In this document: piece after piece, positions 1 through 58,039 of the stretch
How positions within the stretch are numbered: position 1 is the stretch's first letter
How the letters are laid out: each line of letters starts with the position of its first letter
IMG/VR virus record: IMGVR_UViG_3300032326_000244
Coordinates: 1-58,039 of that record
Strand: one strand, 5' to 3'
DNA length: 58,039 nt
Source of the DNA: a virus
Lineage: Duplodnaviria > Caudoviricetes
Notes under the pieces: model-generated
What the model saw: only the letters and a program-made list of their open reading frames with translations
What the model was told of the DNA's origin: nothing
The model's database searches: none
Translations under genes and position numbers: made by a program

Positions 1-369
1 AACTATAAAATAAAATCTGTACAGGCTAATATTAACGAATTGACCTTACATAAAAATGGTTACGAGTTGTCTGTTGAAAACTTTAAAGACAATACAAAGT
101 ATGAAGAAAAGTTCCTGCCTGATTTGATCATTAATACAAGTGCGGAACATATGACTGAAGAGTGGTTCCATCAAATTCGTTTTAAAGAAATGGAAAGTAA
201 CCCTATAGTTGCAATTCAAAGTAACAACATGTTTGACGGTGAAGGGCACGTTAATTGTGTACACAGCGTAGACCATATGAAGAAGAAATTTCCCATGAAA
301 GAAGTCTTGTTTGAAGGTGAACTTCAACTTAAAGGTTATAAGCGAGTGATGCTTATCGGACGACCATGA
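1..369 (+). CDS. C-terminal part of a probable class I SAM-dependent methyltransferase-like protein (5'-truncated by window edge)
   Basis: Frame is open from base 1 (NYKIKSVQANINEL...). DLIINTSAEHM...AIQSNN...HVNC...F.GEL...Y.R.MLIG resembles the C-terminal half of phage methyltransferase-like proteins found beside radical SAM genes. Confidence 0.55.
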   Translation, partial: NYKIKSVQANINELTLHKNGYELSVENFKDNTKYEEKFLPDLIINTSAEHMTEEWFHQIRFKEMESNPIVAIQSNNMFDGEGHVNCVHSVDHMKKKFPMKEVLFEGELQLKGYKRVMLIGRP

Positions 370-590
370 TAGATTTAGAAATTTTCGAATTAAGAGATTT
401 ACAAAAAGAAGCGGCTCGAGCATTGTCGTCAATGGACGCAACTAACGATAACATTTATAAGTTTAATCAGCAAGCATACCATGACAGTCAACGATGGTAT
501 AAGGCTGTAATAACTTGGTATGTAGAACAGTACGGGGATCTTCCTAGTAGAGTAGGACCTGGATCACTAATTAAATTGGTAATGGAATAA
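366..590 (+). CDS. hypothetical protein
   Basis: 74 aa ORF coupled to both neighbours (ATGA and TAATG overlaps). Confidence 0.7.
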   Translation: MIDLEIFELRDLQKEAARALSSMDATNDNIYKFNQQAYHDSQRWYKAVITWYVEQYGDLPSRVGPGSLIKLVME

Positions 591-1759
591 TGCTTTACAA
601 ATACAATGATATAAAAACAGTACACTTGGAAGTCACAGATAAATGTAATGCTGCTTGTCCTATGTGTGCTAGAAATATCAACGGCGGAGAAGATAATCCG
701 CAATTACCCGAAGTTGAATTATCATTAGACGATGTTAAAACAATGTTTCCTATTGAATTTATTAAGCAATTAGATAGGTTGTATATGTGTGGTAACTATG
801 GAGATCCTATCGCTGCTAAAGATACATTGGAAATATTTCAATATTTCAGAGAACATAACAGTAAGATGATGTTGAGCTTACACACTAACGGAAGTGCTAA
901 AAGTACCGAGTGGTGGACAAATCTAGCAAAAGTTCTCGGTACTAAGGGTTATGTTGTTTTTAGTGTTGATGGTCTTGAAGACACAAATCATTTGTATAGG
1001 CAAAATACTGTGTTTAGCAAAATTATGACTAACGCACAGGCGTTTATTGATGCTGGTGGCAGGGCACGGTGGGATTATATTGTATTCGCACATAACGAAC
1101 ATCAAGTCGAGGAAGCAGAAGAATTATCTAAAAAAATGAAATTTGAAAAATTTCAGTTTAAGAAGTCGGCTCGTTTCTATAGTAATGCTACTGGTGTGAC
1201 AAAAGAAATGCATCAGGCAGCAAATAGGAAAGGATTAACTACACTGTTACAACCTCCTACTAATCCAAAGTATCGAAATAGCGCATTACAAGAACTTAGT
1301 AAAATTGCCAAAGCCACTAATGAAGTTAAATTCTTACCTAGTAAATCTTCTGACTTGACAGGACATTTAGGAAGACAAGTGTTTCACATAGCTGAAGATA
1401 AGAAAACAGCAATGGAAAAATATTGGGATACTTCATCAATTAAATGTAAAGTAGCGGAAGAAAAAAGCATTTACATCAGCGCTGAAGGTGTAGTACAGCC
1501 TTGTTGCTGGACAGCCGGGCAAATGTATGTCTGGTATTGGGAACCTGAAAGTAGTCAAATTTGGGATCTAATTAACACTGTTGGTAAAGATAACATAAAT
1601 GCTAAAAACAAACCTTTACAACAAATTGTAGACGGGTTGTTTTTTCAAGAGCTTATTCCTGATAGTTGGAATAAATCAAGTTGTGCCACAGGAAAACTAG
1701 CTGTATGTGCCAAGACATGTGGTGGTAAACATGATGCCTTTGCTGAACAATTTAAATGA
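590..1759 (+). CDS. radical SAM protein with C-terminal SPASM/twitch-like domain
   Basis: CNAACPMC (CxxxCxxC), GNYGDP, HTNGS, FSVDG; C-terminal C...SIYISAEGVVQPCC...CAKTCG. Confidence 0.9.
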   Translation: MLYKYNDIKTVHLEVTDKCNAACPMCARNINGGEDNPQLPEVELSLDDVKTMFPIEFIKQLDRLYMCGNYGDPIAAKDTLEIFQYFREHNSKMMLSLHTNGSAKSTEWWTNLAKVLGTKGYVVFSVDGLEDTNHLYRQNTVFSKIMTNAQAFIDAGGRARWDYIVFAHNEHQVEEAEELSKKMKFEKFQFKKSARFYSNATGVTKEMHQAANRKGLTTLLQPPTNPKYRNSALQELSKIAKATNEVKFLPSKSSDLTGHLGRQVFHIAEDKKTAMEKYWDTSSIKCKVAEEKSIYISAEGVVQPCCWTAGQMYVWYWEPESSQIWDLINTVGKDNINAKNKPLQQIVDGLFFQELIPDSWNKSSCATGKLAVCAKTCGGKHDAFAEQFK

Positions 1760-1760
1760 T

Positions 1761-2711
1761 TTAACTTAGTAATTTTTTAGTTATATTAGTTTCTAACGCA
1801 CAGCTACACCATACTTGTTTACAACGTACTGGCATCTTTGCTAGTCCTTTAAAATCTTCGATAGTTCCTAAGTACTGTCCTTGGCCGCAACTAGCGCCGG
1901 TTATTCTTCCAAAAAAGGAAATGTATAGGCAATCATTTCCGATATTACACGCCCAATTGTAGAACTTGTTTAATCTATTGTTAAGAAGATATTGGTCGTC
2001 TAATTTCTGTTCTTCACCGGTATCGTATTTTATATAAGAATGGCCGAAACCTCGTCCTTGTTCAATACTAAACGGAAATGGTTTGTTTAAAGGTTCTTCT
2101 TTTTCAAACCACAATAATTGTTCAGCACTATAGTCGTAACTGGTGTCCTGTTCGTGTTGATCCTTCTTAAATACTCTTGTGAATCCCACATGAGCCATAC
2201 TGTCCATAGCTTTGAATTTATTATACGCTTCAACACATTTGTCCCATAATGGCGGCCACATTAATACAAATACTCCAGTATTTGTAATTTTGCCTACAGC
2301 ATCCATTTTTTCAAATATGTCTGTATTGTCCCATTCGGGGTGATAACTTAGTGTAACTTTATATAGTTTTGGAGCGTGTTCTGTCCACCATGCCATGCTT
2401 CTTGTACCGTTAGTATTAACATGGCAGTACCATTTATACTCGTTAAATTTATCGCACAAGAATTCAAAATGTGGTGATATAGTAGGTTCGCCACCGTTTA
2501 AAAAGATGTGTACCGGTCTATCTTTGACTTCGTCTTTTAACTTGATTAAAAAGTTTTCTAATATTTTTTGATCTTCTAGCTTGTCGATAATAGTATTAGT
2601 ACCCCGATGTAGACTATCAGGACAATAGGAACAATGATATGTACAAATACTATTCAATGTCCAGTTAATTACCAACACATTATTCTTGTCATAAATTTCT
2701 ATAGGTTTCAT
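1761..2711 (-). CDS. radical SAM protein with C-terminal Cys-rich (SPASM/twitch-like) domain
   Basis: CTYHCSYC, GGEPT, NTNGT; C-terminal WACNIG...SCGQ...LG...CKQVWCSC. Confidence 0.9.
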   Translation of the reverse strand: MKPIEIYDKNNVLVINWTLNSICTYHCSYCPDSLHRGTNTIIDKLEDQKILENFLIKLKDEVKDRPVHIFLNGGEPTISPHFEFLCDKFNEYKWYCHVNTNGTRSMAWWTEHAPKLYKVTLSYHPEWDNTDIFEKMDAVGKITNTGVFVLMWPPLWDKCVEAYNKFKAMDSMAHVGFTRVFKKDQHEQDTSYDYSAEQLLWFEKEEPLNKPFPFSIEQGRGFGHSYIKYDTGEEQKLDDQYLLNNRLNKFYNWACNIGNDCLYISFFGRITGASCGQGQYLGTIEDFKGLAKMPVRCKQVWCSCALETNITKKLLS

Positions 2712-2719
2712 AATACGTC

Positions 2720-2739
2720 TATTTAGCTAACCATAAATA
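2720..2739. promoter_or_regulatory. back-to-back TAAATA boxes (T4 late-promoter-like) for divergent radical SAM genes
   Basis: TATTTA 2720-2725 (minus-strand TAAATA) and TAAATA 2734-2739, each 4-8 nt from an ATG, with no SD. Confidence 0.5.
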
Positions 2740-2743
2740 CCGT

Positions 2744-4021
2744 ATGACATCAAATACTATATTTCCAATCAAATCCGACACTGCTTGTTTTTTAAAATGG
2801 GCATGGAGCAGCCTCTTTGTGTACCAAGGAACTTCCAGCTCATGCCATCGCACAGTACATTCTTCATTTAGACCAGAGCTAATAGGTACTTTTCATAATA
2901 CTCCTGAAAAGATTAAAGAACGAGAGATGATGCTCGAAGGTAAGTGGCCTGGCCGAGGCTGCGAATACTGCCGAGATATCGAAGCAGCAGGCGGCACAAG
3001 CGATCGTATGCGAGAATTAGAAGGCCTGGCTGATTCGTTATACAAAGGATTTATTCCTAAGGAATTGATAGATAATCCTTTTGCCACTGTCGTTACTCCT
3101 ACTATGTTGGAAGTTTATTTTAGCAACGTGTGTAATATGACGTGTCTATATTGCGGACCAGATTTAAGTACACAATGGGTCGCTGAAAATAATATACATG
3201 CGGGCGAAACAGGCAAGCAACAATTTAAAATACATCAAGAACGACAAAGTTTATATCCTGAGCGATTAAAATATTTCTGGGAATGGTTAGCGCAGAATTA
3301 TCAAAATCTTCGTATGTTTAATGTGTTAGGCGGCGAACCATTTTATCAAGATGAAACAGAACAGTGTATTGAATTTTGGAACAACAACCCTAATCCTAAC
3401 ATGCATTTTAGCATCTTCTCTAATTTAAAAGTTAAACCTGAAAAATTTAAAAAAATATTAGATAAATTTGATCATCTTATTAAAAACAAAAAAGTAAGTT
3501 CTATCGGTATAACTGCCAGTCTTGACTGTTGGGGCGAACCGCAAGAATATGTTCGATGGGGAGTGGATCTCAATGAGTGGGAGACTAATTTCAAAACACT
3601 TGTGTATGATTACCCTAGTATAAAAATTTGTGTTAACAGTACGATAAATTGTCTTTCTATTAAGACTATGCCTGAACTGCTGACAAAAATTAATGAATGT
3701 AATGCGTATAGACGTAGTATAACTGGCAGTGATATAATTCATAGTTTCAATATGTTAACTGACCCGAAGTTTATGAACGCTAGGATTTTTCCAGCAGGAT
3801 TTTTTGATGAAGATTTTAAAAAGATTTTAGCTGTTATGCCTGAATCTAATCCTCGCGAAATTAGTCTTAAAGATCATATGGAAGGTATTTGGAAAACGTA
3901 TAATTCTTCAGGACAAGATTCTGGTCAAATCGCATTGTTAAAGGAAATACTAAATGAAACTGACCGACGTCATAAAACCAATTGGCGAACAATTTTTCCA
4001 TGGCTTGTAGACATTGATTAA
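2744..4021 (+). CDS. radical SAM protein with N-terminal twitch-like domain
   Basis: N-terminal CFLKW...SSSCHR...GCEYC; CNMTCLYC; GGEPF; ASLDCWG...EYVRWG. Confidence 0.9.
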   Translation: MTSNTIFPIKSDTACFLKWAWSSLFVYQGTSSSCHRTVHSSFRPELIGTFHNTPEKIKEREMMLEGKWPGRGCEYCRDIEAAGGTSDRMRELEGLADSLYKGFIPKELIDNPFATVVTPTMLEVYFSNVCNMTCLYCGPDLSTQWVAENNIHAGETGKQQFKIHQERQSLYPERLKYFWEWLAQNYQNLRMFNVLGGEPFYQDETEQCIEFWNNNPNPNMHFSIFSNLKVKPEKFKKILDKFDHLIKNKKVSSIGITASLDCWGEPQEYVRWGVDLNEWETNFKTLVYDYPSIKICVNSTINCLSIKTMPELLTKINECNAYRRSITGSDIIHSFNMLTDPKFMNARIFPAGFFDEDFKKILAVMPESNPREISLKDHMEGIWKTYNSSGQDSGQIALLKEILNETDRRHKTNWRTIFPWLVDID

Positions 4022-4028
4022 ATATTAG

Positions 4029-4577
4029 ATGAAAATACTTATTACTGGAAATCCAAAAGTTGGTTTAGCATCTGAATTATTCAAACTATATCCTGACGCA
4101 ACATTTATATCCAGAGAAAACGGATACGATTTAACCACACGAGAAGGTTATCACAAGTTAGGAGAAATCGTTAAAGATTATGATATTTTTATTAATTCAA
4201 GTGCGTTATGGAAGTTTAATCAAACACTAGTACTCGAGTCAGTGTATAAAAAATGTCTAGAAATCAAACACAATATACGAATTATTTGTGTAGGTAGCAC
4301 TACGGATAGAGTTAATAAAGCAACATCTTGGATTTACAACGCCGAAAAAAAAGCTCTACGTGATTACGCTAACAGTCTAAGTTTAATAGGTGTGTGGGAT
4401 AACGGCCCTACAGTTTCACTTATTAGCTTTGGTAGTTTATCTAATGTACAAGCAAAACATCCTGAGCGTATTTGTTTAGAATTATCAAGCGCCGCATCTT
4501 ATATTAAATGGATAATAGACCAACCTGCCGGCATTTCTATTAATGAAATAAGTATAGATCCTTTACAACGCAAATGA
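4029..4577 (+). CDS. short-chain dehydrogenase/reductase (minimal SDR)
   Basis: N-terminal ILITGNPKVGLA Rossmann-like motif, FINSS, IICVGS, catalytic YxxxK (YNAEK). Confidence 0.75.
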   Translation: MKILITGNPKVGLASELFKLYPDATFISRENGYDLTTREGYHKLGEIVKDYDIFINSSALWKFNQTLVLESVYKKCLEIKHNIRIICVGSTTDRVNKATSWIYNAEKKALRDYANSLSLIGVWDNGPTVSLISFGSLSNVQAKHPERICLELSSAASYIKWIIDQPAGISINEISIDPLQRK

Positions 4578-5887
4578 CTAAAACTTTTTGTCCTATTCCA
4601 TGGAACTTTCAAGCAGTTCGTAATAACGGCGATATTCGTATCTGTTGTCAAGCCAATGTAACGGAAAATCAAGGTGTGGTTAGACACGACGACGGCACTC
4701 CGTTTAATGCCGGCAAAGATAATATGGAGCTTGCTCGTAATGCTATTCTAATGAAAGAAGTTCGTAAGAATATGCTAACAGGTGAGTGGAGTCAAGAATG
4801 TGGCCGTTGCCAAAGTGAAGAAGCTAGTGGACTTAATAGTCGTAGACAATACGAATTAGAAAACTGGAAGTTTAGCGTAGAAGATGCTCGTAATATTACA
4901 GAAGAAGATGGTAGTATTAAAGATAGAAATTTAGAATATTACGACTTACGATTCGGTAACTTATGTAACTTAGCTTGCCGCATGTGCGGACCAACTGACA
5001 GTCATACTTGGTATGAACAGTGGACAGATTATCACGGCAGTACAGAATACAAAGACACCCATGGTATTGTAAAACTAATCAAAAACTCCAAAGGTAGATT
5101 AAGTACCGAAGATTACGATTGGCATAATAGTGAAACATTCTGGCAGCAAATAGAAGAAAATATCCCCAACATTAAACATGTTTACATGGCGGGCGGCGAG
5201 CCCATGATGATTGAACGCCACTATGAGTTTTTACAAAAATGTATTGACATGGGTCATAGTAAGAAGATGATCATCGAGTATAATACTAACATGAGCAACT
5301 TGCCTAAACGTGTATTAGATATGTGGACGCAGTTTAAACAAGTTCGTGTTGGTGCTAGTATGGATGGTATGGGTGAAACCGTAGAGTATCAGCGTTGGCC
5401 TTTAAAATGGAGCCAAGCATATAAGAACTTACAAAAGCTAGACGAGTATGCAGAACGTAACCCAAACATATTGGCTTGGCTTGCCTGCACAGTAACAGCG
5501 TATAACATTTGGCACGTACCTCGTTTTATGAAGTGGAAGTTGCAAAGCAGTGGCTTTACTAAGATTAACAGCACAAAGAAGCGTCCTATTATAACACATC
5601 ACGTAGCACACGGCCCAAAGCGTGTTAACGTGCGTATACTACCTGCTGATATGAAACAGGAGGTTGTTGAATACTATGCTCGTTGGATTGAAGAGTTTAA
5701 AGCAGAGTACCCGGAAGATATTGCTAAAAACGCTGAAAACATTTTAAACAGTATTACCAAGTATATGTTAGGTGCTGACTATAGTGATAAACTTCCTGAG
5801 TTTATTAAATTTACAAAGTATTTAGATAGTGCTAGGGATCAAAGTATTATTGATATAGCACCAGAATTTAAACGTTTATTTGATTAA
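4574..5887 (+). CDS. radical SAM protein with N-terminal twitch-like domain
   Basis: FCPIPW...GDIRICC...ECGRC; CNLACRMC; AGGEP; YNTN; ASMDG. Confidence 0.92.
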   Translation: MTKTFCPIPWNFQAVRNNGDIRICCQANVTENQGVVRHDDGTPFNAGKDNMELARNAILMKEVRKNMLTGEWSQECGRCQSEEASGLNSRRQYELENWKFSVEDARNITEEDGSIKDRNLEYYDLRFGNLCNLACRMCGPTDSHTWYEQWTDYHGSTEYKDTHGIVKLIKNSKGRLSTEDYDWHNSETFWQQIEENIPNIKHVYMAGGEPMMIERHYEFLQKCIDMGHSKKMIIEYNTNMSNLPKRVLDMWTQFKQVRVGASMDGMGETVEYQRWPLKWSQAYKNLQKLDEYAERNPNILAWLACTVTAYNIWHVPRFMKWKLQSSGFTKINSTKKRPIITHHVAHGPKRVNVRILPADMKQEVVEYYARWIEEFKAEYPEDIAKNAENILNSITKYMLGADYSDKLPEFIKFTKYLDSARDQSIIDIAPEFKRLFD

Positions 5888-7000
5888 GATTTCAGCAGGT
5901 CTATCTTTAGATCGTCTGTTTCTTAAGAAATGATTACCGTCTACATCTACGCATAAGTTACTGAGCTTAGTAACATCCGGTACACCCACTCCTAGTATAG
6001 CAACAGGATAATTATCTTCAGTAATACCATGTTTTGTAGAAAGCCACTTAGAAATGTTGCTTGGATTGTAGCATCCACAAAATCCTGTCTTGTAACCCAT
6101 TAATTGTGCAGCCAGTGCTACAGCACCTGCGCTAATTCCGGTGTTTAAACTTTGATGTCTTGTTAGTTCTATATCGGTATCGTATTCAAGATCGAAAAGT
6201 CTATTATAAGTTTCATCTTTGTTGGCAGTCCACATAAAAACAACTGGTGCTAATAATTGCGTGTTATAGTTTTTCTGATTTCTAGGAGTGTGCCTTGCGC
6301 CAATTTTTAATGCTGGCATTCTTGTTAATCCGTGATTAATAACATCAATTGTAATATTTGTAAGTTGTCTAATGTCAGTTTGTTCTGCTGTAATATCGCA
6401 GATTATAATTTGCTGTTCAGTTTGTTGTAGTGGGGTGATTCTAGTATTAGTTAAAATATGTTCAGTAATTAATCTTTGAATAAATCTATGAGTCTCGAGT
6501 TCGGCTACTTTTCTGACTAGTAAGTTTCCGTTTTTATCGAAGTATTTTGATACTATGTTGCGTGTATGTTTATTAGAATCTAGTTTTAGATCTTTAATAT
6601 AGGCTTCTAGTACAAATCCAATATCTCTATAACATTTATGTGCTTCGTATACAAAATTTTCAAAAGAAGGACTTTTCGTATCTACTTTATTCTTAATCCA
6701 AGCAGCTCCTTCTCTTTTAATAAATTCTTTATTTTCTTTTAATAACCTTACAGCATTAGGGGCTAAATTTGGCATATTATCTGGAATATATCCTTCACTA
6801 TGACAAATGTCGAACAATTCTTCCTTTGCTACAGTGTCAGTAAAGGCGATACATTTAAAGAAGTTAACGTTCTGTTTAGTAGGAGTTCCATTAGCTACTT
6901 GTAACAGTAAGTTTAAATTCTCTTCAGATACGCTGTCGCTAATCCAGTTTCTTTGACAAGCGTTAATCGATGCTAATGCGGATAAAATCTCAGTGTTCAT
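5876..7000 (-). CDS. nitroreductase-family flavoprotein with large internal insertion
   Basis: N-terminal CQRNW...LLQVANGTPTKQN and C-terminal GISAGAVALAAQLMGYKTGFCGC...ILGVG.P are nitroreductase motifs. Confidence 0.7.
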   Translation of the reverse strand: MNTEILSALASINACQRNWISDSVSEENLNLLLQVANGTPTKQNVNFFKCIAFTDTVAKEELFDICHSEGYIPDNMPNLAPNAVRLLKENKEFIKREGAAWIKNKVDTKSPSFENFVYEAHKCYRDIGFVLEAYIKDLKLDSNKHTRNIVSKYFDKNGNLLVRKVAELETHRFIQRLITEHILTNTRITPLQQTEQQIIICDITAEQTDIRQLTNITIDVINHGLTRMPALKIGARHTPRNQKNYNTQLLAPVVFMWTANKDETYNRLFDLEYDTDIELTRHQSLNTGISAGAVALAAQLMGYKTGFCGCYNPSNISKWLSTKHGITEDNYPVAILGVGVPDVTKLSNLCVDVDGNHFLRNRRSKDRPAEILIK

Positions 7001-7001
7001 T

Positions 7002-8258
7002 TTAATTTCCCTCTTTAATATTTATCAGCCATGGAAAAACCTCCTGCCAATTTGTGTTTCTACGACTATCCATTTTATCTAAGAATATTTTTAGTTCTTT
7101 AATTTTTTCATAATCTGTAGGAGTTTCAACGATTTCTTTAAAAATGGCATTTACATAATCGATGTAACCTGTGTTATTAAACATCTGGTTGTTTAATTCT
7201 TGTATTTCTTTTATTATATCGATATAAACTTCACCAGGAATATTATGCGGATCTAAAATCTTAGGAGAAATACACTTATTATAGTTCACACTAATCTTTT
7301 TACCTTTACATGTATTATTCCAGTGAATAACTTTTTTAATTAGTTCTGGAGTACTGTGTATTGATAGCGCCGATACAGTCCAGTTCATAGTAGGAATAAT
7401 TTCAGGGCACTCGTATATAAGATATTCCATATTTTCTGTAAATGTTTCAAGATCAAGGCCTGTTCTAATATACTCAGATTCTGTACCCCAGCAATCAATA
7501 CTGGCAGTCAGTTCAACGGTATTACAAGTTTTTACTAATTGTTTAATTTTCTCCATCTGTTTTTTAAAAAGAGATGGCTTAATTTGCATGTTAGAAAAAA
7601 TCTCAACATCGAGGTCTGGGTTCGGATGTGCAATCATCCAATCTATACAATCAAAAGTTTCTTGTTGAATTAACGGCTCCCCGCCTAGTATATGAAATTC
7701 TCGCAAGTCACAATAATGTTTTTCCATCCACACATAAAATTCAGCTAGGCGTGTTTTATAAGTTACATCATTAATAGAAATAGAATTTAAAAAAGAACTG
7801 TCACTCGTGCCATATTGTTCTTCCTCTAATACCCATGAACTGCTCAAGAATGGTCCGCAATATAAACACTTCAAATTACATTTATTATTGAAGTAAATTT
7901 CTAACATTGTGGGATTTACTGATGTTTGTCTTGGATTACTATATAACTCTTTAGGTACATATTTTTCGTTATATGGCCTAGATAGCCAATTCTTTCTGTC
8001 GCTGAAATTACTGTAAGTTTCTTGATCTCTACAACTTTCACAACCCCGTCCAGGCCACACATTTCTTAACATTTTTTCTCTATCTGTTATTACTTGAGGA
8101 GTATTGTGAAAGTTTTTAATGTCGTCTACTTTAACACTTTGTACCCTGTGACAAGAGCTAGATGTGCTAGTCCATAAGTATAAACTACTCCATGCCCATT
8201 TTAATAAACACGCTCCTTCAGATTGGATAGGAAACCATTTTTTAGTATTTTCAGTCAT
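7002..8258 (-). CDS. radical SAM protein with N-terminal twitch-like domain (paralog of 2744-4021)
   Basis: CLLKWAW...SSSCHR...WPGRGCESC; CNLKCLYC; GGEPL; ASIDCWG. Confidence 0.9.
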   Translation of the reverse strand: MTENTKKWFPIQSEGACLLKWAWSSLYLWTSTSSSCHRVQSVKVDDIKNFHNTPQVITDREKMLRNVWPGRGCESCRDQETYSNFSDRKNWLSRPYNEKYVPKELYSNPRQTSVNPTMLEIYFNNKCNLKCLYCGPFLSSSWVLEEEQYGTSDSSFLNSISINDVTYKTRLAEFYVWMEKHYCDLREFHILGGEPLIQQETFDCIDWMIAHPNPDLDVEIFSNMQIKPSLFKKQMEKIKQLVKTCNTVELTASIDCWGTESEYIRTGLDLETFTENMEYLIYECPEIIPTMNWTVSALSIHSTPELIKKVIHWNNTCKGKKISVNYNKCISPKILDPHNIPGEVYIDIIKEIQELNNQMFNNTGYIDYVNAIFKEIVETPTDYEKIKELKIFLDKMDSRRNTNWQEVFPWLINIKEGN

Positions 8259-8262
8259 GAAA

Positions 8263-8292
8263 TATTTATCGCTAAAATTTAGCGGTTAAATA
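8263..8292. promoter_or_regulatory. divergent TAAATA boxes flanking a perfect inverted repeat
   Basis: TATTTA 8263-8268, CGCTAAA-A-TTTAGCG 8270-8284, TAAATA 8287-8292; ATGs 4 nt downstream on each strand. Confidence 0.55.
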
Positions 8293-8296
8293 TAGT

Positions 8297-9700
8297 ATGA
8301 ATAAAATATCTGAAACATTTTGTATTTTGCCCTGGGTACACCTGAGTACACGACCTGACGGCAGCATGAGAGTTTGCTGTACAGCCAATGCCAGCAGCGT
8401 TGGAGCTACTAACGATAAAGAGCATGGCGGCATGGTTGGTGTTCTCAAAACAGACGACGGCAAACCAAATAATTTAAACGTAAGCGATTTTAAAAGTGCG
8501 TGGAATAGTACGTATATGCGAAGTGTACGTAAGCAAATGATTAACGGCGAGCAACCTCCTAGCTGTTTAAAATGCTACAAAGAAGAAGCGGCTGGGCATA
8601 ACAGCAAACGTATGTGGGAAACCGCATATTGGAGTCAACGAGTAAATGTTGATAAGTTGTTAGAAGATACAGCAGAAGATGGCAGTGTTCCTCCACAACT
8701 TGCCTACATTGATTTACGATTTGGAACAAAGTGTCAATTGGCATGTGTGATGTGTAGTCCGCATGATAGCAGCGGCTGGATTAAAGATTACAAAGCTATT
8801 TTCCCTGAAGTGGAAAACGCCAGTTTAAAACAAACTATGTTATGGACTGACAAGGGTTCTACTAACGGCAGTAGTTATAATTGGCATAAACAAAATCCTG
8901 TGTTCTGGCAACAGTTCTATGAACAGATTCCTAATATGCAACAGATTTATTTTGCTGGCGGGGAAAGTTTAATTATTGAAGAACATTATGAAATTCTTGA
9001 AGAATGTATCAGACAAGGTCATGCTAAGAATCTTGAACTACGTTACAATAGTAACGGTGTTGAGTGGCGTGAGGATCTGTTTGATCTCTGGAAACATTTT
9101 AAGTTGGTCAGATTCCACTACAGTGTCGACAGCATCGGAGAAATGAATTCTTATATACGTTATCCTAGTACATGGGAACGTACTAAAGAAGTATTTCATA
9201 TTCTAGATAAACAAACCGGCAATAACGTTGAAGTTACAGTAGCTTGTGCTGTACAGGCACTGAACATTTATTATCTCCCAGACTTTCTGAAATGGAAACT
9301 CGAAGAAGGATTTACTAAAATTAACATGTGGCCATTCGGAGCCGGAGGCATTAACTATCATTTTGTATATCATCCGCCGCACCTAAACGTCAAAGTGTTG
9401 CCTGCAGAATTCAAAGCAGCTTGTCGTAAAAAGTATGAAGAATTTTATTCATGGTGGGAAGCAAACTGGGAACTGGGAATTCCTAGTTGGCACAAAGGCA
9501 AAGTAACATATGATGCTTGGCGCAAGGCAGAGTATGGTATTAGTCGTTTAGAAGGTATGTTAAAGTTTATGGAAAGTGAAGATTGGAGTAATCGACTTCC
9601 TGAAACTAAAGAATTTTTAGACTTATGCGATAAACAACGCAATCTTAACTTCGGTGAAATTTTCCCAGAGATGAAGGATATTTTCAATGGAACAAAGTAA
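8297..9700 (+). CDS. radical SAM protein with N-terminal twitch-like domain
   Basis: FCILPW...DGSMRVCC...SCLKC; CQLACVMC; AGGES; YNSNG; SYIRYPSTW. Confidence 0.92.
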   Translation: MNKISETFCILPWVHLSTRPDGSMRVCCTANASSVGATNDKEHGGMVGVLKTDDGKPNNLNVSDFKSAWNSTYMRSVRKQMINGEQPPSCLKCYKEEAAGHNSKRMWETAYWSQRVNVDKLLEDTAEDGSVPPQLAYIDLRFGTKCQLACVMCSPHDSSGWIKDYKAIFPEVENASLKQTMLWTDKGSTNGSSYNWHKQNPVFWQQFYEQIPNMQQIYFAGGESLIIEEHYEILEECIRQGHAKNLELRYNSNGVEWREDLFDLWKHFKLVRFHYSVDSIGEMNSYIRYPSTWERTKEVFHILDKQTGNNVEVTVACAVQALNIYYLPDFLKWKLEEGFTKINMWPFGAGGINYHFVYHPPHLNVKVLPAEFKAACRKKYEEFYSWWEANWELGIPSWHKGKVTYDAWRKAEYGISRLEGMLKFMESEDWSNRLPETKEFLDLCDKQRNLNFGEIFPEMKDIFNGTK

Positions 9701-10514
9701 AAATTTAGAATGGGTCCCTGGCGATCCTATAACAAAAGAAATGTTAGTAGTCAAAACAGAGGATCATGCTGCTTGGACAAAAACATGGGGCGATAGCTAT
9801 TGTGTCGAAAATGTATTTGACGACGACGAGTTAACCTGGTTAGAAGATTTAATGTATAGGAATCACAAAAGTCGTCGTGTTAAGAAAAACGGAACACTAC
9901 ACTTTAATGTAGACAATAGACTTATACAAAATAAGTTTTTTGACAAATTAAAAACTATTATTCCTGAACTAGAAAATACCGAACTATGGGAAGGTAATTT
10001 TTTAATAACTGCCACTCCTTATAACATACATATCGACACGGGTAACCACCAAGTGTTAAGTACAGCAACTTATGTTCCTGGCAAACAATTTATCATTCCT
10101 CTTTGGTTTTGCCACGGCAATAAAACTACTGATAATCCAGAGCACGGTACAGCCATCTTTAAAAACCGATTTATTATGTATGGTACAAATTTTGCCAAAG
10201 GCGACGCAAAGTATGATACTAATGTTTTTTACACAGTGCGCGACTATAAGGACTTAGTATGTTATAATAAAGACGGATCTGTATGGGATATTGACTGGTC
10301 TAAACGCAGCATAAGTGATGAAATATATAATAGATATTTTGACCACTTTAAAAGAGAATGGCTAGACGGCTTCGAATTGGAAGCAGTGTATCAATGGAAA
10401 CGTGGAAGTATCATAGTGTTTGATAGATCTCAAGCACACACAGGTATCAATTTTATGAAAAATAAAGTAACAATGAAGTGTGGGCTATCTATGATGACTA
10501 CAGTTAAACGATAA
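9687..10514 (+). CDS. 2OG-Fe(II) oxygenase-like protein
   Basis: HxD (HID) plus distal His in W..GS.IVFDRSQAHTG, followed by a basic residue (MKCGL), matching the jelly-roll facial-triad pattern. Confidence 0.6.
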   Translation: MEQSKNLEWVPGDPITKEMLVVKTEDHAAWTKTWGDSYCVENVFDDDELTWLEDLMYRNHKSRRVKKNGTLHFNVDNRLIQNKFFDKLKTIIPELENTELWEGNFLITATPYNIHIDTGNHQVLSTATYVPGKQFIIPLWFCHGNKTTDNPEHGTAIFKNRFIMYGTNFAKGDAKYDTNVFYTVRDYKDLVCYNKDGSVWDIDWSKRSISDEIYNRYFDHFKREWLDGFELEAVYQWKRGSIIVFDRSQAHTGINFMKNKVTMKCGLSMMTTVKR

Positions 10515-10523
10515 TAGTAATCG

Positions 10524-11591
10524 ATGATAGAATTAGATCAAATAAAGATAGTCCATGTCGAAGCCAGTAGTAGGTGTAATAGCAGATGCCCTATGTGTAG
10601 TAGATTTACGGCAGACGGATTTGTTCAACCTGAATTAAACGAATTAGATTTAACTGGCGAAGTTTTTTATAAATTATTCACTAAAGAATTTACAAGTCAA
10701 TTAGAGCATGTGTATTTTAGTGGAGTCTACGGAGACCCTTGCTTAAACAAGCTATTACCAGAATTCGTTAATTATCTAATGGATAACGGATGTAAGAGTG
10801 TTAGCATAGACACTAATGGTGGATATCGTAGTGAAGATTGGTGGGCGAGTCTTGCTAGACCGCGGGTGATGATTAATTTTGCGTTGGACGGTACTGATAA
10901 CGAAACACTGGACAAGTATCGTATAGGAGTTGTGTACGATAAAGCGTATGCCAATATGAAAGCATTTGTTGCCAACGGTGGCAATGCACAGTGGAATTTT
11001 ATTGTGTTCAAACATAATGAGCATCAAGTTGAAACAGCCAAACAATTAGCCGAGGATATTGGCGCAAAGTTTAGACTTAAAGTAACGCAAAAATTTCGTG
11101 GACGAAAAAATTATAAAGTTATGATAGATGGTGTACAACAGTATACGTTGGAGCCGCCTGATCAAGAATCTTTTAGACATCCAAACGTAGGAACTGTTGA
11201 ACATATTCCTATCAGTATTTTTAAATATAAAGATTATTCAAAATTATCTCATCTTAACGGAAATAAGGTCAGTTGTAAAATACAACAACGTCAGGAAATT
11301 TATTTAACTAGTACTGGATTGTTAATGCCTTGCTGTTATCTTGCTACCTATACACATGATAGTCCAGGCGCCGCACAGTTTACTAGTATATACGATTTAG
11401 AAAAATTTAATTTAAAATCTCTATCAGTAGCTGAAATCTTAGAAAATTTTAAACCAATAAGCGACAACTGGGACAAAACTATAAATGATGGAAATTTAAT
11501 TACTTGCTTACACACTTGTGGAAATAAAGAAAACACTACACTTTATCAAAACATCAATTTGAAAAAAGAAAATATTTTAAAACAGCAATGA
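10524..11591 (+). CDS. radical SAM protein with C-terminal SPASM/twitch-like domain (paralog of 590-1759)
   Basis: CNSRCPMC, GVYGDP, DTNGG, FIVFKHNEHQVE; C-terminal C...GLLMPCC...CLHTCG. Confidence 0.9.
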   Translation: MIELDQIKIVHVEASSRCNSRCPMCSRFTADGFVQPELNELDLTGEVFYKLFTKEFTSQLEHVYFSGVYGDPCLNKLLPEFVNYLMDNGCKSVSIDTNGGYRSEDWWASLARPRVMINFALDGTDNETLDKYRIGVVYDKAYANMKAFVANGGNAQWNFIVFKHNEHQVETAKQLAEDIGAKFRLKVTQKFRGRKNYKVMIDGVQQYTLEPPDQESFRHPNVGTVEHIPISIFKYKDYSKLSHLNGNKVSCKIQQRQEIYLTSTGLLMPCCYLATYTHDSPGAAQFTSIYDLEKFNLKSLSVAEILENFKPISDNWDKTINDGNLITCLHTCGNKENTTLYQNINLKKENILKQQ

Positions 11592-12946
11592 CAGCAAAAT
11601 CTAAAACATTTTGTATATTACCTTTTATACACATACAAGTTAAACCCAGCGGGCAAATAAAACCTTGTTGTCGATTTGATTTCGTACACGACGACTATAT
11701 TGATAAAACATGGACTGCTGAAAAAGGTAACGCATATCACACTTTTAATAAGTATAACATTTCCAACGGTTCTACTTTAACTGAAGCTATGAACAGCGAT
11801 TTATGGAATGATGTCAGACATAAGATGTTAGCAGGAGAACCTGTTAGTGGATGTAGAAAGTGCTACACACAGGAAACATTTAACGGCAGTTCGATGCGTG
11901 TTTATGAAAACAATGACAGAAACGATGGTATACAAGATGAGTTATCTAGTAGTGTAGAACCTTTAAAAATAAAATATCTCGAGATGACTTTTGGAAATTA
12001 TTGTAATTTAAAGTGTAGAACATGTGCGGGTGATTTATCTAGCACATGGCACGAAGAAGAAGTATTATTGGCAAAAGTTTACCCTGGCAGATACAGCTCT
12101 CCTAAAGTTTTAAATATTCCTTTTAATTGGAAACCTGAAGATTTTATCAATATAGAAGAAATTAAATTCACTGGCGGTGAGCCTATGATTCATCCTGACT
12201 TTTTAAAGTTAATGGATATGTTAATTGAAATCGATGTTGCCAAGAATATTTCGTTAGATGTGTTTACAAATTGTAGTTGGAAGCCTGGCGAGAAGTTCTT
12301 TAAAAGACTAAATCAATTTAAACAAGTAAAAATTAGTTTAAGTATAGACGGCGTTGGAAAAACTAACGATTATATAAGAACACCCAGTGAGTGGAATGTA
12401 GTTGATTCTGTTGTGGATAGTTGGCTCGGCCAAGAAGCAGCAGCTCCTTCTAAAATTCAAATAACGTGGAATCCTACTATCAATATCTATAATATTTTAG
12501 AAATAGATACAATGATAGCTTGGTGGGATGAAAAACAAAACAGACATTTTCTCAATCGTCCTTGGCCCAATTTAATAGAACAAAATTATAGAGAAGACAC
12601 TACTTCTAGTTTTAGATTAATTTTTAACATTTTACAAGATCCGAAATACTTGTCAGTATCCAATTTACCAGAATCGGCAAAACAGTTAGCCAGCAGTAAA
12701 CTAAAATTAATATATGACAAATACGATTCTTCTAATTCGTTAGGTAACCCCCGTAAAGAAATGTTTAATAAAAAATTAGCCGCAATTGACGGAGCTCTTA
12801 AGTTACCAGCAAATAAAGAAATGCTACAGTTATTTGCTAGCTATACCGAAGACTTAGATAGACTACGTACCCAGTCGTTAAAAAATTCTTTACCTTTATT
12901 GTACAAAGAATTAGAAGGTTATGTAGAATACACAGGAAAACTATAA
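11588..12946 (+). CDS. radical SAM protein with N-terminal twitch-like domain
   Basis: FCILPF...GQIKPCC...GCRKC; CNLKCRTC; TGGEP; SIDG. Confidence 0.92.
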   Translation: MTAKSKTFCILPFIHIQVKPSGQIKPCCRFDFVHDDYIDKTWTAEKGNAYHTFNKYNISNGSTLTEAMNSDLWNDVRHKMLAGEPVSGCRKCYTQETFNGSSMRVYENNDRNDGIQDELSSSVEPLKIKYLEMTFGNYCNLKCRTCAGDLSSTWHEEEVLLAKVYPGRYSSPKVLNIPFNWKPEDFINIEEIKFTGGEPMIHPDFLKLMDMLIEIDVAKNISLDVFTNCSWKPGEKFFKRLNQFKQVKISLSIDGVGKTNDYIRTPSEWNVVDSVVDSWLGQEAAAPSKIQITWNPTINIYNILEIDTMIAWWDEKQNRHFLNRPWPNLIEQNYREDTTSSFRLIFNILQDPKYLSVSNLPESAKQLASSKLKLIYDKYDSSNSLGNPRKEMFNKKLAAIDGALKLPANKEMLQLFASYTEDLDRLRTQSLKNSLPLLYKELEGYVEYTGKL

Positions 12947-14190
12947 TGAGCAAGACTTTTTGTGTTATGCCATTTTGCCATGTAAACATTAAACAAGAAG
13001 GTAAAGTAAGTGCCTGCTGGAGATACCCTGATAAAATTGGAGACTATACTAAACAAAGTATCAGTGAAGTTTGGAATGGTACTGAGATAAAAGAATTGCG
13101 AAGACAATTACTCAACGATGAGCGTCCTGTAGGATGCCGTAGTTGTTGGGATATGGAAGACAGCGGTGTTCGTAGTACAAGATCGCAAACAGCAGTTGAT
13201 TATAAAGACATAATGGATATTGAAAAGGCAAAAGCAGTAATCGCCGAAGACTTTTCAATGCCTGCTGAAAATTTAAAAAGCATCGAACTTAGATTTGATA
13301 ATATTTGTAATTTAATGTGTAGACATTGTAGTCCTGATTACAGTAGTAAATGGGAAGCGGCAGTTAAGCGCGATGAAAAGCTACAAAGTAAAATGATTCA
13401 GTTCGGCACTTTTAGGAAAAGTGATGAGCATATAAACCTCAATCAAAAAATTATTGATGAGATTGGCAGTACTGTTTCTTCTAATCTAACAGAAATTATG
13501 CTAGCAGGTGGCGAGCCTTTATATCATGAACGTCATTATGATTTTATTAAGTCTATGCTACCCAACGCTAAAAATATAAAACTTAGCTATAACAGTAATT
13601 TAACCAAATTAAATTACAAGGGTAATTCTATTTTAGAGTTATGGAAGCATTTTAAAAAAGTTAACCTACGTGTAAGCATCGATGGTGATCCTAGTTGTTA
13701 TCAATATGTTAGAGCACACGATGGCTTGACAACAATTGAAAAAAACATTAAACTAGTACAAGAAGTACCTAATACTAGAGTCAGCGCAACCTGTACTACC
13801 AGTTTATTGAATATAACAAGATTGATACCAACTATAGAATATTTCTTATCATTAGGCGCATATTTTCATGCCAGCATAGTTCAATATCCTAGGGCATTAA
13901 ATCCTAAGTTGTTGCCTGTAGAACTAAAAGAAAAAATAACAACTGATTGGAATAATTGGATTGCTGATATCGATACAAATATTATAAATTGTGTAAAGTT
14001 ATTGCCTACCACGGATGTAGAATCACATAAGAAAAACATCCTAAAGTTTGGACATATGGTAGTTAATTATATGAATTCAGAAAATTGGCATGACCACTGG
14101 CACGAATTTGTAGATTACTCTGCGGTATTGGATGATTATTTCAAAACAGACTTATACAGCGTATACCCTGAATTTAAATTTATAAAGTGA
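12946..14190 (+). CDS. radical SAM protein with N-terminal twitch-like domain
   Basis: FCVMPF...GKVSACW...GCRSC; CNLMCRHC; AGGEP; SIDG. Confidence 0.92.
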   Translation: MSKTFCVMPFCHVNIKQEGKVSACWRYPDKIGDYTKQSISEVWNGTEIKELRRQLLNDERPVGCRSCWDMEDSGVRSTRSQTAVDYKDIMDIEKAKAVIAEDFSMPAENLKSIELRFDNICNLMCRHCSPDYSSKWEAAVKRDEKLQSKMIQFGTFRKSDEHINLNQKIIDEIGSTVSSNLTEIMLAGGEPLYHERHYDFIKSMLPNAKNIKLSYNSNLTKLNYKGNSILELWKHFKKVNLRVSIDGDPSCYQYVRAHDGLTTIEKNIKLVQEVPNTRVSATCTTSLLNITRLIPTIEYFLSLGAYFHASIVQYPRALNPKLLPVELKEKITTDWNNWIADIDTNIINCVKLLPTTDVESHKKNILKFGHMVVNYMNSENWHDHWHEFVDYSAVLDDYFKTDLYSVYPEFKFIK

Positions 14191-15515
14191 AACATATGGA
14201 AGAATGGAAAAATACTTATTGTTCTAAATCATGGACTGATGTCAATGTAGACTTTTCAAGTGAGTTCGTTAGAAACTGTTGTAAATCGCAGCCTATTAAA
14301 TTTGTTCCAAACTTAGATAAAACTTTCTTTGAATTTTCACCCGATTTAGTCAAACGTAAGACAGATAGTTTAAACGGAATTCAAAATGAGCAATGTAATT
14401 TTTGTTGGAAAGAAGAAGGCAACAGAGCTACTTATCGAGACGTACATAATAGGTGGTCAACTGAATTTGTAGAATCAACTCGAGATGATCTTTTATCTAC
14501 TGACAAATCATTTGCGAATTATATAGAAGTAAAGTTTTCTAACACTTGCGATATGGCCTGTTTATATTGTAGTCCAAAATTTAGTAGCAAAATAGCAATA
14601 GAAGAAAACGTTCGAATTAAAAGTGTGCCACTGGCATCTGAATTCGAAGCTTTTAAAGAATTCTCAGATCCTCTAATTAAAAACGCAGTAAAATTAGTAA
14701 AGGAAGATATAAAAAAAGATGTATGGGATACAACACAATTACGTTTTGTATTTCTAGGCGGCGAGCCTACATTGATAGATCAATTTTATGACTTTATTAA
14801 TCACATTACTGAAAGAGTCAAGCATTATACTCAGGAAAAAAACTGGGAATATAAAATGAGGAATATACGTCTTGAAATAGTTACTAATGGTAATACTACT
14901 CCAGCTCTTATGGAGAAGTTTTTTAAATTAGTCGGCACCACTAGTTTTCAATGGACTGTTGGAATAAGTAATGAGTCATTCGGACACGATGCTGAATTAA
15001 TACGAAACGGCTTGAATTGGGAAAGATTTCAACATAATTTTAATCAATATATTTCCAGGTCTAAAAAAATTGATAGTATTAATCTAGCACCTGCCCTTAA
15101 TATTTTTAGTTTAAAGACATTTCATCTTTACGTAGCATGGGTACATGAACAATTTAACAAACAGTTGGAATTAACTGGATACTGCCCTGCATTTACATGG
15201 CATGGCAATTTTATTGCGGACCCTGTAATGGATATAAATGTGTTACCTATCGAATATAGAAAATATGTCGACCTTGCTATCGATTTGATTGAAAAAGAAA
15301 CTAATCCTAAATTTAAAAATAAGCAAAACACAATTAAATTCTTAAATCAAATGAAAGATAGAATTGGGTCAATTGATCCTGAATCGCCCGATGTCAAATG
15401 GTACAAAGAACGAGCAAGAGATTGGCTCTTAGTGAAAGAGCAAAAGAAAGGCGTTAGTAACTTAACACCTTTGTTATTAAATATTGGTTACGATAATTAT
15501 AAAGAGTACATTTAA
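14187..15515 (+). CDS. radical SAM protein with N-terminal twitch-like domain
   Basis: YCSKSW...NCC...QCNFC; CDMACLYC; LGGEPT; VTNG. The start may be the ATG at 14196. Confidence 0.9.
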   Translation: MKHMEEWKNTYCSKSWTDVNVDFSSEFVRNCCKSQPIKFVPNLDKTFFEFSPDLVKRKTDSLNGIQNEQCNFCWKEEGNRATYRDVHNRWSTEFVESTRDDLLSTDKSFANYIEVKFSNTCDMACLYCSPKFSSKIAIEENVRIKSVPLASEFEAFKEFSDPLIKNAVKLVKEDIKKDVWDTTQLRFVFLGGEPTLIDQFYDFINHITERVKHYTQEKNWEYKMRNIRLEIVTNGNTTPALMEKFFKLVGTTSFQWTVGISNESFGHDAELIRNGLNWERFQHNFNQYISRSKKIDSINLAPALNIFSLKTFHLYVAWVHEQFNKQLELTGYCPAFTWHGNFIADPVMDINVLPIEYRKYVDLAIDLIEKETNPKFKNKQNTIKFLNQMKDRIGSIDPESPDVKWYKERARDWLLVKEQKKGVSNLTPLLLNIGYDNYKEYI

Positions 15516-16687
15516 TGAGTAATGATTTATCTTGGTCGGCTTACGACTTTACAAAAATTCCGTACAACGATATTCAACGTGTCGGTCAGCGCACAATGTT
15601 GTACAGAGATCTCTTTACAGTTAGTTGGTTGTTAGGTAGATTCTGTAACTATCGATGCAGTTACTGCTGGCCTTATGCCCGTAGTGACAAGAAAGACCAC
15701 AGACCTACAGAGTTATGCTTACTTACAGTAGACGAGATTAAGCGTCAAGCACGTGAGCGAGGATTTAACAGCTTTCACTTCAGTCTAAGCGGCGGCGAAC
15801 CCACGTTCCATCCAGGGTATATTGATATTCTAAATCATCTAAACAATGATGCGGAAAATACAAATTATACTAGTGTACATATGACTACTAACATGAGTCG
15901 TAGTTTACGATGGTTTGAAGATGAGTACTGCCCTGCTGTAAGCAAATTTCATAGAGCCAGCATCACGGCTAGCTTACATACTGAACATGTAGACACTCCT
16001 GAAAAGATGCAAGATTTTGCTGACAAACTAATATTGTGTCAACAGCATGATGTACAGGTAACTATTAACATGGTCATGGTTCCTGAATGGTTTGAACGTG
16101 ATTTCGAAAATGCCTTGTTCTTTCACAATCAAGGAATCAACGTAACGCTAAAACCTCAAAGCGATCCTACAGCAAGTCGTGTAGTTGATGGATATACTCC
16201 GGATATGCTAAAACGTTTACACAACGGTATGCCACAACGAGCATTTACAGAAAATAAAGCAGATGAAGCTAAACTAGTCAAGCGTCCTATCCCTACATTT
16301 CGTAAAGTACCAGATCCATTGTACAAAGAAGAAAACGCAAAAATACCACAGCATTTTCAAGTAGAATTTGTCGACTCTAACAAGAAAATTTGGTACATGG
16401 ATCAAGCTGAAAGATTTAATGCCTTTAACTTTAACAAGTTTAAAGGATGGGAGTGTAGTAGTGGCTATCGCAGTATTATTATACGTGAACCAGATGGCAG
16501 TATAAAACGTAGTTATAGCTGTAGCGATGTTCCATTAGGTAATGTAGAAACTGGTTTTAACTTGTTTAACGGACCGACTCCATGTATTAGCGAAAGTTGT
16601 GTTAGCAGTGCTGACAGTAAAATACCCAAAAGAGCGCCCGGAACAAAGTTACCTTTGTGGCCGGGCGATAAGACGTTTGAAGATTAA
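15515..16687 (+). CDS. radical SAM protein with C-terminal Cys-rich domain (same type as 1761-2711)
   Basis: CNYRCSYC, SGGEPT, MTTN; C-terminal FKGWECSSG...SC...LGN...CISESC..ADSKIPK. Confidence 0.9.
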   Translation: MSNDLSWSAYDFTKIPYNDIQRVGQRTMLYRDLFTVSWLLGRFCNYRCSYCWPYARSDKKDHRPTELCLLTVDEIKRQARERGFNSFHFSLSGGEPTFHPGYIDILNHLNNDAENTNYTSVHMTTNMSRSLRWFEDEYCPAVSKFHRASITASLHTEHVDTPEKMQDFADKLILCQQHDVQVTINMVMVPEWFERDFENALFFHNQGINVTLKPQSDPTASRVVDGYTPDMLKRLHNGMPQRAFTENKADEAKLVKRPIPTFRKVPDPLYKEENAKIPQHFQVEFVDSNKKIWYMDQAERFNAFNFNKFKGWECSSGYRSIIIREPDGSIKRSYSCSDVPLGNVETGFNLFNGPTPCISESCVSSADSKIPKRAPGTKLPLWPGDKTFED

Positions 16688-17358
16688 ATTTCTAAAGGAA
16701 ATACTTCAGAAATAATTTTAGCACATGCTTGAGCAATCTCCATGTGCTCTTTTTGTGTTCCGTTTTCCTTACGCAAGTTAATGTAATGAATCCAGCTACG
16801 GATAGTACCGTTCATGTACATACGACTTACAGTAAGACCTTCGGGTAGAACAGCACGAGCTTGCTCTTTGGCAATGCCATTAGCGATAGCCCATTTATAT
16901 TCTTTCTCGACTGCAAACAGCACCCGCTTCTGAGCACGTTCCCATTCGATAGCCAGTAAACGTTGGCTTTCGTCGTTCATATCAAACTCAACACTGTTCT
17001 GTCTATTCTTTGTATCCTGAAAACGTGCTTCACGAATAACAAACGCTTCACCTAATTCTGCTGTAGGATCGGCATAGCGTTGACTAAACTCTTGAAAGCT
17101 AAATGAACGATGACGAAGAATTTGTCGAGCAATGTCACGGGTAGTTTCAATTTCAATACAAGCTGAAACCATCTCAAGCGGACTCCAATGCTGGTGCTTG
17201 ATCAAGTACTTGATTAGCTTTTCACTTGTTTCTGTATTGAATTGGTTGGCAGGGTTACTTACACGAGCACAGTAAGCTACAAGATCTAGCGCATCTTCGA
17301 CGTCTTGATTTTGAAATTCTTCTGTGGGCTTGCTATAAGATACTAATTTAACTTTCAT
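16684..17358 (-). CDS. thyX: flavin-dependent thymidylate synthase
   Basis: HWSPLE, RQILRHRSFSFQEFSQRY (RHRx7S motif), KEQARAVLP, TQKEH. Confidence 0.97.
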   Translation of the reverse strand: MKVKLVSYSKPTEEFQNQDVEDALDLVAYCARVSNPANQFNTETSEKLIKYLIKHQHWSPLEMVSACIEIETTRDIARQILRHRSFSFQEFSQRYADPTAELGEAFVIREARFQDTKNRQNSVEFDMNDESQRLLAIEWERAQKRVLFAVEKEYKWAIANGIAKEQARAVLPEGLTVSRMYMNGTIRSWIHYINLRKENGTQKEHMEIAQACAKIISEVFPLEI

Positions 17359-17675
17359 TTTAATTTCTTGTTATTCAAAAATTTGTTGGTATGCTTGGTT
17401 ATATCTTTTTTAATTCTATTAGTATCTAATTTAAAATCGACATTTTCAATAGTATCTTCATATTCCGATACAATTTCCCGCATCTGTCGTTCAAAGTTAT
17501 CCCAACTTCCTTCATTAAGATCTTTTTCTAATTCTATTTCCCAAATTTTTTTATTTTTGAATGTAATCTTAACCGAATGAAGATATCGGAGAGGAACCAC
17601 GTTAAGCGTTATCTCTCCGAATATTTCAGGCCAGCGATCTATTACATCCTTGGGAAGTGTCTTCCCACGTGTCAC
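17355..17675 (-). CDS. hypothetical phage protein
   Basis: 106 aa, coupled to neighbours in the minus-strand operon. Confidence 0.7.
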   Translation of the reverse strand: MTRGKTLPKDVIDRWPEIFGEITLNVVPLRYLHSVKITFKNKKIWEIELEKDLNEGSWDNFERQMREIVSEYEDTIENVDFKLDTNRIKKDITKHTNKFLNNKKLK

Positions 17676-18292
17676 TTTGCTTTCTTCGTAGGCACGAGTT
17701 CTTCGGCTTTACGTCTAAAATCAGCAGCCTGTTTTGCCAACTTGTCTGCATCACTTCTAAACTTTTTAGCCTGTGCTTCCGGACTAAGATTTTCCACCAT
17801 AGGTTGGATATCTTCGTTTACACTTTGAGATGTAGTTTTTGCCGAAGGACTGATATCTCTAACTGTGGCTACATCGACAACTTCGACGTTAGAAGGAGTA
17901 TTTACTTCCTCTTTAACTGCCAAGTCATCTACCGCAATACCACGCTGTTCGGCAATTAACTGATTAAGTTCATCTAGACTAATGCGTGTTTGAAAATTGG
18001 GAATCATTTCAACTTCACTAGTAGATACTTTTGTTAACATACCTTTGGTGTGTAAACTAGGTAACATTGTGCTACCATCCGGGAATTTTGCTCTAGCTAG
18101 AACATCGGAAAACTCAAATGCCTCTTGTGCTGAATTATTTTCTACAAGCTGAATTAACGCATCGTGATAGCTATCAGGCAAATTTTCTGTTGGAATAATT
18201 AGGCAACTGTAAGAATCGCCCGGCAATGTCCTGTACGCCACCAATACTTTACGGCCAGTTTTTTTCATTCGGCCTACGTGTTTGATATCCAT
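17672..18292 (-). CDS. hypothetical phage protein
   Basis: Start reassigned to ATG 18292 (MDIKHVGR), preceded by AAGGAG SD; C-terminal coiled coil. Confidence 0.75.
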   Translation of the reverse strand: MDIKHVGRMKKTGRKVLVAYRTLPGDSYSCLIIPTENLPDSYHDALIQLVENNSAQEAFEFSDVLARAKFPDGSTMLPSLHTKGMLTKVSTSEVEMIPNFQTRISLDELNQLIAEQRGIAVDDLAVKEEVNTPSNVEVVDVATVRDISPSAKTTSQSVNEDIQPMVENLSPEAQAKKFRSDADKLAKQAADFRRKAEELVPTKKAK

Positions 18293-18293
18293 A

Positions 18294-18539
18294 TTATTCT
18301 CCTTGAGCAGGAGCTGCAGGTTGTGCCTTTTGCGCCGCATCTAGGAAAGCATTTAATTTATCAAATAACTGTCCTACACTAGATAGTTCGTTAGCTTGAA
18401 AAGCACCACGCTTGGTTACTACATCGATTACACTACGCATGGCAATTAAATCATTGATGTTAAGTTCAGGTGCTGCAGCGGGTGCGGTCTCTGTTGCGGC
18501 TTCAACCCCATTTTGTTCTGTTACGTCTTGTTCAGTCAT
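18294..18539 (-). CDS. small hypothetical protein (paralog of 18536-18745)
   Basis: L..NDL.AM.S.ID....RG.F..NE...VGQ...KL..FL shared with the next ORF. Confidence 0.75.
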   Translation of the reverse strand: MTEQDVTEQNGVEAATETAPAAAPELNINDLIAMRSVIDVVTKRGAFQANELSSVGQLFDKLNAFLDAAQKAQPAAPAQGE

Positions 18540-18745
18540 TTTGTTTCTCCTTGGTTTTGTTTAACACCTTCTAAAAAGGTTGTTAGTTTGTTATAAGTTT
18601 GTCCAACTATTATCATTTCATTTGGCTTAAAAGTGCCTCTAGCACTTGCGATATCGATAATGCTTTTCATTGCCGCTAAATCGGTAAGTGTTAATTGAGT
18701 AGGATCCTGTTGTGGAGCCTCTTGTGTATTAGTTTCTTCAGTCAT
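18536..18745 (-). CDS. small hypothetical protein (paralog of 18294-18539)
   Basis: Same core motif; GAAGGAG SD. Confidence 0.75.
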   Translation of the reverse strand: MTEETNTQEAPQQDPTQLTLTDLAAMKSIIDIASARGTFKPNEMIIVGQTYNKLTTFLEGVKQNQGETK

Positions 18746-18785
18746 ATAAACTCCTTCAAATTTATATATGCTTATAATTTATCTC

Positions 18786-19064
18786 TTAGGTTAAATGTGG
18801 ACACGCAAGTCTGAAAAAACTAAGTTCTTTTTCAGATTCAAAGCCTATACGTGTGGTATAAATTATGGTATTGTCGATAATGCCTATATATTGTCCTACA
18901 TAGTATCGACTATTAAGATTAGCATAGATCCAGCGATCTATGTGATTGGATAATACAGGATTGTATTTAGGCAAATCTGTATAGTGGAAATGATGCGCTG
19001 GAAACGAGACTTTTCTCAGATCCAGCGCATTAAGCGGATTTATTTTACCGTTTTTTAGAGCCAT
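18786..19064 (-). CDS. hypothetical phage protein
   Basis: 92 aa, coupled to upstream gene by TAATG. Confidence 0.7.
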   Translation of the reverse strand: MALKNGKINPLNALDLRKVSFPAHHFHYTDLPKYNPVLSNHIDRWIYANLNSRYYVGQYIGIIDNTIIYTTRIGFESEKELSFFRLACPHLT

Positions 19065-20275
19065 TAGCTACGTGCTTCTTCTTCGTAATAAGCATGAGCA
19101 CCCCATGGTGGAACAATGCTGGTAGTACCGTGGATAATGAACACTGTATCGCAGTAGTTCTCATCACCCCACGAATCCCAAGGATACCCATCCGTAAACA
19201 TGATAAACTTCTTAGGGTTAATGTCATGTTGCTTCATGTATTCCCAGTTAGCCATAAAGTCAGTACCACCGCCGCCCATGGGCTCGTATTCAGTAATATC
19301 GTTACCACCGTAACTGTCGAAGTCTTGCTCGTTATAGACCTTAGTATCGAAACACCACACTTTAATATTGTAGTCTTTGTACTCGTCCATAATACCTTTG
19401 ATTTCAGTTAAGAAGTCTTTGGCTTGAGCATCGCTAATGCTACCACTCATATCAATACTAATACAAATATCGATAGTTTCGTCAAAGTTCATACCTGGCA
19501 GGATAGCACCGGTATGCCACGCCTTGCGGCTAGGACGACTAAAGGTGTAGTCATGCTTAATTGTGCTTTGAATTTGCTGACGCAAAATTTGACGCCAGTT
19601 CATTTTAGGCTCAGTCAACTCGCGGATCATGCGCTGAATTTCAGCAGGAGTATTGCCTGCTCCAGCAGTCTGCGCCGCGGTGATAGTAGCTTCGCGGATT
19701 TCATCGCGAATTTGTTTCAGTTCTTCTTTACTGTATTGTGGTCGACCCTTGCCGCTACCTGGCTGATTGCCGCTACCGTTTCCGTCACCTTCTTGCCAAT
19801 CGATGTGCTCGTCTAGCAACTGACCCAATGCCTGTAAGGCCTGGTCGTCCATGTCTTCGTAAATTTCGTCATAGACCTGTTCAGCACTCTTACCGTAGTG
19901 CTTTGGATCATGAAAGATCTTAATACCTTTTGGTTGGTCACCGATGCGGTCACGCACTAACTGTCCGTTAGTGACATAGTCAATGGCGGCATTCCAAATT
20001 TGTTTATTTCTGCCGTCAGTGCGGCTAATGTGATCAAACACATTATGTAAGATTTCGTGTGCTACGACAAACTCAACTTCTTTAGGAGTGAGTTTTTCAA
20101 AGAAAGGACGACTGTAGTACAGATGGCGGCCATCAGTGGCTGCAGTATTACACCATTCGCTAGCGTCTACGATTTTCAATCGTGTTGCCATGTTTCCAAA
20201 GAATGGATGACGAAGTAGCAGACCAATTCGTGCTACAATAATTTTGTCAACAACTGGGTCCAAATGATGCGACAT
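19064..20275 (-). CDS. metallopeptidase-like (HEXXH) + VWA domain protein (DUF2201-like)
   Basis: TAATDG, AHEILH; MIDAS DMSGS, GGGGTDF, MFTDG. Confidence 0.88.
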   Translation of the reverse strand: MSHHLDPVVDKIIVARIGLLLRHPFFGNMATRLKIVDASEWCNTAATDGRHLYYSRPFFEKLTPKEVEFVVAHEILHNVFDHISRTDGRNKQIWNAAIDYVTNGQLVRDRIGDQPKGIKIFHDPKHYGKSAEQVYDEIYEDMDDQALQALGQLLDEHIDWQEGDGNGSGNQPGSGKGRPQYSKEELKQIRDEIREATITAAQTAGAGNTPAEIQRMIRELTEPKMNWRQILRQQIQSTIKHDYTFSRPSRKAWHTGAILPGMNFDETIDICISIDMSGSISDAQAKDFLTEIKGIMDEYKDYNIKVWCFDTKVYNEQDFDSYGGNDITEYEPMGGGGTDFMANWEYMKQHDINPKKFIMFTDGYPWDSWGDENYCDTVFIIHGTTSIVPPWGAHAYYEEEARS

Positions 20276-20304
20276 ATATGCTCCTAATATTTGCTATAGT
20301 ATAT

Positions 20305-20333
20305 AGTATAACACCGCCCAGGGGCGGTGTCAA
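20305..20333 (-). promoter_or_regulatory. sigma70-type promoter with palindromic spacer
   Basis: TTGACA-17 nt-TATACT; inverted repeat ACACCGCCC-AG-GGGCGGTGT at 20311-20330. Confidence 0.7.
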
Positions 20334-20347
20334 TCTATTTGATTTGC

Positions 20348-21439
20348 TTATCGCTTGTCTGTAGCGGCCGCAATGTACTTACCAAACTTAGCATGGAAAT
20401 CATCGAAACAGGCAATCTCATCAGGATCCAAAGGCAGTTGATATTGAGTCAATGCCAGTTTAGTACCCATAACAACCAATTCAGTTTCAAAATTATCCAT
20501 CATAAACTGGAAGAAACAGTTAACTTTGTCGTTAAACGCCTTGTCGTTCTTGTCGCTAGCGTCCTTCAATTCGTAGCACAGGCTAACAGTTAAAGAGTAC
20601 ATGGCACTAATTTCTTTAGTGTCCATCTTCTTAACTTTGCCATTCAGAATAGCAGTAGGATCGGGCAGTTTAGAAGCAATCTTACGATGTGCCATAAACT
20701 TAATAGCCAAACCTTCACCGACCGCACCCGACACCAAGTCAGTCAAAGTGCCTTCATCTTCGTCGTCATCGAACAACAGTTCAGAAACAAAGCTCCAGCT
20801 ACGTGGAGTAGCAAACGCCTTTGAGCTAGATTTAGGATCGAAGTCGTACAAGTCCTTCTTGCTAAAGGTTAAGAAGCCTACTACGTCTTTGTGAATACGA
20901 TTTTCAGTAGCCCAACCGAAGTAGTCATCCCAGCTTACAGCCATTTCCAAGTGTACGAAACGGTTAGCCAACGGAGCAGGCATACGATATGTAACGCCTT
21001 TGTCTGCCTCACGGTTACCGGCGGCAACGATAAACACATTGTCGGGAAGTTTGTAAGTACCAACACGGCGGTTTAGCACCAACTGATAGGCCGCTGCCTG
21101 TACAGCAGGTGCTGCACTGTTCATTTCGTCCATGAACAATACAATGTTCTTATGCTTGGCAGCTTCAATTTCATCAGGCAACTCAATAGGAGGAGCCCAA
21201 GCCATGCGGCTAGTATTAGCATCGAAATACGGAATACCTTTAATGTCGGTAGGTTCCCACAAGCTCAAACGAATGTCGATAACATGAGCTTCGAGTTCTT
21301 CGCCCAGCTGTTTAACAATATCTGACTTACCAATTCCGGGAGGACCCCAGAGGAACACGGGACGCTGTGCTTTAAAAGCACGGCGAAGGGACTTTTTAGC
21401 GGCTTTAGGGCCAACGGTGCGTGAAACAATCTCGCTCAT
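20348..21439 (-). CDS. MoxR-like AAA+ ATPase
   Basis: Walker A GPPGIGKS, Walker B LFMDE, AAGNR, PLANRF, TPRSW. Confidence 0.9.
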   Translation of the reverse strand: MSEIVSRTVGPKAAKKSLRRAFKAQRPVFLWGPPGIGKSDIVKQLGEELEAHVIDIRLSLWEPTDIKGIPYFDANTSRMAWAPPIELPDEIEAAKHKNIVLFMDEMNSAAPAVQAAAYQLVLNRRVGTYKLPDNVFIVAAGNREADKGVTYRMPAPLANRFVHLEMAVSWDDYFGWATENRIHKDVVGFLTFSKKDLYDFDPKSSSKAFATPRSWSFVSELLFDDDEDEGTLTDLVSGAVGEGLAIKFMAHRKIASKLPDPTAILNGKVKKMDTKEISAMYSLTVSLCYELKDASDKNDKAFNDKVNCFFQFMMDNFETELVVMGTKLALTQYQLPLDPDEIACFDDFHAKFGKYIAAATDKR

Positions 21440-21488
21440 ATCATCTCCAGGGTTAAAAAAACGTTGTAAACTAAGTGTCTATGTGACT

Positions 21489-21517
21489 ATTATAAGCGAT
21501 ATTTGTGTCTACGTCAA
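21489..21517 (-). promoter_or_regulatory. sigma70-type promoter
   Basis: TTGACG-17 nt-TATAAT upstream of the AAA gene. Confidence 0.7.
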
Positions 21518-21524
21518 CTGATTT

Positions 21525-21932
21525 CTAACCTTTTCCTTCGTTTTGAGCATCCTTTTTACGAGCATTCATGGCTTTGACAAGCCCATATTTTCGAATATCG
21601 TCTGAAAACATGTAGAGCTCAAAAGCCTTTTTTTCCGAAAAAACAGTTAAACTTTGCCCTGTTAAAAAATAAGGGCAGTCCAAATAGTTGTCAAAGAATA
21701 TAATTGTTTGGGGACTAAGTTCAATCTTATCTGTAAATGGAACTTCAAATTCTTCCAATTTAAGTTCACCGATTAAAAATTCATACCCTTCTAGACTTAG
21801 ACGTAATCCTCCGGATTCTTTAGTACGTTTACTTTGCCACCATTTATGTAGATGTAGTTTGACATTGGCTTCGTCTACACTACGCTCCATTGACTTGAGG
21901 AAAATCCTAGTGTAAAGTTCTCGACTAATCAT
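21525..21932 (-). CDS. hypothetical phage protein
   Basis: 135 aa, coupled (ATGA). Confidence 0.7.
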   Translation of the reverse strand: MISRELYTRIFLKSMERSVDEANVKLHLHKWWQSKRTKESGGLRLSLEGYEFLIGELKLEEFEVPFTDKIELSPQTIIFFDNYLDCPYFLTGQSLTVFSEKKAFELYMFSDDIRKYGLVKAMNARKKDAQNEGKG

Positions 21933-22801
21933 AGACGATCTTTTATTTTTTCAAATACACTTTCGGCAAATTTTCTATGTGAAATTTTACCAAGATGTGA
22001 ACCATCCCTAGCTAAATCATGTCGTTCGAACGGTAAATTTAAGTTATTAAAACTCGATAATCTATTACATAGTGTTTGTATTGTATGAGAGGTATCAGCA
22101 CCCACACGGTCGTCCTGGTTTACTGACTGATTTTCTACTCCAATATGATAATATATTTTAGATTTTTTTAATTCAGCAAGGGTATCTATTAATCGTAAAT
22201 TTTTATAACTTTCGTAGGCAGCATAATTTTCGTTTAATAACATAGATTCTGCTCTAGATAAATTTCTTATTATAGCGTGACCGTATTCTTTACTATTTGA
22301 AGACATGTGACTTAGTTTATAATCTATAACTTTATCATTTAACACAATATGTCTTCTGAACATACTTGGAATTGAAAAAAATATTAATTTTGGATTTAGC
22401 TTATGTATGAATTTTTCTAATATAATGGCTTGTCTATCTATGCTTGATCCGGGTATTGCTAAATTCCAAAACGGAATCTTTTTACCTGTATGATCTTTAA
22501 TTTTTTCTAGTAATATCTTTGACCACACATCTTGAAGTTCTAAACTGACCCCCATTGTATGACTACATCCTAAGAATAATATAGGTAGTTCACTAGTGGT
22601 TGTAAATTCATCGCATCGAAATCCTTGATTATTAAACTTATAATTGTATGTTTTTAATCGCTCTAGTGCTATCTCGGGTTGTTCTTTTAAAATATCCTTC
22701 GACCAGCTACGCGGATCGTCGGTAGCACAATAGGAGCCCTCGTAATTTGGTGTATGAAACGTAGCCTCGGCGAGATCTATGATTTTATTTACTTCGCTCA
22801 T
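21929..22801 (-). CDS. SGNH/GDSL hydrolase-like protein (tandem copy 2)
   Basis: FLGCSHTMG (block I), NLAIPGSS (block II), RDGSHLG (DxxH). Confidence 0.7.
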   Translation of the reverse strand: MSEVNKIIDLAEATFHTPNYEGSYCATDDPRSWSKDILKEQPEIALERLKTYNYKFNNQGFRCDEFTTTSELPILFLGCSHTMGVSLELQDVWSKILLEKIKDHTGKKIPFWNLAIPGSSIDRQAIILEKFIHKLNPKLIFFSIPSMFRRHIVLNDKVIDYKLSHMSSNSKEYGHAIIRNLSRAESMLLNENYAAYESYKNLRLIDTLAELKKSKIYYHIGVENQSVNQDDRVGADTSHTIQTLCNRLSSFNNLNLPFERHDLARDGSHLGKISHRKFAESVFEKIKDRL

Positions 22802-23724
22802 TTACTAATCTCTCCAGTCGGTAATGTGCCTACTATTTTTTCAAACACATTTTCAGCAAATTCTCTGTGTGAAAATACACCAAGATGCGAACCGTCCCTT
22901 GCTACATCACGCCCTTCAAATTGAACGCCTAAATTATTAAAACTCGATAATCTATCACACATTGTTTGTATCAGACTCCAATCTGGCGTTTGAGAATCGT
23001 CGACTTGACGTCGCTCGGACCAGTTGTTTTCTTGATTCTCTATTCCAATATGATAATATATTTTAGATTTTTTTAATTTAGCAAGTGTGTCTATTAATCG
23101 TAAACTTTTATAACTCTCGTAAGCAGCATAATTTTCGTTTAATAATACATATTCTGCGTTAAATAAATGTCTTATTACACGTTCACCGTAGTCTCCGGCA
23201 TTCATTCTGGTCGGTCTGTAATCTACAACTCTATCAGTTAAAGCAATGTGTCTCCTGAACATACTTGGAATTAAAAAAAATATTAATTTTGGATTGAGTG
23301 TATGTATGTATTTTTTTAAAACTGTGGCCTGTCTGTCTATACTTGACCCGCCAATACTTAAATTCCAAAACGGAATCTGTTTACCAGTATGATCTTTAAT
23401 TTTTTCTAGTAATACCTTTGACCATACATCTTGAAGTTCTAATCCAACTCCCATGGTATGACTACATCCTAAGAATAATATAGGTAGTTCACTTGTGGTT
23501 GTAAATTCATCGCATCGAAATCCGTGACTATTGAACTTATAATTGTATGTTTTTTTCCGTAATTCGAGTAATTGGGGATTTTGTTTTAAATTATGGGTTG
23601 ACCATAATTCTGGATCGTCTGTGGCACAATACTCATGCTCAGAATTCGGCGGATAAAGTGAACCCTCGGCAATATCTAAGATTCTATTCAATTCGCTCAT
23701 CTAATAATCTCTCCAGTCGTTAAT
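22793..23724. repeat. 33-bp near-identical direct repeats marking the tandem duplication junction
   Basis: 22793-22825 vs 23692-23724 (minus strand ATTACCGACTGGAGAGATTAGTAAATGAGCGAA vs ATTAACGACTGGAGAGATTATTAGATGAGCGAA), 3 mismatches. Confidence 0.85.
22798..23700 (-). CDS. SGNH/GDSL hydrolase-like protein (tandem copy 1)
   Basis: FLGCSHTMG, NLSIGGSS, RDGSHLG; long near-identical stretches with 21929-22801. Confidence 0.7.
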   Translation of the reverse strand: MSELNRILDIAEGSLYPPNSEHEYCATDDPELWSTHNLKQNPQLLELRKKTYNYKFNSHGFRCDEFTTTSELPILFLGCSHTMGVGLELQDVWSKVLLEKIKDHTGKQIPFWNLSIGGSSIDRQATVLKKYIHTLNPKLIFFLIPSMFRRHIALTDRVVDYRPTRMNAGDYGERVIRHLFNAEYVLLNENYAAYESYKSLRLIDTLAKLKKSKIYYHIGIENQENNWSERRQVDDSQTPDWSLIQTMCDRLSSFNNLGVQFEGRDVARDGSHLGVFSHREFAENVFEKIVGTLPTGEISK

Positions 23725-23981
23725 CTAACCACTTGAAAATCACTACAATCGAATGTTTGATTTAGTTTTTTTGCTAGATTAATAGCATGACCTGGATTGC
23801 TAAATGATACTTTTTTATATTTAGGACCTGGATAAGAAGTGAGGCTGTTAAAGCTCTTTAAATTGAAAGGTTCATTCTTGTAAAATACTGCCCAAATAGC
23901 ATCAGACTCTAAAACTTGTTCAGTTTTATAGTTCTTTTTATTTGTGTATTCTAAAAGTACCTTGGGCTTGGGTCTACTCAT
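23697..23981 (-). CDS. conserved hypothetical phage protein
   Basis: Start reassigned to 23981 (MSRPKPKVLLE), SD AAGGA; GATAAATA box at 24008-24015. Confidence 0.75.
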   Translation of the reverse strand: MSRPKPKVLLEYTNKKNYKTEQVLESDAIWAVFYKNEPFNLKSFNSLTSYPGPKYKKVSFSNPGHAINLAKKLNQTFDCSDFQVVRLTTGEIIR

Positions 23982-24017
23982 ATATGCGTCCTTAATATAT
24001 ACGCATATATTTATCAT

Positions 24018-24260
24018 TCAAGTAGTAGAAAACCCGCCGCCATCCATTTTGATAGTTACTTCGCTACCTTGCGACTGTGCCAATTTGCTTAACAATTCGT
24101 CTTGGTCCTCTAGCAATTTGGCAGTTATTTCACCTAGACTATAAGCCAGCATCTTCGCTGACTTAATGTCTATTTTTATTTCTTTTTGCTGTGCTAATTC
24201 AGCACTTTTTACCTGTTGAATAAACTGCTGAATAGGCAGTGTGTTAATTGGATTTGACAT
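24018..24260 (-). CDS. hypothetical phage protein
   Basis: 80 aa in operon, ends DGGGF. Confidence 0.7.
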   Translation of the reverse strand: MSNPINTLPIQQFIQQVKSAELAQQKEIKIDIKSAKMLAYSLGEITAKLLEDQDELLSKLAQSQGSEVTIKMDGGGFSTT

Positions 24261-24723
24261 TACTTAATACCTGTTTCATCTCGAATTCTGTTTTAAACGG
24301 TCCGCGATTTTCGTAGCGTTCAATTGTAATTAGCTTAGGGCAGAAACTTTTAACCCAGCCTTTATCAAATCGAATAATGTAGTAGCCGGCACAATACAAA
24401 CTCTTACTAGCTTCAGATTTTGTAAATAACGGCAGTCTTTTTTGTACATTGTACATGGGATTACACGGATTACAACTTGTCGGATATCCATGTACATCTT
24501 TGCTGTCATCTTGGCTAATAGTGGTTGTAATCTTACGACTAAAGAAATCTTTGCCAAATGCTTTAATAAGCTCTTCTTTTTTACCGAAGAAACTGCTACC
24601 GTCTTTGCTACTCAACATATATTTGTTATTTTCTTTCTTATGTAATGTACCTATTTTTTCCCCGTCTTGTTCTACAATCCAAAACTTGCCATCTACAATG
24701 GGCTTGGCGTGAATTTCTGTCAT
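24244..24723 (-). CDS. hypothetical phage protein
   Basis: 159 aa, coupled to the nuclease gene. Confidence 0.75.
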   Translation of the reverse strand: MTEIHAKPIVDGKFWIVEQDGEKIGTLHKKENNKYMLSSKDGSSFFGKKEELIKAFGKDFFSRKITTTISQDDSKDVHGYPTSCNPCNPMYNVQKRLPLFTKSEASKSLYCAGYYIIRFDKGWVKSFCPKLITIERYENRGPFKTEFEMKQVLSNVKSN

Positions 24724-25685
24724 TTTGTATATCTCGCTTGAAATGGCTCAGCATACTGCTGAATACTGTCAATCATACGTTTCATATCGTATAGTTGGCA
24801 AAATTTTAATAGTCTAATACCTACTTGATCAACTGTCTTAGGTACAGCATTAGTTGTAATTGTTTCTTTAATAAAAGACTTGATGTCTTCGGGCTGTGCT
24901 TTAAGGTCAATTAGCTGACGATTACGGTTGTAGTCATCAAGCACACGATGTTCGACTCCTGTATGGTCAACCCAACGCTGCAGCATCATATTGTTCCACG
25001 CGAACCCCTTGTTACTGCGATCCTTAAATGCTTCTTCTAATTTATTTTTACGAACCTTAGGGTATGCGCTAAAGACATTATCGCTACTATCTCCACGCAT
25101 ACACTTCTCGAACAAGATCCATTCGGGATTAGGAATGTCTTTAGGCAAGCCAGTCTTAGTGTCCTTAACCATTTTGCCTTTCTTGTCAAAGATACCTTCA
25201 TGTGTAGTGAGTGTTTCTGCCACACCATTATATTGTTTGACATTAGGAGCGATGAGCTGATGAAAATCGCTGTCTGTCGAAATAATCACGTGGCTATCAT
25301 CGGGGTGTGATTCTATGAATCCAGCAATTAAGTCGTCAGCTTCTAGTTGACTATGTTGTAACACAGTACAATTAGTCTTTTCAGAGATGAACTTTTTAAA
25401 CTCATCAAATGCTTCCCAGAACAGTTTATCTTCTTCAGCTTCTTTAACAGTCATGGCAGCACGAGTTTCGGCGCGATTAGCCTTGTAGGGCTTGTAGTAG
25501 TCTTTACGCCACGAGCGACCTTCGAGGCAGAACACAACATGCTTCCCTTCAAAGTCGTTCCACGCCTTCTTGATACTGTTAAATGTAATATGGAATGCCA
25601 TGCCTACTTTAATATCGGCATCGCCGCGAATAACGTGTCGAGCACGAAAGAATGTGTTAGCAGTATCAACTAAAATATATGTCAT
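24720..25685 (-). CDS. rnh: 5'-3' exonuclease / T4 RNase H-like flap endonuclease
   Basis: ILVD, SWRKDYYKPYKANR, LEADDLI, IISTDSDFHQL, GDSSDNV, NRQLIDL. Confidence 0.88.
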   Translation of the reverse strand: MTYILVDTANTFFRARHVIRGDADIKVGMAFHITFNSIKKAWNDFEGKHVVFCLEGRSWRKDYYKPYKANRAETRAAMTVKEAEEDKLFWEAFDEFKKFISEKTNCTVLQHSQLEADDLIAGFIESHPDDSHVIISTDSDFHQLIAPNVKQYNGVAETLTTHEGIFDKKGKMVKDTKTGLPKDIPNPEWILFEKCMRGDSSDNVFSAYPKVRKNKLEEAFKDRSNKGFAWNNMMLQRWVDHTGVEHRVLDDYNRNRQLIDLKAQPEDIKSFIKETITTNAVPKTVDQVGIRLLKFCQLYDMKRMIDSIQQYAEPFQARYTK

Positions 25686-26152
25686 GAAACCTCAGACTTG
25701 CCTTTGGCAATTGGAACAACGTTAATATAGCCTGCGCCCCTTCCAGGGTCTAGACCTTCCTCATTAAGCATGTTTCTGACAATGTCTCTAAACCATCTAT
25801 CGACAATTTCTTCAGGCAGATCACCATCAAATCCATATCCAGCTTGTTTCAATTGTAACACAAATTCGTCATTCCAGTCAAGCTCAAAGAAGCCATTTCT
25901 GATATTATCTTTGTTAACGTGTGTATCCAATACACTTACCCAAGGCTCGCCTCGAGCAGTTGCCCGCTCTTTTGGAGTCATCTTGGCAGTAGCTTCTGCC
26001 TTTTGAGCTGCTTCGGCTGCGTCGAGTGCGGCTTTGGCAATCTTAGCAGAATCTTCTGCGGCCTTCAATGACGCTTCTGCTTCTTCTCTGGCTTTAGCTT
26101 TAATTTTATCGATGCCAGTAAAGCGTTCGATTAAGTTTGTTATTTTCCCCAT
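25682..26152 (-). CDS. conserved hypothetical phage protein
   Basis: N-terminal Ala/Glu coiled coil, then GEPWV...NGFFELDWN; start 26152 or 26164. Confidence 0.7.
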   Translation of the reverse strand: MGKITNLIERFTGIDKIKAKAREEAEASLKAAEDSAKIAKAALDAAEAAQKAEATAKMTPKERATARGEPWVSVLDTHVNKDNIRNGFFELDWNDEFVLQLKQAGYGFDGDLPEEIVDRWFRDIVRNMLNEEGLDPGRGAGYINVVPIAKGKSEVS

Positions 26153-27000
26153 CCGTTCCCCCATAAGTCTACGTGAAGTCTTGGGCTATAGTAATAGCCT
26201 CTTTTTAATGCTTCGTCGGCAATGTGTATACGATTACCATCATAAACACTAACAACACCGCCAACTGGCATAACATAAACTGGTCCGGCAAACCCAGCAT
26301 CTCGATATGCCTTTACAGCCTGATCAACTTCGTCAAATTGTTCTAATTGATCTACTACAAATTTCAAATATACAAAACCGTAATCTTGATAACTAACGAC
26401 AACATCAGGTTTAACAGCATCATTCCATTTTTCACCACTAGCGCTTAACTTAGGACTTACACTAAATGTAATCTCTCTGTGTGAGAAATACCAGTCGTCT
26501 AAGAATGTCTTAAATTCGTCATGTAATAGCTGAGTACCATTTGTTTCAAATGTTAGATTTTTTAAATCTTGCATTTTTGTATGATTTAACAATGCCGGAT
26601 ATAGTTGTTGCCAGCCTAGCAATGGTTCGCCGCCTGTAATAACAAGATGTACATCGTTGCCGTTACTTTGAATCCAACTATTTTTATTAGGTGTTAAATC
26701 TAATAGTTTAGCTACAATCTCGTCAATGGTGTAATAGGGACTTAGTTCTTTAAATGCCGGATGCCAACTAGCATAGCTATCACAACCTGTGTTTACAAGT
26801 GGCAATTCTTCAAATGTTTTATAAAGATGAACACTATTAGCGATAGGTTCTACTTCATTAGTTAGTTCGCCTTTAGGCATGCCAAATCCGGCACATTTAA
26901 AATTACAACCGAATGTTCTTAAAAATACACTAGGCACACCGATAAATCTACCTTCACCTTGTGCCGAGTAAAATACCTCACTGATTTTTATCTTGTCCAT
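26140..27000 (-). CDS. queE: 7-carboxy-7-deazaguanine synthase (radical SAM)
   Basis: ISEVFYSAQGEGRFIGVPSVFLRTFGCNFKC...CDS, VITGGEP, FETNGT, SVSPKL, SPRLH; start at ATG 27000. Confidence 0.9.
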   Translation of the reverse strand: MDKIKISEVFYSAQGEGRFIGVPSVFLRTFGCNFKCAGFGMPKGELTNEVEPIANSVHLYKTFEELPLVNTGCDSYASWHPAFKELSPYYTIDEIVAKLLDLTPNKNSWIQSNGNDVHLVITGGEPLLGWQQLYPALLNHTKMQDLKNLTFETNGTQLLHDEFKTFLDDWYFSHREITFSVSPKLSASGEKWNDAVKPDVVVSYQDYGFVYLKFVVDQLEQFDEVDQAVKAYRDAGFAGPVYVMPVGGVVSVYDGNRIHIADEALKRGYYYSPRLHVDLWGNGWGK

Positions 27001-27229
27001 TTTCTTTCTCTTTCTTAAACTCTTCATACGCAGTTGAGATGCTATCCCAAACTGCCCATTTAAACAACCAAGACAACAAGGATGTTAAACCCAATACTAG
27101 CAACAAAGCACCGATAATTCCAGGTAGTAGAAATCCTATGATAACAGAAGTCATAGCAATGACATAAACCTTTTGCCAAGGTTTCCATTTGCTCCATTGC
27201 CATACAATAAAATTGTAAACGTCTTTCAA
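26978..27229 (-). CDS. small membrane protein
   Basis: Two hydrophobic segments. Confidence 0.65.
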   Translation of the reverse strand: MKDVYNFIVWQWSKWKPWQKVYVIAMTSVIIGFLLPGIIGALLLVLGLTSLLSWLFKWAVWDSISTAYEEFKKEKENGQDKNQ

Positions 27230-27519
27230 TTTTTTAAATTCTCCAGTGTTGCGATTTTGGCAATACGTTCGCCGAAATCTTGATCTTGTGTAATAATATA
27301 TGTAGTAGAATCATTCCTATCACTTCTACGATCATATCGTCTAAACTCTACAACCTTGCCGCCCACAGCTGAATAGACTTTAAAGTTTAATACAGGTTCG
27401 TCGGCAGGCATCGCCTCTTCGGATCTGCTAACTAATCTATTAGATATTTTACTATTGACTTCCTCTAACTCGCGACCTTGGCAAGACCACCGCCACATCA
27501 TTTTTTTAAACCATTTCAT
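27226..27519 (-). CDS. hypothetical phage protein
   Basis: 97 aa, coupled. Confidence 0.7.
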   Translation of the reverse strand: MKWFKKMMWRWSCQGRELEEVNSKISNRLVSRSEEAMPADEPVLNFKVYSAVGGKVVEFRRYDRRSDRNDSTTYIITQDQDFGERIAKIATLENLKN

Positions 27520-28019
27520 TATTGTACCTTTGGAAATTCTGGACTAAAAGGCCAAGATGTATTTGGATCAGGCCTTGGTTTTAGTTTAATGTTTTCTTCA
27601 ATTACTGTGCCGTCATCATCGCACAAGTCTATTTGATATGGTGCAATAATATGTACCGCAGTATCTTCTTCCTGCCAATCGTGGTCTCCGTCGAACAACC
27701 ATCCAGCATTACCTTCGTAGTAGGCTTGTCGAATTTCTTCTTGTTCTTCTTCACCGATATCATCGCTAAATTCAATTTCGATATTAATGCTGTCATCGAA
27801 CTCGCAACCCCAGCCGCAATCTGCTCGAGCATAGGCAACATCGTCGCCCTCCCAAGGAAGATTACAATCTAAGTCGCTTTCTATAAAGCCTTGCCCCCAA
27901 CGATATGTTTCGTTGATATTAAACCAACTGATACTACCATCGATGTTTTCACGAAACATTTCTACATGATAGACAATGCTTTTTTTATGTAGTGGTTTAA
28001 TTACATATACTTGACTCAT
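27519..28019 (-). CDS. acidic hypothetical phage protein
   Basis: Start reassigned to 28019 (MSQVYVIKP), SD AAGGA. Confidence 0.7.
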   Translation of the reverse strand: MSQVYVIKPLHKKSIVYHVEMFRENIDGSISWFNINETYRWGQGFIESDLDCNLPWEGDDVAYARADCGWGCEFDDSINIEIEFSDDIGEEEQEEIRQAYYEGNAGWLFDGDHDWQEEDTAVHIIAPYQIDLCDDDGTVIEENIKLKPRPDPNTSWPFSPEFPKVQ

Positions 28020-28128
28020 AATATTCCTTAATGTAGTACTTCGAAGCAGGATATTGTTGTTGTAGCCATTCCAACAATCCGGGTTCAACCGGCAATCGTA
28101 TACTATCAAATTTGTTAGTAATATACAT
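27997..28128 (-). CDS. small 43-aa ORF not in the supplied track
   Basis: ATG overlaps the folE stop (TAATG); MYITNKFDSIRLPVEPGLLEWLQQQYPASKYYIKEYYESSICN fills the gap. Confidence 0.55.
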   Translation of the reverse strand: MYITNKFDSIRLPVEPGLLEWLQQQYPASKYYIKEYYESSICN

Positions 28129-28871
28129 TATCGTGGAGCAAAATCTTGCTGTAATTTGATGTTGTCAAAGAACTCTTTCTTTGTACCCGGATCGTCTTTA
28201 AACGAACCTTTGAGCACAGTAGTCTGTGTCAAACTTGAGTGTGCCATGATACCACGATTCTCACAGCAACCATGTGTGGCCTGAATATACACTGCTACGT
28301 TTTCTGAGTCAGTAGCTTTGCTAATCTCGCGGGCAATGTCGTTACAAAGTTCCTCCTGGAGAGTTCCTCTTCTGGCACACCACTGAGCGATTCGGGTATA
28401 CTTACTAAGACCGATAAGTTTATTAGCAGCAATAATACCAATATAAGCCACGCCAGCCACAGGTTGGTGATGATGGCTACACATAGAGCGCAACTCACTA
28501 CGTACAACAAGCATACCTTCATAACGGTCCTGCGAATCATTTGGAAATGCTGTTGCGTCTGGTGCTCGTTCATATCTACCTGCCATTATTTCATTAAAGT
28601 ACATCTTGGCAAGCCTACGTGCTGTGCCTTTGCTGTTTGGATCGTTCTCGCGATCAATTAGTAACTTATCTAGAATTTGTTCGAATGCCGGTGTTGCTTC
28701 GTCGATTAGTCGTTCTATATCGCCTTCATGTAGATAATCGCTAATATTATCACCTGCCCAGAAACGTTTGTTTTCACGTTTCATCTTAAAGCGAAGATGA
28801 TCGCCTAGATATGCTTCTTCATATCCGCCATCGCCTGCCATTGCGTCCAGGCCTGTTTCTTTATTTGTCAA
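28128..28871 (-). CDS. folE: GTP cyclohydrolase I
   Basis: DPNSKGTARRLAKMY, SMCSHHHQP, IGLSKYTRI, QEEL, HGCCENRG; TTG start with GGAG SD. Confidence 0.95.
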   Translation of the reverse strand: MTNKETGLDAMAGDGGYEEAYLGDHLRFKMKRENKRFWAGDNISDYLHEGDIERLIDEATPAFEQILDKLLIDRENDPNSKGTARRLAKMYFNEIMAGRYERAPDATAFPNDSQDRYEGMLVVRSELRSMCSHHHQPVAGVAYIGIIAANKLIGLSKYTRIAQWCARRGTLQEELCNDIAREISKATDSENVAVYIQATHGCCENRGIMAHSSLTQTTVLKGSFKDDPGTKKEFFDNIKLQQDFAPR

Positions 28872-28914
28872 TTTTATTTCTCCGAGTTATAGACGAGGAT
28901 GTCTATTATATTTT

Positions 28915-28944
28915 ATTGTACAACATTATTTAGGTTTTTGTCAA
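28915..28944 (-). promoter_or_regulatory. sigma70-type promoter for folE with embedded CTAAATA
   Basis: TTGACA-18 nt-TACAAT; CTAAATA at 28927-28933. Confidence 0.55.
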
Positions 28945-29727
28945 CCTAAGCAATGTATTTTTCTTAACTGCTTCTTTCAAAACATTTAAATTTATATCTA
29001 GTGTTTCCGCATACTTCAATAACGCACTAGTATCTTTAGGGAAACACATACCGCCGAATCCGTTATATCCATCGGGTCCGGGTACTTGAGTATGTGTAAT
29101 TCCAATACGATGATCTTTAGCAACCATATATCGTATTTTGTTCCAGTCGTAGCCGTGTGCCTGCGCTAACTGACTCATTTCATTCATGAACACTACCTTG
29201 GTTGCCAAGAACGAATTGGTAACATACTTTACCATGGCGGCTTCACCGATACCGCAGAATACCGAATCTAATTCGGGTTTGGTATATTTAATAATACGTT
29301 CTGCTTCTCTTTGATAGGCAGGGATGTCTCCGCCTATGATAGCCCACTTTTCATTTGCGTAGTCGTTACGGGCATTGGCCGCAGTTAAAAATTCTGGAAT
29401 ATGTACTAGGTTAGGGTACTGAGTTTGTAAATATTCATATACATTAGGAGTTGCTGTTACCTTTGAAATAATGACGCCTTTGAACTTTTTCAAATTAGTC
29501 ATAGTAGATACTAGCGGCAGTGTATTACAGGTTCCATCGTCATTCATGGGACTAGGCACACAGACAAATACAGCTTCAGCATCTGCTAAATCTGAATATG
29601 TACCGTTGAAGCCTTTGCTAGGATCGGTATCGATAATCACAACATTGGCAAAGCCGGCATAGCTATCAGCAATAGCACTGCCTACAAAGCCGCAGCCTAT
29701 AATACCAATCTTTAGCAAATCAAACAT
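28930..29727 (-). CDS. UDP-glucose/GDP-mannose dehydrogenase-family protein (short, apparently lacking the C-terminal domain)
   Basis: IGIIGCGFVG, FVCVPSP, PEFL, KYVTNSFLATKVVFMNE, GFGGMCFPKD; start 29727. Confidence 0.85.
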   Translation of the reverse strand: MFDLLKIGIIGCGFVGSAIADSYAGFANVVIIDTDPSKGFNGTYSDLADAEAVFVCVPSPMNDDGTCNTLPLVSTMTNLKKFKGVIISKVTATPNVYEYLQTQYPNLVHIPEFLTAANARNDYANEKWAIIGGDIPAYQREAERIIKYTKPELDSVFCGIGEAAMVKYVTNSFLATKVVFMNEMSQLAQAHGYDWNKIRYMVAKDHRIGITHTQVPGPDGYNGFGGMCFPKDTSALLKYAETLDINLNVLKEAVKKNTLLRLTKT

Positions 29728-30007
29728 TGTATTCTTTCCATGTATTTGTTGTATGATCCCAATGTCTGTTATCATAGATAGTTGCGTTAAAGCTATAGCC
29801 AAACACGCCCATTCCTAATGTAGCACCGGCATGATCACACCGTACACGTACAGTAAAATCGAATTCTATAATACAGCCAGTTTTCATCAGTTCAAACTCC
29901 CAGAATTTATTTTTAAATAAAGTAGGGCCAGACCAGTTGCGAATATTTTTAAAATCCCGCCATCCGCTAAAATATGGATTCTCTATGGAAAAAGTAAGTA
30001 CAATCAT
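29720..30007 (-). CDS. hypothetical phage protein
   Basis: 95 aa, coupled. Confidence 0.65.
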   Translation of the reverse strand: MIVLTFSIENPYFSGWRDFKNIRNWSGPTLFKNKFWEFELMKTGCIIEFDFTVRVRCDHAGATLGMGVFGYSFNATIYDNRHWDHTTNTWKEYNV

Positions 30008-30186
30008 ACGTAATCTACTGATTTTTTAGTTCGCAGTTTTCTACACTGTTCTTTGACTTCAGGCGGATAGTCGGGATGAAATTCTGATAACGTACAGTCG
30101 TACACTCTGCCGTCATTATCCGGCACAGTAATCAGTATTAGGAACGCTACTACTAATAAAATTAATGCTACGACTGCTTGTTTCAT
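30004..30186 (-). CDS. small membrane-anchored protein
   Basis: N-terminal TM, YDC..SEFHPDYP.EVKEQCR. Confidence 0.65.
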   Translation of the reverse strand: MKQAVVALILLVVAFLILITVPDNDGRVYDCTLSEFHPDYPPEVKEQCRKLRTKKSVDYV

Positions 30187-30503
30187 GAATTGATATCTCC
30201 TTGATATCGTGGAATCATATGGATATGGGGGTATTTACCGTCTTGACCTGCGATATCGCCTACACTTTGAACAATGTTGAATCCTGCCCACTTTCCAGAT
30301 TCGATTCCATCGTACCCCCACTTATAGGCTGCTCGGTATGATTCGAAGAGACAGTCCATAGACTTTTGGGTAGGCACAAAGCACAAATACCCTTTACAGG
30401 GTGCCTGAGCATCGCGGAATATCCAGAATGTGTTTGTTCTAAACTCGATTTCTTTCCAAGGAGCGCTGCCGTCATTTAGTGCCTTTTCAATATCTGTTGT
30501 CAT
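30183..30503 (-). CDS. HIT family nucleotide hydrolase-like protein
   Basis: IFRD..P..G..CFVP, GFNIVQSVG..AGQ...YPHIHMIPRYQGD. Confidence 0.75.
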   Translation of the reverse strand: MTTDIEKALNDGSAPWKEIEFRTNTFWIFRDAQAPCKGYLCFVPTQKSMDCLFESYRAAYKWGYDGIESGKWAGFNIVQSVGDIAGQDGKYPHIHMIPRYQGDINS

Positions 30504-30509
30504 TATATT

Positions 30510-30713
30510 TTACGATACTAGACTCTTAGCTAGTAATGCGAGCTCGTCATCAGTCATAAAAAACTGATAAGTTGAACTCATATCAACTTCACCGTCTTTA
30601 TCTTTACACTCTTGTATAAACTCAATGGCGTTTAATGTAGATGGGCTGGCACATTTCCAGCTCTTAATTCTCAGTCTAAATCCTAGTGTATCTTTTATCA
30701 AAACTTCTTTCAT
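30510..30713 (-). CDS. hypothetical phage protein
   Basis: 67 aa, coupled. Confidence 0.65.
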   Translation of the reverse strand: MKEVLIKDTLGFRLRIKSWKCASPSTLNAIEFIQECKDKDGEVDMSSTYQFFMTDDELALLAKSLVS

Positions 30714-30949
30714 TGTAATGTCCTTTTGTCTTCTCCGGCCAAGCTGTTAATAATTTTTTCAGCCCACTCGGGTTCTTCTTCCATAAGTTCTTCTAAATCA
30801 ACTTGTCGACTTTGTTCAAAGAGTTCGCCTGATTGTGCCATTTTGGTAATTTCAGCAATCATTTCTTCGAGCTCTTCTTGTGTGCCTTCGAAACTATCAA
30901 AAGCGCCTGGAGCAAATTCGATAGTAATTGGTTTCTTTTCATCAGTCAT
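30710..30949 (-). CDS. acidic hypothetical phage protein
   Basis: Start reassigned to 30949 (MTDEKKPITIEFAPGAFD). Confidence 0.65.
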   Translation of the reverse strand: MTDEKKPITIEFAPGAFDSFEGTQEELEEMIAEITKMAQSGELFEQSRQVDLEELMEEEPEWAEKIINSLAGEDKRTLQ

Positions 30950-31316
30950 ATGTGCCTTTAATACGTTCAAAAGTTTTATATTTTTCCAAAGCCGAAATAT
31001 ACTCATCGTATTTCTTCTTTAGGCTTGGATACTTAGCTTCCATTGTAGCATCTCTTTCAGGAATCATCAAGACTTTTTCAATCGTTTTTAACCGTTCTTC
31101 TAAATCTAATCCGTTAATAACTACTTTTCCAGTTACTTGTAGACTTGCTGGATTTTCTCTAACTGTCATCACTGCTTCGTACGGTTGTCGAATTGAATAG
31201 GCACCGGAGCCGGCACTTCCAACAGCACCGATAGAAGCCCAATTCAAGCCATTAGTGCCTGTTGTTAATACTTGATTAGGTAATGCCGTTGTGTTTGTTA
31301 TGTAAGTATTGCTCAT
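30942..31316 (-). CDS. hypothetical phage protein
   Basis: Thr/Gly-rich N-terminus; LEERL..IEKVL.IPERD...EAKYPSL. Confidence 0.7.
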   Translation of the reverse strand: MSNTYITNTTALPNQVLTTGTNGLNWASIGAVGSAGSGAYSIRQPYEAVMTVRENPASLQVTGKVVINGLDLEERLKTIEKVLMIPERDATMEAKYPSLKKKYDEYISALEKYKTFERIKGTYD

Positions 31317-31743
31317 GTTGAATCCATTTATTTTTTACGAGAAATCCCCATTCTCGTTTTTGCGGTCCCGGCATAAACAATGTCCAGCATTCTACTTCGA
31401 GATCAATTTCGATACGATGATAGCTGTTAGCACTACAGATACGAAAGTGTCCAGGACCTCTCCAGTGTGCCACTTCACTAAATTTTTGTCCGTCTTTATT
31501 AAATTGTGGAATCCATTCCCAATAGCCGCCTTTGAGAATCAGAGTAGCGTAAGGCCATGGATGATCATGCACATCATCGGGATCTGATTTAAGGAACTTG
31601 TGAAGAAACACATTGAAGGGGAAACGCTTTCTATCTTTAAGAAAAAGGTAGTAGCGTTCGAGATACGGCTCGTTTGACTCTCTGTCGAGTACAATTCGTT
31701 TTCTGTCATGTTGTTCCATCCATTTGAAAAACTTATCCTTCAT
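31276..31743 (-). CDS. cupin-fold protein
   Basis: HDHPW...ILKGGYWE...HRIE...WTLF..GP..REWGF; start 31743. Confidence 0.7.
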   Translation of the reverse strand: MKDKFFKWMEQHDRKRIVLDRESNEPYLERYYLFLKDRKRFPFNVFLHKFLKSDPDDVHDHPWPYATLILKGGYWEWIPQFNKDGQKFSEVAHWRGPGHFRICSANSYHRIEIDLEVECWTLFMPGPQKREWGFLVKNKWIQHEQYLHNKHNGIT

Positions 31744-32101
31744 CTTTTGGAGTATCATAGTCGTCCTTTACAAGTGTATAAACAGTTTGAAAATTTCTCA
31801 ATGCGATCTCTAATCCTGGATATTTTTTACACATATCCTGAACTCGTTGCCAGTCTGGAAATGCATCAACAAACTCCTCAGCATCTCCCCAACTAAACTG
31901 ATAATCCGTATTAAGCGTGATAGTATCTGAAGAGTTAATAGTATAAATTGTTCCAGCAGCTCCGGTAGAGATGTTGTAGGAATTCATATTGCTAGTGTCT
32001 ATATAGAGATCACCGCTGGTAGGCCCAGATGTAATGCTAATAGTATTGTCTATATCAAAGAAGTCGTTGAAGGAGTGCGTTGGCTGAGAAGAAGTTGTCA
32101 T
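31733..32101 (-). CDS. hypothetical phage protein
   Basis: Thr/Ser-rich N-terminus; MCKKYPGL C-terminal module. Confidence 0.65.
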   Translation of the reverse strand: MTTSSQPTHSFNDFFDIDNTISITSGPTSGDLYIDTSNMNSYNISTGAAGTIYTINSSDTITLNTDYQFSWGDAEEFVDAFPDWQRVQDMCKKYPGLEIALRNFQTVYTLVKDDYDTPKDEG

Positions 32102-33122
32102 GTAATAATTCCACTTGTTTAGCTATCTGTGGCAATCTAGTATCGTAGTAATCCATATGAGTCATAATGGCACGACAAATATCTGGACGATATACGGTGT
32201 ATGCATCATAACTTTCGGTCCACTTGCTAGGATACTTGAATGTGTCCAATGCCATTTCACTATAGCTAAGTCTATCAGGAACCATTGGGATAGCATCTAC
32301 TACAGCACCCTCGTACCAACTGATGCCCAATGTTTCTTGTAAGTTAGCACTGAACACCATCTTAGCTTGACCTAACAATGTGTGATATTCATGCTTAGTA
32401 AGCTGTTTGTCTTGACAAACAACAAACTCGTATTGTGGCAAGTGTTTAGCTAAGTCACGGAAAATCTCAACTTGCTTTTCTGGAGCAATACGGTGCGGAA
32501 ACAAGATCATGTCTCGTTTCTTCATTCCTTTATAAGGCGCAAGAATATCTTTAAAATACTCCATAGGCCAACCAGTGCGTACAACTTTACCAGTTACATT
32601 GGCAGTAGGGTCATATCCGCCTTTGCCTAGTAAATTCTTACCAAACATCTCAATGTGGAATGTTGTGGCAAAGTAGTTATGGTCAAACGCATGATAAAAA
32701 CTTTGTTCAGCGTGTCTGACCCAAGGCTTGTCTCCAACAAGACGACCTAAGAAGTCCTGGGGATCATAACTGCCAGCATGCCATAGGCCGTGTGTTGTTA
32801 CTGGAATGCCCAGTAACTCACTCATGTACTTGAGATTGATGATACCAGGGTGCCAAGCATCAGTAAATACAAAATGATCACCTGCGCGAATGGTTCCGTC
32901 GCAAAATAGCCGACCCATCTGCTCAACCTGCCGAGCCTTGTAGATGTTTGTGCCGCCAAAATTAAGAAAAGCCCCAGGGGTAGTAGCACTAGGGATATCT
33001 GTAGGGCCGCTGATAACTTGAACATTATGTCCTGCCTTTCGCAAGAGTTCAGGTACATGGGTCTTCCATTGACCCGTGTACCTTGTCTCGACCGATTCTA
33101 AATCAACGAGAAAAACTGTCAT
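32055..33122 (-). CDS. GT-B (GT4-like) glycosyltransferase
   Basis: ILFPHRIAPEKQ, YHTLLGQAKMVFSANLQETLGISWYEG (Ex7E), PMVPDRLSYSEM; start reassigned to 33122. Confidence 0.8.
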   Translation of the reverse strand: MTVFLVDLESVETRYTGQWKTHVPELLRKAGHNVQVISGPTDIPSATTPGAFLNFGGTNIYKARQVEQMGRLFCDGTIRAGDHFVFTDAWHPGIINLKYMSELLGIPVTTHGLWHAGSYDPQDFLGRLVGDKPWVRHAEQSFYHAFDHNYFATTFHIEMFGKNLLGKGGYDPTANVTGKVVRTGWPMEYFKDILAPYKGMKKRDMILFPHRIAPEKQVEIFRDLAKHLPQYEFVVCQDKQLTKHEYHTLLGQAKMVFSANLQETLGISWYEGAVVDAIPMVPDRLSYSEMALDTFKYPSKWTESYDAYTVYRPDICRAIMTHMDYYDTRLPQIAKQVELLHDNFFSANALLQRLL

Positions 33123-33390
33123 TGCGCTGACGGAAGTTATTGCCGTTGTTGTTGCCACTGCGATTAAACTCGCCACGCGGCTTGCGAGTACCATCCCATG
33201 GCTTCTTTGGACGAGTACTGTAATAGAAATTGTTCCAAATTTGACTATTACGATTGTAAAGATTTGCCTCGTTAAAGTCGCACATTTCGAAACGACAAAA
33301 ATCGTGAAACTTTTCTAAGTCGTCGAAAATTTTAACAATATCGGGACGATTCTCAAAGTAGTTAACGTCTTTGTAATTATTCTTAGCCAT
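33103..33390 (-). CDS. hypothetical phage protein
   Basis: 95 aa, AAGGA SD, Asn/Arg-rich tail. Confidence 0.7.
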   Translation of the reverse strand: MAKNNYKDVNYFENRPDIVKIFDDLEKFHDFCRFEMCDFNEANLYNRNSQIWNNFYYSTRPKKPWDGTRKPRGEFNRSGNNNGNNFRQRNDSFSR

Positions 33391-33404
33391 GATAGCTTTC
33401 CTTT

Positions 33405-33800
33405 TTAATACTTAATAAATGAACCATTTTCTCCGTCTTCGGAGACCTCAATCCAAACCTCGCGGTCAGGATACTTTGCTGAGATTTGAGCATATAAATC
33501 ATCGCTCATCATCTCGCAACTTTTATAATCTAGCGACAATACACCTTGTTCGCTAGAATACAACCGTTCAAGCCACCGCTTGAACTGAATGAATTCCACA
33601 TCTCTGTCGTTATGAGTAACTCCGAGCCATACGCGAAAGTGAAATATATGGCGATGAGGAGTGCCAAGAAACGAAACGTCATAATAATCTCCTGTTGCTA
33701 GGTTAGGATCTGTTGCGGCTGCTGGATAACAATGGATTCCTTCTTTACGAAAGGTAACCCAAATCATTTTGTTAGGGCGAATATCTTGTTTAATAATCAT
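33405..33800 (-). CDS. QueD-like T-fold protein, DpdL-type (LxxxHRHxF)
   Basis: EGIHCYP, LGTPHRHIFHFRV, DRDVEF, SCEM, EVSEDGENG; lacks the QueD CxxxHGH; start 33800. Confidence 0.7.
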   Translation of the reverse strand: MIIKQDIRPNKMIWVTFRKEGIHCYPAAATDPNLATGDYYDVSFLGTPHRHIFHFRVWLGVTHNDRDVEFIQFKRWLERLYSSEQGVLSLDYKSCEMMSDDLYAQISAKYPDREVWIEVSEDGENGSFIKY

Positions 33801-34315
33801 GTTGGTGTATCTTGTGTATATTGATCCCAATAGGTAAATTTATCTTTACTCATTAGGCTTTGTAGGTGATGAGTCCACACACCCGGGTTAGTAGCACCCC
33901 AGGTGCGATCATCAAGTTTGAGAGTTGCGTTGTAGTTAAGTTGACTAATGTAAGGCAACTTTACACTAATCATAGGAATAAATTTATCTCGTTCGCAGTA
34001 ACCGCTTTCAAGAACACCTTCGATGTGTTCGACACCGAAGTCTAGAGCGACCCAATAGCCTTCGTCGAGACAACCGAGGATAACTTTATCCCATGCTTGG
34101 TATTCTTCTTGAGTCATTGCTTTTGGATTGAAGCTTTGACTAGTACCAAAGTAAATTTGCTTAATGTCAATGTCTCTGTTTGCTTGTTGTAGTATTTCCT
34201 CAAGAGGGGGTGTGCCAACAACAAACAAAGTTTTCATACCATAAGCAATAGTATGTTCGACTTCATACCCTGTAAAGTAAACGACATTTTGTCGTTCTTC
34301 AGTGTTTAGTCCCAT
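33797..34315 (-). CDS. conserved hypothetical protein in the deazaguanine module
   Basis: FTGYEVE...TLFVVG, IYFG, KLDD..W.ATNPGVW...FT.W.QY..D; coupled to both neighbours. Confidence 0.75.
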   Translation of the reverse strand: MGLNTEERQNVVYFTGYEVEHTIAYGMKTLFVVGTPPLEEILQQANRDIDIKQIYFGTSQSFNPKAMTQEEYQAWDKVILGCLDEGYWVALDFGVEHIEGVLESGYCERDKFIPMISVKLPYISQLNYNATLKLDDRTWGATNPGVWTHHLQSLMSKDKFTYWDQYTQDTPT

Positions 34316-35199
34316 TTAATATAACCTCTGCTGTAACCGTTCGGACGATCCACACCATCCGCAAACGCTTCCTGCCATTCAGTAGTACGATTGTAACACT
34401 GCGTCCAGAAAGAATCAACCTCAAGATAGCCGTTTTCAATCCAGTGACGAGCAAACAACATACAATCGATAAACTGTGGATTTCTTGGACTCGGGAAAGT
34501 CATAGTACAGGCTTTCCAAAGTAAATTGCTAAAATCAGTTGTAACTTCTTTTTGAGCACCAAATATAACTAAGGCATTTTCTCTAAGGATATCTTTTTCA
34601 AAAACATCTAGCTTACTGCTCAAATCAATAACAACGTCGTAGTTTGCTTCTGTATCGGCTTGTAATTTATCGCCCCACAGCTCCTTATTGCTAGACCCAA
34701 CGACATCTATTTGGTAAAAATAACCATTTAGTCGCATAGTGTGATAGGCTACCCAAGCTAAAAATCCACTACCTAGAATTAACATTCTAGAAGTAGTACC
34801 TTGTCGTTTTTCAATTTGATCTTTGGCTTGGTTAATTAGATTGATACCGCAAGCAACCGGTTCCAAGATATACTTAGGCGTTGCTTCAGGAACCTTTACA
34901 TATTCGTTAGCACGAACATTATAAATGTCTGCGTATGCTGGTTCGCCTCGAGTGGCAACAAAGTCCCCGAACTCTACATCCTTGATATTAGCACCAATAC
35001 CAATAACTTTACCAATGCCTTCGTGCCCTTGCATGTGTATGGGTAACGGACTAAAATTGCCCATCATCATATCTATGTCGCTACGACATACGCCAGTCAT
35101 TACAGCACGAACGCAAATTTCGTCTTCTGTTAATGGCGGAACGTGATATTCGGTTTCGTAAAAGAAACCGTTTCCTTCTGTTGCTAGTACTCTATTCAT
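34306..35199 (-). CDS. MDR (Zn-alcohol dehydrogenase-like) oxidoreductase
   Basis: GVCRSD, GHEGIG, LEPVACG, ILGSGFLA; no structural-Zn lobe. Confidence 0.8.
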   Translation of the reverse strand: MNRVLATEGNGFFYETEYHVPPLTEDEICVRAVMTGVCRSDIDMMMGNFSPLPIHMQGHEGIGKVIGIGANIKDVEFGDFVATRGEPAYADIYNVRANEYVKVPEATPKYILEPVACGINLINQAKDQIEKRQGTTSRMLILGSGFLAWVAYHTMRLNGYFYQIDVVGSSNKELWGDKLQADTEANYDVVIDLSSKLDVFEKDILRENALVIFGAQKEVTTDFSNLLWKACTMTFPSPRNPQFIDCMLFARHWIENGYLEVDSFWTQCYNRTTEWQEAFADGVDRPNGYSRGYIKWD

Positions 35200-36071
35200 A
35201 ATTTTTCTATTTGTTCATGAATCCAGATATCTTGAGCGAATTGCTTTTTCCAGAACTCATCATTATTTAGGTTTTTAACGGCTGTCTCTACCATAGTCTT
35301 GTAAGCTGATTCAGGACACAATCCTAAAGCGTGTCTTACAGCACTATTCCTCATACTAAAAGAAATGCTACTGTCATCATGATCCAAATTAGTTTTCCAG
35401 TTAGCACTTAATAACCAAGTGGTATTGCCATTTTTAAATTCAAGTTTACAAAAATCATCTACATCATAGACGCCATTGGGATTAACTGTGCCGTAGTCTG
35501 TACTAGTTATATCGGACAACAAATAATTTTGCATAGCTATTGCGTCGATTTTTCTACCTTGTGTATAGTCTGTCAACGCACAGTAGTAACTAAGCATATG
35601 AGGAATTAAGTCTCTGCTAACTCCGCCAAATGCTAATTCTTTTGTAGTAAACCAACTACCAGGTTGTGGAATTCTGTTGGCATTATTCCACCGAACATAG
35701 ACTCTATCACTTTGCTCCGATTGACTTTTGAATAGTTTAATCTCGTCTCTATATTGGTTATTCTTAACCATCATAAAACGTGTGTTAGGAAAGTCCTCTA
35801 CTAGACAAAACCAGCACTTACTATCCTGTACACCTGGCTTTTCAATTAACACAATCTTACATTTACTAGCAATAGTTCTTGCTATTAGCTCATGTGTAAA
35901 GTTGGGTGTACAAATAACAGCAATGTCGTATTCATCTACAATATTATCTACAGTTTTAAATGTTGCGTTCTTTTCTGGATTAGAATCGACAGTGTCAATT
36001 TCATAGCCAAGGCTGGCGAATACGGAATGATATAGTTGTCCTATACCCAATCCTACAATTAGTGCCTTCAT
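35196..36071 (-). CDS. Gfo/Idh/MocA family oxidoreductase
   Basis: IVGLGIG, ICTPNFTH, LIEKPG, GSWF...AFGGVSRDLIPH, DVDD. Confidence 0.85.
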   Translation of the reverse strand: MKALIVGLGIGQLYHSVFASLGYEIDTVDSNPEKNATFKTVDNIVDEYDIAVICTPNFTHELIARTIASKCKIVLIEKPGVQDSKCWFCLVEDFPNTRFMMVKNNQYRDEIKLFKSQSEQSDRVYVRWNNANRIPQPGSWFTTKELAFGGVSRDLIPHMLSYYCALTDYTQGRKIDAIAMQNYLLSDITSTDYGTVNPNGVYDVDDFCKLEFKNGNTTWLLSANWKTNLDHDDSSISFSMRNSAVRHALGLCPESAYKTMVETAVKNLNNDEFWKKQFAQDIWIHEQIEKL

Positions 36072-36319
36072 TCTTTTTTACTTTCTTCGTATTGCTTAAA
36101 CAGTCTAGTTACTGGTTCCATACGTTCTTGAAACACATCTGGAGCACCTTCGGATGCCCTAGACATATCCCACTCGCTAGGAAAGTGTCTAAGGATACTA
36201 TATGCTTCACCGCGCACTTTTTTAGGAACACGGGGATAGTCTTTGGCATTGTGGGCTAGATCTGTTAAGAATCTTTTAGCCCACATTACGGAACGGTATC
36301 TTTCATCTGGTAATGTCAT
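36068..36319 (-). CDS. BPSL0761-like small protein
   Basis: MTLPDERYRSV...FL.DL...PRVPK.VR.EA..ILRHFP. Confidence 0.65.
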   Translation of the reverse strand: MTLPDERYRSVMWAKRFLTDLAHNAKDYPRVPKKVRGEAYSILRHFPSEWDMSRASEGAPDVFQERMEPVTRLFKQYEESKKE

Positions 36320-38012
36320 GCTGTATTTCGTTTTCTAGTTGATCTAGTTTGTCAATTTGGTCTTCGGCAAATTCGCCATCTTCACTTGATTGTACACTAT
36401 CATCCTCTTCTTCGTCAAATAGATTGGCAAAGTGTGTACTGGCATTAACTGTCTTTTTACCAATAGCGCCGCGTGTACCCGGGATAGCTTGCCAAAATTT
36501 ATCAAAACTATCGATAATAGCTTCAGCTGTTGCTCTATCGGGCGCACTAAAAATAGCATCTACTACGTCTTTAAAGTATACACGTTGGAATCTTTCATCT
36601 ACTAACATGGCAGGACATAGACCAGCATCATATTGTCGATTAGCTTCTTGTACACTGTTTAAATGTAGCCACACATTATGACCCATCATGATTGCGTAGG
36701 TGAAACTATCCCACGATGTTTTGCCTTCTTTGCCTATCTTATTTAGGTCGCCTGGACCGTAGATACAAATATCTTTAACTTCGACACCGTCCATTAATGG
36801 ACTTGTGGTAAAGGACTTAAAGTGTCCATCTTGAACAACAACATCTTGGAACAGTCGAGTGTCTTTGGCATACTTCTTGTTATCAAGACTTGGCAACATA
36901 CGATACAGCCATTTTTCTCTATCTACAATTTCAGTTTGTACGTAAATTTGTCCGTTGGCAGTGGCAAGGAAAGGGCTAGCACAGTCAAAGCTAATTGTAA
37001 ACTTAGGATTGTGATATTTACGAACAGCACGTTGAATGTCTGTTAGTAGTAATGCCCATTCTAATTTACTAGTGCCCAAGAAGTGCATCCAGTCTTGGTG
37101 ACCTTCTTCCAGTAATCCATCGAACTTTAATGCCACCAGTCTACGTAGAACCAAGTCCACGTCACACATATTCTGACCACCCATTGCCCAGCCGTTAAAT
37201 GGTTTGTCATATTTTGTTGGGTCGCAAAAGTCTTTCATCTGCTGGTACCAATCTTCTGCCTGTGCGTGATTCTCACCTTGTAGAACATTTAAGAACTTAC
37301 AAGCACCTGTACGGTGTTTAATAAAGTATTCATTATTGTACTTGGTAGCGGCAACGGCTTGTTCATAACTGCCAATGCCACTGTTCTTAGCACCTACTGG
37401 ACTACGACCTACCCATGCTGGAATATCAAGTACCATGCCGTAATCCATCAAGGCATCCATCCATGCTAGAACTTGTTCACGTTTCTTTTGTGCTGCATCT
37501 AGTTTAGCTTGATAAAGTTTAACGTGGTCAATCTTAGTATACTTGACGTTTCCATTTTTATCTAACTTAGGATCACCAGTTGGATGTAATTGCGGAACAA
37601 GCTCAACACCTTTGGCAACTGCTTCTGCCATACGTTGTGCTACTTCTACACCAGTGGGATCATTCCATTCACCTTCCCACACACCTTTACCAATCTGGAA
37701 ACCTCCAGAGTCACCTAGCACCCAACTAGTTGAACGATCTCTATTACGAAACATATCTTCGCTTGGGTCAGGCTTAGTTAAATCTAAATTAGCGTGTCCA
37801 GCTGAATATAAGCAATGGTCGAAGTAAAATGCCGCATTTGGATTTAGGTAATTCATCGCCTCGATACCTAGCGGCCCAAAGCTCGCTGGAATACGAGCAG
37901 GGTCTACATAGTTATTGTAGCGTTGCTTGCCTATATAAGTGCTATAAAATCCCGACGTTGCCGGCAGGAAATAAGCATAGTCGTTTTGCGATGCGGTTAA
38001 ATTACGGTTCAT
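36303..38012 (-). CDS. TGT-fold guanine transglycosylase (DpdA/Tgt-like)
   Basis: GDSGGFQIG, MVLDIP, LNVLQG, GWAMGG, MHFLGTS, ISFDCASP, GHNV. Confidence 0.85.
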   Translation of the reverse strand: MNRNLTASQNDYAYFLPATSGFYSTYIGKQRYNNYVDPARIPASFGPLGIEAMNYLNPNAAFYFDHCLYSAGHANLDLTKPDPSEDMFRNRDRSTSWVLGDSGGFQIGKGVWEGEWNDPTGVEVAQRMAEAVAKGVELVPQLHPTGDPKLDKNGNVKYTKIDHVKLYQAKLDAAQKKREQVLAWMDALMDYGMVLDIPAWVGRSPVGAKNSGIGSYEQAVAATKYNNEYFIKHRTGACKFLNVLQGENHAQAEDWYQQMKDFCDPTKYDKPFNGWAMGGQNMCDVDLVLRRLVALKFDGLLEEGHQDWMHFLGTSKLEWALLLTDIQRAVRKYHNPKFTISFDCASPFLATANGQIYVQTEIVDREKWLYRMLPSLDNKKYAKDTRLFQDVVVQDGHFKSFTTSPLMDGVEVKDICIYGPGDLNKIGKEGKTSWDSFTYAIMMGHNVWLHLNSVQEANRQYDAGLCPAMLVDERFQRVYFKDVVDAIFSAPDRATAEAIIDSFDKFWQAIPGTRGAIGKKTVNASTHFANLFDEEEDDSVQSSEDGEFAEDQIDKLDQLENEIQHDITR

Positions 38013-38740
38013 TTGCTTTGGGCTGGCAAGATGTAGTTGTATTCTGCCATGCCGCTATCCACAGTAATCATCATGGCACCGGCATCACTAATTTTCATAG
38101 TTTTGTCGCCTGCTAATCCTAAGATTTGCATAACTTGTGTAACTGGCCACGACCATGCGCTTTTTAATTTGCCGCCTGCTGGAGTTTGGAATGTAAATTT
38201 ACCTGCGTGTGTACTGGCATCACCAAAGCTAACAATCAAGTCTCCGTTTTCTGTCTTAACTTGGAAGACAGTTTCTTCTGAGTGTGCTTGACTTTGGAAC
38301 TTCAAACGCTGAATACTGGCAACTGCTGGTTGGAATTCAATCTCCCAAGCCGCACCTTTAAACTTTACTGTTTTAAGTTTCTCGTTAATAATCTCTGTGC
38401 TCATGAAACGGTAGTCATTGTGAAAGTCGCCTGTTGCGTTTTCAAAATGCATAGTAGTTGGGATCTCTACTCCGTTACGTTGTTGACGAACAACTTCAAT
38501 CTTGGCATTGTCTTTGTACTCCGGGCACTTCAAGTGAAGATTAAGTTTGTCCAAGTTAGGCATACCAAATGTGCCTTGAAACTCATCGACTGGTGTATGA
38601 GTCTTTGCTGTTAGAATAACACTACGGTCTTCTGCCATAGATTCGATGTTAGTTTCTTGGACAGTTCCTGAGATTTTAATGATAGGCAAAAATCCTAGGG
38701 CGTGTGTATGTGTTACGATGTCTTGTAAAATGTCTTTCAT
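38009..38740 (-). CDS. probable DNA polymerase sliding clamp (gp45/PCNA-like)
   Basis: 243 aa, directly downstream of polB; two-repeat alpha/beta pattern ending YNYILPA; polB ends in a clamp-binding-like motif. Confidence 0.6.
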   Translation of the reverse strand: MKDILQDIVTHTHALGFLPIIKISGTVQETNIESMAEDRSVILTAKTHTPVDEFQGTFGMPNLDKLNLHLKCPEYKDNAKIEVVRQQRNGVEIPTTMHFENATGDFHNDYRFMSTEIINEKLKTVKFKGAAWEIEFQPAVASIQRLKFQSQAHSEETVFQVKTENGDLIVSFGDASTHAGKFTFQTPAGGKLKSAWSWPVTQVMQILGLAGDKTMKISDAGAMMITVDSGMAEYNYILPAQSK

Positions 38741-38757
38741 AATGATTCCTTTGTGTT

Positions 38758-38786
38758 AGTATATAGATATTTAGGTCAGAAGTCAA
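38758..38786 (-). promoter_or_regulatory. sigma70-type promoter with embedded CTAAATA for the clamp-TGT operon
   Basis: TTGACT-17 nt-TATACT; CTAAATA at 38768-38774. Confidence 0.65.
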
Positions 38787-41442
38787 ATAATTTATTAAAA
38801 GTATTTGTCTGTTCGGTTGATCTGACGTCCCAATTAAGTACGCCAATTAAGTTTGATAGCTTATTATCGATAATTGTATTTTCCATTTCTTCATGGTTAA
38901 AGGGTAAATCTTTAAACCACTGAGGCAAACGCAATTCGTCTACTGGATAAGCTACGCTGGTAAATCCTAGAGGATTATCTTTTAGTTTACAAACAATGAC
39001 TTTGGCACCGTCTGTAATACCCATTGAATATTTGTCTCCGAACATTCGTTTGAGTGTATTCCAATTAATGCTGGCACGTACATGTCCTGGCATATTGGCT
39101 TTACCTGCTTTAGCTTCTTTACTTTGGTAATCTGTAATGTTGTTGGCACGTTTAGGCGAACCCTTTTCCCATCCAGGACGTACTTTAAAGTTAGTTCTAA
39201 AGTCGGTGATAAAATCTAATACATCACGTTCTTCTTCACCAGTTAGAACTTTCTCCAATATATCGCTTAAGAAGTTTTGAATAAATTCAGGAGTGTCACT
39301 GCGCTTAAGGTCTAAGCCCATGGCTTTAATCTTGCCTGGCTTGTCGTCTACATCAAGACGTTTGCCTTCTTTGTCATAGTACAATACAGCATAACGCTTC
39401 TTAGTAATGAACAAACCCTTACTAGCCACAATTTCGCGACCTGCTTTGATAACTTCACCACGCGACTTTGGACAATGAAATGTGTCTTGCATAAACTTGG
39501 GAAACGTACTGTTAACTTCGTTACCCACTTGGTCATACAACTGTATTACAGTTTCTTTTGTCCACGGGATTTGACCCGAGTCGATATCTTTCTTAAGCGT
39601 TTTATAAGCAGAAAAATAACAACTATCAGTATCGCCGTATATAATAGCTTTTCCACGATAATCAAACTCCCCAGTAATAATCTCGTTAACTTTGCCAGCC
39701 ATGTGTTTAACAATCTGACGACCTGTTAATGTAGTTGACTGTCCGATACGCTTGTCATAGAAGCGACAATGCGGATTTAGAATAGCACCATACAAACTGT
39801 TCAAGTTAATTTTCTTAACCAGCTGTCGTTTATCCCAGTATTCCTCTTCAACTTTGTTTCCTGCTTTGATAGCGTCCTTTAGTTTGGCCTGCATATCCTT
39901 ACGCTCGGCATACCAACGCTTTAACAAGCCTGGGATAACTCCTTCCTTTTCATAGGTAAAGATTGTACCATTGGCACTGATCATCAAACTGGCATTGCTT
40001 TCAAAGATGATCTTATACACCTCAGCCGCACTCAACAAATCACTGCGACCGTCTTCCCAGTCGATTGCGATGTCAGTTCCGATTTCTTTATTCATTACAG
40101 CAGTATACTCTAAACTACCGAATATGCCTTCCCATGCTGCCGCAAAGCTCTTGCCTTTACTTACTAGGTTGTCGATGTATTCCTGCGTCTTGTCTTGACG
40201 CAACTGTCCAACAATAGTTTCTGGCCCCATATTGAGCGCACGAATCGCACTGGGATACAGACTGTTAATGTCTAAGGAACCAATCCATTCGTGAATGCCT
40301 TCTTTAGGATAGGCAACATAAGCACCTGCGGCACCTTCATTTTCTTCATTGTCATTTCTACGTACCTTGTTAGGCACTTGAAAGCCTCGACGGTGTGCTT
40401 CGTTAATAATAGCCTGCTCAGTTACAGCCACCGCACCCATTGTTGTTTGAATCAATACAGTACATTCGTGTGCCAGTGTGTTAGCGAGATCCAAGAACTT
40501 TAACTTTTTATCCAACTTGTCCAGCAAGGCTGTATCTTGTCTGTTATAAACAACAAACTTACGGAAGTCATTGTTATACAACTGATCCAATGTGCCTTCG
40601 TAGACAGTTTTAGTTTCGCCAATTTCCATCTCACCGATAGCGTCCAGTCGATAGGTATGACGTTCTTCATATGTGTACTTGCGATATAGTTCGAGACTGT
40701 CCAAGTGTACACGACCAATCAAGTCGTATGTTGTGGCAGTCTTACCATACTTTTCAAATTCACGTTTCTTAGGATACTGATCCCACAGACACATTCTACG
40801 TGTGTCGTCTTTACTGAGCACTTTGGTAATACGATTGACAGTGTAAGGCATATCAAAGCCTTCGCTGTTCCAACCACTGAGAACATCAGCATCTTGTATT
40901 AAGTTTAAGAATGTATCAAGTAAATCTGCTTCGTTGTCAAAGATATGTGTGTTTGGCAAATCTTTAACAAGTTCTTCGGCTTGAGCTATGGTCATGCCCT
41001 TGGGAGGCATAGCAAGACATACCAATGTATCTAACCATTGTAGGTGAACAGCAATCGCAGTAATTGGCATAAACGCATCGTCTGGACTAGCGTAGCCACG
41101 TTCAGGATCAAAGTCCACCTCAATGTCCCAGAAAGCGACATTTAGCTTAGGTGCGTCTTGATTAATGTAATTTTCACTTAGACATGCTACGATGGGATTG
41201 ATATCCGCTTCGTAGAGTTTCTTCCCGTTGTTTATTTTTAACTCTTTATGGAAGTCTTTAGAGTTTCTACAGACAATGCGACTTAGGGGATCTCCGTAAA
41301 TTGATTGAAATTTACCACGAGTATCCTCGTAATAGAAAGTGTAACGTACAGGGAATTCTTTAAATTCTCTCTGCCCGTCTTTATTTCTCTCTACCACTCG
41401 CACAATGTCCGCATTTCTATCAAAGTATGCGTCAACGTACAA
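38776..41442 (-). CDS. family B DNA polymerase (T4 gp43-like)
   Basis: Exo DIEVD, GWNSEGFDMPY, YNRQD; pol DINSLYPS, KINLNSLYG, YGDTDS, KKRY; C-terminal QTNTFNKLFDF; TTG start with AGGAGA SD. Confidence 0.96.
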   Translation of the reverse strand: MYVDAYFDRNADIVRVVERNKDGQREFKEFPVRYTFYYEDTRGKFQSIYGDPLSRIVCRNSKDFHKELKINNGKKLYEADINPIVACLSENYINQDAPKLNVAFWDIEVDFDPERGYASPDDAFMPITAIAVHLQWLDTLVCLAMPPKGMTIAQAEELVKDLPNTHIFDNEADLLDTFLNLIQDADVLSGWNSEGFDMPYTVNRITKVLSKDDTRRMCLWDQYPKKREFEKYGKTATTYDLIGRVHLDSLELYRKYTYEERHTYRLDAIGEMEIGETKTVYEGTLDQLYNNDFRKFVVYNRQDTALLDKLDKKLKFLDLANTLAHECTVLIQTTMGAVAVTEQAIINEAHRRGFQVPNKVRRNDNEENEGAAGAYVAYPKEGIHEWIGSLDINSLYPSAIRALNMGPETIVGQLRQDKTQEYIDNLVSKGKSFAAAWEGIFGSLEYTAVMNKEIGTDIAIDWEDGRSDLLSAAEVYKIIFESNASLMISANGTIFTYEKEGVIPGLLKRWYAERKDMQAKLKDAIKAGNKVEEEYWDKRQLVKKINLNSLYGAILNPHCRFYDKRIGQSTTLTGRQIVKHMAGKVNEIITGEFDYRGKAIIYGDTDSCYFSAYKTLKKDIDSGQIPWTKETVIQLYDQVGNEVNSTFPKFMQDTFHCPKSRGEVIKAGREIVASKGLFITKKRYAVLYYDKEGKRLDVDDKPGKIKAMGLDLKRSDTPEFIQNFLSDILEKVLTGEEERDVLDFITDFRTNFKVRPGWEKGSPKRANNITDYQSKEAKAGKANMPGHVRASINWNTLKRMFGDKYSMGITDGAKVIVCKLKDNPLGFTSVAYPVDELRLPQWFKDLPFNHEEMENTIIDNKLSNLIGVLNWDVRSTEQTNTFNKLFDF

Positions 41443-41454
41443 ATTTTTCTCCTA

Positions 41455-41500
41455 TGCGATTTAAGGCTCGCAAATACCAACGGATCAGTTATGGCTGATC
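41455..41500 (-). promoter_or_regulatory. tandem RNA hairpins immediately 5' of the polB SD (candidate translational operator)
   Basis: GAUCAG-CCAUAA-CUGAUC and UGCGA-GCCUUAAA-UCGCA, both containing AGCCWUAA. Confidence 0.55.
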
Positions 41501-41511
41501 AAACCTTTCTC

Positions 41512-41799
41512 TTACATATTTAGTAGTCTAACATAGCCTACTATGTCAATAGTGACCAATAGCAGATAGTTAGCTACCATGCCTGTACTCTTGCGAGTCC
41601 AAGCAGCCCAACCAAAGATAGCACATTGTACAATGAATATTGGGTATAGATAGAAGAACAGTGGATCGGTTGCTCCGGCTGCTAGCGTTAGAGAGCAGCC
41701 AAGACTCATCAGCCATGCTGTAATCTCTAATGTAAATCGGGTAGGCCATTCTCGATAGTCTCGCCTTGCCCAATTAAAAATGCCTTTAATAAAGTCCAT
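41512..41799 (-). CDS. small membrane protein
   Basis: Three hydrophobic segments. Confidence 0.7.
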   Translation of the reverse strand: MDFIKGIFNWARRDYREWPTRFTLEITAWLMSLGCSLTLAAGATDPLFFYLYPIFIVQCAIFGWAAWTRKSTGMVANYLLLVTIDIVGYVRLLNM

Positions 41800-42065
41800 T
41801 AGTCTTGCGGCAAGCGTCCAGTTACACCCAGAATCATTTCTACATCTGACCAGGCACTTTCGTGTTCTTTCCAGTTATCCTTATGAGCAATGGTAATTGC
41901 TTTGTTAATAACACTGGGTTTGATTTCGAGTTCTTCTGCTACTGCTTTAACAGTCTCTTTGAGACCTTCCTTCAAATCTTCAATTTCTCTTAAAACAGTT
42001 GAACCTTCGTTAATCAAACGTTCTAATTTGGCTTTTTCCTCAGGTCCATACATGCGTGTTGACAT
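41799..42065 (-). CDS. T4 DsbA-like dsDNA-binding protein
   Basis: EKAKL..LINEG...LREIEDL...LKE.VK.VAEEL.IKPS.INKAI.IAHK helical pattern; AAGGAG SD. Confidence 0.55.
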   Translation of the reverse strand: MSTRMYGPEEKAKLERLINEGSTVLREIEDLKEGLKETVKAVAEELEIKPSVINKAITIAHKDNWKEHESAWSDVEMILGVTGRLPQD

Positions 42066-42085
42066 TTAACTCTCCTTAAAATGTA

Positions 42086-42114
42086 AGTATACAGTAGTTA
42101 TCGTTGTAAGTCAA
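42086..42114 (-). promoter_or_regulatory. sigma70-type promoter for the dsbA-like/polB operon
   Basis: TTGACT-17 nt-TATACT. Confidence 0.7.
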
Positions 42115-42144
42115 CAACATCGAAATTAATATTATCCAAATGAA

Positions 42145-42173
42145 TTGACCATCTAGCTCGAAAATAGTATAAT
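42145..42173 (+). promoter_or_regulatory. sigma70-type promoter, probably leaderless transcript
   Basis: TTGACC-17 nt-TATAAT, ATG 6 nt downstream. Confidence 0.7.
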
Positions 42174-42179
42174 AACACT

Positions 42180-42506
42180 ATGAAGAAACTTTTATTACTG
42201 TCACTCTTTACAGCCCAATTGGCTAGTGCTCAATCTTTCCACGATTGGGATAACCCTAGTAAAAAGTTTGACCTTGGCAATAACACTAAGTCACTTAACA
42301 TCACTGTTAGGTCGACAGATGATGTACAAAAAGTTTGTGAAGCAGAGAGTAAAAATAGGGGTAATGGTGGATTTGGTTACCAAGTAAACAGTTGTGCTTT
42401 TTGGAACACCGCATTTACTGAATGTACTATTGTAACGCCTAGACGGTCCAGCATGCATCTGTTAGGACACGAATTACTACATTGCCTAAAAGGTAACTGG
42501 CATTAA
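42180..42506 (+). CDS. secreted small protein with HEXXH motif
   Basis: Signal peptide MKKLLLLSLFTAQLASA; four Cys; LGHELLHC. Confidence 0.75.
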   Translation: MKKLLLLSLFTAQLASAQSFHDWDNPSKKFDLGNNTKSLNITVRSTDDVQKVCEAESKNRGNGGFGYQVNSCAFWNTAFTECTIVTPRRSSMHLLGHELLHCLKGNWH

Positions 42507-42530
42507 AAAAGCGCCTTGCGGCGCTTTATT
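42505..42530. terminator. bidirectional intrinsic terminator
   Basis: AAAAAAGCGCC-TTGC-GGCGCTTTATT between convergent genes; GCAA tetraloop and U-tract on the minus strand. Confidence 0.85.
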
Positions 42531-45024
42531 AGAATCGGAAAGCTGATCTAATTCGTTCGAGAATTTCGTCGTCTTCGGATCGCATATTTTCCATTGTTGA
42601 TCTGTCAACATTAGGCGCACCCATAGATACTGGATCGGTAGATGTTCCTGCTCTGCTTCTGCCTCTGTCTTTGGAAGCATCGCTTTGAGCTTTAATTAAA
42701 GCAGCTGACGCTTCTGGATATGCCGGATCTCCAGGATTTACGACCTTACCATTGAATGTAATTGGACCATCTGGCTTACCCATTCTTAAAGTACCTTGTA
42801 CTGATTGGTTAGATGTTGTACTTGTGCTTTTCGAAGCTGATGGACTAGCTGCTTGTTGATTATAACCTTGTTTTACCCCAGAGGCAAATTTCTTGCCGGC
42901 ATCTACAGCTGAATCTGCAGCACTACCGGCAACTTGTTTTGCCTTGGCTGCTGCCGCTCCTACTCCAGCGCCCACATTGGTTGCTGTATCAGTATCAGTG
43001 TTAGTATCGGTTTTCGCGCCCTTCGCTGCTTGATTCAATCCTTTCATCGCATTTTCTAATCTTGTTTTTAGTTCAGGAGGTAGATTAGCCATCATATCAG
43101 TATTTTTCTGATATTGTAATATCACAGCCATGTGCTTCTCGATAGCTTCCTGATCAGCAGGATCCATTGAAGGTATCTCGTCGTCCTTAAATGTATCATA
43201 CAGAGCCTTGCCCACATCGTATGCGGTCCATGCTGCCATGCCTGCTCCAACTACTAGTGCTGCTGGTCCAGCCAACGCAGAGGCTCCTGCTCGTGTCGCA
43301 ATTTTCTTGCCAATTCCGGACAATCCGCCCAGCTTACTGGTAAACTTAGCTAACTTACCAGTTTTTGATGTTGTTGGTTCTGCTCCGCCAGGAGTCAATC
43401 CAAAAGGATTATTTGGCGGATTAATTCCAGTCGCTGCGGCCTTCATTGAAGCCTGTTGTGCGGCAGTCCTAGGTCCTGCTTCAACTAGTGTGCTCCAAAT
43501 TTCCATTTGTTCTTGTGATGTAAAATTAGAAATATTTTCTAGAACTAGCGCATCGTCGGGATGTATACTTTCTGATTTGATTTTATTTTTTGCGAGGATG
43601 GCTTCGATTGCCTTAAGTGAATTTTCCAACGCTTGTGCGTCAGCTGTGTTTACTTTTTTAGTTCCTTGTCTTGCTAACAAATCGTCTCTGGCATTCTGTC
43701 CAGGAGTGATTCCGCCTGCTGAAGGTTTACTTCCTGCCGCAGGACTAGCAGCTTGTCCTCCGCCCATTGGGTTGCCGGTCTTGGGGTCATATCCTAACGC
43801 AGTCATTCTTTTAACAAACTCTGGATTTCCTAAACTTACTGTACCAGGGCCTTGACCTGGTAGAACATTATAGGCATAAGCTAGGCCTGCAATGTTTGCA
43901 TATTCGTCTGTACTGAGTTTGTCACGTAAACTTCTGATAGCCGCAGTGGTTAGTGGTCCGTCTTTACCGTCTACAGCTAGTTTTTGTCCGTGTTTTGTAT
44001 TTAAGTAATGCTGTATAGCTTTAGTTCCAGGATTAGCTGGACCTACTTTACCTGTACCTGCTGGCACTGTTGGTTTCTGTTCACCTGGTTTCGTAGGTTT
44101 TGCCAAAGCAGCATTCGCAGACATGGCCTTACCTAGTTCAGCATCAGCTCTGTCTGTATTATCACCATATTCTTTTTCTCTTGCCGCTCGTGCGTTAGCA
44201 GACATGGCCTTACCTAGTTCAGCATCAGCTCCATCTGCTTGATTAGGATCAACTTTTTGACCAGCTGGTGCAGCTAGTTTATCTACAGCTTTTTGTGCGG
44301 CACCTAATGCTTGTATAACAGCCGGATCATCTATATCTGCCAATTCGGCCATTAATGATTTAATTTCAGCAACTTCACTTTGATACTTACCTGCTGTTAT
44401 GCCAGTAGCTGGATTAGTTACTGCTGGTCCAGTACCTAATGTTACCTTTTCGTATAAATCATAGTTAAAACTTTCAACTAGTGTACGGGATATAGATCCG
44501 TTGAATGAAATTGACTCCATAGTGCCGCCACTAATCTTAGCCACTAGGTCATTTAATCTTTTTAATTTAGGAGCAATAAACGCATCACTGCTCTGTTTAC
44601 CTTGTACATTAGCACTTTGTTGTTTTACATCTCTTGATGCTTTATCGTTGGCAGCTTGTGAATCTTTGTCTAGACCAAATTTGCCAGTTCCTACTAATCC
44701 ACCCAGTGCTGAAGTTTTTGCTGTACCGGGTACTAGTCCTAGTTTTGCCAATGCTTGTGTGTCAGCTTCTCTAGCTGTTGCCGCAATGCTAACTTGTTTA
44801 GTTTCTGGATCGGGAGATTGTTTACGAATGAAGTAGCCGCTTATAGGATCATATAGTCCAGGTAAGTTTTCTTTCCAGGCTAGGTCATTTAAAATAACGG
44901 CACGTTTTTGTTCGTCTTTTTCTTGACCAACTGCTGCCTGGATGTCTTTCATAGTAATGGCTTCGTTTAAAATCTGTCTAGATTCAATCTTGTCCATTCT
45001 AGCTATAAGTGCTTTCAAATCCAT
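42529..45024 (-). CDS. large Ala/Gly/Lys-rich probable virion protein with peptidoglycan-binding-like domain
   Basis: TKAIQHYLN...LAVDGKDGPLTTAAI (PG_binding_1-like); Ala/Gly hydrophobic helix; internal repeat. Confidence 0.7.
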   Translation of the reverse strand: MDLKALIARMDKIESRQILNEAITMKDIQAAVGQEKDEQKRAVILNDLAWKENLPGLYDPISGYFIRKQSPDPETKQVSIAATAREADTQALAKLGLVPGTAKTSALGGLVGTGKFGLDKDSQAANDKASRDVKQQSANVQGKQSSDAFIAPKLKRLNDLVAKISGGTMESISFNGSISRTLVESFNYDLYEKVTLGTGPAVTNPATGITAGKYQSEVAEIKSLMAELADIDDPAVIQALGAAQKAVDKLAAPAGQKVDPNQADGADAELGKAMSANARAAREKEYGDNTDRADAELGKAMSANAALAKPTKPGEQKPTVPAGTGKVGPANPGTKAIQHYLNTKHGQKLAVDGKDGPLTTAAIRSLRDKLSTDEYANIAGLAYAYNVLPGQGPGTVSLGNPEFVKRMTALGYDPKTGNPMGGGQAASPAAGSKPSAGGITPGQNARDDLLARQGTKKVNTADAQALENSLKAIEAILAKNKIKSESIHPDDALVLENISNFTSQEQMEIWSTLVEAGPRTAAQQASMKAAATGINPPNNPFGLTPGGAEPTTSKTGKLAKFTSKLGGLSGIGKKIATRAGASALAGPAALVVGAGMAAWTAYDVGKALYDTFKDDEIPSMDPADQEAIEKHMAVILQYQKNTDMMANLPPELKTRLENAMKGLNQAAKGAKTDTNTDTDTATNVGAGVGAAAAKAKQVAGSAADSAVDAGKKFASGVKQGYNQQAASPSASKSTSTTSNQSVQGTLRMGKPDGPITFNGKVVNPGDPAYPEASAALIKAQSDASKDRGRSRAGTSTDPVSMGAPNVDRSTMENMRSEDDEILERIRSAFRF
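44117..44231. repeat. 34-bp perfect direct repeat in coding sequence (ADAELGKAMSANA x2)
   Basis: GCAGACATGGCCTTACCTAGTTCAGCATCAGCTC at 44117-44150 and 44198-44231. Confidence 0.9.
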
Positions 45025-45044
45025 ATCAATTCCTAATAATATAC

Positions 45045-45142
45045 ATGCTCACTTTAAGTGTGCCTTCCGGGGCACGACTCCCAAACACTCTAGGGCAGCA
45101 GCCGCCCCACACTAGTAACGCATAACGTCCTAAGGTAGTGTG
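45045..45142 (-). ncRNA. candidate structured RNA (multi-stem, GC-rich intergenic element)
   Basis: Stems CACACUA/UAGUGUG, GGGC/GCCC, GUGCC/GGCAC or GAGUGU/ACACUU; no U-tract. Confidence 0.45.
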
Positions 45143-45892
45143 TTACTTTGGCACACAGTTTGGAACTGTCTTGCCACCTTTTTTCTTTGTACCCACAGGC
45201 TTGTAGCCTTTCCAACAAGGATTATCCTTTGGATCTTTCAATCCTTCGGTTAAATCAAAACCTAGTTGCTCGGCAATCTCTTCGTTGCTTAATCCTTGAC
45301 GAGCCATTTCTAAAATATCTGTATAACGGTATTGCTCTAGACCTTCATTGTAGTTGTCATGCTTATCGCGAATGTCATCTAACTTCTTCTCGCTGGCACC
45401 TTCACGTCCTGCTTTGGCCAATGCCTTCATACCATCCTTGCCATACTTCTCATTGCCTTTGGCAGCACGGCTCATAGTCTTCTCACCTTCCGCCACACCT
45501 TGCTTTTTCTTCTTTTTAGCAATGGCAATAGCAGCCTGTTGAGCAGGATTAGCTGCTTCTAATTTGTTCGATATTCGTTCAGCCAAGTGACGAGCGCGAT
45601 TTTTAGTACGATCCGCTGACTCTTCAAGTTCCTGTTCCACTGCTTTAAAATACTTACCAATCATGCTGGGCTTTGCGCCCACAGCCACATTCAATACTGG
45701 ACTAGTAATAGTTTCTCTTGCTTCTACTGGTTCACTATGATATACAGCAATACTTTCTGCTTGTGTCAATCGATTCAACGGTCCCTGACCTTCTTTAATT
45801 ACGGATACAAAACGTTTCATATCATTGACGCCCGTCACCGCAGGTTTTGAATCTACGCTGTCCAGCGCCTGTAATATTTTCTTCATATCCAT
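45143..45892 (-). CDS. Lys-rich modular protein, probable internal virion protein
   Basis: Short modules separated by hydrophobic-X-E sites; C-terminal CWKGY...VPNCVPK. Confidence 0.7.
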   Translation of the reverse strand: MDMKKILQALDSVDSKPAVTGVNDMKRFVSVIKEGQGPLNRLTQAESIAVYHSEPVEARETITSPVLNVAVGAKPSMIGKYFKAVEQELEESADRTKNRARHLAERISNKLEAANPAQQAAIAIAKKKKKQGVAEGEKTMSRAAKGNEKYGKDGMKALAKAGREGASEKKLDDIRDKHDNYNEGLEQYRYTDILEMARQGLSNEEIAEQLGFDLTEGLKDPKDNPCWKGYKPVGTKKKGGKTVPNCVPK

Positions 45893-45914
45893 AATATTAT
45901 CCTACCTGATTAAG

Positions 45915-46895
45915 TTACATTGAGCTGCCGCATTCTTTCAAGCCGTGTACTGGGCAGCTTTTACCTTTGGCAGTGTGATTACACTTGTCAGCGGCTTCTG
46001 TTGTCTTTTTAGCACGTAGTTTAGCAAAGTCGCTTTTTTCTAATTTGCCGTCTTTGTCAGCATCTAGATTTTTCTGACCACCCTTTAATGCTTCATTAGT
46101 CTTTTTAGCAAAAGGATTAACGCCTTTCTTAGGGCCTGCTTTTTTATCAGCAACTGCTTTTTTCATTGGCTCTTTCTTATCGCCGTCTTTGTCCATGTCT
46201 AAAAAGTCTGGCTTCTTGCCTTCTTTCATAGCAGGGTTTGTTGGCCCTGGAGTATTTGGACTCCAGCGTTTGCCTTTGTGTGGTCCTGATGTAACAACTG
46301 GATACTGGCCGTCCTTACCTTTTGGTGGAGGAGCTGTAGCACCATCTGGCGGAGACATATTTTCTTTAACGCCTTTTGTTTTCTTCTCAGCTTTTTTAGT
46401 ATCGCTGTCCTTACCACCATCGTCAAATGTGCTTGACTTACGTGTGTATTGTGTTACACCTGGCTTGAGTTCTTTCTTGTCAAACTTACCAGTTCCTTTT
46501 TCCTTGGCTTTCTTTTCGACATCTTTCATCATGTCTTCCCAGCCTTCTTCAAGCTCTTTCTTGTTTTTCTTTTGTAGCTTGTCTAGCTTAATTCTAGCTT
46601 CAGTCAGCTTGGCTTTAAATTGCTCTCTAACTGACTCAGTGTACATATCAGAATTTTCAATCTTGCTACCGTATTCACTGAACTTCATTTCGTATTCTAA
46701 ATAGTGATAAACGCTGGCAATATAGTCAGCTGACTTAGTAATCTTAGCTTGTACCCAACCTTCAAGTTGGTCACCGTCTCTGATCATTTTAAATAGCTTA
46801 AAGCTATAATTGGCCATCTTGTAAAGATCGGCACGAGCCATTGCGGCTTCTTGATCATCTGGATGAGGGTGATTCATCATATTCATTCCTGGCAT
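45915..46895 (-). CDS. Lys-rich modular protein, probable internal virion protein
   Basis: N-terminal LEGWVQAKITKSADYI domain; DMDKDGD and DADKDGK EF-hand-like loops; C-terminal CNH...CPVHG..EC. Confidence 0.7.
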   Translation of the reverse strand: MPGMNMMNHPHPDDQEAAMARADLYKMANYSFKLFKMIRDGDQLEGWVQAKITKSADYIASVYHYLEYEMKFSEYGSKIENSDMYTESVREQFKAKLTEARIKLDKLQKKNKKELEEGWEDMMKDVEKKAKEKGTGKFDKKELKPGVTQYTRKSSTFDDGGKDSDTKKAEKKTKGVKENMSPPDGATAPPPKGKDGQYPVVTSGPHKGKRWSPNTPGPTNPAMKEGKKPDFLDMDKDGDKKEPMKKAVADKKAGPKKGVNPFAKKTNEALKGGQKNLDADKDGKLEKSDFAKLRAKKTTEAADKCNHTAKGKSCPVHGLKECGSSM

Positions 46896-46918
46896 AGTAA
46901 ACTCCGTTGTTCTAATAT

Positions 46919-47158
46919 TTATCGTTTTATTGCAGGTCCGCCGAACAAACTAACACCTGTAGCCTTGTTAGGATCAACTGCTTTTACCTTGGGTTGTGGC
47001 GGCGCTTTTGTGCCGCTTTTTCCAGGGCTTCCTATATAGCTTTTTTTGCCACGAGCACTTCCTGGACTAATGTGTGGATTTACCACAGTACCTATATTAG
47101 CAGTACTTGTGGCGCCTGCTGTGGCGCTTTCTCTAATGGTTATTTCACGTATTTTCAT
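46919..47158 (-). CDS. small basic protein, probable internal virion protein
   Basis: Start 47158 (MKIREITIRE-SATAGAT...). Confidence 0.65.
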   Translation of the reverse strand: MKIREITIRESATAGATSTANIGTVVNPHISPGSARGKKSYIGSPGKSGTKAPPQPKVKAVDPNKATGVSLFGGPAIKR

Positions 47159-47159
47159 A

Positions 47160-47792
47160 TCAAGATTCAAATAAATCTAATGCTATATTCCAATGGTGAA
47201 TGCGATCTTCTAATCCAATGGTGCCACCGTTGATGCGCTTAGATAGCAATACAATATCGCCCTTGTCACAGATTTGATTTAGGCCATTTTTGTGCCAGAA
47301 CCAGCAGGCACTTAGCGTGGCATAAGCTGGTTGTCTCAGTAAATCTGGATTTTCTATTAGACAATCGTCACCAAACAACTCTCTGCTGCAACGTGTATAG
47401 TTGTCACGTCCTGTAATTTGTAGTATACCACGACCTCTAAACTTCCAACCGTCACCGCTTTGCTCGTTGCCGTTGGCCATACGACTGGCATATATACGGT
47501 TGGCAATCATTTCAGGTTTGCGTTCGTATTGTTTGGCTAATTCATCTGTTGGGAAGTACTTGCCAAATAAACCACGTAGCCCCTTGGCACTGTAGTTTAA
47601 ATTCTCTTGTAGCACAGTGAAGTCTAAACTTTCATGTTGACATTGTGCGATGAATCCTGCTACACGAGCAGGTGTTGTAATTTCAAATGCTGGAAAGTGT
47701 TCAGCAAATGCGTCATACCACATTTGTGGATTTTTATTTTTATGGATACACTCTGCTAATTTTTCTGGTGTAAATTCAAATTCAAAACTCAT
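47160..47792 (-). CDS. glycoside hydrolase family 19 (endolysin)
   Basis: FIAQCQHES, ENLNYSA, FRGRGILQITGRDNY, SACWFW, INGGTIGLEDR. Confidence 0.93.
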   Translation of the reverse strand: MSFEFEFTPEKLAECIHKNKNPQMWYDAFAEHFPAFEITTPARVAGFIAQCQHESLDFTVLQENLNYSAKGLRGLFGKYFPTDELAKQYERKPEMIANRIYASRMANGNEQSGDGWKFRGRGILQITGRDNYTRCSRELFGDDCLIENPDLLRQPAYATLSACWFWHKNGLNQICDKGDIVLLSKRINGGTIGLEDRIHHWNIALDLFES

Positions 47793-48499
47793 TTTTTTCT
47801 CCCTGATTTCATATTAGCCATCCAATGTGCTAATTGTCCTTTACGGCCGCCTTGTTTGGCAACCTTACGAAGTGTACTTACACTGGCTTTGGTAGGAACA
47901 CCGTGTCGCTTACTGTCGCCTTTGTCTTGCGGATTTTTTCCATCCGCAAAGTTTTCTTCCAAGTCAACAGCACTATCTTTAAAAAATTCTGGATACTTTT
48001 TATTGAAGTGTCTCATTATTATGGCAGCTTGAGCATTTGCCTCGTTCTCTATCTCACTGCCGGTGCTGCCACTATCATGATCTAGTCTATGTTCTGTGTT
48101 CTGTTTAAAATGTATCAGTTCGTGCGCCAGTGTTCTTAATATATCTAATGCGTGTCTATTTTCTATAGCTAGATAAATTATTTGTTCAGCATCATCATAT
48201 TTTCCAAAAGTAGGTTGCTCGTGATCTATAATAATCTTTTCTAATTTAATTTTAGGCAACTTCTTTAATGCTAAGGCATGCATTGCCAACGGCAAGAATT
48301 TTGTAAATGCTGTCATTAACTGTGGTTCGTCATTTGTATTTTCAGACACTCCGCTGTATCCTGCGTCTGCGCCATAGCTGCCGCCCTGACCAGGACCCGC
48401 TAAAGGTTTCTTAGGAGTAATATAGGCCTTGGGCTTCTTGTTATACTTTTTAGCACGAACACCTTTCTTATGTTCGTTTATAATCTGGTGAGCTCTCAT
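47789..48499 (-). CDS. HEXXH metallopeptidase-like protein with basic terminal modules
   Basis: TFGKY...ILRTLAHELIHFKQ...ENEANAQA; C-terminal NFADGKNP...AHWMANMK. Confidence 0.7.
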   Translation of the reverse strand: MRAHQIINEHKKGVRAKKYNKKPKAYITPKKPLAGPGQGGSYGADAGYSGVSENTNDEPQLMTAFTKFLPLAMHALALKKLPKIKLEKIIIDHEQPTFGKYDDAEQIIYLAIENRHALDILRTLAHELIHFKQNTEHRLDHDSGSTGSEIENEANAQAAIIMRHFNKKYPEFFKDSAVDLEENFADGKNPQDKGDSKRHGVPTKASVSTLRKVAKQGGRKGQLAHWMANMKSGRKK

Positions 48500-48792
48500 T
48501 TTGGCTTCTCCCCAGTCATATAAGGCAAACTAAACCATAGCTTGAACCATTCAGCATCACCTGGTCTAATATTATTCTTACGCATTATTTCAGCTTTTTC
48601 ACTACCGCTTTGTCCAAATGTTTCGCCATAGCTGACCTGCTGTCCGCGATATTCATGTAGTCTAGCCTGGCCACCTAGCCCTCCGAGCCCTGACAATACT
48701 TTAAGTTCTTGTATAGGGTCAGCAGGATCAAGATAGCAGTCTTCTGGACTGTCTTGATTTAAGTCGTAGCTAGTGACCTTGTACTGCTTCAT
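48496..48792 (-). CDS. hypothetical phage protein
   Basis: Start 48792; C-terminal NIRPGDAEWFKLWFSLPY. Confidence 0.7.
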   Translation of the reverse strand: MKQYKVTSYDLNQDSPEDCYLDPADPIQELKVLSGLGGLGGQARLHEYRGQQVSYGETFGQSGSEKAEIMRKNNIRPGDAEWFKLWFSLPYMTGEKPK

Positions 48793-49223
48793 TTTAGTGT
48801 GGCCTTCAACATCCAACCGTGCTTACGATGTGCGTCCATTCTTCCAGCAATGAAATCACTGAAGCCATGTTCTCCTGCTTGTTCGCTTAGGTCAAACACC
48901 ATCTTTAAAATTTTAACTATTTTTTCGTTATCCGTTAGCAATTCGATAACCATTTGTTTGCTGTCTAAGATTTCTGTTTCGTCATCTATTTGTGTTAGCA
49001 TACTAAAACGTGTATAGCTAGCAGGAACATACGTGCCAAGGCTGCGAATTTGTTCGGCAAACGGATCGATGCTGTCGTATACTTCTTCGTAAATGTCGCC
49101 AAACAAATCGTGAAATTGTTTAAAAAACATTCCTTCAACGTTCCAGTGAAAGTTATGTGATTTTAAATAAAAACTAAATTCTGTAGCAAATGCCACTTTA
49201 GCTGCCTTCTGTAGTTCATCCAT
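48789..49223 (-). CDS. dps: Dps family ferritin-like protein
   Basis: YLKSHNFHWNVEG..F.QFH.LF..IY, D..AE.IR.LG, H.KH.WML. Confidence 0.92.
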   Translation of the reverse strand: MDELQKAAKVAFATEFSFYLKSHNFHWNVEGMFFKQFHDLFGDIYEEVYDSIDPFAEQIRSLGTYVPASYTRFSMLTQIDDETEILDSKQMVIELLTDNEKIVKILKMVFDLSEQAGEHGFSDFIAGRMDAHRKHGWMLKATLK

Positions 49224-49225
49224 TA

Positions 49226-50266
49226 TTATTTCCTTGTCTTTTTAAATCTTTTGAATATGTGAAACTTTTCGCTAACTGGCTGCGTCTTAGGCTCTTCCTT
49301 CTTAGGGGGATTTAATAATTCTTGACCACGCTTGCGACTTGCGGCACTTTTAGCCTGTTGTTGATCCCATGCTTTACTTAGTTTGGCAGCAGCACTCATA
49401 CGAGCAGTTTCTGACACACTTTCATCATACTTTGGCATAGGTCTTTGTCCTGGACGACCTTTAACTCCACGCTTCTCTGTGCTTGGTGGTTTTGTGTCAG
49501 GAACAATGTCGCCCTTATTTCTATATGTCTGTGGAGCCTTTTTAGGATTGCGAATATGAATAGGAGCCTGTGCCACTACAATAGGAGCACCTTCCGCCAT
49601 GTCTTGCTCAGGTTCTTTTGTTTTCTTTACACTTTTAGCTTTTTCTTTTTCGGCTTTTAGTTTAGCCTTGTTGGCCTTGTCGGCTTCTTTAGCAGCAGCT
49701 TGATCTAAATAAGGAGTTAAGAAATGTTTAACAACATCAAAGAAAGGATGTCCAGCAACACGAGTATCAGCAGGAACTCCGGCAGCTCGTTCAAATGCCG
49801 CTCGGTCATTAGCTGCTACTGCCGCACGTAAATCTGTTGCGCTAGATATACGTGCCGCTGGTTCCCATACAATATCTCTAAACTTGTAATAGCCATGAGG
49901 ACCTTCTTTACCATTAGACTTTTGTAATGCTGGCACAAATACTTTTGAATCGTTTTCATCAGTTACAATATGTAGTGTTACAGCACCGTGGTTTTTGTAA
50001 ACCATCGATGCTAAAGTGAACCAACTTTGTTCAGCTACCAAGTGCCCTTCGATTTCAGGCATGATAGCTTTCATGGCGTCGATTTTTACGTTAAAAGGTA
50101 ACGGATCTTTGGGACCTTGTGTACTTTGATTAGTACCAATATACCATTCATCGAATTTAGATGCGGTGTTCCAAGCAGCTTTGTGACCTTGATGAGGCGG
50201 GTTGAATCGTCCAAATATAATTCCAACGGACTTATTTCTTGATTCGAATAGTTCTCTTAGTTTCAT
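49226..50266 (-). CDS. cytidylyltransferase-like (HxGH) nucleotidyltransferase with Lys-rich C-terminal modules
   Basis: IIFGRFNPPHQGH, KDPLPF..K, ISSATDLR. Confidence 0.8.
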   Translation of the reverse strand: MKLRELFESRNKSVGIIFGRFNPPHQGHKAAWNTASKFDEWYIGTNQSTQGPKDPLPFNVKIDAMKAIMPEIEGHLVAEQSWFTLASMVYKNHGAVTLHIVTDENDSKVFVPALQKSNGKEGPHGYYKFRDIVWEPAARISSATDLRAAVAANDRAAFERAAGVPADTRVAGHPFFDVVKHFLTPYLDQAAAKEADKANKAKLKAEKEKAKSVKKTKEPEQDMAEGAPIVVAQAPIHIRNPKKAPQTYRNKGDIVPDTKPPSTEKRGVKGRPGQRPMPKYDESVSETARMSAAAKLSKAWDQQQAKSAASRKRGQELLNPPKKEEPKTQPVSEKFHIFKRFKKTRK

Positions 50267-50267
50267 T

Positions 50268-50609
50268 TTACTTCTCGTCGTAGTGACCGTCTTCTATACT
50301 TTTTGTTTCTTGCTCGTGTAAGGCTTCACAAATAGCTTCGCACATCTCTTTTTCAAGATCTTGCTCTAGTCCTTCTACTTTAAAAGTGTTTTGGTATGAT
50401 TCGTAGGCTTTTTTAACTAATCCTTCAAAAGCTCTTGGATGAACTGACCTTCCTGATTCTACATATTCTTTAAATTTGTGCATTATAGGAAAGTACTCTT
50501 TACGATAAAATTGAGGGTCGTTTTGCATAAAACAAACAAGATCATCTTTAAGGTCGTAGCCTAATTGCTTCTTTTCAGAATCTGCGGGTAATAAATCGTT
50601 GATTTCCAT
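50268..50609 (-). CDS. hypothetical phage protein
   Basis: 113 aa; GATAAATA box upstream at 50669-50676. Confidence 0.7.
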   Translation of the reverse strand: MEINDLLPADSEKKQLGYDLKDDLVCFMQNDPQFYRKEYFPIMHKFKEYVESGRSVHPRAFEGLVKKAYESYQNTFKVEGLEQDLEKEMCEAICEALHEQETKSIEDGHYDEK

Positions 50610-50692
50610 AGCTGTGTACCAAATTTAGCAGGGACAACTTATACTCGTAAGAAATCCCCTATCTCGTGTATTTATCGAAATAAGGGACCAGC

Positions 50693-51334
50693 TTAGGCTT
50701 TAATTACAGACTCTATCTTTGCTATTGAATCGCCCACAAACATTCTAACCATGGTTAGTGTTTGTTCGCCTTTGACGTAAAAGTAGCTACCGCCCCAACT
50801 AGTATTACGGGATAAGCTACGTTTAGCAGTTGGAGTTAGCTTTATTTTCTTGTTATCTTTACTCCACTCGACAAAACTTGTATGATTTTGTCTAGTTTTT
50901 CCCAGGAAAATTTTGTAATCGTAGTCTAGTTTTTTTACAATTACTGTATTGTTTGCTAGTTCAGGATTGGCTTTGTTGGGTATACTAATGTATTTTACAC
51001 GATCTGGATCAACTATTGATAATTTTTCTAAGTTAACAGGCACGTTTGTATACACATTAATCAACGGGTGTTCTATTCGCAGTTCGTAGTCTGTCAAAGT
51101 GGACATGACACTTTGTAATGTTTTACAAAACTCCAAATCATCGGCTGTCTTGATCTTAACCCACAGTGGATGTTGTCCAGTGTCTATTAGTTCGTCGAGT
51201 TTACTTGCTACAAATGCCAAGTCATTGCCTCTAAACCAACTAGCCACTGGACAAACAAGTACAATTTTGTATTTGTACTTGTTCATAAAAAGACTGGTAG
51301 TATCTTTAATCTTGACTGATTTTGGCAGTTTCAC
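50693..51334 (-). CDS. hypothetical phage protein
   Basis: 213 aa overlapping the clpA 3' end. Confidence 0.7.
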   Translation of the reverse strand: MKLPKSVKIKDTTSLFMNKYKYKIVLVCPVASWFRGNDLAFVASKLDELIDTGQHPLWVKIKTADDLEFCKTLQSVMSTLTDYELRIEHPLINVYTNVPVNLEKLSIVDPDRVKYISIPNKANPELANNTVIVKKLDYDYKIFLGKTRQNHTSFVEWSKDNKKIKLTPTAKRSLSRNTSWGGSYFYVKGEQTLTMVRMFVGDSIAKIESVIKA

Positions 51335-53567
51335 TTAGTGGAATCCTTGCTACCTTAGGCTTGGCAATCAGTAACAAGTTGTCATTTTCAACAACAATAC
51401 TCAATGCTCCGCCATTCTTCAAGTCTCCGAACAACATTAGTTTAGCAAGAGGTCGCTTAATCTCTTTATCGATTACTCGCTGTAATGGCCTTGCGCCCAT
51501 CTTAGCATCGAATCCTTTTTCAATTAACCAATCAATTGCGTCGTCACTAATCTTGATACGAATAGCTTTCTCTTTAATCTGCTCTTTAAGTTCAACCATA
51601 AACTTACCAACAATTTTAATCATTGTTTCTTTAGTCAGCTTGCCAAATGTTACGACACCATCTAAGCGATTACGGAATTCTGGAGCGAAGAATTTCTTAA
51701 GATCCGCATCGCTGTAGTCTTTATCCTGCTTACCGAAACCAATGGCATTCTTTTCGCTAGCTTGGGCACCAGCGTTAGTGGTAATAATAAGGATCAAGTT
51801 ACGGCAATCTGCTTGCTTTCCATTTGAACCTGTAATAAAACCATTGTCCATCATTTGTAACAAGATAGTTGAAACATCAGGATGGCTCTTTTCAATTTCA
51901 TCTAACAGCAATACACAATTAGGAGCTTCTTGAATTTTTGTAATTAACAAACCAGCATTCTCTTCAAAGCCAACATATCCAGGTGGGCTACCAATCAACT
52001 TGGAAAGACTGTGCTTCTCTTGATATTCACTCATATCAAAGCGTACAAGTTTAGTACCCAAGTGTTTAGCAAGTGCCTTGGCTGTTTCAGTTTTACCTGT
52101 GCCAGTCGGGCCCATGAACACAAAACTACCAACAGGTTTATTCTCTGCCTTCAATCCAGCACGGGCCACAAGAATCTTGTCCACGATTTCTGTAATAGCA
52201 GAATCTTGTCCGTATACTTCTTGTTTCAATTGACCTTCCAAGTTGGCAAGATTTCCAGCTTCTTGTTCTGCGATTTGCTCTTCAGGCATCTGGATCATCT
52301 TGGCCATTTCAAACTGAATACTTGCTTCATTGACAACTCGTTCATCGGCAAGTTTCAAGTTAAAGCGTGAGCAAGCCAAGTCGATTAAGTCAATTGCCTT
52401 ATCTGGCAACTTCTTATCTGTTTGATATTTGACACTTAATTTAATTGAAGCTTGTAGCGCATCGTCTTTAATTTTAACATTATGATGTTGTTCATAATAT
52501 TTCTTAATACCCTTGAGAATTTGTAATGTTACTTCTTGTGTAGGCTCGTCGACAGTAATACGCTGGAATCGGCGCATTAAGGCACGATCCTTTTCAAAGT
52601 ACTTGCGATACTCTTCCCATGTAGTTGAAGCAATGACTTTGATATTGCCCTTGCTTAACGCAGGCTTCATCATGTTGGCAAGGTCATTCGATCCGCTGTT
52701 AGCACTGCCAGCGCCACTAATCATGTGCGCTTCATCGATAAACAAGACAGTTTTACCTTTCTTGCTCAATGCTTTGAGTACAGCCTTGAATCGTTCTTCA
52801 AAGTCTCCACGATACTTACTACCTGCCAGCATAGCACTAATGTCTAAATTATAAACGCTATATTCTTTTAAGAAGTCAGGGACTGATCCGTTTACAATGT
52901 TGTGAGCAAGACCTTCGGCAATGGCAGTTTTACCAACGCCGGGATCACCTACAAGGATCACGTTGCTCTTACTACGACGGCCCAATGCCAGAGCAATGTT
53001 TTCTAATTCGTCTACTCGACCAATAACAGGATCTACTTTACCTTTCTTAACTTGCTCGTTTAAGTTTGTTGTAAATGATTTCAGTGCTCTGTCACTTTGT
53101 GTATCTCTAGGTTCTTCTTCTTCCAACGGGGTTTCCACTTCATTATTAAGATAGTCTGCAAATTTGTCTTTGTCGATGTTAGCCTGCTGGATGTAATAGT
53201 TACTCCAGCTACGCTTCTCGCTCATCATGGCAAGAAACACATCGGTAGGTTCAATACGTTGACGTCCGTTGAACAAAACTTGTGTAAAGGCACGATTAAG
53301 TACACGCTCTACAGTTTGTGTTTTGCGAGGTTTAATATCATCAGCTGTGCCGATAATTTCATCGCATTTGGTCTTGAGATAGTGTTCGAGATTCTTTTTA
53401 ATGTAATCTGGATCGGCTCCATAGCCTGTTACACAGTTGGTAAAACTTTCTTCGCAGAGCATGGCAAAAAGCAAATGCTCAATGGTAAGATATTCGTGTT
53501 TTAATTTTTTGGCAACATCTATTGCTTTTTCAAACACTAGTTGTAATTCGTTGCTGGGTTCTACCAT
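51306..53567 (-). CDS. clpA: ATP-dependent Clp protease ATP-binding subunit
   Basis: HEYLTIEHLL N-domain, GDPGVGKT, AGSKYRGDFEER, GPTGTGKT, GSPPGYVG, IGF ClpP-docking loop, MGARPL; no ClpB middle domain. Confidence 0.93.
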   Translation of the reverse strand: MVEPSNELQLVFEKAIDVAKKLKHEYLTIEHLLFAMLCEESFTNCVTGYGADPDYIKKNLEHYLKTKCDEIIGTADDIKPRKTQTVERVLNRAFTQVLFNGRQRIEPTDVFLAMMSEKRSWSNYYIQQANIDKDKFADYLNNEVETPLEEEEPRDTQSDRALKSFTTNLNEQVKKGKVDPVIGRVDELENIALALGRRSKSNVILVGDPGVGKTAIAEGLAHNIVNGSVPDFLKEYSVYNLDISAMLAGSKYRGDFEERFKAVLKALSKKGKTVLFIDEAHMISGAGSANSGSNDLANMMKPALSKGNIKVIASTTWEEYRKYFEKDRALMRRFQRITVDEPTQEVTLQILKGIKKYYEQHHNVKIKDDALQASIKLSVKYQTDKKLPDKAIDLIDLACSRFNLKLADERVVNEASIQFEMAKMIQMPEEQIAEQEAGNLANLEGQLKQEVYGQDSAITEIVDKILVARAGLKAENKPVGSFVFMGPTGTGKTETAKALAKHLGTKLVRFDMSEYQEKHSLSKLIGSPPGYVGFEENAGLLITKIQEAPNCVLLLDEIEKSHPDVSTILLQMMDNGFITGSNGKQADCRNLILIITTNAGAQASEKNAIGFGKQDKDYSDADLKKFFAPEFRNRLDGVVTFGKLTKETMIKIVGKFMVELKEQIKEKAIRIKISDDAIDWLIEKGFDAKMGARPLQRVIDKEIKRPLAKLMLFGDLKNGGALSIVVENDNLLLIAKPKVARIPLSETAKISQD

Positions 53568-54063
53568 TACGTTTCCTCTGTTTTTTAATTGCTAAGTCTA
53601 GCTTCAATTTACTTACTTTTGATGTAAAACATATACCATCTAGGTGATCTAATTCGTGTAGAAAACATCTGGCATCGATACTATCAAGTCTTATTATACA
53701 GGTATTCTTATCCCTGTCAAGGAATTCGACTACAATATGATATGGTCGTTTAACATTAAAGAACAATCCAGGATAACTTAAACATCCTTCTTCGTCTTGT
53801 TCTAGTTCATCACTCACCGCAATAACTTTAGGATTAAACACTGCGAAGGGAGTAGTGACATTGGCCAAGTGTCTAGTCATTATTACAAACACTCTAGCTT
53901 CTATACCAACCTGGCTGGCAGCAAGTCCTATGCCGTTGTTCTCGTACATTAGTTTAACCATTTCTTCTTCTAGAAGATGGGGATCCATTACTGGATTTTC
54001 AAAGTCAAAGTCTGGTAATACTTTATCAAGTATTGGATTTGGGTGTGTTATTAATTTCAGCAT
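53530..54063 (-). CDS. def: peptide deformylase
   Basis: GIGLAASQVG, EGCLS, HELDHLDG. Confidence 0.95.
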   Translation of the reverse strand: MLKLITHPNPILDKVLPDFDFENPVMDPHLLEEEMVKLMYENNGIGLAASQVGIEARVFVIMTRHLANVTTPFAVFNPKVIAVSDELEQDEEGCLSYPGLFFNVKRPYHIVVEFLDRDKNTCIIRLDSIDARCFLHELDHLDGICFTSKVSKLKLDLAIKKQRKRNGRTQQRITTSV

Positions 54064-54880
54064 GAATTTTTTCTAATTTCTCTTTTAGTTCAGGATCTGT
54101 TATAGTGGGAACATCTAATCTTGTGTGAACAATTAAGTTTCCTTTATATCCACTATTTACGTTCCTGAATCCCATGCCTCTAGATAAAAACTCTGTGCCT
54201 GGTTGAACACCCGCTTGTATATTAATACGCACAACATTGTCGTCTAATGTAGTAATATTTTTTGTACATCCGATCATTGCTTCGATAGGGCTGATGTCTA
54301 AGAACGCAACCAAGTCGTCGCCTCGTCTGTCGTAATCTCGACTGGCTTCTACCATAACGGTTACATTAAGATCACCTCTTGGCAAGTTAGGTATGGAATC
54401 GTCTCCCATACCTCCGTATCTAATCACTTGCCCGCTTTCTATACCTGCAGGCACTTTAATTATTACATTTTGATTTTTACCGGAAGGCAGTGAGTAATTG
54501 GCCTCCATGTCAGCACCAGTGTACGATTGTTTAAAGGAAACAGTACATCTAATATTTAGATCTCTGTTCTTTTGTCGAACACGTTGTTGTCTGCCAAACA
54601 TATCTGCGAAAGGATGTTGTCCTCCAAACATGTGGGCAAACGGGTCAAATGGGTTGCCTGTGTGGAAATGGAACTGTGTTCCTCCGCCCCTGCGCTCGGC
54701 GTCGTACTGCGATCTTTTTTGAGGATCGCAGAGTGTGTCATAGGCTTGACTGATAGATTGAAAAGTAGTAGTGTCACCGCCACGATCGGGATGATGTTTC
54801 ATTGCCAATTTTTTATAGGCTTTTTTTATTTCATCATCGCTTGCCGTTTCGGCAACACCTAAAGTTGAATAGTAGTCCAT
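54026..54880 (-). CDS. dnaJ: DnaJ/CbpA-type co-chaperone (no Zn finger)
   Basis: DYYSTLGV, HHPDRGG J-domain, G/F region, GDL C-terminal domains. Confidence 0.9.
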   Translation of the reverse strand: MDYYSTLGVAETASDDEIKKAYKKLAMKHHPDRGGDTTTFQSISQAYDTLCDPQKRSQYDAERRGGGTQFHFHTGNPFDPFAHMFGGQHPFADMFGRQQRVRQKNRDLNIRCTVSFKQSYTGADMEANYSLPSGKNQNVIIKVPAGIESGQVIRYGGMGDDSIPNLPRGDLNVTVMVEASRDYDRRGDDLVAFLDISPIEAMIGCTKNITTLDDNVVRINIQAGVQPGTEFLSRGMGFRNVNSGYKGNLIVHTRLDVPTITDPELKEKLEKIHAEINNTPKSNT

Positions 54881-54885
54881 AGTAC

Positions 54886-54914
54886 ATTATATAGCACACA
54901 GACTACAAAGTCAA
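54886..54914 (-). promoter_or_regulatory. sigma70-type promoter, leaderless, for dnaJ-def-clpA
   Basis: TTGACT-17 nt-TATAAT, ATG 5 nt downstream, no SD. Confidence 0.7.
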
Positions 54915-55460
54915 CTATTCTCTTGGCGGCATGTAGTCGTCGTCAACCGGACCAATATTAGCAGGCTTGCCTACTGAGGGCATTGGTTTCGATTGGAATC
55001 CGTTACTTGCCGCTGCTGGTTGAGAGCTAAACGCTGACGCTCCAACTCCTGTATTTCCTCCAAAGCTACTCGGTGCTGGTGAACCAAAGCTGCTGGAATT
55101 ACCGAAGCCTCCTGATTGCGGTTGGCCAAATGTTGAAGACCCGCCCGCAAATCCTGTTGTTGGTGCTTGTGCTCCGCCATTATTCGCTCCTCCTAGTTTT
55201 TCTTGTGTACGACCAAATGCCGCAATACCTAATACCGCGCCCATGGCAATATGGAATAAACCAGCGCCTTGAAGTGTTAATGGATTCCATTGCGTAATTT
55301 GTGTACCTGTGGTTGTTTGTAATAAACTCCACAATACTGGAAATATAACCATATCCATAGTACACACTAACATGTACATCCAACCCATCATTGGACGCCA
55401 TTTACTGTTCATCCAATCTTCTTTCTTTTGTTCGCTTGCGCTTTTTACTTCTGTTGTCAT
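54915..55460 (-). CDS. holin-like protein (3TM holin family) with Gly/Ser-rich tail
   Basis: WMNSKWRPMMGW.Y...FP.LW...W.PLTL...FHIAMGAVLGIAAFGRTQEK. Confidence 0.6.
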   Translation of the reverse strand: MTTEVKSASEQKKEDWMNSKWRPMMGWMYMLVCTMDMVIFPVLWSLLQTTTGTQITQWNPLTLQGAGLFHIAMGAVLGIAAFGRTQEKLGGANNGGAQAPTTGFAGGSSTFGQPQSGGFGNSSSFGSPAPSSFGGNTGVGASAFSSQPAAASNGFQSKPMPSVGKPANIGPVDDDYMPPRE

Positions 55461-55486
55461 ATTCGCTCCTGACGATTTAATTTATT

Positions 55487-56050
55487 TTAGAACCAAAGAT
55501 ATAAGCCGTTTAGGCTTAGTAGTATTCCAAAACCGGCTACTACAAAACTGCCCCAAAACATGGCTATACTAACTGCTAAAATACTTGCTGATAGAACAAC
55601 AATTGCCAATTGGTAAGCTGTGCTCGCATAACTGATCCATGGGCTAGACTTCTTAGCTTCTTCTCGGGCAGCTTCCATTTCTCTTGCTTTAATAGCAATC
55701 TCTTTTTTATCAGAATCCATGCGTTCTTTTTCTGCCATGAATTCTGCTTTTAGTTTTGGATCAGCTGTTGTCTTTGCGGCAATTTCGTAGCTAACACCAC
55801 GACCTGCTTTGGCTTGATACTGTGCCCATGTATTGTTAGCACCAAGTGTATTGTTTAATACTGTGCTAGACAACTTGCCACCGTACCATGCGTTAACTGC
55901 TAGTAATAAAGCAAACACAGAAATGACCATACCTGCTTTGTCTTTTAGCTTGGCTTCACGCTCGCTACGTGATCCAACTGGCGGTTTTGGCGCATCTGGA
56001 TCTTTTGGTGTTTTGTTTATTAATTTTAATACTGAATCAACTACTGACAT
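55487..56050 (-). CDS. DUF4337-like membrane protein
   Basis: TM + NNTWAQYQAK + coiled coil + YQLAIVVLSASIL TM pair. Confidence 0.6.
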   Translation of the reverse strand: MSVVDSVLKLINKTPKDPDAPKPPVGSRSEREAKLKDKAGMVISVFALLLAVNAWYGGKLSSTVLNNTLGANNTWAQYQAKAGRGVSYEIAAKTTADPKLKAEFMAEKERMDSDKKEIAIKAREMEAAREEAKKSSPWISYASTAYQLAIVVLSASILAVSIAMFWGSFVVAGFGILLSLNGLYLWF

Positions 56051-56062
56051 TTACTTCGCTCC

Positions 56063-56284
56063 TTAAAATCCGAATATACTTTTCTTTGGTTCTGTTAAAA
56101 ACTTTTCCGCAATAGTCGCACCTTTAGCTCTGACGTGCGGATCTGGGCTATTTAACATCTCGTTAATTAACGCAGTCTTAGCCATTCTATCCATAGTTTG
56201 ATCTCTGGAAACAGACTTTTGAACTTCTGGATTAGTGGCGCATCCTGTTAATAATACTAGGGAGATAATTAATACAATTTTCAT
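56063..56284 (-). CDS. small lipoprotein
   Basis: Start 56284, lipobox LLTGC. Confidence 0.65.
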   Translation of the reverse strand: MKIVLIISLVLLTGCATNPEVQKSVSRDQTMDRMAKTALINEMLNSPDPHVRAKGATIAEKFLTEPKKSIFGF

Positions 56285-56547
56285 TTTATGCTTTCGTGTA
56301 TTTTCTTTTGTGTCTCGTACCATTCTTGCCAACCTTCTACTTTAGTCGAGCATTCGTGATATAATGTGTAGTTGTGTATAACAACTTTTAACATTTCTGT
56401 AATGGCTACTTGATTGCCTTCTATCTTTTTAAGACTTTCACATTTTTCCTTTAGCACTTGCGGCGCTTCAGGAAATTTAGTTTTGACAGGCACTACAGTA
56501 GAGCATCCTACTAGCAAAGCAGATATAACTAAAGCAACGTATTTCAT
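56281..56547 (-). CDS. o-spanin (Rz1-like) lipoprotein
   Basis: Lipobox LVGC, Pro-rich segment, C...NY..YHEC, directly after the i-spanin-like gene. Confidence 0.65.
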   Translation of the reverse strand: MKYVALVISALLVGCSTVVPVKTKFPEAPQVLKEKCESLKKIEGNQVAITEMLKVVIHNYTLYHECSTKVEGWQEWYETQKKIHESIK

Positions 56548-57062
56548 TTTTTACCCTCTGCTGCTTTGTTTAATTCTGTGGCTTGATTATGTATATCTAT
56601 CATTTCCTTAGGAACAGGACAGTTTTCAATGTATTTGATTACTTCTTCTCGTCTAATTCTTTCAGGACCTTCAACTTCTTTGATTACTTCTTTAGTGTTC
56701 CATCGATCGATATACTTGATAATGTCTTGACCCTTTTCTTTAATCACTTTGGTCTTTGTAACAACCTTTTCTTGAACCACTACGTTAGTCTCATTTGATT
56801 TAACTGCGGCCTCGTCAATTTTCTTTTGTAGTGCTGCGATTTCGTTTTGCCATTTTGTTTCATTGGCAATAACTCCTTGAAAATATACTCCAATCAACAG
56901 CGCAATAATTGATCCTACTTGTATAGGCAATCTATAAGTAGACACAAAAGGAATAAATTTTAAAACCCAGGATGCTAGTATTCCTAAAATACCGGCAATT
57001 AATATTATGGTCCAAAACCAGTCAGGCAGTAATCCTATCATCCAAGTTATTTGCCACATCAC
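56544..57062 (-). CDS. i-spanin (Rz-like)
   Basis: N-terminal TMs, coiled coil, C-terminal C.VP.....HN.A. Confidence 0.65.
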   Translation of the reverse strand: MMWQITWMIGLLPDWFWTIILIAGILGILASWVLKFIPFVSTYRLPIQVGSIIALLIGVYFQGVIANETKWQNEIAALQKKIDEAAVKSNETNVVVQEKVVTKTKVIKEKGQDIIKYIDRWNTKEVIKEVEGPERIRREEVIKYIENCPVPKEMIDIHNQATELNKAAEGKK

Positions 57063-57796
57063 ATTTTCTCCAAGGCCACTGCGTTGCCTTCATTTTCAAA
57101 TATAAATGTATTACCAATTTTTGTAATGTTATAATTTCCAAGCACTTTTGTTAGATAGAGTATTTCAGCAATGTCTGAATTTTCTATCATCATACGCCCT
57201 TGTACAGTTTCATATACGTCTTTACGTGGACCCCAATTCTTAATTCGCATTGTCAATGGTTCGGTATACTTTTTAGAAAATGTAATACCGTCAGTGTCTA
57301 CATCTATACTTTCTAGATAACTCTTGTTAAAGAAGTTGGTAAAATTATTAACACGACTTTCTCGAATACGCATATCATACTCATCGGGTGTGTTAGGAAT
57401 AGTTTCTATTAAACTTTGCTCGTCTACAGGTAACGACTGAAAACTTTTGTGGTATCTAAATTTAAATTGGTCAATTCCTGTTAGCTTGCCCACGCCGTCG
57501 AGGATTTCCATAATTTGTTCACCTATACGTCGACCACGTTCGATTTCCACAAATACTTTATATTTGCCATCACTTAGTTCGCCTGGCGTAGCATCAGCAT
57601 CTAGCACAAAGTCGTAACCACGCTCCACAAAATTTACTAGGTCTTTAGCAGGCTCATGGTCTTCCACGGTAAAGCTAACAACCACAATGTCTTTGTCGCT
57701 GCCCATTTTGCTGGCATAGCTATCAATTTCAAATATATTATCAACAAGATTTCGTAAATCTTCTTGACGTAGGTCTTCGTTAAACTGCTGGGACAC
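57059..57796 (-). CDS. conserved hypothetical phage protein
   Basis: IDSYASKMG.D.DIVV.SF...PAKDL..F.E.GY.FVLDAD; GTG start with AGGAG SD. Confidence 0.75.
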   Translation of the reverse strand: MSQQFNEDLRQEDLRNLVDNIFEIDSYASKMGSDKDIVVVSFTVEDHEPAKDLVNFVERGYDFVLDADATPGELSDGKYKVFVEIERGRRIGEQIMEILDGVGKLTGIDQFKFRYHKSFQSLPVDEQSLIETIPNTPDEYDMRIRESRVNNFTNFFNKSYLESIDVDTDGITFSKKYTEPLTMRIKNWGPRKDVYETVQGRMMIENSDIAEILYLTKVLGNYNITKIGNTFIFENEGNAVALEKM

Positions 57797-58039
57797 TTGG
57801 AGCTCCTCCTGCTGCGGGCGCCGCTGGCGCTGCTGGTTCTACTTGTGCGTTATCTGCTGGCTCTGTTGGAGCAGTCTGTTGACCTTCTGTTTTGCCTATG
57901 CCCATCTGTTCTCTCATTTTAGTCATATAACCGTTAAAGGTATCTTCAACTAATTTTCGTGGCATAATAATTTCCACTAACCATACTGGTTTACGGTCCA
58001 ATTTACCCTTCTGTGTATTATGACGCAAGTCTTCTGGCT
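57780..58039 (-). CDS. hypothetical phage protein (5'-truncated by window edge)
   Basis: Frame is open to the window end (…PEDLRHNTQKGKLD…PVWLVEI.MP). Confidence 0.65.
   Translation of the reverse strand, partial: PEDLRHNTQKGKLDRKPVWLVEIIMPRKLVEDTFNGYMTKMREQMGIGKTEGQQTAPTEPADNAQVEPAAPAAPAAGGAPSVPAV

Follow-up and report, generated by a model that had tools for sequence, protein, structure and literature searches.

Next to the DNA polymerase gene of an uncultured freshwater giant (jumbo) phage lies a run of genes that combines deazaguanine synthesis with a glycosyltransferase and sugar-type dehydrogenases. This raises the question of whether the phage makes a deazaguanine carrying a sugar and, as an earlier note on this sequence left open, whether the product would lie in DNA or in tRNA. 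The window analyzed here is a fragment of 58,039 nucleotides. On balance we lean towards a QueC-free, DpdL-type module for 7-deazaguanine modification of DNA, placed among the jumbo-phage replication genes and extended by a glycosylation branch. The gene set predicts a sugar-bearing purine in the phage DNA, with protection against restriction and other defences that target DNA as the expected benefit. We found no description of a glycosylated DNA deazaguanine in the literature.

All the genes of the cluster are on the minus strand, as is every gene for which coordinates are given below, and their places and orientation agree with those in the earlier note. Reading from polB, the order is sliding clamp, TGT-fold transglycosylase, an 83-aa ORF, Gfo/Idh/MocA protein, MDR dehydrogenase, a 172-aa protein, a T-fold protein, a GT-B glycosyltransferase, a cupin, a truncated NDP-sugar dehydrogenase, FolE and QueE. 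The 80 IMG/VR loci closest to the window share this order as far as their flanks reach, and it is therefore not a matter of chance. The assignments of polB, clamp, Gfo/Idh/MocA, MDR, cupin, FolE and QueE are each backed by a Pfam or PHROG match. The ORF at 30183..30503 had been called HIT, a name that we could not confirm, as it matches no family in Pfam or NCBIfam; a two-histidine motif is its sole visible feature, and homologues occur in 22 loci. No family was found for the 83-aa ORF (36068..36319; 46–92% identity in close relatives), a 95-aa ORF (33103..33390; conserved in relatives) or a 122-aa ORF (31733..32101; conservation among relatives patchy). The stretch separating the transglycosylase gene from that of FolE is a hot spot that takes methyltransferase, phosphoribosyltransferase, redoxin and cupin genes.

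Which base would this pathway make? FolE (GTP cyclohydrolase I, 28128..28871) matches PF01227 at 3.9e-40, and the QueE-like radical SAM enzyme (CDG synthase, 26140..27027) matches phrog_2076 at 2.4e-52, its match to Pfam Radical_SAM being weak. It had been stated that queC, queF, Gat-QueC and canonical queD are missing from the window, and this is correct. PF01242 (QueD) has no match, PF06508 (QueC) has only an 11-bit match within a ClpB-like gene, and neither QueF nor Gat-QueC is found among the ~55 window ORFs scanned against Pfam. Two relatives that are 96–100% complete encode QueD elsewhere in the genome and lack QueC. Judged from sequence, the modified base is thus probably of the 7-deazaguanine type, and the pathway is of the QueC-free phiST type. 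From known enzymology FolE, QueE and the QueD encoded elsewhere would generate 7-carboxy-7-deazaguanine (CDG). The complete relatives also have no ThyA-type hydroxymethylase, so no hydroxymethyl-pyrimidine acceptor would be made by that route.

The T-fold protein (33405..33830, likely start 33800; phrog_17812, 5.8e-32) has the LxxxHRHxF motif pointed out previously. It had been left as an unassigned T-fold, and we can now place it in a published family, DpdL, a group of QueD paralogues defined by Cui, Hutinet et al. (NAR 2023, PMC10516641). It is 33% identical to phiST DpdL (tblastn E = 8e-10), and 28 phage records were matched. The available text of PMC10516641 proposes DpdL as the CDG decarboxylase of a phiST pathway that with DpdA3 leads to 2′-deoxy-7-deazaguanosine (dDG), and reports that expression of ACP17 or phiST dpdL plus dpdA in E. 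coli gave no dDG. The window protein would likewise convert CDG to 7-deazaguanine, a step that has the standing of a proposal in the reference work too. The likeness to phiST extends to FolE, QueD, QueE, a distant TGT homologue, the lack of QueC and the position adjoining polymerase genes. Unlike the window, phiST lacks the glycosyltransferase, the 172-aa protein and the sugar dehydrogenases, and its DpdA3 has 259 aa compared with 569 aa for the transglycosylase here. The 172-aa protein (33797..34315) has no match in Pfam, PHROG, NCBIfam or PDB, either singly or as a profile. Every related jumbo-phage locus has it (54 of 54 unique loci whose flank is long enough), as does ACP17 (31% identity, E = 7e-11); PA5oct, Phosso, BUDD and BCSR5 showed no homologue.

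FolE and a PTPS-like T-fold protein near a GT4 enzyme might instead serve synthesis of a small-molecule pterin or deazapurine glycoside, comparable to the cyanobacterial biopterin glucosides, with no place in DNA; the two dehydrogenases could then reduce the pterin side chain. We regard this as improbable. DpdL is described in the available text of PMC10516641 as lacking the cysteine required by PTPS and QueD, QueE and a TGT-fold transglycosylase are found in every cluster examined, and the genes sit between the clamp and RNase H-type replication genes.

The 569-aa protein at 36303..38012 is a divergent, DpdA-like candidate base transglycosylase with the TGT fold. It has no sequence match in Pfam, PHROG or PDB, Pfam TGT is reached at E 0.01 by none of 71 family members, and no TGT among PDB sequences was found with a profile built from the 71. 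The AF2 model has a pLDDT of 91.7. The best 50 Foldseek matches are all tRNA-guanine transglycosylases (top E = 6.3e-8), and VIA superimposes it on T. maritima TGT with Z = 17.3 and rmsd 4.4 over 309 aligned residues. D101, S102, G104, D196 and D343 are invariant in the 71 homologous sequences, which are described as diverse. The fold and the invariant acidic residues thus bear out the previous TGT/DpdA-like call. By hhalign the family is related to the ACP17 gene adjoining dpdL (96%), taken to be the dpdA expressed by Cui et al., and to the BUDD 'queuine tRNA-ribosyltransferase' (95%), while the match of its profile to phiST DpdA3 is weak, with 82% probability over 86 columns. The enzyme would take guanine out of the phage DNA and put the deazaguanine base in its place.

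PA5oct and ACP17 are among the closest known comparisons for the cluster. They have a transglycosylase of the same family as the window (32% identity; hhalign 96%), and in both, as here, the transglycosylase, glycosyltransferase and DpdL genes lie with QueE and FolE beside polB. Identities to the window are 45% and 35% respectively for the glycosyltransferase, and 55% and 54% for DpdL. Unlike the window, their loci lack the Gfo, MDR, cupin and UGDH-like genes. The available part of Iyer et al. (2021, PMC7824862) lists PA5oct as having a system for the synthesis and incorporation of deazaguanine. The PA5oct and ACP17 literature, so far as its text was available, does not name the glycosyltransferase as part of a deazaguanine system, and 'glycosyltransferase' occurs 0 times in the accessible portion of PMC10516641.

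Is the target DNA or tRNA? The polB protein (38776..41442; PF00136, 4.7e-38; PF03104, 2.1e-17) ends in a short F-x-x-L-F-D-F motif, and an F..LF tail is found in 140 of 158 related loci. The transglycosylase has a disordered acidic tail with a polB-like F-x-x-L-F-D motif; only 3 of 178 window ORFs contain F..LF[DES], these two included. The adjacent gene (38009..38740; phrog_12062, 1.2e-36) encodes a probable sliding clamp, 32% identical to a Phosso gene annotated as such and 36% identical to a PA5oct gene. Complex prediction for the clamp with the transglycosylase tail gave a score of 0.44, against 0.00 for the best control, with runs sharing at least 43% of contacts and a partner pLDDT of at least 42. 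Of 80 solved complexes 58 pass the mark used, as do 2 of 110 mismatched pairs, and passes scoring 0.60 or under comprise only 7 of the 80 solved complexes and both passing mismatches; the pass may reflect likeness to solved clamp–peptide complexes alone. It lends weak support to the suggestion that the clamp probably holds the transglycosylase at the replication fork through the tail motif.

The fold of the transglycosylase is that of a tRNA enzyme, and glycosylated queuosines occur in eukaryotic tRNA, so that the transglycosylase and glycosyltransferase might act on tRNA to give a glycosylated queuosine-like base. We think this very improbable. With QueC absent there would be no preQ0, preQ1 or queuosine, and QTMAN_N (PF12038) is unmatched at E 1 in the window and four relatives. 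The gene lies between those of the clamp and polymerase-linked functions and shares the tail motif with polB, and this favors DNA over tRNA. In the available text of PMC10516641 the phage deazaguanine systems tested all modify DNA, and that of PMC12191111 reports that PA5oct DNA resists restriction enzymes cutting at G-containing sites. Where the earlier note had allowed either nucleic acid, the replication context, the PA5oct resistance and the clamp-type motif thus indirectly favor DNA.

The glycosyltransferase ORF was first given as 32055..33194. The true start is probably 33122, and the gene (32055..33122) encodes 355 aa in the public record. No Pfam GT family is matched at E 0.01, and the GT-B call is upheld by fold and motif. 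The AF2 model is of moderate confidence (pLDDT 72.3). Foldseek returned glycogen synthase, PglA, MshA and BshA (best E = 3.5e-8), and VIA gave Z = 22.1 with BshA; BshA, MshA, GlgM and tetrahydrobiopterin glucosyltransferase align over the whole protein with Z = 19–22 at a sequence identity of only 8–16%. The invariant residues E263 and E271 have the spacing of the EX7E motif of retaining GT4 enzymes. Its best structural neighbors (BshA, MshA, sucrose-phosphate synthase and OtsA) act on small molecules. This weighs against the reading that we prefer and would suit a pterin glycoside, as would the Z of 19.3 with tetrahydrobiopterin glucosyltransferase (5zes), but 5zes comes only in 44th place, its Z lying about 3 units under that of BshA.

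In the DNA modification that we prefer, the glycosyltransferase would transfer a sugar from an NDP-sugar to the deazaguanine, either as the free base before insertion or in DNA. The concept resembles the glucosylation of 5-hydroxymethylcytosine in T-even phages, where a GT-B sugar transferase decorates a non-canonical base that the phage itself makes, and related phages differ in their sugar chemistry. The T-even base, however, is a pyrimidine that a ThyA-type hydroxymethylase forms at the nucleotide stage, and no phage DNA glucosyltransferase, those of T4 included, is among the best 50 matches listed in either structural search. The acceptor here also lacks an obvious hydroxyl. Because 7-deazaguanine has no hydroxyl group, the sugar would have to be N- or C-linked, or an oxidation would have to come first, which would be unusual for a GT4 enzyme.

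The phage might alternatively make plain dDG as phiST does, the glycosyltransferase and dehydrogenases serving protein, envelope or another metabolite and merely occupying an insertion hot spot. We consider this rather unlikely, while taking it seriously. Phages of the phiST type make dDG using FolE, QueD, QueE, DpdL and DpdA3 with no glycosyltransferase, the interval between transglycosylase and FolE accepts varied genes, and distant glycosyltransferase relatives (26% identity) have a GlmS/deacetylase neighborhood from which deazaguanine genes are absent. Against this, the glycosyltransferase and DpdL are both present in all 54 unique related loci whose flanks are long enough. These loci are close kin and the glycosyltransferase type switches only once on the tree, so this association amounts to little more than shared ancestry. 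Of 28 DpdL-bearing records of cultured phages, 18 have a glycosyltransferase no more than ~3 kb from DpdL, in seven lineages with unrelated backbones, including PA5oct, ACP17, Phosso (49% identical to the window glycosyltransferase), BUDD, X1, BCSR5 and BUCT-ZZ01. The polB of ACP17 and BUDD is only 27% identical to that of the window, and in Phosso the glycosyltransferase still adjoins DpdL with the transglycosylase ~170 kb away. The other 10 records, phiST among them, have none nearby, MA9V-3 being so counted from two tblastn searches only. The glycosyltransferase is thus firmly tied to deazaguanine genes far outside the window itself.

The dehydrogenases are more variable. The Gfo/Idh/MocA-family NAD(P) oxidoreductase (35196..36071) matches PF01408 with 28.3 bits (cut-off 24), and its best PDB sequence match is DgpA (5.9e-4). 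The zinc-type MDR dehydrogenase/reductase (34306..35199) matches ADH_N (1e-9) and, in PDB, alcohol and threonine dehydrogenases (E as low as 2.4e-10), every NCBIfam family falling far under its cut-off. Gfo is present in 31 of the 54 loci, always with MDR alongside, and is lacking from the rest; the pair is found in 31 of 41 loci with the glycosyltransferase type of the window (GT379), which stands alone in 10, and in none of 13 with an alternative type. The latter is accompanied by an extended-SDR NDP-sugar epimerase/dehydratase in 11 loci and is alone in two. A switch of glycosyltransferase type is thus accompanied by a switch of the neighboring sugar enzyme, which argues against plain dDG. 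These SDRs of sister lineages belong to the extended NDP-sugar type (PF01370, E as low as 2e-54) and are not sepiapterin-reductase-like, contrary to expectation for a pterin pathway.

The UDP-glucose/GDP-mannose dehydrogenase-like protein (28930..29802, likely start 29727) belongs to the family previously named (PF00984, 4.6e-23; PF03721, 2.3e-9; TIGR03026, 2e-38, under its cut-off). It aligns to residues ~78–300 of ~450-aa enzymes, and the C-terminal UDP-binding domain is missing. Relatives have a 256-aa UGDH-like paralogue upstream of the clamp gene. Of the three oxidoreductases put forward as a set, the Gfo–MDR pair does go with the glycosyltransferase type, but the set is not fixed: the pair is optional, having been gained or lost at least three times, and the UGDH-like gene lies elsewhere in relatives. 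The cupin-type protein (31276..31758; phrog_4786, 'cysteine dioxygenase', 1.9e-36) is also optional, being present in many relatives but missing from others, and was not detected in the cultured-phage loci. To judge from family and gene swapping, Gfo and MDR would alter the donor or the attached sugar together with the truncated dehydrogenase, and perhaps with the cupin as well. The tailoring genes of different lineages exchange at the same position, where related phages would place other tailoring enzymes. Relatives also bear methyltransferases and a weak sulfotransferase-like match.

The window is an IMG/VR virus record of 58,039 bases. CheckV rates it 16% complete, which implies that it is part of a phage genome of ~360 kb. 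Its close relatives include contigs of 383 kb (100% complete) and 356 kb (96% complete). Megablast of the region gave no match among cultured phages, and the public runs in which this sequence occurs have the labels metagenome, freshwater or lake water. The minus-strand gene run after polB is present as the earlier note described it. PolB (38776–41442) matches PF00136 (4.7e-38) and is followed by a 243-aa clamp candidate (38009–38740), which matches phrog_12062 and has 32–36% identity to polB-adjacent genes of Phosso and PA5oct; the Phosso counterpart is annotated as a sliding clamp. The Gfo/Idh/MocA protein (35196–36071) has the PF01408 N-terminal Rossmann domain, with 28.3 bits against a cut-off of 24, and its C-terminal domain scores 17.3 bits only. 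The assignments of MDR (34306–35199; ADH_N, 1e-9), the cupin (31276–31758; phrog_4786, 1.9e-36), FolE (28128–28871; 3.9e-40) and QueE (26140–27027; phrog_2076, 2.4e-52) were likewise borne out. The ORF at 30183–30503 had been called a HIT protein, and it gave no family match in Pfam or NCBIfam. The gene read as an NDP-sugar dehydrogenase (28930–29802) has the N-terminal (PF03721) and central (PF00984, 4.6e-23) domains, matches TIGR03026 at 2e-38 and has a readable G-G-x-C-x-x-K-D sequence, but it ends where the UDP-binding domain of its relatives starts, so that this C-terminal domain is absent. Most close relatives have a truncated UDP-sugar dehydrogenase-like gene, 35–40% identical to the window copy, on the upstream side of the clamp gene (for example at 7809–8579 of the related locus L036); the window copy, like that of its nearest kin, adjoins FolE instead.

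The 569-aa transglycosylase (36303–38012, minus strand) has no sequence match in Pfam, PHROG, NCBIfam or PDB. None of 71 homologues matched the Pfam TGT family (PF01702) at E 0.01, and a search of the PDB sequences with a profile of these homologues, at E up to 1, found no TGT. One Atlas cluster, in which 17% of the members have PF01702, provided a lead only. An AlphaFold (AF2) model based on an input alignment of 71 sequences (24–90% identity) has a pLDDT of 91.7, and its best 50 Foldseek matches are all tRNA-guanine transglycosylases (best E 6.3e-8, TM 0.52 on the target). VIA alignment to the TGT of T. maritima covers 309 of 361 residues with Z 17.3 and rmsd 4.4. The model settles the predicted fold as that of a TIM-barrel TGT. 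In Z. mobilis TGT the catalytic aspartates are provided by a D-S-G-G-F-Q motif and a later aspartate nucleophile. D101, S102, G104, D196 and D343 are invariant among the 71 homologues, and we take D101-S102-G-G104, D196 and D343 to be the corresponding substrate-binding and nucleophile aspartates. The D-S-G-G stretch aligns with the homologues of ACP17 and BUDD. The family profile matches the ACP17 gene beside dpdL with an hhalign probability of 96%, and this gene is taken to be the dpdA expressed by Cui et al.; the match to the annotated queuine tRNA-ribosyltransferase of BUDD is 95%. A possible link to phiST DpdA3 (CGPG_00065) is weaker than that to ACP17, a match of 82% (E 1e-5) over only 86 columns. 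The family is large, with 7,632 of 8,000 scored candidates, and likewise 940 clusters at 50% identity, reaching E ≤1e-3.

The T-fold protein (33405–33830, minus strand) reads LxxxHRHxF in translation in place of the QueD motif CxxxHGH. The motif had been seen in the earlier note, where the connection to DpdL was not drawn. In Cui, Hutinet et al. 2023 (PMC10516641) it is the signature that separates DpdL, a proposed CDG decarboxylase, from QueD. A tblastn comparison with phiST DpdL aligned 86% of the query at 33% identity (E 8e-10), and Pfam PTPS was not reached at E 0.01. From its sequence we assign the protein as DpdL. FolE, QueE and the transglycosylase all lie inside the window. Two relatives that are 96–100% complete each have one canonical QueD elsewhere in the genome, and neither has a QueC. 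Since QueD is present and QueC absent in these relatives, the pathway is of the QueC-free type, which in phiST gives 2'-deoxy-7-deazaguanosine. The decarboxylase activity of DpdL is itself a proposal, and the same paper (PMC10516641) reports that tests of the ACP17 and phiST genes in E. coli failed. In Vibrio phage Bakedbeans the 383-aa gp176 has the DpdL homologue as its C-terminal part, which is thus fused to an N-terminal part of ~260 aa without assigned function. In Synechococcus phage BUCT-ZZ01, and at 9621–10184 of the related locus L110, a xanthine-guanine phosphoribosyltransferase-type gene lies within the deazaguanine cluster, which hints that some lineages also make a deazaguanine nucleotide.

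In the public gene call the glycosyltransferase (32055–33122, minus strand) begins at codon 25 of the ORF and has 355 aa. It matches no family in Pfam at E 0.01, including Glycos_transf_1, and no PDB sequence. An alternative GT of sister lineages reaches Glycos_transf_1 at 7e-5, below the cut-off. PF00534 is found on 29% of the members of an Atlas cluster, and close relatives are named 'glycosyltransferase' in some sources. The model has a GT-B (two-Rossmann) fold with a pLDDT of 72.3. Foldseek gave 281 matches at E ≤0.001, with GT4 and GT5 enzymes at the head of the list; the top matches are glycogen synthase, PglA, MshA and BshA, with a best E of 3.5e-8, and the VIA alignment with BshA spans 297 residues at Z 22.1 and rmsd 3.0. 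Two glutamates, E263 and E271, are unchanged throughout 46 sequences, and the interval between them is that of the EX7E motif in the C-terminal domain of GT4 enzymes. A six-frame HMM search of the window and four relatives with QTMAN_N (PF12038), from the QTMAN/GTDC1 family of queuosine mannosyltransferases, gave no match at E 1. The closest structural neighbours of the GT use small acceptors, and for this reason we keep alive both a route in which the sugar is added at the level of the base and a rival explanation in which the product is a pterin glycoside. The latter draws on the tetrahydrobiopterin glucosyltransferase that stands among these neighbours (Z 19.3, rank 44).

Cultured phages provide the independent evidence that the GT is linked to the deazaguanine genes. 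DpdL homologues were found in 28 cultured-phage records and GT homologues in 22, and 17 records have both within ~3 kb of each other. These are eleven PA5oct-like phages, Phosso, two ACP17 records, BUDD, X1 and BCSR5. In BUCT-ZZ01 the immediate neighbour of DpdL is the alternative GT, 64% identical to that of a relative, so that a GT lies near DpdL in 18 of the 28 records. The 18 comprise seven lineages with different backbones; the polB proteins of ACP17 and BUDD, for example, are 27% identical to that of the window. In Phosso the GT adjoins DpdL and the transglycosylase is ~170 kb away. No GT was found near DpdL in the other ten records, which are five phiST-like phages, RHph_I1_18, Ahp1, D479, Bakedbeans and MA9V-3, the last scored by tblastn searches only. 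Five GT matches with 26% identity are found in an unrelated GlmS setting. In the PA5oct record polB is annotated in two pieces with a homing-endonuclease gene between them.

For uncultured relatives we fetched 163 loci with 122 distinct transglycosylase sequences, of which 54 extend as far as FolE or for at least 8 kb downstream. Genes were scored as present at thresholds of 40% and 30% identity over half the query. The 172-aa gene (33797–34315, minus strand, in the window), DpdL and a GT are each present in all 54. The window-type GT is accompanied by Gfo and MDR in 31 loci and stands alone in ten. An alternative GT4-type enzyme of ~390–400 aa occurs with an extended-SDR NDP-sugar epimerase/dehydratase (PF01370, 5.6e-46 to 2.2e-54) in 11 loci, and without it in two. 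A tree was made of 50 of these transglycosylases, five rows being left out because of a stop in the translated match. On this tree the type of GT changes once. For Gfo and MDR there are at least three changes; the two genes invariably change together, and only next to the window-type GT. The same interval in relatives contains methyltransferases, a weak sulfotransferase-like protein and a phosphoribosyltransferase. Within the clade the association of the GT is mostly a matter of shared ancestry, and it is the cultured lineages that give independent support.

Beyond the clade the 172-aa protein is also found in ACP17. Searches of Pfam, PHROGs and NCBIfam and a profile search of PDB gave no family for it, and compared with the similarly placed genes of PA5oct, Phosso, BUDD and BCSR5 the hhalign probability is at most 1.2%. 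One scan of genome contigs found nine (L181–L189) that are filed under MAGs of several phyla, with the labels Crocinitomicaceae, Fischerella, Erysipelotrichaceae, Neomarinimicrobiota, Methanobacteriota and Legionellales. All nine carry the phage module or fragments of it, three include polB and clamp, and one is 335 kb in length; these are therefore probably phage contigs that were binned with cells.

In the T-even system of glucosylated hydroxymethylpyrimidines a ThyA-like dNMP hydroxymethylase supplies the acceptor. No ThyA-like hydroxymethylase (PF00303) was found in the two relatives that are 96–100% complete, which excludes a T4-like acceptor. The window has ThyX only (16684–17358). The C-terminus of polB has the sequence F-x-x-L-F-D-F, and F..LF is found in the tail of 140 of 158 relatives. 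The disordered tail of the transglycosylase has F-x-x-L-F-D, as in polB, a pattern that occurs in just three of the 178 ORFs of the window. Among close relatives 51 of 115 have this tail motif, as do 10 of 94 distant representatives. Complex prediction with the clamp and residues 505–569 of the transglycosylase gave a score of 0.44, compared with 0.00 for the best control; the runs share at least 43% of their contacts, with a partner pLDDT of at least 42. The corresponding pass mark is reached by 58 of 80 solved complexes and two of 110 mismatched pairs, and those passing at a score of 0.60 or under comprise only seven of the 80 solved complexes together with both mismatches. The prediction lends weak support to a putative binding of the tail to the clamp, and the pass may stem from solved clamp–peptide complexes. 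The third ORF with the pattern encodes a radical SAM protein (4574–5887, plus strand) that ends F-K-R-L-F-D, and from this sequence it might also be tethered to the clamp and act on DNA.

The earlier note proposed that the GT and three NAD(P) oxidoreductases build a sugar or cyclitol and attach it to a deazaguanine in DNA or tRNA. This proposal has partial support. A deazaguanine DNA module is well founded, and comparative genomics makes a strong case that the GT is coupled to it. The oxidoreductases do not form a fixed set; the dehydrogenases are optional, swappable tailoring genes. 7-Deazaguanine has no hydroxyl group. The sugar would then be joined to a carbon or nitrogen of this hydroxyl-free base, and it would vary by lineage through the swapped Gfo and MDR pair, the SDR epimerase/dehydratase and the methyltransferases. 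The transglycosylase would ride the sliding clamp and install the base at the replication fork. We put forward only tentatively, as a possibility somewhat short of an even chance, this complete scheme in which guanine is replaced by a C- or N-glycosylated 7-deazaguanine with a lineage-specific sugar. The swapping of tailoring genes between lineages suggests an arms race with defences that read the modification.

The sugar-bearing base is a prediction that is directly testable in the cultured phages PA5oct, ACP17, Phosso and BUCT-ZZ01, and if true it would be the first glycosylated purine in DNA. We found no description of a glycosylated DNA deazaguanine in the literature searched, although the supplementary gene tables of PMC10516641 (Supplementary Data S1) and PMC7824862 may already list the GT. 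In the parts of the literature examined, the natural DNA deazaguanines named have small 7-substituents and the sugar decorations of DNA are on pyrimidines. With a sugar-bearing deazapurine, DNA hypermodification would gain a new chemical class, and the lack of product on expression of ACP17 dpdL with only dpdA could be explained. The G modification of PA5oct, a candidate therapeutic phage, would be identified as well, which matters for its sensitivity to modification-dependent nucleases. The available part of Iyer et al. 2021 (PMC7824862) lists a deazaguanine system for PA5oct and does not mention a GT, and in that of PMC12191111 mass spectrometry is run only on phages other than PA5oct. More than 7,600 relatives of the transglycosylase and 8,000 of the GT were scored in public metagenomes, and the chemistry would therefore be common in freshwater jumbo phages.

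Other parts of the window have distinctive gene content. At 590–16687 there is a block of 14 ORFs (~180–470 aa) on both strands with lower G+C. Ten of the 14 match Radical_SAM at E ≤1e-3, three of these with a SPASM match at the N-terminal end, and a nitroreductase-like gene is among the ORFs. A 753-aa ClpB-like double-AAA chaperone, a peptide deformylase and a DnaJ homologue are encoded in a row at 51306–54880 (minus strand), so that the phage has its own protein-folding set. A weak match to QueC in the window sits inside the ClpB-like gene and was rejected as spurious. At 19064–21439 (minus strand) a MoxR-type AAA ATPase adjoins a DUF2201 metallopeptidase/VWA protein.
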